Source of the DNA: Botryllus schlosseri
Lineage: Eukaryota
Length of the DNA: 64,000 bases
NCBI GenBank assembly: GCA_051294905.1
Contig: CM119378.1
Span: forward strand, 6,572,001 to 6,636,000
Reading direction: 5' to 3'
Shown: piece by piece, positions 1 to 64,000 of the stretch
Layout of the letters: every line of letters begins with the position of its first letter
How positions within the stretch are numbered: the stretch's first letter is position 1
Position numbers and translations under genes: made by a program
The notes under the pieces: model-generated
The model's input: only the letters and a program-made list of their open reading frames with translations
The model's database searches: none
What the model was told of the DNA's origin: nothing

Positions 1-1879
1 ACGTTCGCGTTCTGTGTGTGAACTTCGGAAATTTAGAGGTTCGCGTTCACAACAGAACCTTGTTAGGTTCTGCACTGTGAACCTTTTTCATATATTGCAA
101 TTTTCACTTCATTATAACATATTTAGTTCAAATTTATTGCATTTCAACTGCGAGCCACTCTATCCATGACGCTGGCAGCATTAAAAATCTACGTTAAACG
201 AGTATGCACCTTGACAATCTCAAAAGTTTTACTTGCTTTGTTACAAAAGTTTGTTCGTAATATCCAGCTTTCCTCTAGTGCAGGGGTTCTCAACCCGCGG
301 CCCGCCGACGTTCATTTTGCGGCCCGCGACATCTTTCATTATGAACGCAATTATTACTGACACGGTATTTTTACATATTAATTTAGCTGCTTAGCTCTCT
401 TATCTCTATTTCGTTTAATTAATCATTTCTGATGTGTTCTGGTTTCTTGATATATGTTCGAGTTTAGATTCTTATTGTTTTGAATCTGTAGGCTATTCGG
501 TTGGACTCTGGTTCACGACAATCCCGCTACGTAGTAAATTTTTTAAAGAGTGTTCCACTCACCGCGAATGGTTTGAACAGAAACAAGAGCAAGGAATGGG
601 CAATTTAACGGCGATAACTTGGTTTGTAACTATGCGTGAAACAATGGATTTGCTTTCTCAGATATAAATGGAAGACCGTTGTGTCATACTTGTCGAAGAA
701 CAGTTTTCGTATGTCATAACGTCTGGAGTTCATATCGCTTGATCTTATAAATAACGGGGGACCAGCGAAAAACATCAACTTGACAAAGCTAACCAATGTA
801 ACAAGTGGTGCAGGGGGCCCCGCCATGCAATGAAAGGAGAAGGGTTGATCGGTTTGCTCAGAAATTACCCCCAACGCCAGACTTCTTGTCATTTAACTGA
901 GAGCTCAATGTGATAATGGCTTCTGTTACGAAAACGTTACCGTAATTTTATACTTGCTCTCTTCCTGTTTGAAACACTCTCTTCCTGTTTGAAACAGAGA
1001 GTTCGGTTCTCTGTTGAAAGGGTTTAAAGGGGCATATACCGGCCTGTATACGACTGGTAAATAGGCTACAGTAGCCTAAATTTAATAGTAACTCACAAAT
1101 ACATGGTAATAATGTTTTGCGGCCCGCAGCGTCTTTTGCTGTCAAAATGCGGCCCGCGATACAAGGGAAGTTGAGAACCCCTGCTCTAGTGAATATTTAG
1201 TGACTCTCTGCTGCGAGCTTGACCCGCAATCACACAACATCACGAGCGAAATTCGTAGTTAGCGAATGATGCTTATTCAACCAATCAAGAAGATCGATAT
1301 CGTTTTCTGATGTAAAAATTCGAGGAGGCGTACGGGATCAATCTAGACTTCATATCTTTACTGCATCATTAAAACCAAATCCTTGCGATTGAGGAGTTGG
1401 CTACTGCTGTATAACTTCTTAAGGGGGTAATATCGGTAGCAAGTACAGAAATCCATTTTACACTCTGCTCAATATCAATGTAGCAATACTCAGACACCGA
1501 ATACATTGTCCGGTCTGGTCTAGACCGTTAAGGGGTAAGCGTATATTTCCTGGTAAGTCCTCGTCGAAATTGTTAGCAAAGCGACAGAAGATATTATTGA
1601 TTTTATGGGAGTATTATATCCTTTGATTGTCCCAGTTGATACATTTAGCAACGTTTAAAACGCCATTATGTACTTCAGCATTGTTGCATTATGTGGCCAA
1701 GTCGTCGCTAGGTATCGTGTACATTAATATAGGCTATCACTTCATTGTAAGACAGGGTTGGAATTAGCAATATGACGTCACGTGACGTCATGAGGTTCAC
1801 GTTCGTGTTCACACAGAACCTTTCAAAAAGGTTCGCGTTCACACGAACCTGAACCTTTCAGAGGTTCACACCATCCCTA
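1..1879. mobile_element. Non-autonomous hAT-like element, left end outside the window, right TIR ...GGTTCACACCATCCCTA; hosts a nested Charlie-like element
   Basis: The same GAACC/GGTTCGCGTTCACA subterminal motif clusters occur at 1-90 and 1790-1870. The end reads TAGGGATG in reverse complement, typical of hAT. Confidence 0.6.
281..1183 (+). mobile_element. hAT Charlie/SPIN-like internally deleted element
   Basis: TIR CAGGGGTTCTCAAC / GTTGAGAACCCCTG; perfect 8-bp TSD CTCTAGTG (273-280, 1184-1191); GCGGCCCGC subterminal motifs; remnant FAFSDINGRPLCHTCRRTV (649-705) resembles the zinc-finger N-terminus of SPIN/GTF2IRD2-type transposases. Confidence 0.88.
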
Positions 1880-2881
1880 GTTCATACACTCCCTTTATCA
1901 CAAGCGTGGATAAATGGATACGGTAGTTGTGATTTGTGAACAATCAACATGTATTGCTGCACGCTATGGCTTGGAATCGACGTATATTGTGTCTGAATGG
2001 TTAACGAATGCTACATATCGAAGAGGTCGCATTCTTTCGGCTAGCGAAAAATCAACGTAATTCCTAATTATGTATTTTCTTATGCCATGTACATTCCGTT
2101 CCTCGTCTTATTTCAAACATAGCGGAGTGTATTCGATACTCGATTACGCCTAATAGCTTCATTTCCTACGTCACAGGTGGTCTTTCAGCTAGGTGTATAA
2201 AGATGGCATGAATTTTACACGAAAGTTAAATTTCGCGATTCAAGCGAAAGTCGCATGAACGAATGGGTCTCATTGCAACTCAATCTTTGGCAATTGCTGC
2301 GCGTATTAATCGGCACAAGTTGATTGCTAGCCAGACATATCTCATCCTTATTCCGGCATCGCTAATCTTAAATCGGATTTATTTGTGCCAAATTCAGTCG
2401 CGTTTGTTATTTACGCATTAACCGGGATTAAACCGGTGCGTACACGAAGATTTTTTTCGTGCCATTTTATTCCTGAGTCGCGCAATATATTCTGGCAGCA
2501 ACGCAGCTCATTACAGGTCTTTGGGTTCAACGATCACTGACTCATATGACCCGCGCCATCATCTTATTATGCGAAATTTGTATTTCTGAGATCTATTTGG
2601 CGCGAAGGGTATTTAGGTTCTTTTACTTATTCAACTGAGGCTATGTTACGTACCAAATCTTGATACGTTCAGCGCTACGCAATACCATCAGTTATACGTT
2701 CTAAATACCAGATGGAACAACTCCCCCTGTTCTAAGGTATACTTACCTCTCATTGTACCAATTGTCTACTAGTTGCTGGCGATTATTACCCTTGTCGAGT
2801 GTCAGCCAAAAACATTCGGGTTCGTTTCAATATGACTTCAATTGTACAATGTACAATGTACATGTACTTGTACATGTACAA

Positions 2882-3485
2882 TAGGGTTGTTCAAAAAAAA
2901 CTTTTTTTTCCAAATCTCACTCGCCTAGTGACTAAATCGTCAGGTTGTCCAAGAAAACGATGCACACCAAATTTGACTCAATTCCAACCAGTAAAGGCCG
3001 TGCAATCTTGAATTGAAATTTTTAATTTATTATTAAAAATTAAAAAAAAATTCTCGAATTTTTCTGTCAACCCCAGGGAATTGTTGAGCTGTCTTCGAAG
3101 ACGATGCAAATCAAATTTGAGTCAATTCCGACCAGTAGAAGCAGAACTATTTGAGTTTTTCGTTGATAATCCCCAGATCAAGGATAATCCGAGAATTATC
3201 AACGAAAAACTCGAATAACTCCGCTTCTACAAGTCGGAATTGACTCAAATTTGACTTGCATCGTCTTTGAAGACAGCTCAACAATTTCATGGGGTTGACA
3301 GAAAAATTTGAGAATTTTTAATTTTTATTTTTAATAATAAATTAAAAATTTCAATTCAAGATTGCACGGCCTTTACTGGTTGGAATTGAGTCAAATTTGG
3401 TGTGCATCGTTTTCTTGGACAACCTGACGATTTAGTCACCAGGCGAGTGAGATTTGGAAAAAAAAGTTTTTTTTGAACAACCCTA
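2882..3485. mobile_element. Foldback (near-fully palindromic) hAT-type MITE, copy 1, 604 bp
   Basis: TIR TAGGGTTGTTCAAAAA; ~290-bp inverted arms; 8-bp TSD ATGTACAA (2874-2881, 3486-3493). Confidence 0.92.
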
Positions 3486-6400
3486 ATGTACAATTGTACA
3501 TTGTACATTGTACACTCATTGTAGCGTTATTCAAGTATCGGAATCATGCACATTATTTTCTTGCCGCGTGGCCCATCGTCATCGGTAGGATTTCGAACGG
3601 TAAATTTTGATTGGCTGTATTTGGATTGGAACTGGGGATTGTAACGTAGCTGTGCACTGTGCTAATGTAGTATGTAACTGATTGAAAATCAACATGTTCT
3701 TTCCAATTCTCTGCTAGTTGCTGACGATTACCCCTGACGAGTGTCAGCCGAAAATATTCGGGTTCATTTCAATATGAATATACTATTTAATTGAACATTT
3801 TTCCTGGTAAATCCGACTGTGATACAAGATGTAAACAACATAGGCGGCTGCGACTTTAGCTTCCATCTTCTCGTTAAACACTATGCAATGTTCATGTGCA
3901 ATTCTGAATGCATTTCGTCAGTTTGTTATTCTGGCTCGCATACACACTTTAGAGCAGTGATTCCCAAACTGTGTACCGCGGCAAACTAGTGTGCCGCCAC
4001 GGGTTTTCAGGTATGCCGCTATCCTTTCTGGGATCTGGGAAAAACACTGTATAACATCGAATATCACCCATGCACACAAGCAGATGCGCACAAAAGCGGT
4101 TCCGTTTGCAAAATGCCATCTTATGCTTGGGTAGAACTTGTCTGGAAGACTTGCGAATTCTTATTGTTAAAGACATGTGTGATTAACCGTTGATATCCTC
4201 GTTTGACTGTTCACTTTCAGTAGGGTTCAATCGTACGGGACAGTGTAGTGGCATTATATCGTGATTAGCGACATGCCGACCCATATTTCATTTTGTTTGG
4301 TGTGCTTGTCGAATTAACACGCTCTGCTTCAGCAAGGTAATCTTGATTGATCATTCCTGTAATAACAGGAAAATGGACTGTTCCGCGGCATTACATTTCA
4401 TGCACATGGTCTTTTGTGGAATTGTTGACTGCAGGCTGCAGTCACTTTCACTATCACATTAAAATATTGTTTATGTCCTCTTCGTAATGAATATCCACAT
4501 CACAAGATTACTTTAAACATAGTGTTAATTGCTTATGTCGTTAGCAAACTACTAAAAACAGTTCGTTACGCATGGAGTTGAAAATATTACAATTACTGTG
4601 ATAAAGCTGTGGCTGTAGGTTTCCGGCGTATTCTTAATCAGAATATATCAGTCGATTACTCGCGAAATAAGAATAATTAAAAATTTATATTGTGGTTGGA
4701 TTATTGTGTGTATCGTATGACTTTGGAGTTGGATTATGGTTTAAAGTTGATAACAATGCGTCAATTGGCGGTGGACATCGTGCCCGAGTAACCAACCAGC
4801 TTACATCAAGCTACAGATTCCAGGGTTTTGACTCCTGATTCCTTTTAATAAAATCGGTGAGCGATTCATAACGTTTTTTATTTAAATAAACGTCGTCAGA
4901 GTTTCGGCTGCAATCAATGAATCAAACCATAACTAGGCTGGTATATGTACAATGTACCGCACATGTTTCGACAAAGAAGCATTCATTCATTTGTTTACTG
5001 ATTCCAATGCCTGAGACGAATTTTGGTCAGTAATTTTTGATGATGTAGGCTATTAGACTAGCATTTAGAGGTGCATACTGACCAGCGTCCATGTAAAGTA
5101 GTCTTGCAGCTGTGCTTATATTTGCGAACTCCATGCGTTATCGGTGCATGGTTTGTGATGTCAGGACGTATTCAGTGTGACATCATTCTTGAGTAAATCA
5201 CGAAAAATGCCAATCATCACCTTTCGTAACCCTCTATTTTGAGCAACACTCGGAATGATTTATGGCCGGAGAGCTAAGTAGATCATATAAGACTTTCGGA
5301 TTTAGTCAATAACGAACACTGACTCATCACATCAGACAAAGAATGGTTCTTTTGCGCTAAATGAGATGTTTGGTTAGCCGTTTTCACACCTCGTTAAAAC
5401 TTACTGGGATGGAATCAGTATCATTTCGTAGGAAAACCTCAACTAGTTAGAAGATATTCGCTAACTAGTCAGACCCGGTGACTGGTTGCAATGGGCCACG
5501 ACAGGATGATTAATCGAGCTTCTATCCACCAAATTGTAATTGATCGTTAGGGGATATTTAATCCGCGTCACGTCAGCATATTCTATATTTCACGCGAATG
5601 CTCGCAATGTTCAAGCAAACGATATTGCCATTGACTCACTTGAGTTGCTGTGTGGATGTGGTCATGATATCAAGCAACCTCTGCAGACATTGACTTTGAA
5701 GGCGAAATCCAGTTGAAATTTGAATTTCAAAACATCATATCCACCGGCTGGTATACCGGATTCAGTTTTTACGTTGGTGACGCAATAATAAGTGACGAAA
5801 CAACGACAATTTGTGCACGGCAGCGCATACTTACGGCGTAGGCTTACCTGCTCAAACTTCACATTTCACAAACTTCTGCATTTCGCAGACACTCCAAGAA
5901 GAAATATGCCATTAGACATAAGTTATCATCGTCGTCATATCATTTTTAGTCATTATCACTGTGTTTTGCTAGCCAGAATACACACAATACAGTTACACAC
6001 ACAGCCGCGAGGTGGTAATGACATCGATGTTGAGCAATTGTGGGAGAATTATCGCGATATCATCGACACGTTTTCGAAAATCTGGTGCCAGTGCTCAAGT
6101 ATGAAATTTGCGGCTACAGTAACTCGAAGCGTGAAGACAGAAGAGTTGCGGATAATAATTATTGTATTCTCTCAAATACCAAACAATACAACCTGATCGT
6201 AGGGCAAATTTCAGGTAAGAGGTAATTGTGGAAGGAGTTAAGTGAACAAGACGAGCCAATGGATGCGGATGATTGTCCAGATTTGAGATACTTCGGAACT
6301 TGTAATACCATGATAAGACTGATAACTGAAAACAATAATGCAATTCGAGCGAATTGTGCTTCGCAATTGTTATTTTGGGGATCGCGGTGCTGATTGTCGT

Positions 6401-9400
6401 TTCCCCGTTCGCCACTTTTAAGTGGCGTGATTCACTAACTTTCAATTGCTATCAATTTTGTAATCTGACCCGGGATTGTGGCAATAAATTTTTATTCTCA
6501 AGTCCAGAGTTCTCCGAGAAGGGTGCAGAGCAATTTCGCCTCTATTTTTGTTACATCCTATCAAAATCGGTCCCGTATCTCGCGAAGGATCATAATTGCA
6601 CGCTCCGTCGTATTTATTGTCGCAGTTCGGTGCCTGGCAAAGAAATCCATAGTTTACGGAGTCGGCGAGTATCAGATATCTTCCGTAATTCTCTCGCCGT
6701 AAGAAAAATAAAGCATTCTCTCATCGATGTCGACTCGCCATCTGCCTGCCTATCAACAAGAAATTTCCAGCGTTCCGCCAAGCGTAAAAAAAACAGCTCC
6801 GGGCGCCCGTAAACTCTCAGCATTCGATCAAATTTCGCCGCTACGGGCCTGTTATCTCACAGCCTTATCGAACGCCAGCTTCGCTGCCGCCTTAAATTTC
6901 GCCAGGGGTATGAGTTATCGCACAGGAAAGACGGTAGAAAGTGTTGTGTTGTGGTACAGTTCTTTAAGTATGTATATTGTATATGTACAATATATTATAT
7001 GGTAGTAGTAAAAGTGTAGTAAGCTGCTTATTGAGTTTGTAGACGCAAAGTCTTAGTTTTCAGCGAGGAGTAGACCTAATATTTAATATCTAACTACAAA
7101 GTCAGAGAGCTTCCATAGCATATCTGAGTAAGGAAATCCCCAAATAGCGGTACTGAATGTGGAATAATGCAGTGCTCGTACGATTTTTGTCATATCATAT
7201 GGCATTATTAATGTATAAATTTTCAAGGTAAATTTTGCTAAAATGCTAACCATGAATTTTGATGCATCGTAGAGTCAGTCACTCACAGCCTCAGTTCAGT
7301 TTGATCTTCCCTCATCATTGGTGAAGAGGTGTTTAACATTCCAGTAACTAAATGTTTGTGAGATTCTATCCATTTTGTCTGTATAGTTCGTATACATTTA
7401 GAGCTCTCGTAAATTGATGGAAGCTAAATTCAGTCATTCCGATTCGGTATGCAATGGATTTAATTCCGATTTGTAACTGTCTTTTCTACGCCAATTACTA
7501 TTTAGCACAACCATGGGTCATTAAGCGCTCGTCACGGTCGAGTTTGAATCGCAGCACTGCCGAGCAAAACCTACCGGTTAGTCGGCAAAGTTAGCATGTT
7601 CTGCGTTGTCGTTGTTGAACACGGCGTAAGTCGTTCACAATCAATGTTATGTCTTACGTATGTGCGTTAGAACTGGGTGATGTGCACTCGGCTTTCAGAC
7701 AAAGTGTGATAGCTACCTCTTGAGACAGACATAGGCCGGTTAAATTTTTGCTGAAGGAAATAGTGCGATAATCCGATAATGGCACTCCTTCGCCGTTGTT
7801 TTGCCGTTCGACCTCGTGTAATTCCAACCGCGTATTACGGCGCAGTTGGATTGCTAAAGGCGATGAAAGCTCTTATAATGCCTGACAATGCAAATAGTTT
7901 CAGAATCCGGTAATTGAATAGTACATTCATATAGCATCACCAAATACGATTGTTGATAGACAATGTTATTTCCAATTCTCTACTAGTTGCCCACGATTAC
8001 CCCTGACGAGTGCCACCAGAAAATATCCGGGCATACTTTAATATGGACACACGATACAATATTCAGTATTCAATTGTATATTGGAGTCCTGTACCTCCAA
8101 GAAGCTCTTTAAATTTAGTGAGCAATCAAATTTGTACTGGCACTGATACTGTACACTCGTTGGTTCTTAATTCAGTCTCTGTTGAGTTCCATATTTAGAT
8201 GTCCGCTTATAGACAAAAGGGTTATGTATAGATGTAATCGTTTCTTCATTTTTTGCATATCAAGCCTTTTCTCGGGTATGAGTGTGAATAAAAGCACTGC
8301 TAATATTCATCCCACTGAGTATGCTTGGACCGAAAGCATTCCACGGTATCACTTCTCCAGTGCGAATAGCGACTTAACTGCTTCGCACATTATCCCCCAT
8401 TGTGATAGGCGGTTTGATAAAATAGAGATTTCTTCCCGCTATCAATTATGCGGGAATATCGATGAATCATATTGCGCGGTATCAATGTACCGTTTGGTTA
8501 GTGACTGTTCCACTTTTTACGAAAATATAATGTGCGCCCGTGGCGCGCTCCATCGTTCACTATCGTAAAAGTAGGCCTACATATCTCGTTGCAGATTACA
8601 AATCCTGTTACAAATACTGTTACTCACTCACTACACCTGATTCTGGGATTTTGTTAAGACTTCATTCGCGACAGATCGTTACAATATATCTCGCATGTCC
8701 GAATCGTATTCACTTGATCTATTCGATTTGTGCTCGGGCGATTGAATTCACATAAATCGGTTTCCATCAAATGACAACTGATGCCCAGAATGCTAACGAT
8801 ACGGTGGACTAGCGGGGCTGTATTTTCTTACAACTACCTTTGTATAGATTCGATTACCCTTGCGAACGTTTTGATGACGCCGCCTCTACGTATATGCGAC
8901 AACCATAAATAATCAAGTGAAGCAAACTTTGATTTTTATCTGAAAAGTGTGATTGTTTCTGTGGTGATATCTGTATGCGCTCATTCGTTCTCGTGGCTGC
9001 ACAATGCAAAACGAATCAGTGAAAATTATTGTGTCTTTATCGCACAGCATAACAGAGCATTGAGCAAAACAATGCAATGTTTATGTGTACCCGAACGGTC
9101 GTAATTTGAGTGTACAACGCTGTGTTGTTTCTTCGAAAGATTGGGCGATTGAGAGATCTTTTTTTCGTTTTATTTAGTAGGCTGTTTATTGAACCCTGAT
9201 GTTTTAATAGCCGCCCCTAGAATTATACCTTTCGGCACCGAAAAAATGCTGTGCGCCAAGACTTGTATTGTAGGAGATAAGTCAAATAGTATTGCGAGAA
9301 AGGTATCAGCTCGCTGGCGTTATGCAGTCGCCACAACAAGGAAATATATATTGGTGCCTTGCTCACTTGTTAATTCCAAACTGCACATGGATTCGTGTTT

Positions 9401-12400
9401 GCTGTCTGTGTTGATGGCGTGTCTCCTCGGAATGGATGTAGCTTTAGCGCAAGAATAATGTTCATAAATCGCCCGCGCCTCATTTCGTGACTATTTGCGA
9501 CTGGCCAGGTCCGGGCAATGGAACGCTATCTCTCACAGGAAAAGGCAACTTCTCACGCTTGGAACCCATATCTTGATATTGTAGTAAATATGTACGCCGA
9601 AGTTGTGTATCTACTTTCAACTGTGAAGGTTTGAGTTTGAGTGGATATTGTTGTTTTTTAGGTTAAATTCATCCAAATGTAAATGCAGATATTGTGAGAC
9701 TTGCTTTTCAAACCAAGTCGGTTAGTAATTGTCTTAGCAATACCCGACTAAGTACATATGACTGGTTCTAATTGAACATTCGATTTGCCGAATCTCAACC
9801 AAAACATGGTCTGTTATATCTTGGGCGTGTGCGTGACGACTGCTTTATTATGGTTAGCTAATTGGCTGTCCCATAAATTTGAAGTTTGGATTGGTGTCGG
9901 TTCAAAATAATCCTGTATAGTTGCTGGAGACGATGTTTTGTTTTTATTGTAAACATTGCTAAGTCGATCGCAGTAAAGACATGGTTTCCGAGTCTATATC
10001 ACAAAATTGATATTTTCACCAACAACCGAAACGAACTGTGTTGCGTAGACTTTGTAGACAATGTAGATTGTAGAGTTATCCAAGCGGCATTTGAAACTAA
10101 GATCTTCTTCAGATTCGTTGATACCATCTTACCACAACACGGTAAAATATTGTCTGGCATAGCTTGAATTGCTATTGTATACCATACTTGAAGTTCACGC
10201 AGCTCATAACCATTACGTGTTCATGTTCATCGGTAATTTGCGTTGCTCATCTTTACATTTGTAGTTTGAAAGGCGCTGTTCCATAAATCATCGTTATACG
10301 AGTATTCGATGAGGCACTTTCGCACCATTTCTTGCAATCTAAGCTATCCGTTGCTTTCAACACTATGCGTGAACCCTGGTAATTAAATTCCCGGGTAAAG
10401 ATTTCAGTTGGCAGTGAGTCATTATGGTTTGTGCTGCACTTTTCGGCGCGTCGTTTCGGAGTCGGATTTTTGTCACGGACTGTGAGAATCCGCTGACAAA
10501 TACTCGAAAGGGGAGATGATACCGCTGACGTATGGTATCGCGCAATTTGCCGCAAAAATGCATATGCCGAGAGTTGATAATGGCGTAAATATTTAGTTGG
10601 GTCACCAGAAGTAAACTGCACTCAGCACAACTTACGGCCGTACTCCTTATTCCAACTCTTCTCGTGGATGGTATATACGGCACTTACTGAACGGTCGCGG
10701 TTGACTTGCATTACATCTTGTACCACCTGGTACTAATTTCAGATTAGGATTTTGCACGGGCCTATTTTCATTTACCCATCTCAAGCGTAAATCTTCGGCC
10801 TTTGGCCTGTATCGTTCGTTAAGTTGTGGTTCATAAAAGCATGTAGCTTTTTTTTCTATCTGCATTGAATGTCGTACATTCTGGCGGCGTAAGTTTGCAA
10901 AGAGAATAGTTACTTGACTGGCTCCAATCATTAGCAGCTGTTGGCTTTGTAATTATAGTTTCGTAACAATGAATACGTCTAATGAGGTAGTAAGGTAGCA
11001 GATCAGTTGGCCTATCGGGCTACCGCCAAAAGGCAATGTATTTAACAACAATAATCACCTGTTATAATCTCGCTCGCTAGTATTATAGCGACATGCGAAA
11101 TCGGTAGGATTTAGCTTCGCTGTCAGAATAGGATTACATTCGGTGCGATACGTAACAATACGTAACAACAACGAAAATACTACAACCTTATCTGTCGTCT
11201 TTCCTATCCGAAACGCGACACCGGTTTTTGGGGTGAAATTGATAACACAAAATTAGTTTCGCGAGCGCGTCACCGAAAGCACGCACCTGTCCATCGTACG
11301 ACAGGAAAGTTCCAAATCGTCAAAAGCGTGAATCGATTCGAGTGCGCGAGCGATTGCCGTGTCTGTAAACGGATGAAGTCGATTGTTCAAATGTTTGCTT
11401 ACTCGATAGCATCCGACAAAGTTTGTATATTCTTGAAACCCAGATCCAGTACCCAAGTTGAAGATGTTTGAAACTATGTTGTCAACTCGTGTCGCTAGCA
11501 ACTCCATTGCTTCGCCTTGTATTCCATACTACGTAGAACGCAATGAGGCCATGCGAGATAGGAACGGTGCAGTGAGGACTTTCCAGAAGTGATGTCCGTT
11601 TGACATTCAGAGAAATTTGTCTTTATGTCAAGAAGCTGTAACTTCAGTTAAATACAGCATACAGCTTGTTGCGTGTGGGTGTATCTATCATAATTATTTC
11701 AGTAACCTTTCCACGTTGAATCGATACAGTTTGTGTAGGGTAGGATCGGGGCCTACGATACTTGATTTGATACTTGAATATCGTAGGCCCCCGTAGGATA
11801 TTTTTCCGTTGGGACAATGTATCTCAGATGATGCTGTTGTTATTGAGTTGTAATTGCATAGCTACATTGTTCAATCAATTTCAGCAATCACTCGGCACAC
11901 CCGCGTCCAGCCGTCCATGTTGGAGAAGTTATATTGATTCGTCGATGGTTCAAGATCCTTCCCCCAACCTTATGCATATCCCTTATTGTTATTGTTATTA
12001 TGTGCTATTCGACACGCTACTAACACTTGTATTTGATGACTTTGAGCATGCGAATGGTATATTTGGCGGCGTAACCATTACTCGTTGGGTTGCAATATGC
12101 ATGTAATATGACTGCCAACTCGTAGTTTCTGTAAATTCAACCATGACCGATCGGTTTAGATATGGAAAGTCATAAATACCTCGAGAGTAACGTGTCCCCG
12201 TAAAGAACAACTTAAACCTAGGCATAACACGTGGGAAAGATGAGATTCCATTTATGGATCGGGGTCGCTCGAATTTACGCCATCAGTCAAGTTGCGGACC
12301 CGACAATGACATCTCCCTTTACATATTTTACATATTTTATCCTTTTCAATTTACAGGTCCAATGCGCACGGTTAAATACTTGTCGATGATTTGAATAGTG

Positions 12401-12454
12401 GCCGTTTGTGAGCGCCAAGCGCATTTTTTGTGATACAGCACCAGCGGGAAGAAA

Positions 12455-12536
12455 ATGAACAGTATGCAAACTGGATTTGATGCAAGAACAATTATTATTT
12501 TCACCCTCGGGATCTATGCAATCGTTCACAGCCAAG
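12455..12536 (+). CDS. CDON/BOC: CDON/BOC first coding exon, putative signal peptide MNSMQTGFDARTIIIFTLGIYAIVHSQ
   Basis: Acceptor tttacag at 12356, ATG at 12455, hydrophobic stretch, phase-1 donor G|gtaaag that matches the next exon. Confidence 0.75.
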
Positions 12537-15500
12537 GTAAAGGAAAGTTTATTCTATTTCGACCTGGGCGTGTCACATTCGATTCGATATGTTTATAAAT
12601 ATCAAGTAGCAGGGTATCGAATTAAGTGGGCAATATCAGCGGCACTGAAACCTATTATCTCGTGTGTCAAAAATGATGGATTGTTTTGATTCGCTGTGAC
12701 CCGAACGCGGGAATATATTAGTGGAAAAGTACAGATATTATCGATTCAGTGTTACAGCCATTAACTCCGACAATGTTACGATAATGCATAAACTGTTCTC
12801 GTTTGCTTAAAAACAGAAGAGCTTCTTGGAGGTACAGAACTTCATATTGAAATGAACCCGAATATTTTCGACTGACACTCGTCAGGGGTAATCGCCAGCA
12901 ACTTGTGAAGAATTGGAAAGAATATTGTATATCAACAATCGTATCACAAAATATGAAGGCGCCGACATGAAATTTCGAATAAATCGGAAAGAAACTAACT
13001 TGAAGTTAAAATTGGAATATGTCTTATTCAGCCACTTGAGTTAGATGAGAGTTGCCCCCGATATTTTCCTGTATATCTTCGATTAATTTCGGTAATGCTG
13101 GGTTTGATGGAGACCAATATATATCCCATTATGACATAACAGATCAATGAGCTGGCAAGTTTGAGCTTAAGCACTGTGCTATAGTAGTATATTTATCATC
13201 CTGCGCTGATGCATGCGACTAGAGAACGGCGCTAGGTACTGCCGTTGATTATAATCGTATTTGCGAACTGTTCATCTCATACACATACACCGATGAGCAA
13301 TTTACTGTCATAGCGTATATTGACGGACGCATTGCCGTGTTATTTTTTCGAAATCCCGTGAAACACGTTCGCAGTATTTGCCTTCCCGCCTTCGTTAGCC
13401 AGTGATGGTGCGCACCTGCGATCAGGAATATCCATTTGCCTTTCAAAAACATAATGACATTTTGGGGTTGTTGTATGTGTGCAGAAGTAAGTCACGCCAA
13501 GATAACCCTTGGAAACTTTTTAGCAATGTATGCAATATTTATAAAGCACTGTTTGAATGACGTGTATGTTCTTACAGTCATCCATGTAGTGTGGACATGG
13601 GGATTCACGATATTTTGTTTCGTTGGTCTAAATCAGTTATGCCTTTTATGTCAATATTTTGAACCACACAGTAACATTTTGTTAATTTCCAAGAATCCAA
13701 TGTAGTTTTACGAGCGTTCGGCGAGTGCGTATAGGGCGTCGATCTGTCGACGGCAAGAGTAATGCGATCAGCCAGTATTACATCTTGATCCTTTAAATAT
13801 CGCGGCTAAGTCCCGCGCTAATACCCGAAGACACTGCCCTTGAAATTGTACACAGAGAGCAAATATATATATATCTATATTATGACAAGACGCACCGCGC
13901 CGTCTTTTACTGAATATTTCAGTGCGAAGGAACCAAACGTATACTTTTAGGGGTCATTCATAACGTGTTATTACTCGCCGCGAATAGACCGCATGAATAT
14001 GTATGGTAGGATGTACCATGCGATTTCGCACCAGAGTACAAATTGGGTATAACATAGAACATAGCGTACAGATCTGGTCCAAAAATCGCATTGTTCGCGA
14101 GAGTCTGTCTTTTTGCACATTGATAAATGGCTGTGGTGTTTATGCATAACTACTGTAGAGATTAGACGCGTAAGGCATTCCATTCTAAGTGGTAGTAATG
14201 ACATGTTTAAATTGTTTATGGTTTGTACATTGTACAACGAAATATGTTAGTTTATATGCGATGCACTCTTGTCCCTGCCACGAGTTGAGTATACTGTTCG
14301 TATTAACAATGTGAAAATGACGAATATGGCCTGAAAGAATATCACATACTGCTTGTTGTCCTTATCGGATTTGAATGTACACATTGGATATCTGGCGTGC
14401 ACGGTAAACTTGCTGTATAAGTCATATTTTTATGAGAAAATGGTTCCTGTATCTCGCTACTTTGGAGTAAATTAATCCGATAATTGCGGTCCCAATAGCG
14501 GCATGCATCGCCACGGACGACAGACTCCGGCGTATCATATTACCTTTTTTCACTGCAATGCAAGGTCACGCCGCAGTCGTCTCCTGTGGCGCTAACTATT
14601 TTCTATGGCCGGGTTGTTGATATTTCCAGTCTCGGTATAACCATTCTGTTACGCTATCGACACAGTTAGTTCGAAATTATGTGTGAGTAGAAACAACCCG
14701 TGTTCCCTTGGCGTCACTGCGAGGAAAAGTCTGAGCAAAGAGGGTTCAACTGAGAAAGTAGTTTGGAGCGTGTCAATTAATTACAGCGCGCATCCCAAGT
14801 CGTAGCGTCACGTTGTTATGACTCATTCCGAAATGGGCGACGCATTGCTAGAGTATATAACTGATCCTGGATTGTATGTGGAATGTACTAGTTCCGGTTT
14901 TCAAACCAAACATTGGGTGTACACAATGTGCATTGTAAGGTTTCATATCCAATTAAAGCTAGTTTTGCCGCGATGACCTTAAAATGGATTTTATGATTGT
15001 CATAAAATGCGAAAATTCAGATGACTATAGTCGTAAAATGAATCTGTGAATCGTTCCAATGGGAAATATCTTGCGTTCAATCAGACATCGCTAATCACCA
15101 CACCAGCTCCGATGTGATTTAGTGTGTTTTGTCAAAGATCAAATCCCTTTCGAAAGCTTGTTAGTATACTGGATCACCCTCCACACAGAAAACCCACCAA
15201 ATATGTTTTTGGGGTGTGTTTGGACGGTTCACCCAAACTGGTACTCAACCAACGAAATATGGGTTATGGCTAGGGCAAGTTTTTGCAGCTTTTGCAACTT
15301 TTTTTACAGCTTCCGACAGCTTCCTAGATACTCAGAATCTATGTACTTTGATGTCTTGAACTGTTTGGAGGGATCTTACAGTGCAACATTTTGCAACTTT
15401 CCTCTATTTCTCATACAATTTTTACTGCAACTTTGATCAAATATTGCGTTAAAATGTAAAGGTGTGATTTAAAAACATGCTATAAACTACATCTAGTATG

Positions 15501-18500
15501 GTTCTATTCTCTTTGATTTGCATAACAAACAGCTATATGATGGGTTAGTTGCATCTCACTGTGTTATCTATGACACAATGGCTTGCAAGTAATAAGTTCA
15601 ACTACCCCTGCCAAGCACGACCGTGTCCGAACAATATGTAAATAGATCACTTTATTAATTCCGTCGTTCCCATATCACGAACGCCCAGGCGAAACCGCCG
15701 TAAATTACATTTTCACTGGGTCACCTTATTCAGGCTATTGATTTTGTTGAAGTAGCCAAGAGTGAGTGTTTCTTCAACGCTTTGGGTCAAGTTTGCAGAC
15801 CTAGAGGGTTCGGGGTGTGTTATTTGACTTGTTTTAGGGGGAGGGGGTTATCGCTTTGCTGTTTGGCTTTTTTAGGGAAAATTATTCCCGTATTGCGTAA
15901 TTTTTTTGCTGTGCACCGGGAAAAAATATAATTTTTAGCAGTCTCGCCAAAATGTCCGTGAAATGTCACAGTTACAAATTTGACTGCTCTGCAGGAACTA
16001 GGTTACACAACGTAATCTTTTAAGTATCTCATACCCCACTAATTCAACAAAAATTGTAAATGCAACTTTTTACTGCAACTTTTGTTAAGATTAGGTGCAA
16101 CTTTCTCGCGGTTTTAGTGCAACAAAAACTTGCCCCAGTTATGGCACATCAACTGATGCTGGTCATGGCACATCAACTGATGCTGGTCATGCTGCTATAA
16201 TATTTTGTACACGTAATAATGTGACTTTGTGCGCATTTTCTCCCAAATGATGGATGATAAACTTGACATGTCGGAATCGTGAAATGTTGGATCTTATCAT
16301 CAATAATTCGCTTTTGACTCTTCCTGAATCATCCATATATGCTGTCGTTGGAATTTGATTCGCAGTGTTGGGGAAGATCCCATACGTACCAGACCAGCGA
16401 TTACATGTGATCACCACATAAGGCACAATGTAGCAGGTCATTCCAAGCGATCACTCGTCAATTCGTTCAATTTATCACGGTTTTCAAGTGGATTGGATTG
16501 ATTGCTCATGGCTGATGCCCGCGAGGTCTTGGGTAGATTAGAGAGCTTGGGAGAATTGTCCCGACATGGTTGATTTGGTATTTTATAGGGTTCAGCGTTG
16601 GGAATACGTAAAAGCCTTCCTGCAAGGTATAAAATGTCAATGTAAATTGAAATCTGCCAAGGTCAATCCCGGAAGTTCTCACAGTCACAGAAACGACTTT
16701 CAGGCCTATAAATGACGACGTTTATTACCGTACATATTTTATCCGGTCTGTATAAACCATGTTTGATTTGGAATCAATCAACTAATGCATCTTCGTAATT
16801 GAACAAGAGAAGTAATATACCAAGTATGTCCTCAAAATGATATTATGTCGACATGTTTTGCGGATGTAGTCAAATTAGTCTAGTCCGCTTGTATCTCAAT
16901 CGTCATCCCAGAAAAGTTTTTACTACATTGGTGCCGACGCGTGCCGTTAACTCTCTGCCAGTAGACCTCAGAAATTTGCCTGACCATCTATTTAAAAAAC
17001 GTTACCGGAAATATATTTTTCATATGTATTGATTAGGTGCCGGTATTGCAGTTGCTGTTATCTTGTGTTGTTATGTACCATTGTACCAATATGTGTAAAC
17101 TGCACTCTATAGACTCAGTCCTGCATTGCAGTCCCAAATCTTCGTTGTATGTTGCTTGTTACTGTATCCTGGTTGAATTTTTTCCCTACATTTCTTGTAG
17201 TGTTGTTTCATTATTTTCATTGTAATGCGCCTTTTATTGTAATGTGTGTACTCCTACAGGTGGCGTAGTACCCCTATACTAAGGCCCTAAATTAATGTGT
17301 CTATCTATATCTAAAAGCATATCCACTTGACTTTGGTACGCAGTCCAAGTTGGCAAACCCTAGTTAAGTACCAGTACTCCTATATAGTAGACGTACGATA
17401 CTTTGTTACTGGCCAGTGGCCACTTCTGATGATGTTCACCATCGTCCGCTGACTTCGGACCTTGTATCGGCACATCCGTTTCGTTTAAACTCCGTTCTTC
17501 TTTTCAGATGCGGAGTTTAGATTCGTCGTCGAACCCACGTCCACCATCGCAAGCCTCGGAGACAGAGTCGTTCTAAACTGCGACACGAACGTACCGGCTT
17601 CATCCGTAGAGTGGTACTTTGATGGCGCGAGTTTATCACCAGAACCAGGCATAACTCGTATGTAGTTTGATAAATAGCAGGTGATTTCACTTACGCCTTG
17701 TTACAGCGGGACAAATCAACTTGAATCATCAAAGACGGAAACGGTACAAGGACGACAGAAGTCGCCCCCGTGCGGATAACTCGCGGGAGGTAGGCCGTCG
17801 CGGGTCTACCCGTAAGAAAGTGAGACGCAGAAAAGGTAAGTAAACCTATACACTATGCAGCTTACACGCCGGGCGCTAGCTAACCCGGCGTTCAACTTCA
17901 GGCGGTTCTGGTAAGAAGAAGAAATCCGAAAGTCGTGAAGGACACCGATACGTGAGAAGCGTCGACGCGAAAACGCACATCGACGCGCAATCGTAAGTGA
18001 AAAGCCAGAAGTTGGCAAACCAGTCTCCTCTCCCAATTTTCAATGCGATATACTTGATTGTTAATATCGCACGTGGTCAATAACAAAGTATTTCGGAATT
18101 ACCACAAGAACCGCGTGAAATGGACCTGGTCAGACTTGTAAAAACTACTAGATTTTCAAAAGCTCAACTAGATCTAGAACTACTCAATTTTTAAAACTAG
18201 CAACTTGAACAAGAACTACTCACCTTTCAAAATACGCAGCAAGAACTAGAACTACTAAAAAAACGTTAGTTAGTTGACCGTCAACTAACTAAATGGATAT
18301 CTTGTACAAGTCTGGCCCTGGTGTCACGGTAGCTGAGCATTGAGCAAGGATCATATATTTTTAGATTATACCTACTCGCAGTGCCGGCTACCATTAGTCA
18401 TTTGGTGTTGGTCGCGAATAGTCATCTTGCAATTTCGAAAGCAACCATTTCCGATTACGCGCTGAAATTATGGGTACCCTCGACCAAATCTACTTTTTAA

Positions 18501-21500
18501 ACTACCTACTTGAGTACTTTACATACTTTTCATTTCCGCTTCCACTTGAATTGGTTTCCACACATCTTGGATATTTCTACTACTTCTTGTAATAGCGCTG
18601 ATATTTACGACTTTACTTTTGATTTTCTACTTCGGTAGCGACACTGTTCACTGTCGCTGTCTAGATATGTACGAATCTTGGGAAGCATTATTTTCAATAC
18701 TCAACTCATACATCATCTATTGCTTTCAGTTTGGGAGTGCGAATACTAGAAGACCGTTTGGAAATCGAGCGCCTTGCACCTAAAAACGCCGGTACTTACC
18801 ACTGCGTCGTGTCAATACCGAAAGGGTCAATACGCAGCTCAAATGCTCTCGTAGAAATTGCTCGTAAGTTACCCAATCTTTCCCCCATTCTTGCCATGTC
18901 GCGAAGTATCATTACCGCCTTATTTCACCAGACCTATCAAACTTCACATCCGATAAACCGGAGATAATCAAGACCGGACCAAGAGCCGCTGTACTCCCTT
19001 GTCGTATACAGGATGGGAGTGTGCCGCCCCCTATCATCAACTGGAAGATTGATGGTAATCTGTTGAAGAGCATCGAAAATGGTGAGTATATATATTATAT
19101 AGATACAATTAAATAGTGTATTCATATTGAAATGAATATACTATTCAATCGTATACTGAAGCTCTGTACCTCCAAGAAGCTTTTCAAATATATAGCTTGC
19201 AAGATAACCTGGTGTTTGAATATGTGCGCAACCGGTTAACACGTTTGATACAGTAATGGTCAAATGTAATATATAGCTCATATAATTCCTATGCATATTA
19301 CATACCTTTAACGAAGGTGACGCTTTTGTGGGGTTAGTTATGTCTTTTCTAAGAAGTAATTTACGGTATTATTCATGTTGGCGGTGTCTTGCATCGCTGC
19401 GGTCCAATATTTGAATTAGGAACAGTTGAGAGTATAGGGTTAATTTTGTAAATGCAATCCAGAGTCATAAGTGCGCCGCTGAACGTAAACCTACTGCCCA
19501 CTTATGCTCTCGGAAATTGTTGGGAATCCGTTTTTCACTGTATTATACTGTACACTGAAAATATGGTGACATTTGGATAGAAATAGTGATAAAGATTAAA
19601 TGGATAGAAATAATGAGACGATCCCGGATAATCTGTATTCACACCGGAGTGATCTTTCATGTTTGTTGAGGAATACACACTGCAGGGCGAGCGTGATCGA
19701 CTGGTAATTCCAGCAAATTTTCGATTTGCGATTATGACATCGTCGACGGATATAGTCTACTCTCATCCCGCAGTGTTTTGATTATTGGTATTCCACAATC
19801 GCAGTATATTCATCAGAGGACTGTCCTTTTAGAAAGATTAATACAAAATCGCCACAGACTACGATGGTTATCATTTATCAACATCGTGTTTAAGAATAGT
19901 TCCTTAAACAATGTACATGTGATGGCGATAATAAGAGGTCAAGAAAAGGCGATGGTAACTTAATAAATGACTGTCGCGAGTAATAGGGGATTACGTAATG
20001 CAGTACCAGCGTTATAATCATTCATAATCCTAACAATGTGTTTGTTACGAAGCAATGCGCGCGCTGAAATCTGTCAATTGGGTAAATTATGAATCAAAAT
20101 CGTCTCTGTCATCAATCCTGCACATTGTTACCGCACGAAGTTATGAGTACTTAACGCGCGGAAATAAATACAGTATATCATTTTCATTACGGAGTAAGAC
20201 GCAGTTTTCTAGAGGGGCCACTATTTATTATCAACCTGGTGGATTCACGCCCTGATTGTCAGTGTTATCAGGTCATATATCATCAAATAGTCAAAAGTTT
20301 TACATCTACATCTTCAAGGTGCGCAGATTCCATTATAGCTGAGTATCTCCTCTATGAAGCATACGCCAGCGTCATGTAGGGATATAATCTCTATACCTTA
20401 TCATAGTATCTCATTATTGTATTATTATATTAGACCAGCGGTTCTCAACATCTTTCTTCTATGATTTTGTTGCGTATCGTATTGCGTTAACGAAAAATTC
20501 AACTTTACTCGAAATACATAGGATTATTAACATGAGCTGATTAGCAAATAATTCGAACCGGAAATATCGGAACAAATGCGGCCCACGAGCTAATCCGCCC
20601 ATGATTATTAAGAATACACACACCAGCAAGGCAATATTGATGTGATGGTTGCAATCTTTTCTTCTCCACAAGCTGATCTAGGCGAATGATGATTGGTTTA
20701 AGTATTTAACTATGCATTCGATGAATACTTCTTGCATTCGAAAAAATTACGTTAACCATTTTGTGGAAGCTGTTATTTTTCTTATAAAAATGCATTTACT
20801 GCGTACCATCTGAAAAGACTCCAGCATACCGCAGGTTGAGAACCATCTTATTAAACTGCTGTCATTTTTGTTGACGAGATACAGGTTTTGAGTTATTCCT
20901 GCTTCAGACAGTGTACCGTGTCATTAATTCGAAACGGAAAGACTAAATATACATTATACAGCTATACACACTCTATTGTGTGATATAATTTCTCTACCCG
21001 TGTTGTTCGCGATAATTAACGATCGCGAAAGGCCGTTTCGATACCCGCCGCCAGTGCGCAATAAAAAGCTTTGATATCGACACCGATTGTAGCAATTTGC
21101 GGTCGCCTCGCTAAGTTGTTCCCATCACAAAACGCGTAACTACGCGCCGCACGGGTGTTATTTTATTGCGGGCGCACAATCAAACTATAGTCGAGCTATG
21201 TTGGCACGGTGCTAACTAACAGTTAAACCCGTTTCTGTCGTGCAATTACGCGTCGCCTCGTGTCTTCCAACGTGCGAATCTAGGCGCGTTAAATCGGCGC
21301 ACGAAACGGTTAAATCTATGGTTTCCGACCGCGTCTCCGTTTGCAGGTATCATTGACACGGAATTGTTTCTATTATGCGATTGAGAAATTGAAGGTCACT
21401 GAGTGTCGGCGGGATAGATCGTGTTGCTATTTTTTGCACATTATCACGCCCAGTACATAAGTTTGGTGAGGATGATATTTGTCATGTAGCTTATGCGGTT

Positions 21501-24500
21501 TTGATTAGTCGCGCTGAGGAAAATTATCCATTCGCAACAGAGTTGACGCATTGGTAAGTAGCCACTTTTGAGGCTTAAACGGGAAATACCGAATCGCATC
21601 CAAATCCGGTAATACCTCGAAAATCAAACGTATATGTTACTTGCAGGGACAGATTTCCAGATATGTGTTTCGCAAACATTGCAGATAGTTTGCATTTAAA
21701 GCAAACATCTTAAATGCATGGCCCTTTTTAAAACATGTTTTTTTATTGTTTTTGTTACCAATAAGTCACGAATCTGTAATTTTGACGTAATGGTGGATTG
21801 ACATCGACAATAAAAAATGTAAGTATAGCTCCTTTGACGAAAAAGGCCAAGACTACATCGTTATCAAGCATAATTACGGTCGGCGGTCATCATCACCAGA
21901 ACATCCATCCCGTACCATTGGTATATATCTATGCCGAACCGACGCCGAATTCGAAGGTTCCAACCATTCCATATCGTAAACTTCGAATGTATCTGTTGCA
22001 AATCGTCCGTAGGCTCATACGACATGTGTATTCAAAAGTATTCGCACAATTATGGCATAATTATTATACAACTTTTGAAAAATGAATTTATTTTTATAAA
22101 AGGGCATTTTTTAAAACGCTGGTAAACACATATTTGAAACAGAGTGTTTTAGAACACCATTTGTTTTAAGTGGAACCCTAGTGTACATTGTACAGTGTAC
22201 ACACGCCACATTCACATCAGGGCTACTTAACTGGTGGACCTTTTTAGTGTTAAACGCAAACCCATTATTGCTAGATTACGCACAAAAACCTAGTAGCAAA
22301 GAAGGTCGTGCTCTACCTTGGCAGTACAGGATTAGATTGAATAATACCGGATTGGTGTGCATTACCTTAGCAGTTGAGCCGCCATATAGTGTAACATTGA
22401 AAGCAATCCTTGATCCTGATTATCACTGCACGCTGCGTAAGCGTTAAGCTGTTATTTGTCATTCGTCAGGGTCTACTGATTAATCATTATCTTGTGGAAA
22501 CCTCCTTCAACGGCCGGCCATTTTCATGTTAGCAATGTAGATGCTCGCATCTAAATTGGAGTATATATTACAGACAAGACAACGTGATATTTTCTCGTAC
22601 AATGATCGCTTGCCTCCGTATTTCGTAGCGTAAGCCAGCCTGTATTGTTTTGACTGTAAGCCCGGAGTGGAAGTCGTTAAAATTCGACGAACGGTTCATC
22701 TTCGTGACTAATAACTATCCCAGCAATTTAATGCTCTCGCGCGCTATAATGCCGGTCTACATTCGGTTTGGATTTCCTTTTGGCGGAGGTAAACGTCGTT
22801 CTCGAGAACCCGATCAACCCGAAATGGAAATATTAGCACTCAAAATGTATCTCACGTTACCCGCATCCTGCCCGTAACCCAACCGAACCTGTTCAAGATT
22901 TCGATTGGTTTCAGCTTCGCGGTTATATCCTGGGACGTATCCCACGCAATCAAGTTTAGGCATACTTGCTAGTTGCGCGTGCACCGAACAATGAACATCG
23001 AACAAATAGAAGCACAATCAACAACCTGCCTTTGTGATCATTGAAGCGTCGCCTCATTAGCCAATCAACAACCGTAATTTCGTGCTTGCTAGTCTTCTAG
23101 CCATTCTATGGTCGGTGGTCCGCCCGCTCTTAGGCAGCTACTTTCAATCGCTTTGCGCGAAATCTTAACGACTTTCCTGTGAGTCTCATTCATGATCTTT
23201 ATCAATAATATATAGAATGAGACATTACAGCACAGTATTTATGAGATTTCCTGATTTCTGACCACCCTATGTCCAGTTATACCCGCCCGTCTGGTGCTGC
23301 AGATGAATTCATATTTCCTCTTATCTCTGTAACTCTGGCTGTCAAAGTTTCGATTTCAATTCTGTCAAGCGAAATTCATATATTCACTATGCTGGTTGCT
23401 GGTTGAATCGAGAGCTAGCCCAATAGGACACTAGCGAAAACATTGAACGAGAAACCTCTCTTAACCGGAATGCAATCTGGCACAACAAAAAATCAATCAC
23501 AAATGACATGCTACTGTTATTATGCTGGGTCAAATCTCGCGAAATCTAATACCTGTAACGATGCACCTTTTATGTATGTATGTACGTACGATACCGCTGT
23601 GTTGATACTTGAGTTTGTCTGGCTAGAAATTGGTGCAATATCAATCAACCCCGCTCGGATTTTAGTGAGTTTCATGACACCAATCGACAGATGTAAAGTA
23701 ATACAGCGATAATCGTTCGGAAATCGCAATTAGGTAACCCGATTCGTTGAGGAGAATCGCGTGAAATTCGATTCTAGTACGAGCAGGCTCGGTGTCATTG
23801 TCCTCAAACCGTTTAGGTGACAATTGTAGTGTTTCCCCAAAATTACAGGTGCCAGCGCTTCGCCTAATTGAACGCGTGTGAATATATAATGCCCATTCGC
23901 ACTTGCGTACAGACGTGTACACTTGTTGAGATATTTCGAAGAATTTACATGATTGCATGAGAATCCTGCACAGATATCTGGATGAGGAATGATTATAGCA
24001 ATATCCCATTATTTAACCTAGCTATTGCGTGTTGTTCTATTCAGAGTTTTGAGAAAAGGCGTTGCACAGTAGGTTTGGACTCGAGCGGTTACTGACCCGT
24101 TCGGAATCCCCTCGACCTTGAGTACTTGGCGCCGTGACATTTTGAGAGCCGTGATACCAAATTCTTGATAGCGACGCACCGGGTCGAATTGTAAACAGCA
24201 GGTGTTCGATTTGGTGCGCTTCCAGCGGAATCTGTCATCGTTTATGCACGTAGGGTCTTTGTATTGGCACTTGCTGCAATTTACATGCTCCAGTCGGTAT
24301 CTTAGCATTCGATCTAAAGTCGAATTATATCAAATAATACAACGGCTGTTTCGGGTTATGAGCGGCCGCAATATCGTTGTAGTGAGAGAGCGTGCAGCAA
24401 CTTTTGCATCTACTCTGTCGGCCTATATTGGTCTATCTCTATATCTATGTCAAATTGAATTGACCATTGTACATTAGGGCTGTTCAAAAAAAAATTTGCC

Positions 24501-27500
24501 TGAATCTTGCCGGTTACGTGATTAAATCGTTAGGTTGCCTTAAAAAACGACGCACACCAAATTTTAATTCATTCCAACCAATAATCGCTGATTTCGTACA
24601 GTTTGAAAATTTTGAATTTACCCAAAGATGCAAAAAAAATTTTTTGTCAGATTTTTCTGTCAACCCCATGAAATTGTTGCGCTGTCTTCAAAGACGATGC
24701 AAAACAAATTTGACTCAATTCCAACCAGTAGAAGCGGAGCTATTTGAGTTTTACTTCGATAATTCGGGGATTATCCTAGATTGGTGGATAATCCAAGAAT
24801 TATCACCGAAAAACTCAAATAACTCCGCTTTTGCTGGTTGGAATTGAGCCAAATTTGTTTTGCATCGTCTTTGAAGACAGTGCAACAATTTCATGGGGTT
24901 GACAGAAAAATTTGACAAAAAAATTTTTTTGCATCTTTGGGTAAATTCAAAATTTTCAAACTGTACGAAAGCAGCGATTATTGGTTGGAATGAATTAAAA
25001 TTTGGTGTGCGTCGTTTTTTAAGGCAACCTAACGATTTAATCGCGTAACCATCAAGATTCAGGGAAAAAAGCTATTTTTGAACAGCCCTATTGTACATGC
25101 TGGTGTTTTTCACAAATCGTTAATTTACATACAATGCAAAAGACTATACTGATGTTGAAACAAATGTTCAGTCGGAATCGATTATGGAATCGTTTCCTAT
25201 ATATCCTTGGTAAGTCCCGTGTACGACAGTGACCCAACTAAATGAACTGATATATAGGCTACTTAGACCCGGATATGAAGTTAATTGCTGGTAACATTCG
25301 ACAAGAAAAAGGCGGTGGTATCACTATGGGATGTATTGAAAATTACATTTAATATCCACCCGTCCGTAACCTATCAGATCTGATGTATCCTGTTTGCACA
25401 CCAACTGTTCGCTTGCGCAGGTGCGCCGCGGATACGCGCGTGACTCCAGGACCTTGTATGCAGTCAGATGTGGGTGACCACCGCGGAACACCTTACAAAT
25501 AAATAGTATAAATATACAACCGCAGCATTTGCTTTGAAAAAACTACTGTATCCCTTGTCAGCACTAGAAGGTCGCTTGCCTGATTATCAAAAGACGCGCG
25601 TTATCCGGCGCGACAAGCAAATATCACGCCACCCCGAATAATCTGTCAATGCATTCCCGTATATATCTTGATACCAGTGTATGTTACATGGTGTAATCTG
25701 TAAAGAATACCGTCGATTGAATCCGAGTAATGCGATGTAATCTGACAGTAGTCTCTCGGTGACAAGTCCGCGCGTATGGCACGACACCGGTAAACCTCGT
25801 ATCACCGAACGATTTGCACAGTTGTTGATGGATTAACGCAACTGAATACGTGATATCTTCTGAGTTAGTGTATTCGACCGCGCGCCCCGCTGTTGAGAAG
25901 CCTGGTCAGACTGGAAACAGGAATATTGTCTCTGTAAAGGGGACTGCTATGTTAATATATATATATTACTAACCTTCGGAACCGGAATGTCCCTTTCTCA
26001 GATGATTCCAATGTGACGTCACAACATAAATAACGCACCGGGACCGGTAGTACCGGTAGATAAATAAAGAAAATAAGTGGAATCAAACGAAATCATTGTA
26101 GCCATGAAATGAACATCATTCGTCTTTGTTAATAACACGCTGGCGGGCGTTTTTGATGTTACAGATGTTCGTTTCTTTGAATTGCATTCATTTCCATGAA
26201 GGCATCGGCGGTTGATATTGAAAAGTTTGTTTTGATTCGGGAAGTTGGCCGTAGCGAAATTCCTGTCGCGCATGAGCGAAGCTATTTGCAATGAAAACAG
26301 GAAAGGAAGAATTACAAATTTCGTTTGACAGGTGCATGAAGCATCTGGATTTCGAAATAATGAGCAAATGATGAGCCAATACTAATTGATTTGATTTTGA
26401 AGGCTCTGCCACTAATATCATCCCCTTTATATGGATCGTAATTCGTGATATTCCCATGTTGAACGGTTATGGTACATACTATCATGCTTGGCAGTACTTG
26501 GTACCCGGTAACAAACGTTATGTTTTTCCTATTCATTAAATCCTGTAATGTGGTATTTATATTTTGTCACCAGCGGTTATTTTGATATTGGGTGGTGGAT
26601 CGGTCGACTTGTTATTAAAAATTTCACTCTGTATTCGTCTTTCATTATGTTTTACAAAATACCTCACCCGCGAAATCCCGATACAATGCTCGGGTTGCTC
26701 GGGAAATTGACGACGCGACTATGTAAATATGAAAAATTTCGATCGCAAATATGTGTCCAAGCACGCAATCCGTTTTCCGTAACGAAAAGGCTCAGTAGTA
26801 ATGCGATCGACTGTCACATTGTCGAAGATGCCTCCGTGTCGTAAATCAACAACATGAGCATGAGCCATTTGTCAGCTTGCTGCCAGAGACGAGAGCATTT
26901 TCGAATGATTCCGTCTTATACCTCGAGCCAGACTTGGATAACCAAGATAATTCGTAGTATAGTGCCGGTAAGCTAATGTGCGAAATGTTTCTATGCCCTA
27001 ACTTAAATTATTATCAATTTTCTGGTTCTCCTGTAAATGCTGCAGGAGAAATATATAATACGAAACAAGCCAAGCTTGCTGTAAAGACATCTGCCACTAT
27101 CTTGCTTATGAGAATAATCTCTAATATGACACGAACTGAACTCGAATGAATTTCAAAGTTTTCGCGAATTCAGTAATTCTAATTCTAATCTAATCTGAAA
27201 AAACTGTAGGAGCGTATAGCTGTAATTCTAATTGTGGTCTAATTTGAAAAAAAAACTGTGCAGCTATGATTCGAATTCTAATCAGATTTATAGCTGAAAA
27301 TCTTCTGGTTGTACAATTCAGCCTCGAGCAGAAATTTGCAGTGTCTCTCTCGCTCAACAAGTAATTTAAGATGCTGAAAACGCGTTCAGTTAAGTTCAAC
27401 CTTCCGCATAGCTGTGAAATGTATTGATACTCAACGCATGTTTCATATGTTCCACAGAAACAGCGTTATCCGCATTCACGTATCTTATGTATTTTTGCAA

Positions 27501-29565
27501 TTCCCGGTTGTAATCCTCCCGTAGTGTGCTTCGCGAATGTTTACGCTCGCCCGGATTGCAATCATGTTCAATACAGTCTATTGAATAGGAGATTTGAAGC
27601 TCGGACATCAAAGACGGATTATCCGACTGTGCTTTTTCGGGGCCCCGGCATTCCTCCGAGCGCGTGTTTACTTTAAAAGCGTTCGCGCAGATTCCAGGCC
27701 TTGCTGACTCAAGTATAACACCTCTCTCCTGGGCACATTTGATAGCGATTATAAAACTATCAACGTTTAATCATGCGCGAGCGCAAATCTGATTTAATCC
27801 GACGGGTACCCACTTTACTCGTCAGAAGTAGGATCGCTACTCGATCCTCTTGGAGCTAATCCAATAAGCCGAGGAAATAGGCGTTGAGGCCGGCGGATAA
27901 TGTTTTGCTTCTTTCTACCGACTGGTCCCGGCGTATTTACATGCGGATGTGTCAGCCGCGTGCGGACGTTGGGCTTGTAATTGAGAGTATTCTTCTCGCA
28001 TTTACGACCGGTCGGAGTTGTGGTTCGAATCAGACGATTGATGCAATAAACAGTCTTTCCCACGCCTTCAATACCGGGAACGGCGGCAGGCTCGGAGTGT
28101 CAGGCACACATCGGTTCTCGCATTTCAGTCTTAACAGTATGACATTGAATGATATCTTGTACAGCACTTGGACCCAGTAGGCCCCGTACCCAATTTATAT
28201 GACACTAGCTTACTGTCAACTTAACAACGAAATATTACTACTTTTGGGAAACACTCAAGTATATTTTACCTATTTTCACTATACCTACTCAAGTGGTTTT
28301 TTGACTACTTCCACTTCTACCTGAACAGTTTTTTAAGCAAAACTACTTACATAACACACGTTGAATTTTGAAAATAGTTGACATCACTTTTACTGTGTGA
28401 AATCGTCATAAAAACCTCGTGAAATATCCGCCACAGTAACTGCCGAATATAATGTCGAAGACTGTATCTGTTTATATTTATAGCATTATTAGTCCATTTG
28501 CGTCAGTCGCGAAGATGCATCTCGCCATGTATATATAGTAGCTACCACCGATTATCTGGCAGAGGTACATGCGAACCCTCCATCAAACATACTTTTCGAA
28601 CTACCTATACTGGAGTACTTTTCAGAAATTTCATTTTCTTTTTCCACTTAAAGCAGTGTTGTCAGTTGTCACACCTTGACAGACATCACAGATTTCGTGT
28701 TGTCGGGAGAGGCCGTTCACACTTTCTGTTGTGAGCCTTGTAGTCGACTTTTTATCAACCAAGTCTGTTTCTACAGAAGGAACTCGTGTACCATCTAACA
28801 ATAGTACATTGAACGCTCTCTTATTCGAGTTTTCATGCTGGCGACGCCCTATTTTGTGATACGATTGTTGATTTGGTTGCTGACGATTAGCCCTGACGAG
28901 CGCCAGTCAAAATAGTCGGGTTTATTTCTGTTTGAGTGGCAACGGGGCCGGTGGCAACGGACCCAACGGTGACAATACTTTGACCCGATGACCATCTCTG
29001 GCTATGACGTTTGTCGTGTGTGAGACTGTCGGTTATTGCGGTGACGTGTATTGCTTTATTCGATCTGTCGTCGACGCGAGACATCCTGATCCCGGACGCA
29101 GTGTCTCGATGTATCCAACCCAACATACAATGTTCTTTTGACACCGCGGCGTCGGTTCAACCGCCCTCGTTCCAGCATCGGACAACTAGATATTTCTATT
29201 TGTCTGATTAGAACAATTAAAGCGAAACGCCAGTTCAATTCCGCCTGGTTCAGCTGAAGGTCGCGAAGACTAATTTTGAATTCGTGGCACTTCGACCTAG
29301 ATCTACAATTTCAGCGTATAATTCGGCGGCACACATCCCGCGACCATTGTTGATATGCACATGTCTCTATTCCCGGTACTGTTACTGCTTCGCTGATCAT
29401 TTCTCTCCGAGCGAATGCATTCGCGCCTGGAAGTCTGACCCCGACATCTTTACGATCTTCATCCATCTTCCGCGGGTCAATCGCGCGTCACGTATTAAAA
29501 ACATTACGTCGTGTGATCGGTCAAAAGTGACATGTTTTGATGCATTCAACAGCAGGTTGTCCGTA

Positions 29566-29596
<31 letters not shown>

Positions 29597-32500
29597 GCTT
29601 CAATACATGTAAAACGTGTTTATTCAAGTTTGTAATTGGTCTGGTCTTGGTCTTTCATTTTAGCTCCAGATGGTGTCAGTGTTATTATACCATAATATCC
29701 TGCAACACTCTGAAATTCAAAAGGCTTTTACCACAATTTCATGTGTGACGCCCATGATTTATGTCGGAGTCGGAGGACAAGTTACTTTTTCGCTGTAGCG
29801 GTAATTCGGTAATCGCTATGATGTCATCATTCAGGGGTTTCCAGGTTTTGTAACGCAGTTCGTTTTGCGTTTTGACATATCCTGGACACTGGACAGTAGG
29901 GCTGTTCAAAAATAACTAGTTTTTCTGGATTCCAGCGATTCAGTCATTAAATTGTCAGGTTACCCTAAAAAACGCTGCACACCAAATTTGGTTCAATTCT
30001 AACAAGTCTAGGTCTCCGCAGATCCAGTTAAAATTTTTAATTTAAACAAGAAAATTAAAAAAAAAAAATTCAAATTTTTCTGTCAACCCCATGAAATTGT
30101 TGAGCTGTCTTCTGAGACAATGCAAAACAAATTTGACTCAATTCCAACTAGCAGAAGCGGAGTTATTGGAGTTTTTGGTTGATAATTGTTGGATTATCCT
30201 AGATTGATCCAAGACAGCTCAACAATTTCACGGGGTTGACAAAAAAATTTGAATTTTTTTTTTAATTTCCCGGTTTAAACTGCAAATTTTAATTGGATCT
30301 GCGGAGCCCTAGACTTGTTAGAATTGAACCAAATTTGGTGTGCAGCGTTTTTTAGGGTAACCTGACAATTTAATGACTGAATGGCTGGAATCCAAAAAAA
30401 AAGTTATCTTTGAACAGCCCTACTGGACAGTGGACATATTGATAATTGTCAAAATCATTTTGTCATCGTGCCTTCTTCAGGAGCCATTGCCAGGGCCTCC
30501 ACTGCCAAAGCAGTCTGCCCAGCCATGTATCTAAGACTAACACGGGCGCTGATTTTGGTGAACTTGATACAAAGAATGGGTTGCTGATAGTTCAGATTCC
30601 GCTTTGCGTTGGAATTTCGATCATTCGTCGCCTCGTTACGAAATCAAGCCTTTTTTTGGGGTTGATTTGTTATTATAGCGAGGATCGATCTTATCGCGTC
30701 GGATGATTGAAAGGAATTCAAGTTTTAAACGAAGATTCTCAGAATTTCAAAAACAAGGCTATCCTCGCAACAGATTGCTCTTTTTTGCCCACCTCCAACA
30801 ACCTGTCGAAATGAGCTTCGCTGAATTTTATTATTGAGTTTGGGTATGCATTAATAGCCGGACCATGACTAGGTGCACAAGCGTAGTCACAGTAATAACA
30901 TGCAGTGTCTCTTTAAGTACATGGCTTATCTTGTTACGGCGAAATAACCGGAGATTCTATACGCGAATATCCGGATTTGTCATCACATTATCGATATCCA
31001 GGTATCAAATTTCTGAATTCTACACCGCAAACCGGATCGCATTTGTTATCTGGGGCGTTCTGGACGACAAGGACAATGGATTCATAGTATCCCGATTGGT
31101 GAAGTAGTGAACATTATTATAATTGGCGAAACAATTATCTCTACACGCAGTGCAGTATCAGAAATATATCCCATTCCTGATTTGCTCGGAGATAGTCAGC
31201 TGATGCTGCGTAAATTGCTGCGGTATTTACGTCATAATCGCAATAATTCTCAAGTGACGACGCTCCTAAATAGCAGCCTCGGTAAAAGATATACCATCTA
31301 ATATTCTAGAAACGTAACGAGTGTCTGAATTACGCCTTCATTTTTATAATCCTGGTTTGCGGCTTCAATGCACGTAGAATGTAGATGTACATTTGAACCC
31401 AGATGTGCCTAAATTGCGACAGGAAGTAGGTCGGTATCGCAGTACCGGTACTCAAGTTATCGGGTTGAATAACACGGAATTTCATTTTCGACAACGGCCT
31501 CCTCAAAAACCTCTACCAATTCATGCGAATTACCTAAACCGTTAACCCATATCATTACCGCAGCGGATCTTGTTTCGGATTTATCGCAAACAGCTGTGAT
31601 GGGTTGTAAACTATTTTTAGTTCTAGGTTTGAAAACGCGTACATTGTCGACTGAATGTTAAGGCCTGAATAAACTCAAACCGCATAATTTGGACGAAATT
31701 CAAACGTAGACTTCATGATATAGTAGGGTTATTTTTTGGTGACATAATCAGTTCGGAGTAGCAAATCGGCATTGGGGTGATGAAAGGTTACGTCTCTTCG
31801 ATTCCAGGCTCCTGCATCATTAGCAGTTAACTGGGCCTGGCACAGAGTGGCCTATATTTTGCCACCAGTGAAATTTCGGCACCGACATTAGTACACAGTC
31901 GCCACCTGTAGAAGTGCCCGCCGTGTGGTAAATAAATAAATAATAAAATAAATAAATAAGTGGTTGCACTAAATAAATTATGCGTTAGAAATAATTTAGT
32001 TTGGAGACAGTAAGAAAACAGCCTGGCTGTTATGGGTTATTTTACCTTATGAGTTTCCCATCCCTCGAGAAAGCACTATCGATAATTCCCAGGCAGTTTT
32101 TGTGTAATATTGCAATTACCTTAACGCCCGGCCGATTCCAAACAACATTCGACCTCGGGTGCGATGTTTACGGTTAATTAAGTTTTATTTGCTGAGTGGG
32201 GTCGCGATCCCGACGGCCAAAGGTCACAGGCATTTTCGCCCCATCGCGGCGAGCAAATGGGGCGCCCTTCGAGGATCATAACCAATCAGATTAGCGATCA
32301 TGCGTGACGCGGTATGACAGTGACAATTTCGCGCATTTGGAGTTTTTTTTTCGAAAAGCTGTTTTAACTTGTCGCCTAAAAATCAGTCAGTGATTATTAT
32401 ATTTGCAGTACAGAGCAGGGGTTCTTAAAGTGGGCGCGGACTAGTTAATAGTTATGCGTGACATTATGGATATAATTGGAAAAACATTACACACAAACCT

Positions 32501-35500
32501 AACAACAAATTGAGTGGAGCACGTGGGGGCCCACGCTAAATAAAGTTTAGGAGCCCCTACTGTAGAACAATGTGCTATGTTTCTACATAACGTACTTTTC
32601 CGCGCACACTGGCCTGTGCAGTTTCTGTCAAATTCCTCACGCATGACAGTTCTTTAACGACGCAACGCTTCGATTTCAGACCAATACGCGATACTACCAT
32701 CTGGAAGCCTTCTAGTTAAGAACGCATCGGCGTCGGCTGCGAGCACATTCCGATGCCAGGCGCAAAATCGAATCACTTTACAAACAATAGAAGCGCCGTA
32801 TCCATCGACATTGCAAGTTGAAGGTAACTGTCGCTACCTGCCTTTTGAGTGTTGCGCCGAGATTGGAATTACGCTCAAATTGCGTCTGGTGTATGAAAAT
32901 CGAATCGCGCAACATCTGCATTTTATCAGATCGACTGGAAAAGGCGGGCATAATCTATCCGCACTCGAACGAAACAATAAACGTGACGGCTAGGGTGGGG
33001 GAGAGATTGCTAATGGCGTGCGTATCTGATGATCTATCCAAGACGGTTTGGACTCGCGATAACGGAGACGTCCCATTCTCGGCCGCAATAACACAAGGTC
33101 AGTAACCCGCTCGAGGAGAGGATTGTCTCTCACTTACTAAGTCAACAACCCGCCGCGTACCTAACATAATCGAAGCGGGAATCAATGCGTGTCAAATTGC
33201 AACCGTTTTCAATAGGGCGTTAATGGCGAGCCGGATTGTATCGCGTTAAATGGATTGGTATGATTGATTGTTGTATTCGTGGTGTTTTTCGACTGCAATG
33301 GTCATTTACACCAGGCCGATATTCCATATTCTAATTCCGTAGCTGCCGACTTGTAGCACGGCCCACTTCCAGACACCGGTTACGCGGATCAGATCGCGAG
33401 GAGGAGCCTGGATAAACCTAATGCTAGCTCTCACGACTTTGCTATCCTATATGTTTTACCATCGATAATGACGGTTGATGTGTTATGCTAAGGCATAATA
33501 AGGCGTGTAAATGCTGCACTTGACTTTACGACCCATTATTTGGTTACTAGAATAACAAATTTTCTCAATTTCCGGTAATGAGAATCGTGTGTTGTAAAAT
33601 GCTATACGTTCGCTGGTTCGCATAACCTAATCACCTCCCATCACGACTAGCATGTAACTTAACTAACGGATCTGCCCTTGTCTAGTTTAACGACCGGTAA
33701 TAGCGAGGGAAGCCTGTAAAACATTTTGGCCATAATAATTGGTTGCGGTGTTACGTCACCAAGGGGCTTCATTCAATGATGACTGCTTCCTTCGCGGAAT
33801 TTATGAGGCAGAGAAATTTAAAGCCCTTGGTTTGGTCACACGCCAGTTCTATAGTAGTTACTTTTCTGTCAATATGGGAACCACTGACCATCCTTACTAG
33901 TACAGAGACCAATATAACAATTTTCTTCACGATAATTTTCAGCTGGACTCAATTTGAACACCACTGAAGATGATAGTGGAGTCTACAAATGCAAAACGAG
34001 TGAAAATTCGGCACAAGTGCAATACAACTTGACAATATCAGGTAATGGGGATTTCAAATAGGGTTACTATTGCTCCACTAATTGAATAATCGCAAAGATA
34101 CTCTTGTAGGTGCAGAGGTTCAATATACAGTTGAATAGAATATAAATTTTAAAATGAATTCGGATATTTTCGGCTGACACTCGTCAGGGGTAATCGTCAG
34201 CAACTAGAAAGAAGAATAGCTGATTTACAATGTTCTTTCCAATTCTCTACTATCAGCTGACGATTACCCCTGTTCCAGCCGAAAATATTTATTTATTCCA
34301 ATATGAATGTACTATTTAATATTCGCTACGAATGCCATTCCGAGACGCACGATAATCTATGAAAATAACACGCGTGACATTATTTTGTACAGGTCCGGCT
34401 CAGTGTCGCCCGACCACGGAGACATTCTTCAACTTGAACGCGATTAACGGAAATTCCATCACAATGGGATGCTCCTCGACGCAAATAGGATCCACCTGGC
34501 GGTGGTATCACAATGGCGAGAGAATATCGGATGGGGAAGGTTTGTAACGAATGCAACCGCCAATGCGTCGATGTGGTGTTTAATAAAATGGGTTTTTATG
34601 AACTCTCGATGCAGGATCGACGCTTCTGATATCTTCCCCGAAACTTGGGTTTTATCAATGCTTCTCTATATCTGATGGTGAAGAGTGTTCCGTTGTCTTT
34701 ACGGTAGATAATAGAGGTACGTATCGTAATTGCTGCATTGCAGTTCCTGTGTTGCGCTGTGCACCGTTTCATCAAGTTTTATAAACTGCGGGTTTAATAT
34801 TGAAACGGTTTACCCCGTATGTCAACGTAGATATGCGGTGTATCCGGGGAAGTAAATGGAGTTTTTCAACCTTTGACTAATGTCATGTCACAACGAAGCT
34901 GTGGATGACTGAATACTAGCCATATAGAGGGGTCAACGTAGTCAGCGTGTGTACTCAAGTAGAAGTAGAAGTGACGTCATCAAGTCTACTAAAGTAGAAG
35001 TAGCGACTATAAAGACATGTCAAAACTACTTCAAGTGAAACTAGAAAAGTATTCAAGCAGTTGCGAAACGTAGATTTGATCGAGGGTCGAATACTCGCTT
35101 ACTTTCAGGAGATAATCGGAGGTTTCTGCTTCCGAAATTGCGCAGCGCATTTTGCGACTAACGCAAAATGACGATTGACCAATGACACCACAAATAGGCG
35201 TAATTTTCGCAAAATATATTCAGTTACCATGATACGGGAACTATTTCGCCCAGATGTTATGACAATTTCACACGTAAACGCGATGCGAACATACCACAAA
35301 GCTACTTTATGCGTTTACAAGATTTGAAGTACAAGAATTTTTGTCTTAAAACTGTTGAGTAGATGTGGAACGCGTTCAAAAATGAGCAAGTAGTTTTTAA
35401 ATAGGGAAAACCTACTTGAGTCATGCGAAAAAGTGGAAATTCCTCTATACTGACCAACCCTGTTTAATACCGACTCCACCCCATCATTGTCTAAACCGCA

Positions 35501-38500
35501 AATTAACATACCGACAGCATACCTTAACCAGAACGAGAAACGGTTAATCGCGCTGCATATCGCTGCATATAAAGCGAGCGACAATCCCACGTTTTTAACG
35601 CACGGAATGACCTCCCGCTTTTATTCACCAGCCGACGACACGACAGGCATCATACTCGATCAATCCGAGGATTATTTTGCGCTGAAAATGGACGCGGTAA
35701 GGATGAATTCGATTGCATACCAACACTGGGGTGGGTTTAACCCACCCTATTTCTTTTGGTTCTATACTATTACCGAGAAAACCATTACCGAGAATGGACA
35801 ATACCGAGAATGCCATTACCGAGAATAGACATAACCGAGAATGATCATTACCGAGAATGGACACCACCGAGAATGGACATTACCGAGAATGGACAATGTC
35901 AAGAATATAGCTTACTGGGACTGACGAAGTCGAGAAATTTATACCTGAGCATCGATACCGAATGTGGCAACGCCGTGGTGCACACACACACACCTGTTCA
36001 TAGTGTTCATGTGCATAACATGCCTGCATTGCATATATTGCATTCTCGGTAATGTCCATTCTCGGTGGTGTCGATTCTCGGTAATGTCCATTCTCGGTGG
36101 TGTCCATTCTCGGTAATGGCATTCTCGGTAATGGTTTTCTCGGTATTGTCCGGACACCATTTCTTTTTGTATACAGGACAATGTCCCGCCTCCGGTTGTA
36201 GAGAGAAGTGGCATTCCGTCTTCTTCTACATCGCACACCATCAAATGGACAGTGCCTGTCTCAGATGTGAAGTTAATCAGCATCAAGTACTACAAGGTAA
36301 CGTGATTTGGAAACGACTTTTCTATCTATAGTGGGTTAATAAGAGTTCTCTACCAGTTGCAAAAATTTTAGTCAGTTCATATCAAATAGTTCATTTTCAT
36401 AAGCAGGAGAATTACAAGTGTCTATACACCAAGCTTGGCACGTTTTGCACTATGCGGTTCTCCTGGAATATTTCTGGCAAACTAAAAATAGGGATAGAAT
36501 TAAAATGAGTGCATAGAGCCCTCTCACCAATTAAACTAGAATTAGATTACCGACATTCAGTTCTAAGTAGTGTAAATAACAGAACTAGAATCCTCTAGTC
36601 CCAGTCTGGTAGTAACCAAGCGTTACGTTCTCCGCGAGCAGGAGCCTTACGTCTCGGCGGAAGGCAAAGTGTTCCGTTACCCGGACAACGTGGTGAACGT
36701 CGTGCCGGAAATGGAAAGTTTGGCTATCAAGGGCTTGGAGCCTTCGTCGATGTATTCCGTGGAAATGGTGGCTGTCAGCGAGCAAAAAACTCGAAGCGAG
36801 ATGATCATATCGAGCTTCAGAACCGGCGGTAGGTATCCGTTTTGGACGTGATATGTCATACATATAGGCCTATACTCCGTGAGGTTGTTAAGTTTTCTAA
36901 AAGAACGATGCTTAACAAGTAATGCTCACTACCAACCGTTGGAAGCGACATTGTTGCAGTTGAAAGTTTTGGATTCGCAAACATAGCCTGGGCGGTGGGT
37001 AATCCCAGAATTATGAATAAAAAACTCCAAATAACTTCGCTTCTACAGGTTGGAATGGACAATTCTCACCGCTTTAGCGCCCCTAGTGGACGGTTGGCGG
37101 TCGTGATTTCGCCTCCATAACGCTATAGCATCGTGTGCCGTGCTATTCTCGTCGTTTTTCCTTTCTGGAGAAATGTTACTGCGAAAGTATGAGCTTTTAG
37201 TCGAGCTCGTCAAATTTGTTTTGCATCATTTTTATAGGCACTTCAACAACTTGATGAGCTTGACAGTCATGTTTGAAATATAATAAATTTTAAAAAAATA
37301 TTTCAATTGTTCATGCGTCGGCTTCTACTGGTTGGAACAGAGCCAAATTTGGTGTGCAGCGTTCTTTTAGGCGACATAACAATATAATTAGTGAATTCCC
37401 GAGATCCGGAAAAAAGTTTATTTTTGAACAACCCTACAATATTCCACATTTTATGTACGGCATCCCATGGCGGGACGCATTGATTTATCACGCATTGACG
37501 CACGCTGTTTCTCTCACAGATATCGAATCCACGCCTACGACCGTCACCGAAATCACGCCTCAAGTACCTGCAGAACGTAAGATTCGATTTACCACTGTAT
37601 TATACATCCAAAACGCCTTCCCATATCTCATATTGACTTTGCAGGTATTCGTGTGCCGCGACCACCGTCCAAGCCGCGCGTGAACGAGATCTCGGCCCGG
37701 CAAGTCTCTCTCATGTGGAGCGCTCGCGGTAACGGCGGCTCCCCGATTAAAGGTTACGAGGTAAAGTTCCGCGCCGAGATTCTCGCGCTTGGCGCGGCGA
37801 TTACGGACTTGTTTTTATCTCGGGCAGGTGCAATTCAAAGTGGACAAGGGAGAGTGGGAACCCCACGGGGAGACGAAAAACTATCCTTACGAAATCGCGG
37901 GCTTAGAAAGAGGTATGCTGTGTTAAGCTATGAATCAGAATTTTTTGATTTCGTGGCTATAGCGCCAAGAAGTATTGTCTTTAATTACCGCTCAATTAGG
38001 TAGTTCTAGTTGTCGAATTAGAACGAATTCTTGTCTAATTTGTGAAATGTTTCTATGCAGTTCATTTAAAATCTAATCTAATTTATATTTTCACTGAAAA
38101 TGCTACGGAAGAACTGTATGGTGCGATTCGAGTCGAGCTTGCTGTACACTTGTACAGACATTCGCTATTCTCAGAACTTGATTCGATGTCCAATTTTTTC
38201 CACACTCAGTAATTCTAATCTAATTTGGAAAAAATGTGTACCGGTAGCTATAATTCTAATTCTAGTCTGATTTGGAAAAACAATGTTTAGCTTTGATTAT
38301 AATTCTAATCTAATTTGAAAAAATGTGTCGCTATAATTCTAATTCTAATTCTAGTCTAATTTGGAAAAACAATATTTAGCTTTGATTCTAATTCTAATCT
38401 AATATGAAAAAATGCGTTGCTATAATTCTAATTCTAGTCTAATTTGGAAAAACATTGTTTGGCTATTATTCTAATTCTAATCTAATTTGGAAAAAATGTG

Positions 38501-41500
38501 TACCGGTAGCTATAATTCTAATTCTAGTCTGATTTGGAAAAACAATGTTTAGCTTTGATTATAATTCCAATCTAATTTGAAAACTGTGTCGCTATAATTC
38601 TAATTCTAGTCTAATTTGGAGAAACATTGTTCAGCTTTTATTCTAATTCTAATCTAATTTGAAAAAATGCGTTGCTATAATTCTAATTCTAGTCTAATTT
38701 GGAAAAACAATGTTTAGCTATGATTATAATTCTAATCTAATTTGAAAAAATGTGTCGCTATAATTCTAATTCTAGTCTAATTTGGAAAGTCATTGTTCAG
38801 CTTTTATTCTAATTCTAATCTAATTTGGAAAAAATGTGTACCTATAATTCTAATTCTAATCTAATTTGAAAAAAAAATGTTTAGCATTTATTGTAATTAT
38901 AATTTAATCCGGAAAAGCTGAAAATTTTCTAGTTATTCGAGTCTGCCCCGATACCCCTTCATTTAAAGTGGACAACGAAAGATTTGATATGTACTCAAAC
39001 AGAAACTTTTAAAAAGTCCATCCGATCTATTGATGGGTGCTTGAAGTGCATTCAATCCGGGCATCGCCCGACTGAAGCGTTTTTAACCAAGTGCGATTTC
39101 TTACTTCACCGTACTAATTCGCTGCCCGCTTTTGCGTTCCAGGGAAGTTTTACCGGTTTCGAATCATCGCGTTCAACAGCAAGGGCTACTCTAAGCCTTC
39201 GCATTCGTCCAAGTCCTTCCCGAGGAGGCAAAAATCTCTGAGCCACCGACCCGAGATACGCGCCGCGATCGCGGAACAGTGGGACACCATCAGAGTGGAA
39301 TGGGAGGTATGGCGAAATAACTTCCACATATCTTTACGCCTGGACAGGATCGAATTTATACGCAGCCCTACATTAGGGCTGTTCAAAAATAACTTTTTTT
39401 CTCGGATTATCCTTGATTAGTGGATAATCCGTGGATTATCAACGAAAAACTCCAATAACTCCGCTTCTACTGGTTGAAATTCACTCAAATTTGTTTTGCA
39501 TCGTCTTTGAAGACAGCTCAACAACTTTATGAGGTTGACAAAAAAATTTGAAATTTTTTTTTCAATTTTTCCTAATAAATTAAAATTTTTAAATACAATT
39601 GCGGGGTCTTATACTTGTTGGAATTGAACCAAATTTGGTGTGCAGCGTTTTTTAGGGTAACCTGACAATTTAATCAGTGAATGGCTGGAATCCGGGAAAA
39701 AAAAAGTTATTTTTGAACAGCCCTACCCTACATGTGCTTACTAACGAGCCCCTATTTTACCAATAGATCAGCCGAGATTTTCAAACTGCTGCCGACAACT
39801 CTGAAAATTTCAATATCAACCAATGCATCGGGGACTGTAACACAAAATTCCGTCCGATACATACGGAATTACGCAAGTGTGGCACAATAAAAACTCCTTC
39901 GTATCAATGCGCCCCGAGTCAGAAATTACTGAAATAACTTTTTTCCAGATTTTTGCGGCTATCAGCTAAAATTGTTAGCTTGGATAAGAAACTCCACATC
40001 GTAATTACGTTGTCTACAATAACGAGGCAAAACAAATTTGACTCAATTCCAACCCGTGGATCCGAAGTTATTTGAGATTTTCGTTTGTAATTCTGGGAAT
40101 ACCCGCTGCCGATGCTATTTTTGTCGAATTCAAAACTTTCAACTGCAATAATTTCGTTTCTAGCGGGTGGAATTCAGCCAAAATTGTTATGCATCGTTTT
40201 TTAGACAACCTAAACAATTTCATGGGGTAGTCAGTGAAATTTGAACATTTTTTTTTCAATATCTTATAATAAATTCAAAATTTTTGAACTCCTGCAGCTT
40301 CACAATCTACCGGTTGGAATTGCGTCAAATTTGGTGTGCAACTTTTTTTGCCTGCTCGACAATTTTAGCTAATAGCCGCAAAAGTCTGAAAATGAGTTAT
40401 TTTCGCACAAGCCTACCGCATGTTTAACGTGAGAGGTGTCTTTCAAAAGCCTAGAACGAGAGGGGGCCCGTTCTATAAGTCGGAAGCTTAGGAATCATGT
40501 TAAGAATATACCCTTAGTTATGATCTTAATAATCGGCCTGGTCAATTGACTATAGATGTCGAGACACCCGTGAATACCAAACAGCAACGACAACTAACGT
40601 ATCTTCAACTATTCTTCTGGAATGTAAAATACGAACTAACTGAAGAATATTCTGTTCAGTACGACATGGCCCCCGCGCATATCAACGGATATTACATCTA
40701 CTACCGGCCGACCGACTCCGACGACGAGGCAGATTACGTGAAAAAGATCTACGACTCCGTGCCGTCTTCTGTATACAAAATCAGAAACCTACAGCCCGGC
40801 ACGCAGTACGATGTCAAAATGCAGGCAAGGCGATACTCCTATTGTGCGCTGAAGTATTATCCAGATTCTACACGAAAAGAGCGTGTTTCTCACGTAAAGG
40901 GTGGCGCATAAAAACATAACCCAACTAAGAATTATATAGCTGTCATAATTCCTACGTGCATGCATAATTTGGATTAAAATGTAGCACTCGATTGTCGATT
41001 TATACCGCGGTATAAGTCTGAGGCAGATTCTGGTTTCTTGTGACACAGGTGTATATTCACACCCATATATCAGGGATTGTACACTGGTCGAAATACACAC
41101 CCTTTTCGCTGAGAATGTAGATATATTGCCGCGATTTTCTACTGAAGTACAGGTATAGGTAAGTATTTCCGAGCTATACGCCCGAACTAGTCCAATTATC
41201 AGTAGAAAATGAAGGGTACAGCTACTCAAGTAGAAATACTCAATGCAAGTACAAATTACTAGCTACTTCATGTAGGATTAGAATAGGAAAGATAGGTCGA
41301 CTAAAGTAGTTATTATGGCTATCTAAAGTACACAAAGTAAACATATCTACAAGTATATATACAAGTACGCTGATCTTGCTTGAGCATTGCTTAAGCCCTC
41401 TTTTCGCCTCGATTATTCGAAATTTCACGCCAGTGACGTCATATTTTGTGATACGACCGTTGACATACAATGTTCGTTTCAATTATCTACTAGCTTCTTG

Positions 41501-43251
41501 GGGGTACAGAACTTCAATATACAATTGAATAGTATATTTATATTGAAATGAACCCGAATATTTCCGGCTGACGCTCGTCAGGGGTAATCGTCATCAACTA
41601 GTCTTATCAACAATCGTATCACAAAATATGACGTCACCAGGATGAAATGTCGTATACGAGAGCGTTCAATGTACTATTTTTAGATGGTACACGAACTCTT
41701 TTTGTTGACACACCCTTGGCTGGTGTATTTTGATAAAAGTCGACTCCAAGGCACACAAATTAAAGTGTGAACGACCCCTTCCGACCTTCTCTACTAGTTG
41801 CTGACGATTACCCCTGGCGAGTGTCAGCCAAGAATATTCGGGTTCACTTCAATATGAATATATCATTCAACTGTATTATTACTTCGTTACTGATTCTAGA
41901 TATTCAATCCGTAACCGATGCGTCTTTTTATGCAGGCATACAATCGGCTGGGTCCATCTCCGTTCTCAAACGTGATCATAACTGAGGTTCCCAAAGGCCC
42001 GTCGCGTTCAGAAGAGGATGAAGACCAACAAGGTAATCCATTATATTCAGTTCTAATGCTTTACCACTGTACGAAAGGGCCAGTTAGTAAATTGATACAA
42101 CATCACAATATCAAGCCTTTAATGACGCGAGTAGGCACAAGATGATTGCTAGCAAACTGACACGCGACATTTGATGTTTCAGACGACTACAGGTCGGACG
42201 TGAACGACCCGGCCCGGGCTCAATCGCACAGACGCAGCATGATCTACCTCATAAGCGGCATTATCGTGGCCGCCATTTTGATGGTGCTTCTTTTCACCGT
42301 GTTCTGTTACTGGAAGAAGCGCGCCGCCAAACAGCGCGAGGCGACGCCGCCGTCCAAGGCGAATCACGGGAATTCAGCAGGGTGGGTTTTACTTCTGTAT
42401 TGGCTTCTAAACCTTACCGTTGAAGTGCTTGGCGTGCATCTGTGTAATACGGAGGTGGTCATTAACGAAGTACCTGTGTTCTAATACATTTGGACGGCTA
42501 TTGTGTAATACGGTTAATACTATGCAATTTCAGGTACAGCGCCGGGAAGCAATGTGACCACATCGGCATGTCCAAACTAAACCCAAGCGGGCACACGCCT
42601 TCACACAAAGCCTGCAGCGCCAACCACTCTCCATCAGACACGAAATGCCACTGTTCTCGCCACCATAGCAACCATTCCAGCCTAGGCCGAGACGCAACAA
42701 GCTACCACTCTTACCCTGTGTCTCCAGTTGGATTCGAATACGTTACACCCAACGGGGGTTATACGGGCATAAACGGAGCGCCAATGCACGTTATCATGGA
42801 CCCGAGACATTACGGGATAGGGAGATGGGTTCGCGGCGGCGAATTCTGCCATATTATCCCGGTCGACGCGCGTAAAATGAGCGCCGACGCGAGCCAGCGC
42901 GAGGTAACGCGCGTCAACGCGAGCGGGCAGATGGTGACGCGCGCGTTCGACGGCAACGTGACCACGGACGCTGTCAGACACGATCACGGTTATCATAGTA
43001 ACGATGATGGCGCGCGTACAGGGTCTGATTCGCAGCTCGAGAAATCGGAAGATGTCTCAAATCAAAGCGACACAGACGCTGGTACTTCGGGTATTACGAC
43101 TATAGTAGAGGCGCCTACGGACAGTAGCTCGCCCACGCCTGAGGAAGGCTTAATTAAAAACGCGGAATCTAAAACAGATGGGCCTTCAGACTGTGAAGGC
43201 AATGTCGAAGTGGAATCGACGCCTTTTTTAATATCGGACGACAAGAGCTGA
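12455..43251 (+). CDS. CDON/BOC: CDON/BOC (Ihog) family Hedgehog co-receptor: signal peptide, 4 Ig, 3 FN3, TM, cytoplasmic tail; 22 coding exons, 3369 nt, ~1122 aa
   Basis: Phase-consistent exon chain: 12455-12536, 17508-17657, 17707-17835, 17902-17992, 18730-18863, 18932-19081, 32680-32823, 32930-33097, 33943-34041, 34393-34539, 34615-34716, 35632-35696, 36177-36296, 36642-36828, 37520-37576, 37645-37760, 37828-37912, 39143-39306, 40660-40824, 41936-42032, 42183-42381, 42534-43251. Diagnostic family motifs: YAILPSGSLLV (Ig2), WSARGNGGSPI (FN3-2), GYYIYYRPTDSD...LQPGTQYDVKMQ...PFSNV (FN3-3), TM IYLISGIIVAAILMVLLFTVFCYW. The 4 Ig + 3 FN3 layout is BOC-like. Confidence 0.92.
15271..16137. mobile_element. 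hAT MITE, 867 bp
   Basis: TIR TAGGGCAAGTTTTTG / CAAAAACTTGCCCCA; perfect 8-bp TSD GTTATGGC (15263-15270, 16138-16145); TGCAAC-rich subterminal repeats. Confidence 0.85.
16140..16191. repeat. 24-bp tandem duplication adjoining the right TSD of the 15271-16137 MITE
   Basis: ATGGCACATCAACTGATGCTGGTC occurs twice. Confidence 0.85.
16912..17312 (+). mobile_element. Decayed LINE 3' end
   Basis: KSFYYIGADA-(frameshift)-NSLPVDLRNLPDHLFKKRYRKYIFHMY* parallels the LINE C-terminus at 46500-46635, followed by a T-rich UTR and a CTAT-like tail. Confidence 0.65.
17508..19081 (+). CDS. CDON/BOC: CDON/BOC exons 2-6: Ig1 (with polybasic insert) and first half of Ig2
   Basis: RVVLNC...VEWYFDG and LEIERL...AGTYHC Ig motifs; AVLPC...INWKIDG; canonical GT-AG junctions. 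Confidence 0.9.
18131..18314. mobile_element. Small hAT MITE with CTAGAACTAC-rich interior
   Basis: TIR CAGACTTGTA / TACAAGTCTG; flanks GACCTGGT / GCCCTGGT (7/8 TSD). Relatives at ~43480-43590 and ~50140-50415. Confidence 0.7.
20436..20848. mobile_element. Charlie-like hAT MITE
   Basis: CAGCGGTTCTCAAC ... GTTGAGAACCATCT; flanks TATTAGAC / TATTAAAC (7/8 TSD). Confidence 0.7.
24475..25090. mobile_element. Foldback hAT-type MITE, copy 2, 616 bp
   Basis: TIR TAGGGCTGTTCAAAAA; palindromic body; TSD TTGTACAT (24467-24474, 25091-25098). Confidence 0.92.
29567..29595. repeat. (GCCT)n microsatellite
   Basis: About 7 tandem GCCT/CTGC units. Confidence 0.9.
29897..30422. mobile_element. Foldback hAT-type MITE, copy 3, 526 bp
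   Basis: Same TIR; TSD CTGGACAG (29889-29896, 30423-30430); partial internal deletion of the right arm. Confidence 0.92.
31745..31960 (+). mobile_element. Possible SINE-like retroposon with (TAAA)n tail
   Basis: TTCGATTCC B-box-like motif near 31797 and an (AAAT)n tail at ~31929-31958; no clear A box or TSD. Confidence 0.3.
32680..34716 (+). CDS. CDON/BOC: CDON/BOC exons 7-11: second half of Ig2, Ig3, Ig4
   Basis: ILPSGSLLV..FRCQAQN; LLMAC..TVWTRD..DDSGVYKC; ITMGC..WRWYHNGE..GFYQC; all junctions are phase 1. Confidence 0.88.
34935..35105. repeat. AGTAGAAGTA-rich dispersed repeat; relatives at ~18470-18645, 28190-28345, 41200-41380, 56040-56175
   Basis: Shared CTCAAGTAGAAGTA and GTAGATTTG(A/G)TCGAGGGT motifs. 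Confidence 0.55.
35632..42032 (+). CDS. CDON/BOC: CDON/BOC exons 12-20: linker and three FN3 domains
   Basis: GLEPSSMYSVEMVAV; PSKPRV..VSLMWSARGNGGSPIKGY..GKFYRFRIIAFN; YYRPTDSD..LQPGTQYDVKMQAYN. Confidence 0.92.
35758..36158. mobile_element. MULE/Foldback-like MITE with inverted arrays of a ~15-bp repeat (CCGAGAATGGACATTA-like), copy 1
   Basis: Perfect 9-bp TSD ATTTCTTTT (35749-35757, 36159-36167); repeat arrays are in opposite orientation at the two ends. Confidence 0.88.
37205..37436. mobile_element. Truncated right arm of the foldback MITE family
   Basis: Shares CAAATTTGGTGTGCAGCGTT and ends TTTTTGAACAACCCTA. Confidence 0.7.
38211..38910. repeat. AT-rich minisatellite, ~16 subunits of ~40-47 bp alternating between two types
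   Basis: Repeated AATTCTAAT(T)CTA(G/A)TCTAATTTGGAAAAA; short version at ~27170-27290. Confidence 0.9.
39374..39725. mobile_element. Foldback hAT-type MITE, copy 4, left arm largely deleted, 352 bp
   Basis: Both TIRs intact; TSD CCCTACAT (39366-39373, 39726-39733). Confidence 0.9.
39925..40415. mobile_element. Diverged palindromic relative of the foldback MITE family
   Basis: Shares CAAATTTGACTCAATTCCAAC and AACAATTTCATGGGG modules; ends are roughly inverted. Confidence 0.6.
41430..41880. repeat. Most complete copy of an unclassified dispersed repeat (core CTAGTTGCTGACGATTACCCCTGACGAGTGTCAGCCGAAAATATTCGGGTTCATTTCAATATG)
   Basis: Other copies at ~2766-2835, 3710-3795, 7975-8110, 12826-12965, 19125-19185, 28741-28925 and 34110-34320. 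Confidence 0.8.
42183..43251 (+). CDS. CDON/BOC: CDON/BOC exons 21-22: transmembrane helix and ~240-aa cytoplasmic tail, stop TGA at 43251
   Basis: Hydrophobic segment followed by WKKR; phase-2 junction GG|gtgggt...ttcag|G; long ORF 42490-43251. Confidence 0.9.
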
Positions 43252-44322
43252 TGATCAGCTGAAGTTTTCAGTGATTAGATAGAACTTTTGACACTTACCA
43301 CTATCAAAATGAAATCGTTATTTTATATACGAAAATTTACTATATAGTACATAATTCCGTTCGCATCACGCTCAGTAGTGATGACTCTGAGCTAGCAATG
43401 GCTACAAGGACATCACACAACCGAACTATGGTGTCACAATTACCGCCAAACGACAATTGTTTTTTGGTTGTCCAGCAATTTTTGATATGCGCAACTGGAA
43501 CGAGTACTAGAACTACTTAATTTTCGAAATCTGCCACTAGAAGTAGAGCTTGAACCATTCGCTAAACCAGTAGTTTGGTTGTAAGTCTGCATGATGACCG
43601 GGTACCGGTAGCGAATACGTGACGAATTCATACCGGTGCCCTGTTTCGCATTGCTATAAAATCCGTTGCATCTGTCGAAGGCCGGTTTTATTATGTTTGC
43701 TGTACGGTATTTGTACACGCGCTTTCGAACCTGCCATGTTGAATATTTTATCCTTTCTGACCTCAGACGCGATATCCGTGCTTTCATATTTTCGTAAACG
43801 ATCGTTTTCTGTTCATATCTCTGCTGCACTGTCATAATTTTTCGTATTTTCAGAGTCTCATTTTTAAAATCAGATAATGAATAATATCTTTGAATTGTTA
43901 TCGCCGTGTTTGTGAGCCGCTACTAGAGAGGTAGTATTTGTTACAGCAGAGGGACAGTGTCAACCTATTAAGTAGACGAGACCGAAAATATTGGCAAGAC
44001 CGCTCGTGTTTCACGGGTTTTCGATATCGGTGGAAGTCATTTTCCAGGAGCGGCATTCTTCGTGCTATCTGCTCTCGTATTAAACCTTTGCAAGTCAGCG
44101 GATGTGCAATTTGTACATTGCCCTCAAGAAAGATTAGGATGCCATATAGACACTAACGATTCTGCGTGATTGGAACCCACATGCCTTAGATGTCGCAGTA
44201 CTATAGGCCGTACCACTACGCTACCGATCACCGCGGAGATTGTGATGACAAAACAGTATTGACATGCTAGGAACTAAGAATCGTCACTAATCTTATTCGA
44301 GCCGTATAAATTCATATTTTTG

Positions 44323-44699
44323 GGTTCTATACCAATACCGAGAAAACCATTACCGAGAATGGACATTACCGAGAATGGGCATTACCGAGAATGAAAATTA
44401 CCGAGAATGAACACCACCGAGAATGGACATTACCGAGAATGGCCAATGTCAAGGATATAGCTTACTGGGACTGATGTTGTCGAGAAATTTATACCTGAGC
44501 ATCGATACTGAATGTGGCAACGCCGTGATGCACACACACGACCTGTTCATATGCATAACATGCCTGCATTGCATATATTGCATTCTCGGTAATGTCCATT
44601 CTCGGTTGTGTCCATTCTCGGTAATGTTCATTCTCTGTGGTGTCCATTCTCTGTTGTGTACATTCTCGGTAATGGTTTTCTCGGTATTGACCGGACACC
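44323..44699. mobile_element. MULE/Foldback-like MITE, copy 2
   Basis: Same ends and internal spacer as copy 1; perfect 9-bp TSD ATATTTTTG (44314-44322, 44700-44708). Confidence 0.88.
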
Positions 44700-44806
44700 A
44701 TATTTTTGCAGGCTTTCGATGTTAATGCGTAAATCGCGGTTACTATACCAGTGGTGTAGCAGCATGTGCTATGACTTTAGTTGAAAATGCCCCCCCCCCC
44801 CTAAGT

Positions 44807-45261
44807 TAGAGTTATCATATTTTGGAAATCTGAAAATAGGACACTTTTCAGACTTGCAATACCGGAAGAAAATCCTAAAAGTATGGTAAATTTTTCCCAC
44901 TTCGTGGTCGGTTGACTAACAAACGGTCAGCTTTCTGGCTCAGCTTTTGGGAGTTCGTCGTCCTTTACAGCTTTAAGAGCTAAGGTGATGGATCGATTTC
45001 AGTGAAAATTGCCATAAGCGAGCATTGAAATACGTGGTCGTGTTTTGGAATCCATCGACTTCGATTTGATATAAATTGGAGTCGTGAGTCCACACTCCAC
45101 ACACATGACGCTAAATAGGAAATTCGTGGTTCGCACGAAAGTGACGACCTTTCACAAAGTCGGGAAAAATTTACCATTTTACGGATTTTACTCCTGTATT
45201 CATAGTTTGAAAATTTTGAAAAAGTGTCATCCTTTCCCGCCTCCAAAATATGGTAACCCTA
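44807..45261. mobile_element. hAT MITE of the TAGGGTTACCATA family
   Basis: Inverted ends TAGAGTTATCATATTTTGGA / TCCAAAATATGGTAACCCTA; homologous to 46807-47201; TSD not recognisable. Confidence 0.7.
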
Positions 45262-45301
45262 CTTATGCATTTTGTTACCTCGTAAAACATCAATAGCCGC
45301 C

Positions 45302-45511
45302 TCAAGACTGAACTTTTCGGCCTTTCGCCGAAGCGAAATCAGCTACAATATCCTCAAAATCAAGTTTTTGAGAAGGAATGGATAAGGTTGATAGCCGATC
45401 ATCATTCATGGTAGAACGTAAATTTGACTTAATCAGTTTGAGCTTTGTGCAGCTCCTGTCACAGCTCGCAATTGTAACATCAATGGCTAGACAAATTTCA
45501 GACACGAACAT
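45302..45511 (-). pseudogene. hAT transposase C-terminal dimerization-domain remnant (ZMYM1-like type)
   Basis: VTIASCDRSCTKLKLIKSNLRSTMNDDRLSTLSI..QKLDFEDIVADFASAKGRKV matches the hAT C-terminal pattern (ERSFSKLKLIK..LRSTM..RL). Confidence 0.85.
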
Positions 45512-45814
45512 AACTAAGGTGTCGAATCAAGTAGGTGCGATTTAACTAACCACTGTAAAACAGCAAACGCTGTTGCATTACGATCAAACGTGGGTTTCAC
45601 TGCCCCGCACCAGCCTCCTAAATCTGTATTTCCGCAGCTAACTCCAATTTAACAATACTGATCATAATCGAAAGCTATTGTTGTCCTGGTTCCGGAAATA
45701 CAATTTAAAAGCTGGTCAGGGCAACGGAACCACCCCGAAATAGCCGTCAAAGTCTGAAAATCGGCATTGTTCCGAATGAAATCCGTCAATACAATTACCA
45801 TTATCATGGTCCTG

Positions 45815-45948
45815 TGTGACTCGGCTCTGAAGACTTTGTTATATCGAGCCTCCCGTCTACCTTGCATGTAGCATTCCACTGTTACATTTTTGTAGTGTGA
45901 TGTTGATATGTAACGTATACGAATAAAGATTCTCCCTCTCTCTCTCAT
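45815..45948 (+). mobile_element. Short LINE 3'-UTR fragment ending AATAAAGATT(CT)n
   Basis: Closely similar to 46765-47292 once the nested MITE is removed. Confidence 0.75.
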
Positions 45949-46489
45949 TGTATTGCGGCGCTCCGATTGTTCGGAACAATCGGCCTTGGCGGCTATTTCG
46001 TAGTCGCTCCATTGCCATGCTCACATTTTAATGTACGTGTTTTCGGAATCAGTGCGACACTAGCTTTCGATTGACACCAGTTTGATTAAATTTTAGCTCT
46101 CGGGACTACCAATTACGCTGCTTTATCCGGCTGTGTGCACTGTTGTGCAGCCTCATTTGCCGCCCCTGGCGCAAACTTGAACCGTGAGATGCCCCATCAT
46201 GCTGTGGCATAAATCTGTCATAAATTTTCTGCGTGGCCGAAGTGGTTACCCGACATATGAGCATTGAGCACGCGACACAATGGATACAGACAGTTCAGCA
46301 TGGGACAATTCAGCACGCGTCACTTCAGCATGTGATTTTAAAACCCAATCGTACCCTAAAATTAACCCTTATATATGTCCTAATCCTGACCCAACCAAAA
46401 CTCCATCCGTAACCCGTAATTTAACCCACATGCTCATGTGTGGCATGCCCATGCCCAATTGGTGCATGCTAACTTGTCTCTGTCTGTGC

Positions 46490-47292
46490 AACACCACTCT
46501 ACCAGTCTAGTACAAAATTCGATCAGTTTTATTGGTGTCAATGTTTGGAACAAGCTGCCACCTAATCTCCGCAATTTAGACTCTTGTGCATTTAAAAAAC
46601 AATGTTTTCATTCCCTTATCTCTAACTACGGCTAAATTGTATTTGCATTGTATTTCGAATTGGTCCATGATACTGTGTCTTATTTTTCTTTTAATCGTTC
46701 GTTATTTTTTTTATTTTGTGTTTATTATTTATTAACTGTGAAAATTGCTCCTGTCCTGGGTGGCTCGGCTCTGAAGACTTTGTCATATCGAGCCTCCCGT
46801 CTACCTCAGGGTTACCATACGTCTTCTTTTAAGAGGATTTGTCCTCTTTTTTGACTTTTTGGAACGTGTCCTCGGAGGACGCCGTTTTGTCCTCATTTTT
46901 GAGATTCTGTCCTCTTTTTTGAAAATTTAGGTCACATTTAGAGCAAAATGCGAGTGATATGCCTAAAATCAGCACAGAAGGGACGCCCCGGCGAGCATTT
47001 CGGAGTGAAAAACGGCGATTTGAGCTCCAGGCGAAAAGTTGACCTTTTTTTTTTTAGTCATCCACCTACCAATGTGGAGAGAAAAACGGTATTTTGAGTC
47101 GGAAAAATTCACCGATTTTTGAGAATTCCTCTCCGGTTTTGCAAGTCTCAAATTTCTGAAAAAGTGTCCTCTTTTTAGATTTCCAAAATATGGTAAGCCT
47201 AGTCTACCTTGCATGTCGCATTTCACTGTTACATTTTTGTAGTGTAATGTTGATGTGTAATGTACACGAATAAAGATTCTCTCTCTCTCTCT
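46490..47292 (+). mobile_element. 5'-truncated LINE (L2/CR1-group-like) 3' end with nested hAT MITE
   Basis: ORF2 C-terminus SISFIGVNVWNKLPPNLRNLDSCAFKK..*, then 3' UTR, AATAAA and (CT)n tail. Confidence 0.8.
46807..47201. mobile_element. hAT MITE, 395 bp, inserted in the LINE 3' UTR
   Basis: TIR CAGGGTTACCATA / TATGGTAAGCCTA; perfect TSD GTCTACCT (46799-46806, 47202-47209); empty site at 45855-45862. Confidence 0.92.
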
Positions 47293-48498
47293 GCTATAAT
47301 GTCGCCTGCTCATGTGTCCACGGACCGACCGAAGTGTCCGCCGAATCAGAACTCGCTAGGAATGTCTTCCTGCGTACGCTAGAATACCCGCTGAGCTCAA
47401 CGCATTGTGAATTGGATATCTCCTTAACATTGTCAATAAAACGTTCCACATTAGGGACACGCTTGGGAATATTCTACGCTAGCAAGCTACAGCACCGCAA
47501 TAGTCTTCATCCGACAAGACACTGACAGTCCTTGAAATCGAATTTTTTGTAAAGGGAAGCAATAATTTCATTACAGTCTTACAGGATAACAAAATGAACT
47601 GCAATCACATAAAAGGCAACACGCAATCGTCGTCATATAACAAAACAAGAAAGGTAGTTGAAATAAGAACACCGCACCAATCACAATACTGCTTTGCCGA
47701 CATCATATCTAACCGTGGTACGCACATAGTTATATAATTACACCTTCGTAATGAGTTTCACAAAAAATCAGATCAATCGCCTACTCCACCAGCATAAAAT
47801 GTTTAGCAAATCAAACACTCGATGTACAATAGAATATCGTATGACTTATAAGACAGATTTCGTTTGAATAGTGCATACTTATGGTCGTATGTATATAAAG
47901 TGATAAGGCAATACCGACAGCGATGGAAATGATAATGATTCAAGTATCTGTGCTCACAATTGACAAGTGAGAATAGAGGGATCGTGACCGCGGTGTAGTT
48001 TCGAAGAACATGCAAAGCACTCACACACACATATTGGAAAATGCCTGTATATAACGCACAGTAATTACAAAATCACGCTGGAACGCATCGAATGCCAAAT
48101 GCTTACCGTCACACACAAGTTGCGAAATAAGCTTGTAGACCACATACCGTGATTACAAAAATAGTGCGGCGCGCCGGATTAAAAAATCAATTCTACAGAA
48201 CGCAGTTTGCACAATGTACCGTACATATGTATTGTGTAGTGTATCTTAAGAGATTTATATTGTGTGTATTTTCATATTACTTGTGTATAACGAGATATTG
48301 TGTGTATGTGTATAACGAGATATTGCGTGTAGTTTCATATTACTTGTCTATAACGAGTTCTGCGCCGAGGCAGCAGGCGTTACATGATTCGGGCATGCTC
48401 AAGTCACAGTGTCTCAATTTACGGAAGACGAGTATTTGAAAAGTAGGTAACGAAGCATTGCGACGCGATAAAATAATCAATTCTTATCAAACGAATCG

Positions 48499-51400
48499 TT
48501 ATTGCGGTTTTTTGCCTTCTTCGCGCCACGTGTTGGTGTCCCAGCTGTTCCGGAATTTCGTTTCCAAATCCTGTTCGTTTTTCTCAATGCCTATAAAACA
48601 AAGATTCTGATTCGTATTACGATGTAAGGAGGGCTTCATTCCGCTCCATATTTTTTTCTGCGGCCAGGTTAACGGTTTTGGATCAGTAATTCAGTGTGCC
48701 TGTAGCAAGGACTTTAAGACTATGCAATCTGATCAGTTAACTTCTCACAAAACAATATTCATACCACTTGAAATTGCTAGCCCCGTGCTCAAGAGTTACC
48801 TCGGGCGTATAATATCGATCGTCATATCCCGTTTCAGCATCAAGTCAACGTGTTTCCAAGGCCGACAAAAATGGTACGAAATTCAATGACTGCATATTAT
48901 TCATTTCGATTCTTTCTCGCGAAAGTAAAATAGTAGGTATTTTAGGCTTAGTGCTGCCTGGAAAACTGTCCTCTAGAAGTGCCAGCAGCGATTTTCAAGT
49001 AAGCAAAAAAGTTGGTATTCTAGGCCTGGTTTTGCCTGAAAAACTGAAATATCAACCAGAAGTAGAAGCAGTCTAATGACTTTCATTTCAGGAAGCAGTG
49101 TAAGTTCACGAAATCTACCTCTGTCAGGGTTTCAACCAAGACACAAGACTCCGAGTCACAAGTCAATCTCACTTTCATAGTTTTGACTTGAGTCAAGTCG
49201 AGTCATTTTTAATTCACCACCGAGTAAAGTCAAAGTCCTAGTCAGCGAGCAGGGGGTCGAGTCCGAGTCATGGTATTATTATTACGACCCGAGTCCAAGT
49301 CATTGCGTCAAATGATCAGTTACGAGTTAAAGTCTTGTTAAAACCTATTTTTATAAGTCTGTTTGGTGATATCGAATGGTTCGCATTTGAAAGATACTAA
49401 TTTTCTTCACTTGTAACAGTTTCTGGTCGCAATTTCAAGTACCAGTACCAATAGACGAAATCCCAATTGCGTGGTAACTTTACTATTCTTCGAAATTACA
49501 ATGAAATGTCGGTCTTGGCCGTCTAAGACTCGAGTCATAGGACTTGGTCCGAGTCATGCGCAATGACTCGAGTCCAAGTCGAGTCAATACACAGATTGAG
49601 TCGAGTCATTTTTGTATTTTGAGAAAATGACTCGAGTCAAGTCGAGTCATCAGAAAATCGTGACCAGAGTCGTTACAGCCCTGGAATTAGCCCATCACAG
49701 CGCGACAGACCCATTCAGGGCCGTGACACGTACCTGACACAGCCAGCAACGAGCTTCCGTGGCTCGTGCTGAGTGAGACGATTTTCATGTTCGTGAAACC
49801 GGGAAACCTGATGGCTTCGGGCTCGGCCGAAATCGACCCGGCAGCCGACCGGCCCAGTTGGCCGCGGATGGTCTTACCCCACGTCAGGACGCGGCCCGAT
49901 TCTGTGATCGCCACGGTGAAAGTGCCGCCGCAGCTGACGTCGATGAATCTGCCGGAATAAAATAGGGTTGAGACTTGAGATCAAATCTAGTGGCAGTGTA
50001 TCACTCATTACGTCGTCAAAACAGTATGAACAGAATGAACAGTATGGGGAAAGTTTCAATATCCTTATATTCCACCAGAGAACATAATGCCAGGTCCACA
50101 TAACATTGAAGATTATTTGGTATTATTTAAACCACACCTATTTCGTCGCACAACTTGAACTACTCGCTTTTAAAAATCCGCAACTAGAACTAGAACTACA
50201 CATTTTTAAAAGGTCGCAACTAGAACTAGAACGAGAACTACTCAATTTTCGAAATCCGCAACTAGAACTAGAACTACACATTTTTAAAAGGTCGCAACTA
50301 GAACTAGAACGAGAACTACTCAATTTTCGAAATCCGCAACTAGAACTAGATCTGCTCAAAAAACCGTTAGTTATAGTTGACAGTCAACCGACTAAATGGG
50401 TAGTTTGTACAAGGCCGTGATATGTTATATCGAAGTTTACAGCCTAACACTGTGAAAAACACTATCGAATTTAAAATTCTCATTGATGAATCAACTCCTA
50501 GCGGCGACAAGTGTATAATTTCTCGACTCGAATTACTAGAATTAATATACGATTCAGGTTCCAGCACTCGAATCACTGCGCCTAGCTATCGTCGAGATTT
50601 TAATATCGGAATTTTACCTTTGCGTCGGCGTAACGTTGACCTTCTTCGGGACCCTGGTGCTGTTTCTGCCGCCGGAAACGGGTGGGCTCGCGAGCTGGCC
50701 GAATTGATTGTTGCCGATCATGTACAGGCTGCCGTTTGCTGCGAAAGAAAATGCGCGGTTGAAAGGAAAGCGGAAAGTCGCAAATAGTTAACTAACATAG
50801 CTCTTCTATTTTACCGGTACTTTTATTTTATTGGCTACGCCACGAAATTGCTAGGTTGTCTGAAAAAACGATGTATATAAAATTTGGCTCAATTCCATTT
50901 CGTAGAAGCCAAGTTTTCGATGTTCAAAATTTAGGGCTCCAAATCATAGTATTTACGGTGTGTAGATCTATAATAAATAATTAACGAGTTTGATTTATCA
51001 AGTAGCTGCTGAAATAGATTCTTTCTGTTTCGGACTGCATAAGCCATTATGGAATAATAAAAAAATTCATTGGAAATCACCTGTTATGACCGCGGTATGC
51101 TGAGTGCCGAGAGAGACTTTCGAGATTTCCTCGTTAGAAAACGGGACGGTCCTCACTGCCGTGAACGATAACGCCAACTGGACCTCTTCCTCAACTCCGC
51201 GACCGGTCACCAGGTCCAGACCCAATCTGGTGACAAAAAAAAACACCAATTCTCTTACATCCCCTCAACTTACAGCAATAGCTATAGCTTTTGTATTCGT
51301 AAAAAAATTTACAAATTTTTGAGCGATATTAAATTGCAGCAGTAATCTGTGTGCAATACTTTCTACAATGAAGTAAAATTCCAAGTTTTGAAACAATTCA

Positions 51401-54400
51401 AATTTCCAGCAATGTTTCACGTGAATTAGTACATAAAGTTTAAAAAATGAATTGTTCTCTTAAACGATTCCAGCTTACGGCGATATTTCATGTGGATTAG
51501 TTTTCAAAATTTAACACGATTCTAACTTACAAGCAATATAATTCACGTGAATTCGTTGAAACGATTTCAACTAACAGCAATATTTCAAAATTTGTCTTTA
51601 AAACAATTCAAACACACGACCAATTTTATAAAGTTCATAAAATTTGATCGGATTTCGCTTTCAAACCGATTCAAACTTGAAGATCCAATTTCGAACGTTT
51701 TTCTTTCGGGATCATAGGAAAAAAATCAACAAAACATCATTACGGCAGAACCATCGCTTACTTATTGTGATGATTACTTCCGGTACACAACATCTTCCTA
51801 TCCGCTGTCAGCACGACCGAAGAATCATTGCCGCACGTAACAGAGACCGCCTCGCAGTGCTGCGGAATGGGAACCCTTTTCGGCGTCGAATACGTCGCTT
51901 TGTCTCCCAAACCCAGCCGTCCTGAACCGAAAAATTCGAGCTCGTATCGAAGGAGAACGTGTGGCGAGTCTACAAATCGCGTACCTCCGTCTCCTCTGCC
52001 CCAGGAGTAGATTTCTCCGTCGCTGGTGAGCGCCATGACGTGGTAGGACCCGCACGAAATCGCGACCACCTCGTGGCTGAGCAGGTGCTCGACTATCTGG
52101 GGCTGAAAAGGGGGGGGGGGAGTGCTGGGTTAGCTAGAATGTTTATTTTTGGCAGGAAAAATATGGATCGTCAAGACGATTGCCTGTTCATTGTGTTATT
52201 GCGGCAAAAATTTAGGAAACGAGAATATGAAAATAAGCGACAAAATTTTGGAACGTCACAAAACAACATAATTACCCGAATTTCAGAACGACAACATACG
52301 AAAAATCACCAAAATTTTCAAACACCTCAAGACGACATAGTTACCCAAACTTTGGAACGACAAAACAACTATAATTACCAAAATTTGGAAAGCGACAAAA
52401 ACCAACCAAGTTTATAAACGACAAAATACAAAAAAATTTTGAAATTTTCAAACATCAAAACAGAAAAAAAATCGTTTTTTATAGGCCTACCATTTTTAAA
52501 CATCGCAAAATGACAAAATTACCCAAATTTTGGAACGACAACGAGAATGCTTGCCAAAAATTTAAAAGCTAAAAAATGACCTAAGTTTAGAAACAAAAAA
52601 ATACCAAAAATAACCAAAATTTACGAACGTCGCGAAACGACAAAATTACCCAAAATTTTGACAGCGATAAAAATTACCCTAGTTTATAAACAACGAAATC
52701 CCAAAAATCCCCGGAATCATTGAATAACAAAATTTGCCAATTCTTCGTACTAGGCCCATTGCAAATACAAAAAAAACACGCACCTCGGACAGGTCCGAAA
52801 AGTCGCCGTGGCCCAAACAACCCCCGCTGCCCGTGCCAAAAGTCATCAGTATCCCTCGGTCGGTGAGACAAGCCGTATGCATATCGCCGCAAGAGACCCT
52901 GTGCAAATTACAATCCATTACTCGAGTCATTGTGCACGACTCGAACCAAATCATAAGACTCGAGACTAGGACGGTCATCGACCCTCTACTCACTCACTTG
53001 GACTTGACTCGATGGCAAATTGAAAATGACTCGACTTGACTCGAGTCAAAACTACAAAAGCGAGATTGACTCCTACAGAGACAGACATCGGACCAAACGG
53101 ACTCTTAACAAATCGACGCAACACCCCGAACTCACATTTTCATCCCGCCAGACTGGCCCTCTTGAAACCGCGGTGAAAAGGCGGGGATATTCTGCGAGTC
53201 GCCCATCGCCCCGGGCAGAGATTGCGTCGGTGAGCTCTGGAAACAAGAATTTCTCATAGATTCGGTGACAAAATCTCGCTACCCGTCATAGCTACCTCCC
53301 ACATGATGAGCCGCCCGTTCTCTGTGACGCACGACTTTTTAGTCCTGCCACACTCCACTTGTAGAATCTGTGGGCGAAACGCAAGGTGTTATTCTTCACA
53401 AGAAACGCTTCACAGTGTTAAAATGGTACCTGAGTGTCAGCGTAGGGTAGTGGTAATCTCATCGGCGTCGAAATGCCTCCGCCCCAACAATACACTGCGA
53501 ACTGCTCTTGGCTTTTGCTCTGAAATGGGCGCAGTATGAGGAACGCCGGTATGCGTGCAAAGACTACGATGCCGCACTTACGGTAGCCATGGAGTTGATG
53601 GAGGTATTGGAAGACGCGTGTGAAAATCCCTTTTGCTTGTCAAATTTCGACGTTTTCTGGTTTCTGAAGGAGAAAAAATAAACTTTTTTTAGCATCATCA
53701 ACAATTGTCTGTAACTGTTCTCAGCCGTGGTGCGTGACGCAAGATTAAAACTGGCACGAAAACTTTAAAACAAACATTTCGTAGATGTCATGTTTACTGC
53801 GTTAATTAGTAAAAAAACGAAACCTCTTGTGACCTGTATTGCAACTTGAGCCCGACTGAAATCAAAATTTCAAGGTGATTGCGATACACCGATATCACAT
53901 AATTTTGCTGATGTTTTATGCCATTATCAAAATGTGACGTATTTCAACTAGAAACTTGGATTGCCGGCACTGATTTGAAAAAATGAAACTTCATTCATTC
54001 GCCATAAAGCTCTTGCCGAGTGAGAAACTAGTATCTTCAAATATTACTTATAATTGGTGGTATTATTATGACTTTGATTATCGCACAAAACTTGGATATT
54101 TCGGAATAAAACTTCAGCTGAATAAGAAATTTCAGCATTTCACCAAAACGCCAAGTCCGGTACTACTCAAAGAATCAATGCAACAGCAGTGAAGACACTC
54201 CCATCTGCAATATTTGTAGGACTAATGACGTCATTCAACACATTGTATTGTGATAGCCAAAACTATAACTTGTACGGAGACAGATATTGGACAGGCTCTA
54301 ATAATCGTACCACAAGCGATACTCACTTAACTTCGACCGCACCCAAATCGCAGTAAACCTCGAAGAGCTTCTTCATGATGAAAGGTTCCGCCATGATTTC

Positions 54401-57400
54401 GACGACGCTGGGACGGTTTCCGGGCTTTTTGCTGAGCAATTTCTTCAGCAGGCCGGTCAGCGGCACGCCGTAGTGCTTGGGAAAGTTTGTGTTGTAATGG
54501 GCCTTGGTAATTTTCGACACCAACGCCGGCAGGTTCTGAAACGAGCGTAATGGGAATAGGGTTGGTTAAGAATTACTGCTATAGTTGAACAATATTGCTG
54601 TTCAAAAACAACTTGATAACATTGCTAGGTTGCCTACAAATCGCTGCACACCAAATTTTTCTCAATTATAATCAGTAGAGACGTTGCTGTGAGGAGAAAT
54701 TTTGGATTGAATAGATAGCAATAAATTGAAAATGAAATTGTATTTACGGTGGGAAGATCTTTCATTATTAATTATAGAACTACCCATCGTAAATACTATT
54801 TTTTCATATCCAAAATTTTCAGCTTCAATAACTTTGCTTCTGTGAATCGGAATTGAGCCAAATTTGCTACACATCGTTTTTTTAGACAACCTAACAATTT
54901 CATGGGGTAGTCAGTAAAATTTGAAAAAAACTTCATTTTCAATCAACGAATCCAAAATTTTCTCCAGTCATAGCAATGCTTCTACTTGCTGTGCAGCGTT
55001 TTTTTAGGCATCCGAACAATTTTATCAAGTAGCCAGAAAAATTTTTGATTGATATTCCGAAATTTTGTGAACTCACCGTTTCTTCAAATGCTCTTCGCAG
55101 GGTGACAAGCTCATACAGGATACATCCCATCGCCCACATGTCGCTCTTCTGATCGTACGGCTTGCCTTCGCAAAGTTCTGGCGATATGTAACACGGCGTC
55201 CCCACCACCTACAACAACACGCTCTACACGAGTAAAGAGCGCATCACAATATTCGCTATTAACGCAAAAGCGACTCGACACTGACTCCTGGTGGCGATTT
55301 ACAAAGCGGGCCTAAATTACATTACAGACTACAATAAAGGCTAGATGCATACAGGTGAGGCATCTATTACAGACTGTCTAATTTGGCATTACTAAGAGAG
55401 GCGGCAAATTCCTTTGAAGATTTTCGGGAATATTAGCGCAAAGCCACGCACAATATTAAAAATTATTTCACTCATTGCCATGATTGAAACCCATGCAAAA
55501 TTTGCTTTCTATTAGACAGTGTTTCTAAAAATTGCCATTTGCCTACAAAAACTGTGAAATAGTCTAGCAATATAATCTAATTGAGTGAAGATTACGAATA
55601 CAGGTAGATAGGCACATTCGAAATAAAACTAGAATCCCCTCCTCGTCGTTGGCAATCAAGGATATCTTTACATACCGTCAGAGCCTTGGTTTTCGAGTGG
55701 AGCACTTTCGATATCCCGAAATCGGACACTTTGCAGACTCGGCTTTTCCGGTCGAGCAAGATATTTTCCGTTTTCAGGTCCCGGTGTAAGATCTTCTCCG
55801 AGTGAATGTACTTGAGCGCGATCAAGATTTGCACGAACAAATGGAGGACTTCCTGAAAAGCAAACGAAATACGGCCTTTTACAAGTTTTCTCGACAAGGA
55901 AACAAAGCCAGGAATGATTGCGCATAAGACAACGGTAGTTGTGTTTACAGAAACCGCAGTTACCTTATGCAAGGGAATAGTAAATTTTTATGCATCTTAG
56001 TCCTAAATAGCGTAATATTGTTGTCGAAAACATAGAGAGCTAGTCAAAGTAGTCAGCGTTGCTACTGAAGTAAAAGTAAAGCCGTAACTTTCTACTGGTC
56101 AAGTGGAAGCAGAAAGGTCAGCAAATTCAAGTAGGGTCACTATATTGTTAGATCAGGCTACAAGTAGTTGCGACTTTCTGATGACTCGTCTTGACTGTAG
56201 GCATGTTCTTAAAATACGGAAATGACTCGGACTCGACCATCCGCTCACTGACTTGACTCGGAGGTTAATTGAAAATGAATTGACTTGACTTTAGTAAAAT
56301 TATAAAAGTGAAATTCACTTGTGACTCGGAGCCTTGCGATTTGGTCACAACCCTGGTTTAACCTTAGCCTCATGGTAGCGATGCAAGCTTATGCTAATAC
56401 AATTTGCTACTTTTCCCAATAGAAATTGTATAAAGCAAGTAGTTTTGTGAAAAAAGAAGAAACATAATATCTAGTACAGACAATATCAAACTTTCTGAAC
56501 CATTCATTTTCTACTGCCGCTCGGAAGCAGTCTTGTCTTGCCGGAAGGTACTTTTACTTATATCGACTTTCACAGCATTAAATCTAGCCAGCAACAGCAG
56601 CATCACCGGCAACTTTGAAGGCGCTAAACGTAACAGTGTGTAAGTCAGGAAATTTGATGATTTCTTTAGACATCAAAATACGACCGCACTACAACAGAAA
56701 ACAGGCAACAAAAAACAGCATGCTGGAGTTGCTCCGGATATTTCAGAAATTGAAAGTCACGAAAACAAGAGGCTTACTTCTTCGCTGAGATTGTCCGGTT
56801 GCTTTTTCAGATACTGATACAAAGTCCCACCTGAAACCATGCTCCAACAAATCAGAAACAAGGGCAAAGGGCATGCAATAACAAACACAGCCAAAATGAA
56901 AATGGAAGGTGGGGCAAAAATATCCTAACATTGACGAATGCGTCGTGAAATAGTGAAACATGTTACATCACAATCCCTACATGGCTACGCCTATGCCATG
57001 CAAAGACAAAACAAAAATAAGTACGAGTCGGGCGCACTACTGTGCACGACGTAAACAGAAAGGCTACCGATATCACAAGGGTCATACCTTGCGCATATTC
57101 CATCGCAATGACGAGCTTCGTGCCGTCCAGAAAATTTTCGTAATACTTGATAATGTTGGGATGTTTCAGTACCTGAGAAATCCCCGAGATTAGGAAAATA
57201 ACTGTTTGAATAGTAATTTCAATGGATCAAAGGAAATTTTGTGCCTCCTACTTTAACACACAGTTTTTTATAATTCTTACCATAGGCTAGCTAGTACCAT
57301 TGGATACAATTCAAATACCTAGCATCAATTCCTACATTATAGTATAATAAGCGGCTTCGTGAACAATGAGCTTTCAAACATTAAGTGAAAAAGGTCATAT

Positions 57401-57929
57401 TTCAGTACACGTAATGTACTCGCGTTTGGTATAATGTAACAGTCAATAGCACATGAATGAAGCAAACTTCCTTAGAATGCAATTCTCTGCAGAGGCCAGA
57501 AAGCTTTAGTATTTTCCAAAATTACAACAGATGCGGGTTCTATCATATCAATCACACACCCACCCAACCATTTATCAAACAAATTGTAAGACTGTTTACT
57601 GAAAACCGGACCAGCATCGAATCAATAGTATTTATCAAATTGTGGACAGAACGTAGGACAATTAATCGATTCAGCATTATTGATATTCAAGCATTCTCAC
57701 CTTTAAAACGTGCACTTCGTTTTGTGCGGACGCACGCTCTTCCGTTGACATTGTGTCCATTGGAATCTCTTTCAGAATCAGCATTTTTTTATCGTTGTTC
57801 CTACTGCAGAGGTACACATTGCTAGAAAACATGTCGCACGTAACGAAACGCTCAATTTACGGAAGCATACATTGGCACATACCCAAAGGCCCCGGCGCCC
57901 ACCAAGGTAATCTTGGTGTAATTCTCCAT
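48499..57929 (-). CDS. NEK8: NIMA-related kinase NEK8 (N-terminal kinase + RCC1 repeats); 18 exons, ~711 aa
   Basis: Exons in transcription order: 57929-57883, 57821-57701, 57172-57088, 56830-56778, 55852-55676, 55208-55077, 54535-54327, 53663-53582, 53519-53430, 53367-53296, 53236-53136, 52898-52784, 52102-51985, 51921-51762, 51226-51081, 50738-50618, 49948-49734, 48590-48499; phases are all consistent. Motifs: [44 protein letters not shown] (NEK8-typical), [27 protein letters not shown]. The last exon is the least certain. Confidence 0.93.
49125..49683. mobile_element. GACTCGAGTC-rich hAT-like MITE; partial copies at ~52917-53075 and ~56180-56356
   Basis: Ends CAGGGTTTCAAC / GTTACAGCCCTG; many GAGTC/GACTC motifs; no matching TSD. 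Confidence 0.6.
50174..50350. repeat. Exact 78-bp tandem duplication (~2.3 copies) inside a CTAGAACTAC-type MITE
   Basis: AAATCCGCAACTAGAACTAGA starts at 50174, 50252 and 50330. Confidence 0.9.
52190..52740. repeat. Degenerate A-rich tandem repeat (AACGACAAAATTACCCAAAATTTTGG-like) in a NEK8 intron
   Basis: Recurrent motif with strong A/T strand skew. Confidence 0.65.
54556..55050. mobile_element. Diverged relative of the foldback MITE family in a NEK8 intron
   Basis: Shares GCTGCACACCAAATTT, GGAATTGAGCCAAATTTG and GACAACCTAACAATTTCATGGGGTAG modules. Confidence 0.55.
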
Positions 57930-58661
57930 GTGCGCTTGGTAATCCGCCACGATTTCTTAAAGCAACTTAGCTTTCACATTTTTCTATCTATTTACCGCGC
58001 CATATGTTAGAATCTGTGTCAACATTAGAAGGACGCAACACCTGGATAGCGGCATATTCTCGTACTATTAGTTGCCTTTACCCCAACACCATTCACGACA
58101 TACAAATCAGGTACCAAAGATAAAGAAACACACCATTTGTAATGCTAGTAACCAAGTACACTGTACAGTGAGTTGAAATGAGTGCTGGCGAACAGTAACT
58201 AAAACAGACATTTCGTGCCTACACAGTCAATACAATATTCCTGTTCACTATCAGTTCATCTACCAAAAAAATTATAACATTCCGGTATACCTATCAACGG
58301 ATTTTATTCAACACTCTATTCATGGAAGTAACAGTTGTTTCTGATATGTGCAATCAGGAGATCTGTACTGATCTTAATGATATTACAATGAATTTATCTT
58401 AGCCAGCTAACATACATTAATAATTGTGTCAAATAACAGCAGATAGCTTCAATTTCACAGTCGAAATGATTGTCACAAAAAGACAGTTACCAGGTTAAGT
58501 TTATATTGAAAATGGGCAATGACACAGTAAGTTAAGGCAGGTTGTCAGCAACAACAGAGAATTGCATGCCGGTATTGCGTACTAATCATAAAAGGTCTAA
58601 AAACAATGCACAATTCGCATTTCTTCACGGACAAAATGCGGCTAAAATAATTGTCAAAAGT

Positions 58662-58969
58662 TAGGGTCACCACACGTCCCCCTTCAGGATTTGATAGAAA
58701 ATGTCCACCGCAGAGGCTCAAACGTCTTCCTTTTTGGCAATTTATCCGCATTAAAAGATTTCACACCAAGGCGATTGTAACGACATCACTAAAAAAACCA
58801 TAAATGAAGCGAATTCTGGAATCTGGACCTTCGGGCGGGTCTTTTGAGAGTCGAGTTGGAAAAATGACTATTTATTTCAGCAAACACAACTTTATTTGCC
58901 TTGTTTCCTCATCCTAAATTGTAAATTTTGTGATTTGTAAAAAGTATACCTCACAATATGGTCACCCTA
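58662..58969. mobile_element. hAT-like MITE (TAGGGTCACCA ends)
   Basis: TAGGGTCACCAC / ATGGTCACCCTA; flanked by a 7-bp direct repeat CAAAAGT. Confidence 0.7.
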
Positions 58970-59452
58970 CAAAAGTTGAATAAAACATGGGTGCAGCGAT
59001 TCAGATCAAAATGCTCACCGCTTTAAAAAATCACAGCGCTACGACACGCTCGTGACTTTGAAGCCACGAAAATAATCAAAATCTGGCCAAAGACACAATT
59101 TGTTGATCAAATTATAAAGAAGTTACCAGCCACATAAATTACGATGTCACAAGCAAGACCACTGTCCGAAAGTTCACATTCTGTCGCAGTCATGCTTTGG
59201 CGAATCCAGGTTAGCAACGTTACCAAGTCAGTCAACACCAAACATTTCAGCAGTCTAGTTTCTACCCATACGTCTGCGAATGTCCTTAAATTATTCGCAA
59301 AAACTTCCCGCATCATGTATCGAAACGTGTACTCGTTCAGGAGATCACAGAGATCGCCGATCAGCAGCTACTTTCTCAGAACTGAATTTTCAACTTTCCA
59401 TTTTCCGAGCAGGCGCCGAAAAATAAACCAGCCTTTCATGGACAGACACTTT

Positions 59453-62400
59453 TCATCGAGAGGCCAACGCGTTCACTTTCTCGCTATACTCCTTCTCCAT
59501 TTCTTTTGCGCGTCGCATCGCCTTCTCGTGGTTGTGACTGACGGACCACAGCGGAGGCATGCACTTCGGCTGCATGTTGTTCAAAAAGTGCGTCCGCCAC
59601 CTTTTCTCGAATTCCATCAAGCCCTGCGACAGTTACAGAGTCGTTTTGCAATTATTTTGAAAATTTCCATCAAAAATTTCGGGGATGCTTACCTTCGTTC
59701 CGAGTTTTTTGTAAATCGAAGTCACCACTTTCTCTCCGTGCGGTACGTAGGTCTCGTTTTCAATTCTGGCAAGAAAAGGATAATATTCATTACAGAAATC
59801 AACATTCATCTTATCGGAAGGACCGGGTAAGATCATATGCCGAAGTCATTTTATTACCAACGGAGTAGTAGGCATTGAATCGGGTATTCGAGTGTCGATC
59901 GGTATGACATTCTAAAATCCGATGTATTTACTTCTTACGTGACAGCATAAGTCAGTGGTTCCCAGCCTTTTCAGATGTTGGAGCCGCATTTCAAACTTCA
60001 GAGTACGTAGGGAGCCGCATGAAAGCACTCGAGTGGGCTACTTATAACGAAAATTCAAAGGTAGCTAGCCTACCTCTAGATCTCACCATCCAGCTAATTC
60101 AGAAGCGCGCACATAGACTTCTATAGATTCTATATCGGTTATTTTAGCATTGATAGACGCAGATTGGCGAGCGGTATGAATTGAAATAAACTGAAGATGC
60201 ATGTCATTACTGCAACATGCTACTATCTCGTTATGCGATAGCTCTTCATTCATTCCAGCACTTGATGCACAAGTTTGCGGGGGATTATACGCCGAGTAAT
60301 ATTGGAGTTATTGCGATTGATACTTTGGTTTAAGCTGTGATGTTGGTAAAATTATGTCTGAATTTATTCTTCACAGAGAGGATTTATATAAAGTTCTATG
60401 ACCAGCAGAACTCAAGATATATCCTTGTCCGGCGGGTATTCATCCATGCATTTGACGCTAGTCTGCAAGAATTCTTCCCGGTTTTCACAAGCGGCCTTGG
60501 ACGGCCTTAGTTACAACTAATATTCCTCATTTTAGCATTCATCTACAAAATTGGACTCTGAATATTCATAGAAACAAACACCAACTGTTGCCTATAATAT
60601 TTTTGTGGCATATGTAGAGGTCTATCAGAGCCGCAAGAAGGCTACTTTGGATAGCGACGGTTTGGAATCACTGTCATCAGCGGTGCCACGTTTTAGCATA
60701 CGACCAGGCTGTTACGAACGTGTAGTTAGATAGATTTGGGTTTATTTGAATCAAAGAAAATTAGGGGTTCACCGAAGGCTTGCAGATAACCATAAGGGTT
60801 CCCAGGTCATTAAAGGTTAGGAACCATACTGAACAAGGTTTAATTCCACGAGGCCAGCCCAACTCCTCAATAGTTATATTATCGGAAATACTACACAAAG
60901 AATCAGCAATTGTTTTGCCCTGCAATAATTATCACACCTCGTCTCCAGCTCGGAAGCTTCACGAATTAAGTCCTCCGTGATTTCGTCAGTGTCGAAATAG
61001 CTTTTGACGACGGCTTGCAGTTCGGTTTTTCGCTTTTCCGGTATTTTATCGTTACCGTGGATCAAGAGCGCTCTGCCTGAACAGAATTTTCAGATGGTAA
61101 CAACGGGTAGCCTAAAATTTCCAACGGTAGAGAGTTAACCTGCTGATCGAACACTTCTTCTGGCAGGATCTTCATACAAACGCGCCGCTTGCAGAGAGCC
61201 CTGAAAGAAAAAATGTTCATGACGAAGTAATCACGTTAGAGCGAGTCTTCCATTTGGAAGGAAAATGGCTTTTTTTGAGTCAACACAACAGTATTTACAT
61301 TACCATTTTCAAATTAATTAGTTTTGTGAATTGTAAAAAGTCTCCTTTTTACCTGACCTCAAAATACAGTAACCCTACTTCGATGCTGGGGTGACCAACC
61401 TTTTCGGCAAAAGTGCCATATGGAATTTATGAAACACTATGCGGACCACATGAATGTCGATGACCATTTTTAATAGTCCAAAAGAGAGAGAGAAAAATAA
61501 TTTATAACATCATCGTAAGAACGAACAGCAACAATAGCAAAAGCGACAGATACATACAGGAAAGTCGGTCACAGTCACAGTATAACGTTTGAAAACAAAT
61601 GGGACATGTAAAAATGTAGATGTAGCCTGTAGGCTATATACACAGTCATATAGAATGTATGTTTTTTAATTACGAGATGAAGCTGCAGCAAAGTGATCTG
61701 CTGATGGGAGAATTCGGTCAATCACGTTGTTACGTGCATAAACTTCGGGTTGCCACTGCATACCACTGAGCCCAGTTGAAAGGACGTGATAATTAGGCGC
61801 CTCGAAATATCAATGTCGAAGGTTTCAGTCAACATGCGTCTATCGTTCTGTGCTAAAATTTGAACGTTGAAGATATCTCTACGAGTGCGCGCGCGCGAAG
61901 TCGCATGTTAGACCACACGCTCTCTCATAATCGCGAATAAACTTGAGACATAATTTTGTAAATTGTGCGTAGTATTAATGTTCAATTTTCAGGAGGTGGT
62001 TTCAACGATAAAAGCAACAAATCGAGTGAAGCAAAAAGAAAAATTCGAAGCTGAATAAATAAGCCCGCGACAAATTTCATGTTCCAAGATTCACAGCAAT
62101 ATACACACGCGCAGTTCTACATTTAGATTGAATCCAAGGCAGATGGTAAAACTTTAGTTGAACCTCACAGGCTAAGCCATGGCCATTAACGCAAGAACCT
62201 AGTATTTCCCATGTGCATCAAATTTTATAACGTTTAATCACATCCTACCAAAAACCCTGTTAACGACACTGCAAGAGTATTTGTCGCACTTCCTTGCGCT
62301 AATTACAGTGCAGAGTTGAGCCTACAGCATACAAATCATGCTATTAGCCAAACGTAGTTGTGCAGAATGACAAAGGAAAACTCACTTGATATGAAGACAA

Positions 62401-63372
62401 CTCAATATCACAGACAATACTTCTGTGTTACATCTCAATCAATCTCAAAAAGCAACCGCACTGTCACAAAGCCCGTTCGACATACCTGCGGTGCGCTGAA
62501 TTCTTCCTGTAAATCTTTCTTCATCAAACAATCGTAATAATTGGAACGTTGATGGCACGCGAGGCAAAGAAGCAGAATGTCGTGGGAAGTGTGGTCCTTC
62601 ATGGCCAGCGCAAAATGCCTGAAAATTTGCGACGATTACTGATAATATGTGGAATTAATGATAGTAATGATCAGTTACTCGCACAGTTTACACCAGGGGA
62701 TCTTGATGACTTATTGTCCTTTCACGGACCCCCTAAAACTAATTAGCAAACCCCACTGGAAGAACCCCTGGTTTACACCGTCATTTTAGGGATATTCATT
62801 ACCAATACATGGCAAAAGTCGCCCGCACACATACAGGAAACACTCCGGTAAACATGATCTTAACTCGAGCACAAATGTAACTTGCGAGGGTTAAAAATGC
62901 AAACAATCACATTTCATATCATTCAAGCTCAGATTCCAAAGTTGTTTTCCATAAGATTTTTGAGTTTTTGGATGCACCAAGAGCATAAGAGCCCGAGCAA
63001 CCAAAAGGCAGTGGGTCAAAAAATGCCACTGGACAAATTCACAATAACCAGAGGCGATTACCATAAACATTTGAATGAGGACAGAATCCTGAAGTCCTAC
63101 GAGGGCTCCGGCCGCTATATAATTATATTCCGATAAACGCAAATTCAAAAAGTTATCAAACAATTGTTGCAGAAATTTTGTCAGCAACAGAAATATGTCG
63201 CCTCACCGTCTGTACTCATGCGGCACTACATTCTTCCGCACGTACGAGTCCTCCGATCCGCACACGACACACTTGTTCTCCTTCTCGTACAGATAATAGT
63301 CTCGGTCATCGTCCGGGCGTCCCGATGGCTCGAAGAACAGCCGTATCGTGAAGGGCTCTTCACAAACTCGTT
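59453..63372 (-). CDS. EXD2: EXD2 (exonuclease 3'-5' domain-containing 2), C-terminal exons only; 5' part lies beyond the window
   Basis: Exons 63372-63207, 62618-62486, 61200-61140, 61076-60938, 59765-59693, 59623-59453 (TGA). Translation EEPFTIRLFFEPSGRP..YYL..KENKCVVCGSEDSYVRKNVVPHEYRRHF..MKDHTSHDILLLCLACH..YVPHG..WRTHFLNNMQPKCMPPLWSVSHNH matches the EXD2 C-terminus. Confidence 0.92.
59953..60673. mobile_element. Charlie-like hAT non-autonomous element in an EXD2 intron
   Basis: CAGTGGTTCCCAGCC ... GGTTTGGAATCACTG; GAGCCGCA subterminal motifs at both ends; TSD decayed (5/8). Confidence 0.6.
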
Positions 63373-64000
63373 CTGCGAAAGTAACGGAATCAATCGGATG
63401 AACCGCGGCACTCAAAACACTTTCGTCAGATCTACGGCAGCTGACGGCGGTTAAGGGACATCAATAGCGATTGGGCTTGTAACAGTTCTCAAATCACAAA
63501 TCAGCATCCACTGTGATCAGGGTTGTCACTAACATTTGTCCGTATTTCAAAGGGCGATGTATTATAATACTACTTTGTTCCTACTTCACTTCCTACGTCC
63601 TACTTCACTTTGTCTTCACTGAGGCCACGATTGGGACTGGACAAAAATCATGAAAATCCAAAGATTTTGGCCTACAAAAATTGAAATTTTGACATTTTTT
63701 TATCTCAAAAAACTTGATTTTGACAAAACTTTGCCCTCATGTATGAAAATTAGGTGTTTTGGCACATAATGTCAGAATTGTTGGGGAGAGTGAGTAGGTA
63801 TGGGCCACCAAATCTTGCCAAGCTGTAACTTGGCCCAACTTCCAATAATTGGTCCAATATGCCAATATTTTGGTACAGACAATCAATAGTTATATGGCTA
63901 ACTATTACTGATAGGATTGAACTAAAAAAAAACATGTATTTGGAGGTGACATCAAATTTTATAACAATACATCATTATTGAAAATAAGAAATAGGCTATC

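Follow-up and report, generated by a model that had tools for sequence, protein, structure and literature searches.

A conserved two-exon polybasic insert in the first Ig domain of a tunicate BOC/CDON-type Hedgehog co-receptor, a possible glycosaminoglycan-binding arm

The BOC/CDON-type Hedgehog co-receptor gene of Botryllus schlosseri has an insert of 74 residues in its first Ig domain (Ig1). The insert is Lys- and Arg-rich, is predicted to lack a fixed structure, and lies between strands C' and D according to structural modeling. The two exons that encode it are genuine coding exons and are present in every cDNA contig sampled. The gene lies on the forward strand of a 64,000-nt window of contig CM119378.1 (positions 6,572,001 to 6,636,000), and all coordinates given here are those of the window. 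Comparison with other species identifies the insert as a tunicate-lineage trait that is old and kept by selection, and not as random low-complexity sequence. Both convertase cleavage and heparan-sulfate binding of the loop are plausible. The best explanation of the whole, which is tentative and somewhat short of an even bet, is that a genuine and conserved tunicate insert forms a cationic arm that stays on the receptor and binds glycosaminoglycans.

The gene product has the type I membrane layout of its family (4-5 Ig domains, then 2-3 FN3 domains): four Ig and three FN3 domains precede one transmembrane segment and a cytoplasmic tail, as read from exon open reading frames, Pfam Ig and fn3 matches, and tblastn with the BOC-like protein of Styela clava, which is colinear with the gene across all domains. 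A search of the Botryllus genome with the Styela protein returned this gene as the best match (~52% identity) together with one short haplotig, and by this measure the gene is the sole BOC/CDON orthologue in the genome. The membrane-proximal FN3 domain (FN3-3) holds the acidic stretch YYRPTDSD..DY as GYYIYYRPTDSDDEADY, a stretch that in vertebrates belongs to the Hedgehog- and Ca2+-binding domain. The best single-domain matches of the FN3-3 exon, at 45-55% identity, are CDON/BOC-named proteins of frog, coelacanth, lungfish, Saccoglossus, Branchiostoma, and Styela, and the motif Y[YH]R.TDSD...DY is common to all the named orthologues. The donor of this exon is probably a further GC donor (CAG/GCAAGG). 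The cytoplasmic tail is 45% identical to that of the Styela protein over 232 aa. Domain order, orthologue matches, and the single genome counterpart all bear out the original prediction of a CDON/BOC-type receptor, a family described together with Ihog in PMC10317163. At the 5' end, a scan for an ATG, a hydrophobic core, and an AG/GT donor in phase 1 gave a putative signal-peptide exon that resembles the Styela signal peptide in alignment; cDNA contigs reach at least 155 nt upstream of 17506.

Table 1. Features of the co-receptor gene in the window
Feature	Position	Strand	Description	Evidence
Putative first coding exon	12464..12536	+	signal peptide, Met...HSQ; AG/GT end in phase 1	inferred; only scan candidate
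Exon Ig1a	17508..17648	+	141 nt, phase 1-1; Ig1 strands A to C', B-strand Cys and C-strand Trp	Pfam, cDNA contigs
Intron	17649..17706	+	58 nt, GC-AG	joint in contigs of 3 runs
Insert exon 1	17707..17835	+	129 nt, phase 1-1, donor GTAAGT; QRRKRYKDDRS and first half of polybasic centre	cDNA, 3 runs
RRKR codons	17733..17744	+	sole R-X-[KR]-R motif of insert	sequence
Insert exon 2	17902..17992	+	91 nt, phase 1-2, donor GTAAGT; KKKK run, RYVRSVD, THIDA	cDNA joints
RYVR codons	17946..17957	+	minimal R-X-X-R motif, then SVD	sequence
Exon Ig1b	18730..18863	+	134 nt, starts phase 2; Ig1 strands D to G, F-strand Cys (GTYHC)	Pfam, cDNA
Exon Ig2a	18932..19081	+		contigs stop at 19081; loose end ACCAATACGC... 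matches 32680
Exon Ig2b	32680..32822	+	approximate end	loose-end match; tblastn with Styela protein
FN3-3 exon	40660..40824	+	GYYIYYRPTDSDDEADY, CDON/BOC signature stretch	translation, orthologue matches
Transmembrane and cytoplasmic exons	42161..43248	+	approximate bounds	ORFs, tblastn, Styela tail identity

Splicing was read from Logan cDNA contigs of three runs (X1, X2, and X15), one from each of three studies. Across these studies the contigs join exon Ig1a, insert exon 1, insert exon 2, exon Ig1b, and exon Ig2a in that order and at similar depth, and word depth is at least as high on the insert exons as on the flanking ones. The two small exons with GTAAGT donors that had been proposed between the Ig1 half-exons are therefore seen spliced in all three studies. 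Contigs cover exon Ig1a over 17506-17648, and the joint before insert exon 1 (17645 to 17704) has a 3-nt ambiguity whose single canonical reading is the GC..AG intron. Depth over 17649-17657 is nil in the contigs of the three runs, which together with this reading means that exon Ig1a ends at 17648 and not at 17657. The original prediction had a GT donor (GTATGT) at 17657/17658; the contigs use the GC at 17649, 9 nt upstream, so that residues G-I-T are dropped and the junction codon is Ala instead of Pro, with the phase still 1. The upstream joint thus shifts to 17648/17707, while the joints anticipated at 17835/17902 (GT..AG) and from 17992 to 18730 are found in the contigs. In the latter case, a 12-nt contig overhang past 17992, TTTGGGAGTGCG, is the start of exon Ig1b, and two allelic 114-nt contigs of that exon include 18 nt of the exon before it. 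The joint at 18863/18932 is again GT..AG, and exon Ig2a is spliced in turn to the exon beginning at 32680.

Insert exon 2 sets the frame for exon Ig1b, and the phases and contig joints confirm the earlier statement that it is required. The companion suggestion, that the 129-nt exon could be skipped, agrees with its phase, but skipping is absent from the contigs of the three runs. No contig in these runs omits either insert exon, and a model in which both are skipped by a joint from 17657 to 18739 is not supported, as none of the contigs joins Ig1a straight to 18739. One raw-read RNA run (X23) gave almost no cover of the gene in the ~6% of the run that was read. It is close to inconceivable that the exons are an artefact lying outside the mature mRNA, i.e., chance open reading frames, a retained intron, or a misassembled contig. 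Contigs spliced at GT/GC..AG boundaries come from three independent studies at flanking-exon depth, orthologous exons are present in Styela, and the frame of Ig1b relies on exon 2. An origin from a repeat or transposon was also rejected, as the 301-nt stretch occurs once in the genome (495.5 Mb).

The insert exons contribute 43 and 31 residues, and 26 of the 74 are Lys or Arg, with basic runs RRKR, RRRK, and KKKK. The RRKR and RYVR motifs flank a core of 49 aa; a recount agrees with the original prediction on these figures. Strict Cardin-Weintraub consensus patterns (XBBXBX and XBBBXXBX, as regular expressions with His counted as basic) had no match in the Botryllus or the Styela insert, an absence that weighs little because heparan-sulfate binding does not require the consensus. 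Among Botryllus alleles, the insert exons (220 nt) differ at one position, and the change is synonymous; in the adjacent Ig1b and Ig2a exons, six allelic differences alter the amino acid.

Pfam models (Ig_3, I-set, and Ig_2) match with their first half on exon Ig1a and their second half on exon Ig1b. An AlphaFold2 model was made of Styela Ig1 with its insert, standing in for the Botryllus domain. It has a confident Ig core (pLDDT above 90) and a low-confidence insert (pLDDT about 50-70) that forms a loop between strands C' and D, with the dense basic cluster located outside the core of the fold. A weak helix (pLDDT about 67-70) covers the RRKR block, and a strand is predicted at T-I-D in the second block. 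Alignment and model together support the proposed split of Ig1 between the half bearing the Trp and the half bearing the F-strand Cys. Given the location between C' and D, the canonical B-F disulfide spans the insert.

The Styela orthologue ("brother of CDO-like," XP_039254752, a computer-predicted RefSeq protein), which shares the colinear array of four Ig domains, three FN3 domains, transmembrane segment, and tail, has an insert of 101 aa at the same position in Ig1. It is encoded by two exons of 183 nt and 118 nt in phases 1-1 and 1-2, the same plan as in Botryllus. The two inserts have RRKR, RYVRSVD, and a polybasic centre in common, whereas the Styela insert has an extra Ser-rich stretch and the Ig1a donor is GT in Styela and GC in Botryllus. 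The end blocks, QRRKRxK[DE]DRS and RYVRSVD..T.IDA, are nearly invariant: the former matches at 9/11 positions and RYVRSVD at 7/7. No exact matches within the first 240 aa are longer, and the Ig1 framework is about 28-37% identical. The Styela RRKR is identical to that of Botryllus and is the sole RX[KR]R motif in 1245 aa. Between the blocks, both species have a basic centre with acidic residues after it (26 K+R in the 74 aa of Botryllus and 28 in the 101 aa of Styela). The middle aligns poorly, with a length difference of 27 residues, and the RRKR-to-RYVR spacing is 49 aa in Botryllus versus 77 aa in Styela. Both motifs, including the SV after RYVR, are kept in a protein that is ~30-45% identical elsewhere, so the counter-case raised with the original prediction, a non-conserved low-complexity insert without motifs, does not fit a species that retains motifs and exon phases alike.

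The insert is absent from Ig1 in the five other orthologues examined (frog, coelacanth, lungfish, Saccoglossus, an acorn worm, and Branchiostoma, an amphioxus), in line with the original statement that none is known from vertebrate CDON/BOC. Protein searches with full-length Styela, with its Ig1-plus-insert fragment, and with its tail, which matched only itself, gave no further tunicate orthologues, and a scan of all fetched proteins for the insert motifs was positive for Styela alone. Conservation of the insert is thus a comparison of two species, Botryllus and Styela. The end blocks and exon phases shared by these two, together with the absence from vertebrates, amphioxus, and hemichordate, point to a trait of tunicates as a lineage. 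Botryllus is not alone in having it; the Styela RefSeq model already contained the insert without comment, and no description or test of the Styela insert was found in the literature. In amphioxus, Ig1 is one uninterrupted exon and so lends no support to a scheme in which an intron already present within ancestral Ig1 gave rise to the new exons.

It seems possible that the loop serves as a surface-exposed cationic arm that remains on the receptor and binds sulfated glycosaminoglycans, e.g., heparan sulfate on glypicans. Through such binding, the co-receptor would be tied to the proteoglycan side of Hedgehog reception. As for cleavage, RRKR, which is invariant, is a likely candidate site for a furin-type convertase. 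One cut there would give a two-chain Ig1 held by its fold and disulfide, and since the polybasic centre would stay on the C-terminal chain, the effect of processing would be to tune the arm, not to remove it. By domain order, RRKR and RYVR lie in the ectodomain of a secretory-pathway protein in both species, and convertase P-domains (PF01483, matches above cut-off) were found at at least four loci in the Botryllus genome. Furin does not ideally accept the Lys that both species have at P2' (RRKR/YK in Botryllus and RRKR/NK in Styela), and the weak helix modeled over RRKR could limit protease access. There is precedent for the binding partner: heparin and heparan sulfate are bound by FN3-1 of Ihog, and glypican-Ihog contacts matter in Hedgehog transport (PMC10317163), while basic patches on LAR-RPTP Ig1 bind heparan sulfate (PMC5645493). 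Glycosaminoglycan binding driven by charge would not, however, need end blocks as nearly invariant as these, which could instead reflect a protein partner or double cleavage.

Double cleavage is a less likely fate of the loop. Convertases would cut after RRKR and between RYVR and S in the secretory pathway and free the 49-residue core like a connecting peptide. The mature Ig1 would then consist of two chains linked by the B-F disulfide, the second of them starting at SVD... and running into the short strand ahead of strand D. The motifs, with their flanking residues, are unchanged between two distant species, the distance between the sites varies (49 vs 77 aa) as that of a spacer would, convertases are encoded in the genome, and the S-V pair after RYVR is favourable at P1'-P2'. 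In the Styela model, RYVR is ~5-8 residues before the first confidently modeled strand and should therefore be accessible. Yet RYVR is a minimal R-X-X-R with no basic P2, and a discarded spacer would leave the polybasic centre kept in both lineages unexplained. The double cut is doubtful as a source of a two-chain Ig1, kept together only by its fold and that disulfide, and of a free, highly cationic peptide of 49-77 residues at Hedgehog-receiving cells. The alternative of a protein-docking loop is improbable. Here the invariant end blocks would form a specific site for a protein: Hedgehog, Patched, or a second co-receptor, for instance, or domains of the receptor itself, in cis or in trans. 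The basic residues would be secondary. Such a loop would account for conservation that is specific in sequence, beyond composition, and for the helical tendency of the first block and the T-I-D strand of the second in the AlphaFold2 model; but it has no known partner, the loop is modeled with low confidence, and its composition is one usually seen in glycosaminoglycan-binding or convertase-substrate regions.

The loop might also be a tolerated passenger, a weakly constrained low-complexity stretch with neither cleavage nor ligand, whose ends are kept for the Ig fold or for splicing signals. The poorly alignable middle, the 27-residue difference in length, and the predicted disorder would all fit. 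This is nonetheless quite improbable, as the same exon phases are kept in two lineages with Ig1 at ~30% identity, the basic centre is retained in both species, and the insert has zero amino-acid polymorphism versus several such differences in the flanking Ig exons.

Hedgehog reception depends centrally on both BOC/CDON/Ihog proteins and heparan-sulfate proteoglycans, and the connection between them differs among lineages, being heparin dependent through an FN3 domain in flies and different in vertebrates. If functional, the tunicate loop would be a third lineage-specific solution, linking the co-receptor to glycosaminoglycans or gating it by proteolysis. A double cut, if true, would bring connecting-peptide-like maturation to a morphogen co-receptor, within one of its Ig domains. 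The gene is also a clean example in which two new coding exons and three introns split a domain that is held on one exon in amphioxus.

Among known systems, vertebrate CDON/BOC and the BOC/CDON-like proteins of amphioxus and Saccoglossus have the same Ig and FN3 type I architecture and FN3-3 motif as Botryllus. For the retained arm there are works-like analogies in other receptors. NCAM has a heparin-binding stretch in Ig2. The lysine patch on LAR-RPTP Ig1 (PMC5645493) likewise clusters Lys and Arg on the N-terminal Ig domain of an IgSF receptor. The LAR-RPTP and NCAM patches consist of 4-17 residues inside a normal fold, whereas the tunicate loop is 74-101 aa long, predicted to be disordered, and has its own exons and convertase-type motifs. 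For cleavage, the insulin receptor, Met, and Notch (S1) are two-chain receptors processed by furin. Within the Hedgehog pathway, furin processes Dispatched (PMC8630017). Proteins of this kind have an R-X-K/R-R motif in an exposed ectodomain loop, and their two chains remain associated once cut. The putative Botryllus cut would differ from those in furin-processed receptors by falling within one Ig domain and being bridged by that domain's disulfide. Drosophila Ihog, compared here from the literature alone, binds heparin through FN3-1 and not through an Ig loop (PMC10317163). A further likeness in exon plan is that of the LAR-RPTP mini-exons MeA-MeD (PMC5645493), small dedicated exons that add residues to an Ig loop and alter ligand binding. 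The mini-exons encode few residues and are alternatively spliced, while the Botryllus insert exons add 43 and 31 residues and occur in every contig sampled.

The gene that carries the insert spans 17508 to 43248 and encodes four Ig and three FN3 domains, one transmembrane segment and a cytoplasmic tail of ~240 residues, an architecture drawn from open reading frame segments and from tblastn with the best homologue. Each Ig domain is encoded by two exons, and a signal-peptide exon likely lies upstream. When the FN3-3 exon, which encodes GYYIYYRPTDSDDEADY, was used as a query against 1.84 billion representative proteins, the best single-domain matches (45-55% identity, giant multi-FN3 proteins set aside) carried CDON/BOC names: CDON in Discoglossus and Latimeria, BOC in Protopterus, CDON-like in Saccoglossus, BOC-like in Branchiostoma belcheri and "brother of CDO-like" in Styela clava. 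Colinearity between the Styela protein and the window gene extends over their full length and includes the tail, which is 45% identical over 232 residues and unlike the vertebrate tails. Because the only counterparts in the Botryllus genome (495.5 Mb) are this gene and a short unplaced haplotig, the window gene is the single orthologue. The architecture, the signature motif and the orthology all place it in the CDON/BOC family. The small unplaced contig (G000:C118:1-3566) holds further copies of the exons for FN3-3, the transmembrane segment and the tail, with 53% identity to the Styela tail, a level like that of the window copy; an uncollapsed haplotype is a more probable source for it than a paralogue.

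Features of the window, in nucleotide positions
Feature	Position	Strand	Details
Signal-peptide exon (likely)	12464-12536		
Ig1a exon, first half of Ig1	17508-17648	+	B-strand Cys and C-strand Trp; Pfam Ig_3 E 3.6e-6, I-set
Insert exon 1	17707-17835 (129 nt)	+	acceptor ...gttacag, donor GTAAGT, phase 1-1
RRKR, single R-X-[KR]-R of the insert	17733-17744	+	motif scan
Insert exon 2	17902-17992 (91 nt)	+	acceptor ...caacttcag, donor GTAAGT, phase 1-2
RYVR, one further R-X-X-R of the insert	17946-17957	+	motif scan
Ig1b exon, second half of Ig1	18730-18863	+	L.I..L....G.Y.C; Pfam Ig_2 / I-set
FN3-3 exon	40660-40824		
Expressed high-copy repeats, intronic	18143-18325, 18448-18508, 19103-19136		
Dispersed repeat, intronic	3012-3215, 24464-24844, 30046-30204	+	
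Dispersed repeat, intronic	39420-39608, 40071-40274, 54799-54942	-	
Tandem repeats	35741-36049, 44278-44471	+	
Tandem repeat	44452-44776	-	
Kinase-RCC1 gene	~49690-57900	-	Pkinase E 2e-19, RCC1 E 4e-16

Logan contigs from runs of three studies (X1, X2 and X15) were taken as cDNA because they skip introns at GT/GC..AG borders; this status is judged from splicing, RNA being recorded for none of the three runs. Individual contigs, 530 and 558 nt long, pass from 17506-17645/8 through 17704/7-17833/5 to 17900/2-17992 and terminate in 12 letters, TTTGGGAGTGCG, that begin the 18730 exon, and 114-nt contigs over 18730-18825 include 18 letters from the exon before. Downstream, the contigs contain a GT..AG joint at 18863/18932 and another from 19081 onward to sequence located at 32680. 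In all three runs both insert exons are covered at a word depth equal to or above that of their neighbours, and none of the contigs leaves out either one or splices Ig1a onto the in-frame AG at 18737/18738. The two exons of the original prediction are therefore real and spliced in, with its junctions 17835/17902 and 17992 to 18730 present in the contigs, and its claim that the 91-nt exon is required for frame follows from the exon phases, since Ig1b starts in phase 2. Reads of the RNA run X23 (about 6% of the run read) barely cover the gene. Three short intronic stretches reach contig depths of hundreds to thousands, accompanied in every run, X23 included, by numerous loose ends and rearranged joints; these are expressed high-copy repeats outside the mRNA of the gene.

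The Ig1a donor had been placed at a GTATGT, and here the cDNA corrects the prediction by 9 nt. The joint from 17645 to 17704 has three letters (CAG) that fit both sides, leaving four possible placements, and only 17648/17707 gives a canonical intron. As the contigs also have no depth on 17649-17657, Ig1a ends 9 nt before the GTATGT, at the donor CAG/GCATAA of a GC..AG intron (17649-17706). The good GTATGT donor downstream goes unused. Residues G-I-T are lost as a consequence and the junction codon becomes Ala; the orthologous Styela exon stops at the equivalent point, 8-9 residues ahead of RRKR. Judged by homology, the FN3-3 exon probably ends at a GC donor as well (CAG/GCAAGG, intron from 40825).

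The 74 residues of the insert include 26 K+R, 8 D+E and 9 hydrophobic residues, RRKR and RYVR enclose a 49-residue core, and the DNA encoding the insert occurs once in the 495.5-Mb genome. The Styela BOC-like protein has an insert of 101 residues at the same position, between the C' strand and strand D. Over the first 240 residues the two proteins are otherwise only about 28-37% identical, yet the insert contains the two longest stretches of exact match. QRRKR is exact within a block, QRRKRxK[DE]DRS, that matches at 9/11, and RYVRSVD matches at 7/7, followed by ..T.IDA. A polybasic centre and then acidic residues are kept in both inserts, and RRKR is the sole R-X-[KR]-R across the 1245-residue Styela protein. 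As far as the data reach, the insert and both its motifs are thus conserved in the alignment, a check that the original prediction had called for.

The exons agree in phase. At the Styela locus, Ig1a (147 nt, 1-1) is followed by insert exons of 183 nt (1-1) and 118 nt (1-2) and by Ig1b in phase 2; the window exons, of 141, 129, 91 and 134 nt, have identical phases. The insert is absent from the five other orthologues compared, those of frog, coelacanth, lungfish, acorn worm and amphioxus. In B. belcheri (locus L013, 2868-3161) the entire Ig1 is one exon and Ig2 is split, whereas the tunicate gene has every Ig domain in two. Given this distribution and the undivided amphioxus Ig1, sequence comparison makes the two exons and three introns a tunicate-lineage novelty, at least as old as the Botryllus/Styela split. 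Across the 220 nt of the insert exons the cDNA runs differ from the reference once, synonymously, at 17735. All three runs also contain another allele of exons Ig1b and Ig2a (18769-18795 and 19004-19047), which alters six amino acids (E>D, P>H, T>N; R>H, D>G, K>N). Low variation of the insert within the species, in this small sample, points the same way as its conservation.

AlphaFold2 was run on residues 20-215 of the Styela orthologue with a thin alignment of 10 rows. The modeled Ig fold is confident (pLDDT >90 at residues 1-50 and >85 from residue 141 on), with strands B, C and C' before the insert and a short T-I-D strand, then D to G, after it. The 90 intervening residues have a pLDDT of about 50-70, with a weakly supported helix over the QRRKR block and the remainder without regular structure. 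Aligned to Robo Ig domains by HMMER, IDA.. falls beside the usual C'/D region. From model and placement together, the insert is predicted to form a long loop, flexible in nature, between strands C' and D, and in the sequence the B-strand and F-strand cysteines flank it on opposite sides.

The insert thus adds to the ectodomain a loop that is constant, conserved, strongly cationic and predicted to be disordered, and that includes two convertase-type motifs, both invariant. The original observation is confirmed save for the splice site that moves by 9 nt, and its interpretation is supported in part, through the reality of the exons and the conservation of the motifs. The favored reading, tentative and short of probable, is that the loop stays on the receptor as a cationic arm for sulfated glycosaminoglycans, with RRKR as a probable single convertase cut after which both chains would be held by the fold and the disulfide. 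Convertase P-domain matches occur at at least four loci in the same genome. Full excision of the core between RRKR and RYVR would fit two motifs that do not vary and a spacer whose length does, but a basic centre kept in both lineages would be needless in a discarded spacer, and we consider excision unlikely.

A retained arm is favored by that same basic centre and also because Hedgehog reception depends on heparan sulfate (HS) proteoglycans in contact with Ihog (PMC10317163) and because HS is bound by basic patches on N-terminal Ig domains of IgSF receptors (PMC5645493). A loop that docks another protein is an improbable function, and a passenger that is simply tolerated is a slightly fainter prospect. 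The chance of an artefact is practically nil, the spliced cDNA contigs refuting it.

Elsewhere in the window, a repeat dispersed through introns on both strands has an ORF-like motif, ..FSVNP.KLL.CL.RRCKTNLTQFQPVEAEL.EF.., with no Pfam match. The tandem repeats, which read as ..ITENGHYREWT.PRM.. when translated in several frames, probably represent a satellite or minisatellite. The neighboring gene, with Pkinase exons followed by RCC1 repeats, resembles a NEK8/NEK9-type kinase.

A literature search on CDON/BOC/Ihog with heparin or furin, and on ascidians or Ciona, found nothing on the insert; its predicted counterpart in the Styela RefSeq protein is undescribed. In its proposed working the insert would be like the HS-binding patches of Ig domains or like furin-processed two-chain receptors, but it is set apart by how large it is, by having exons of its own and by lying within one Ig domain.
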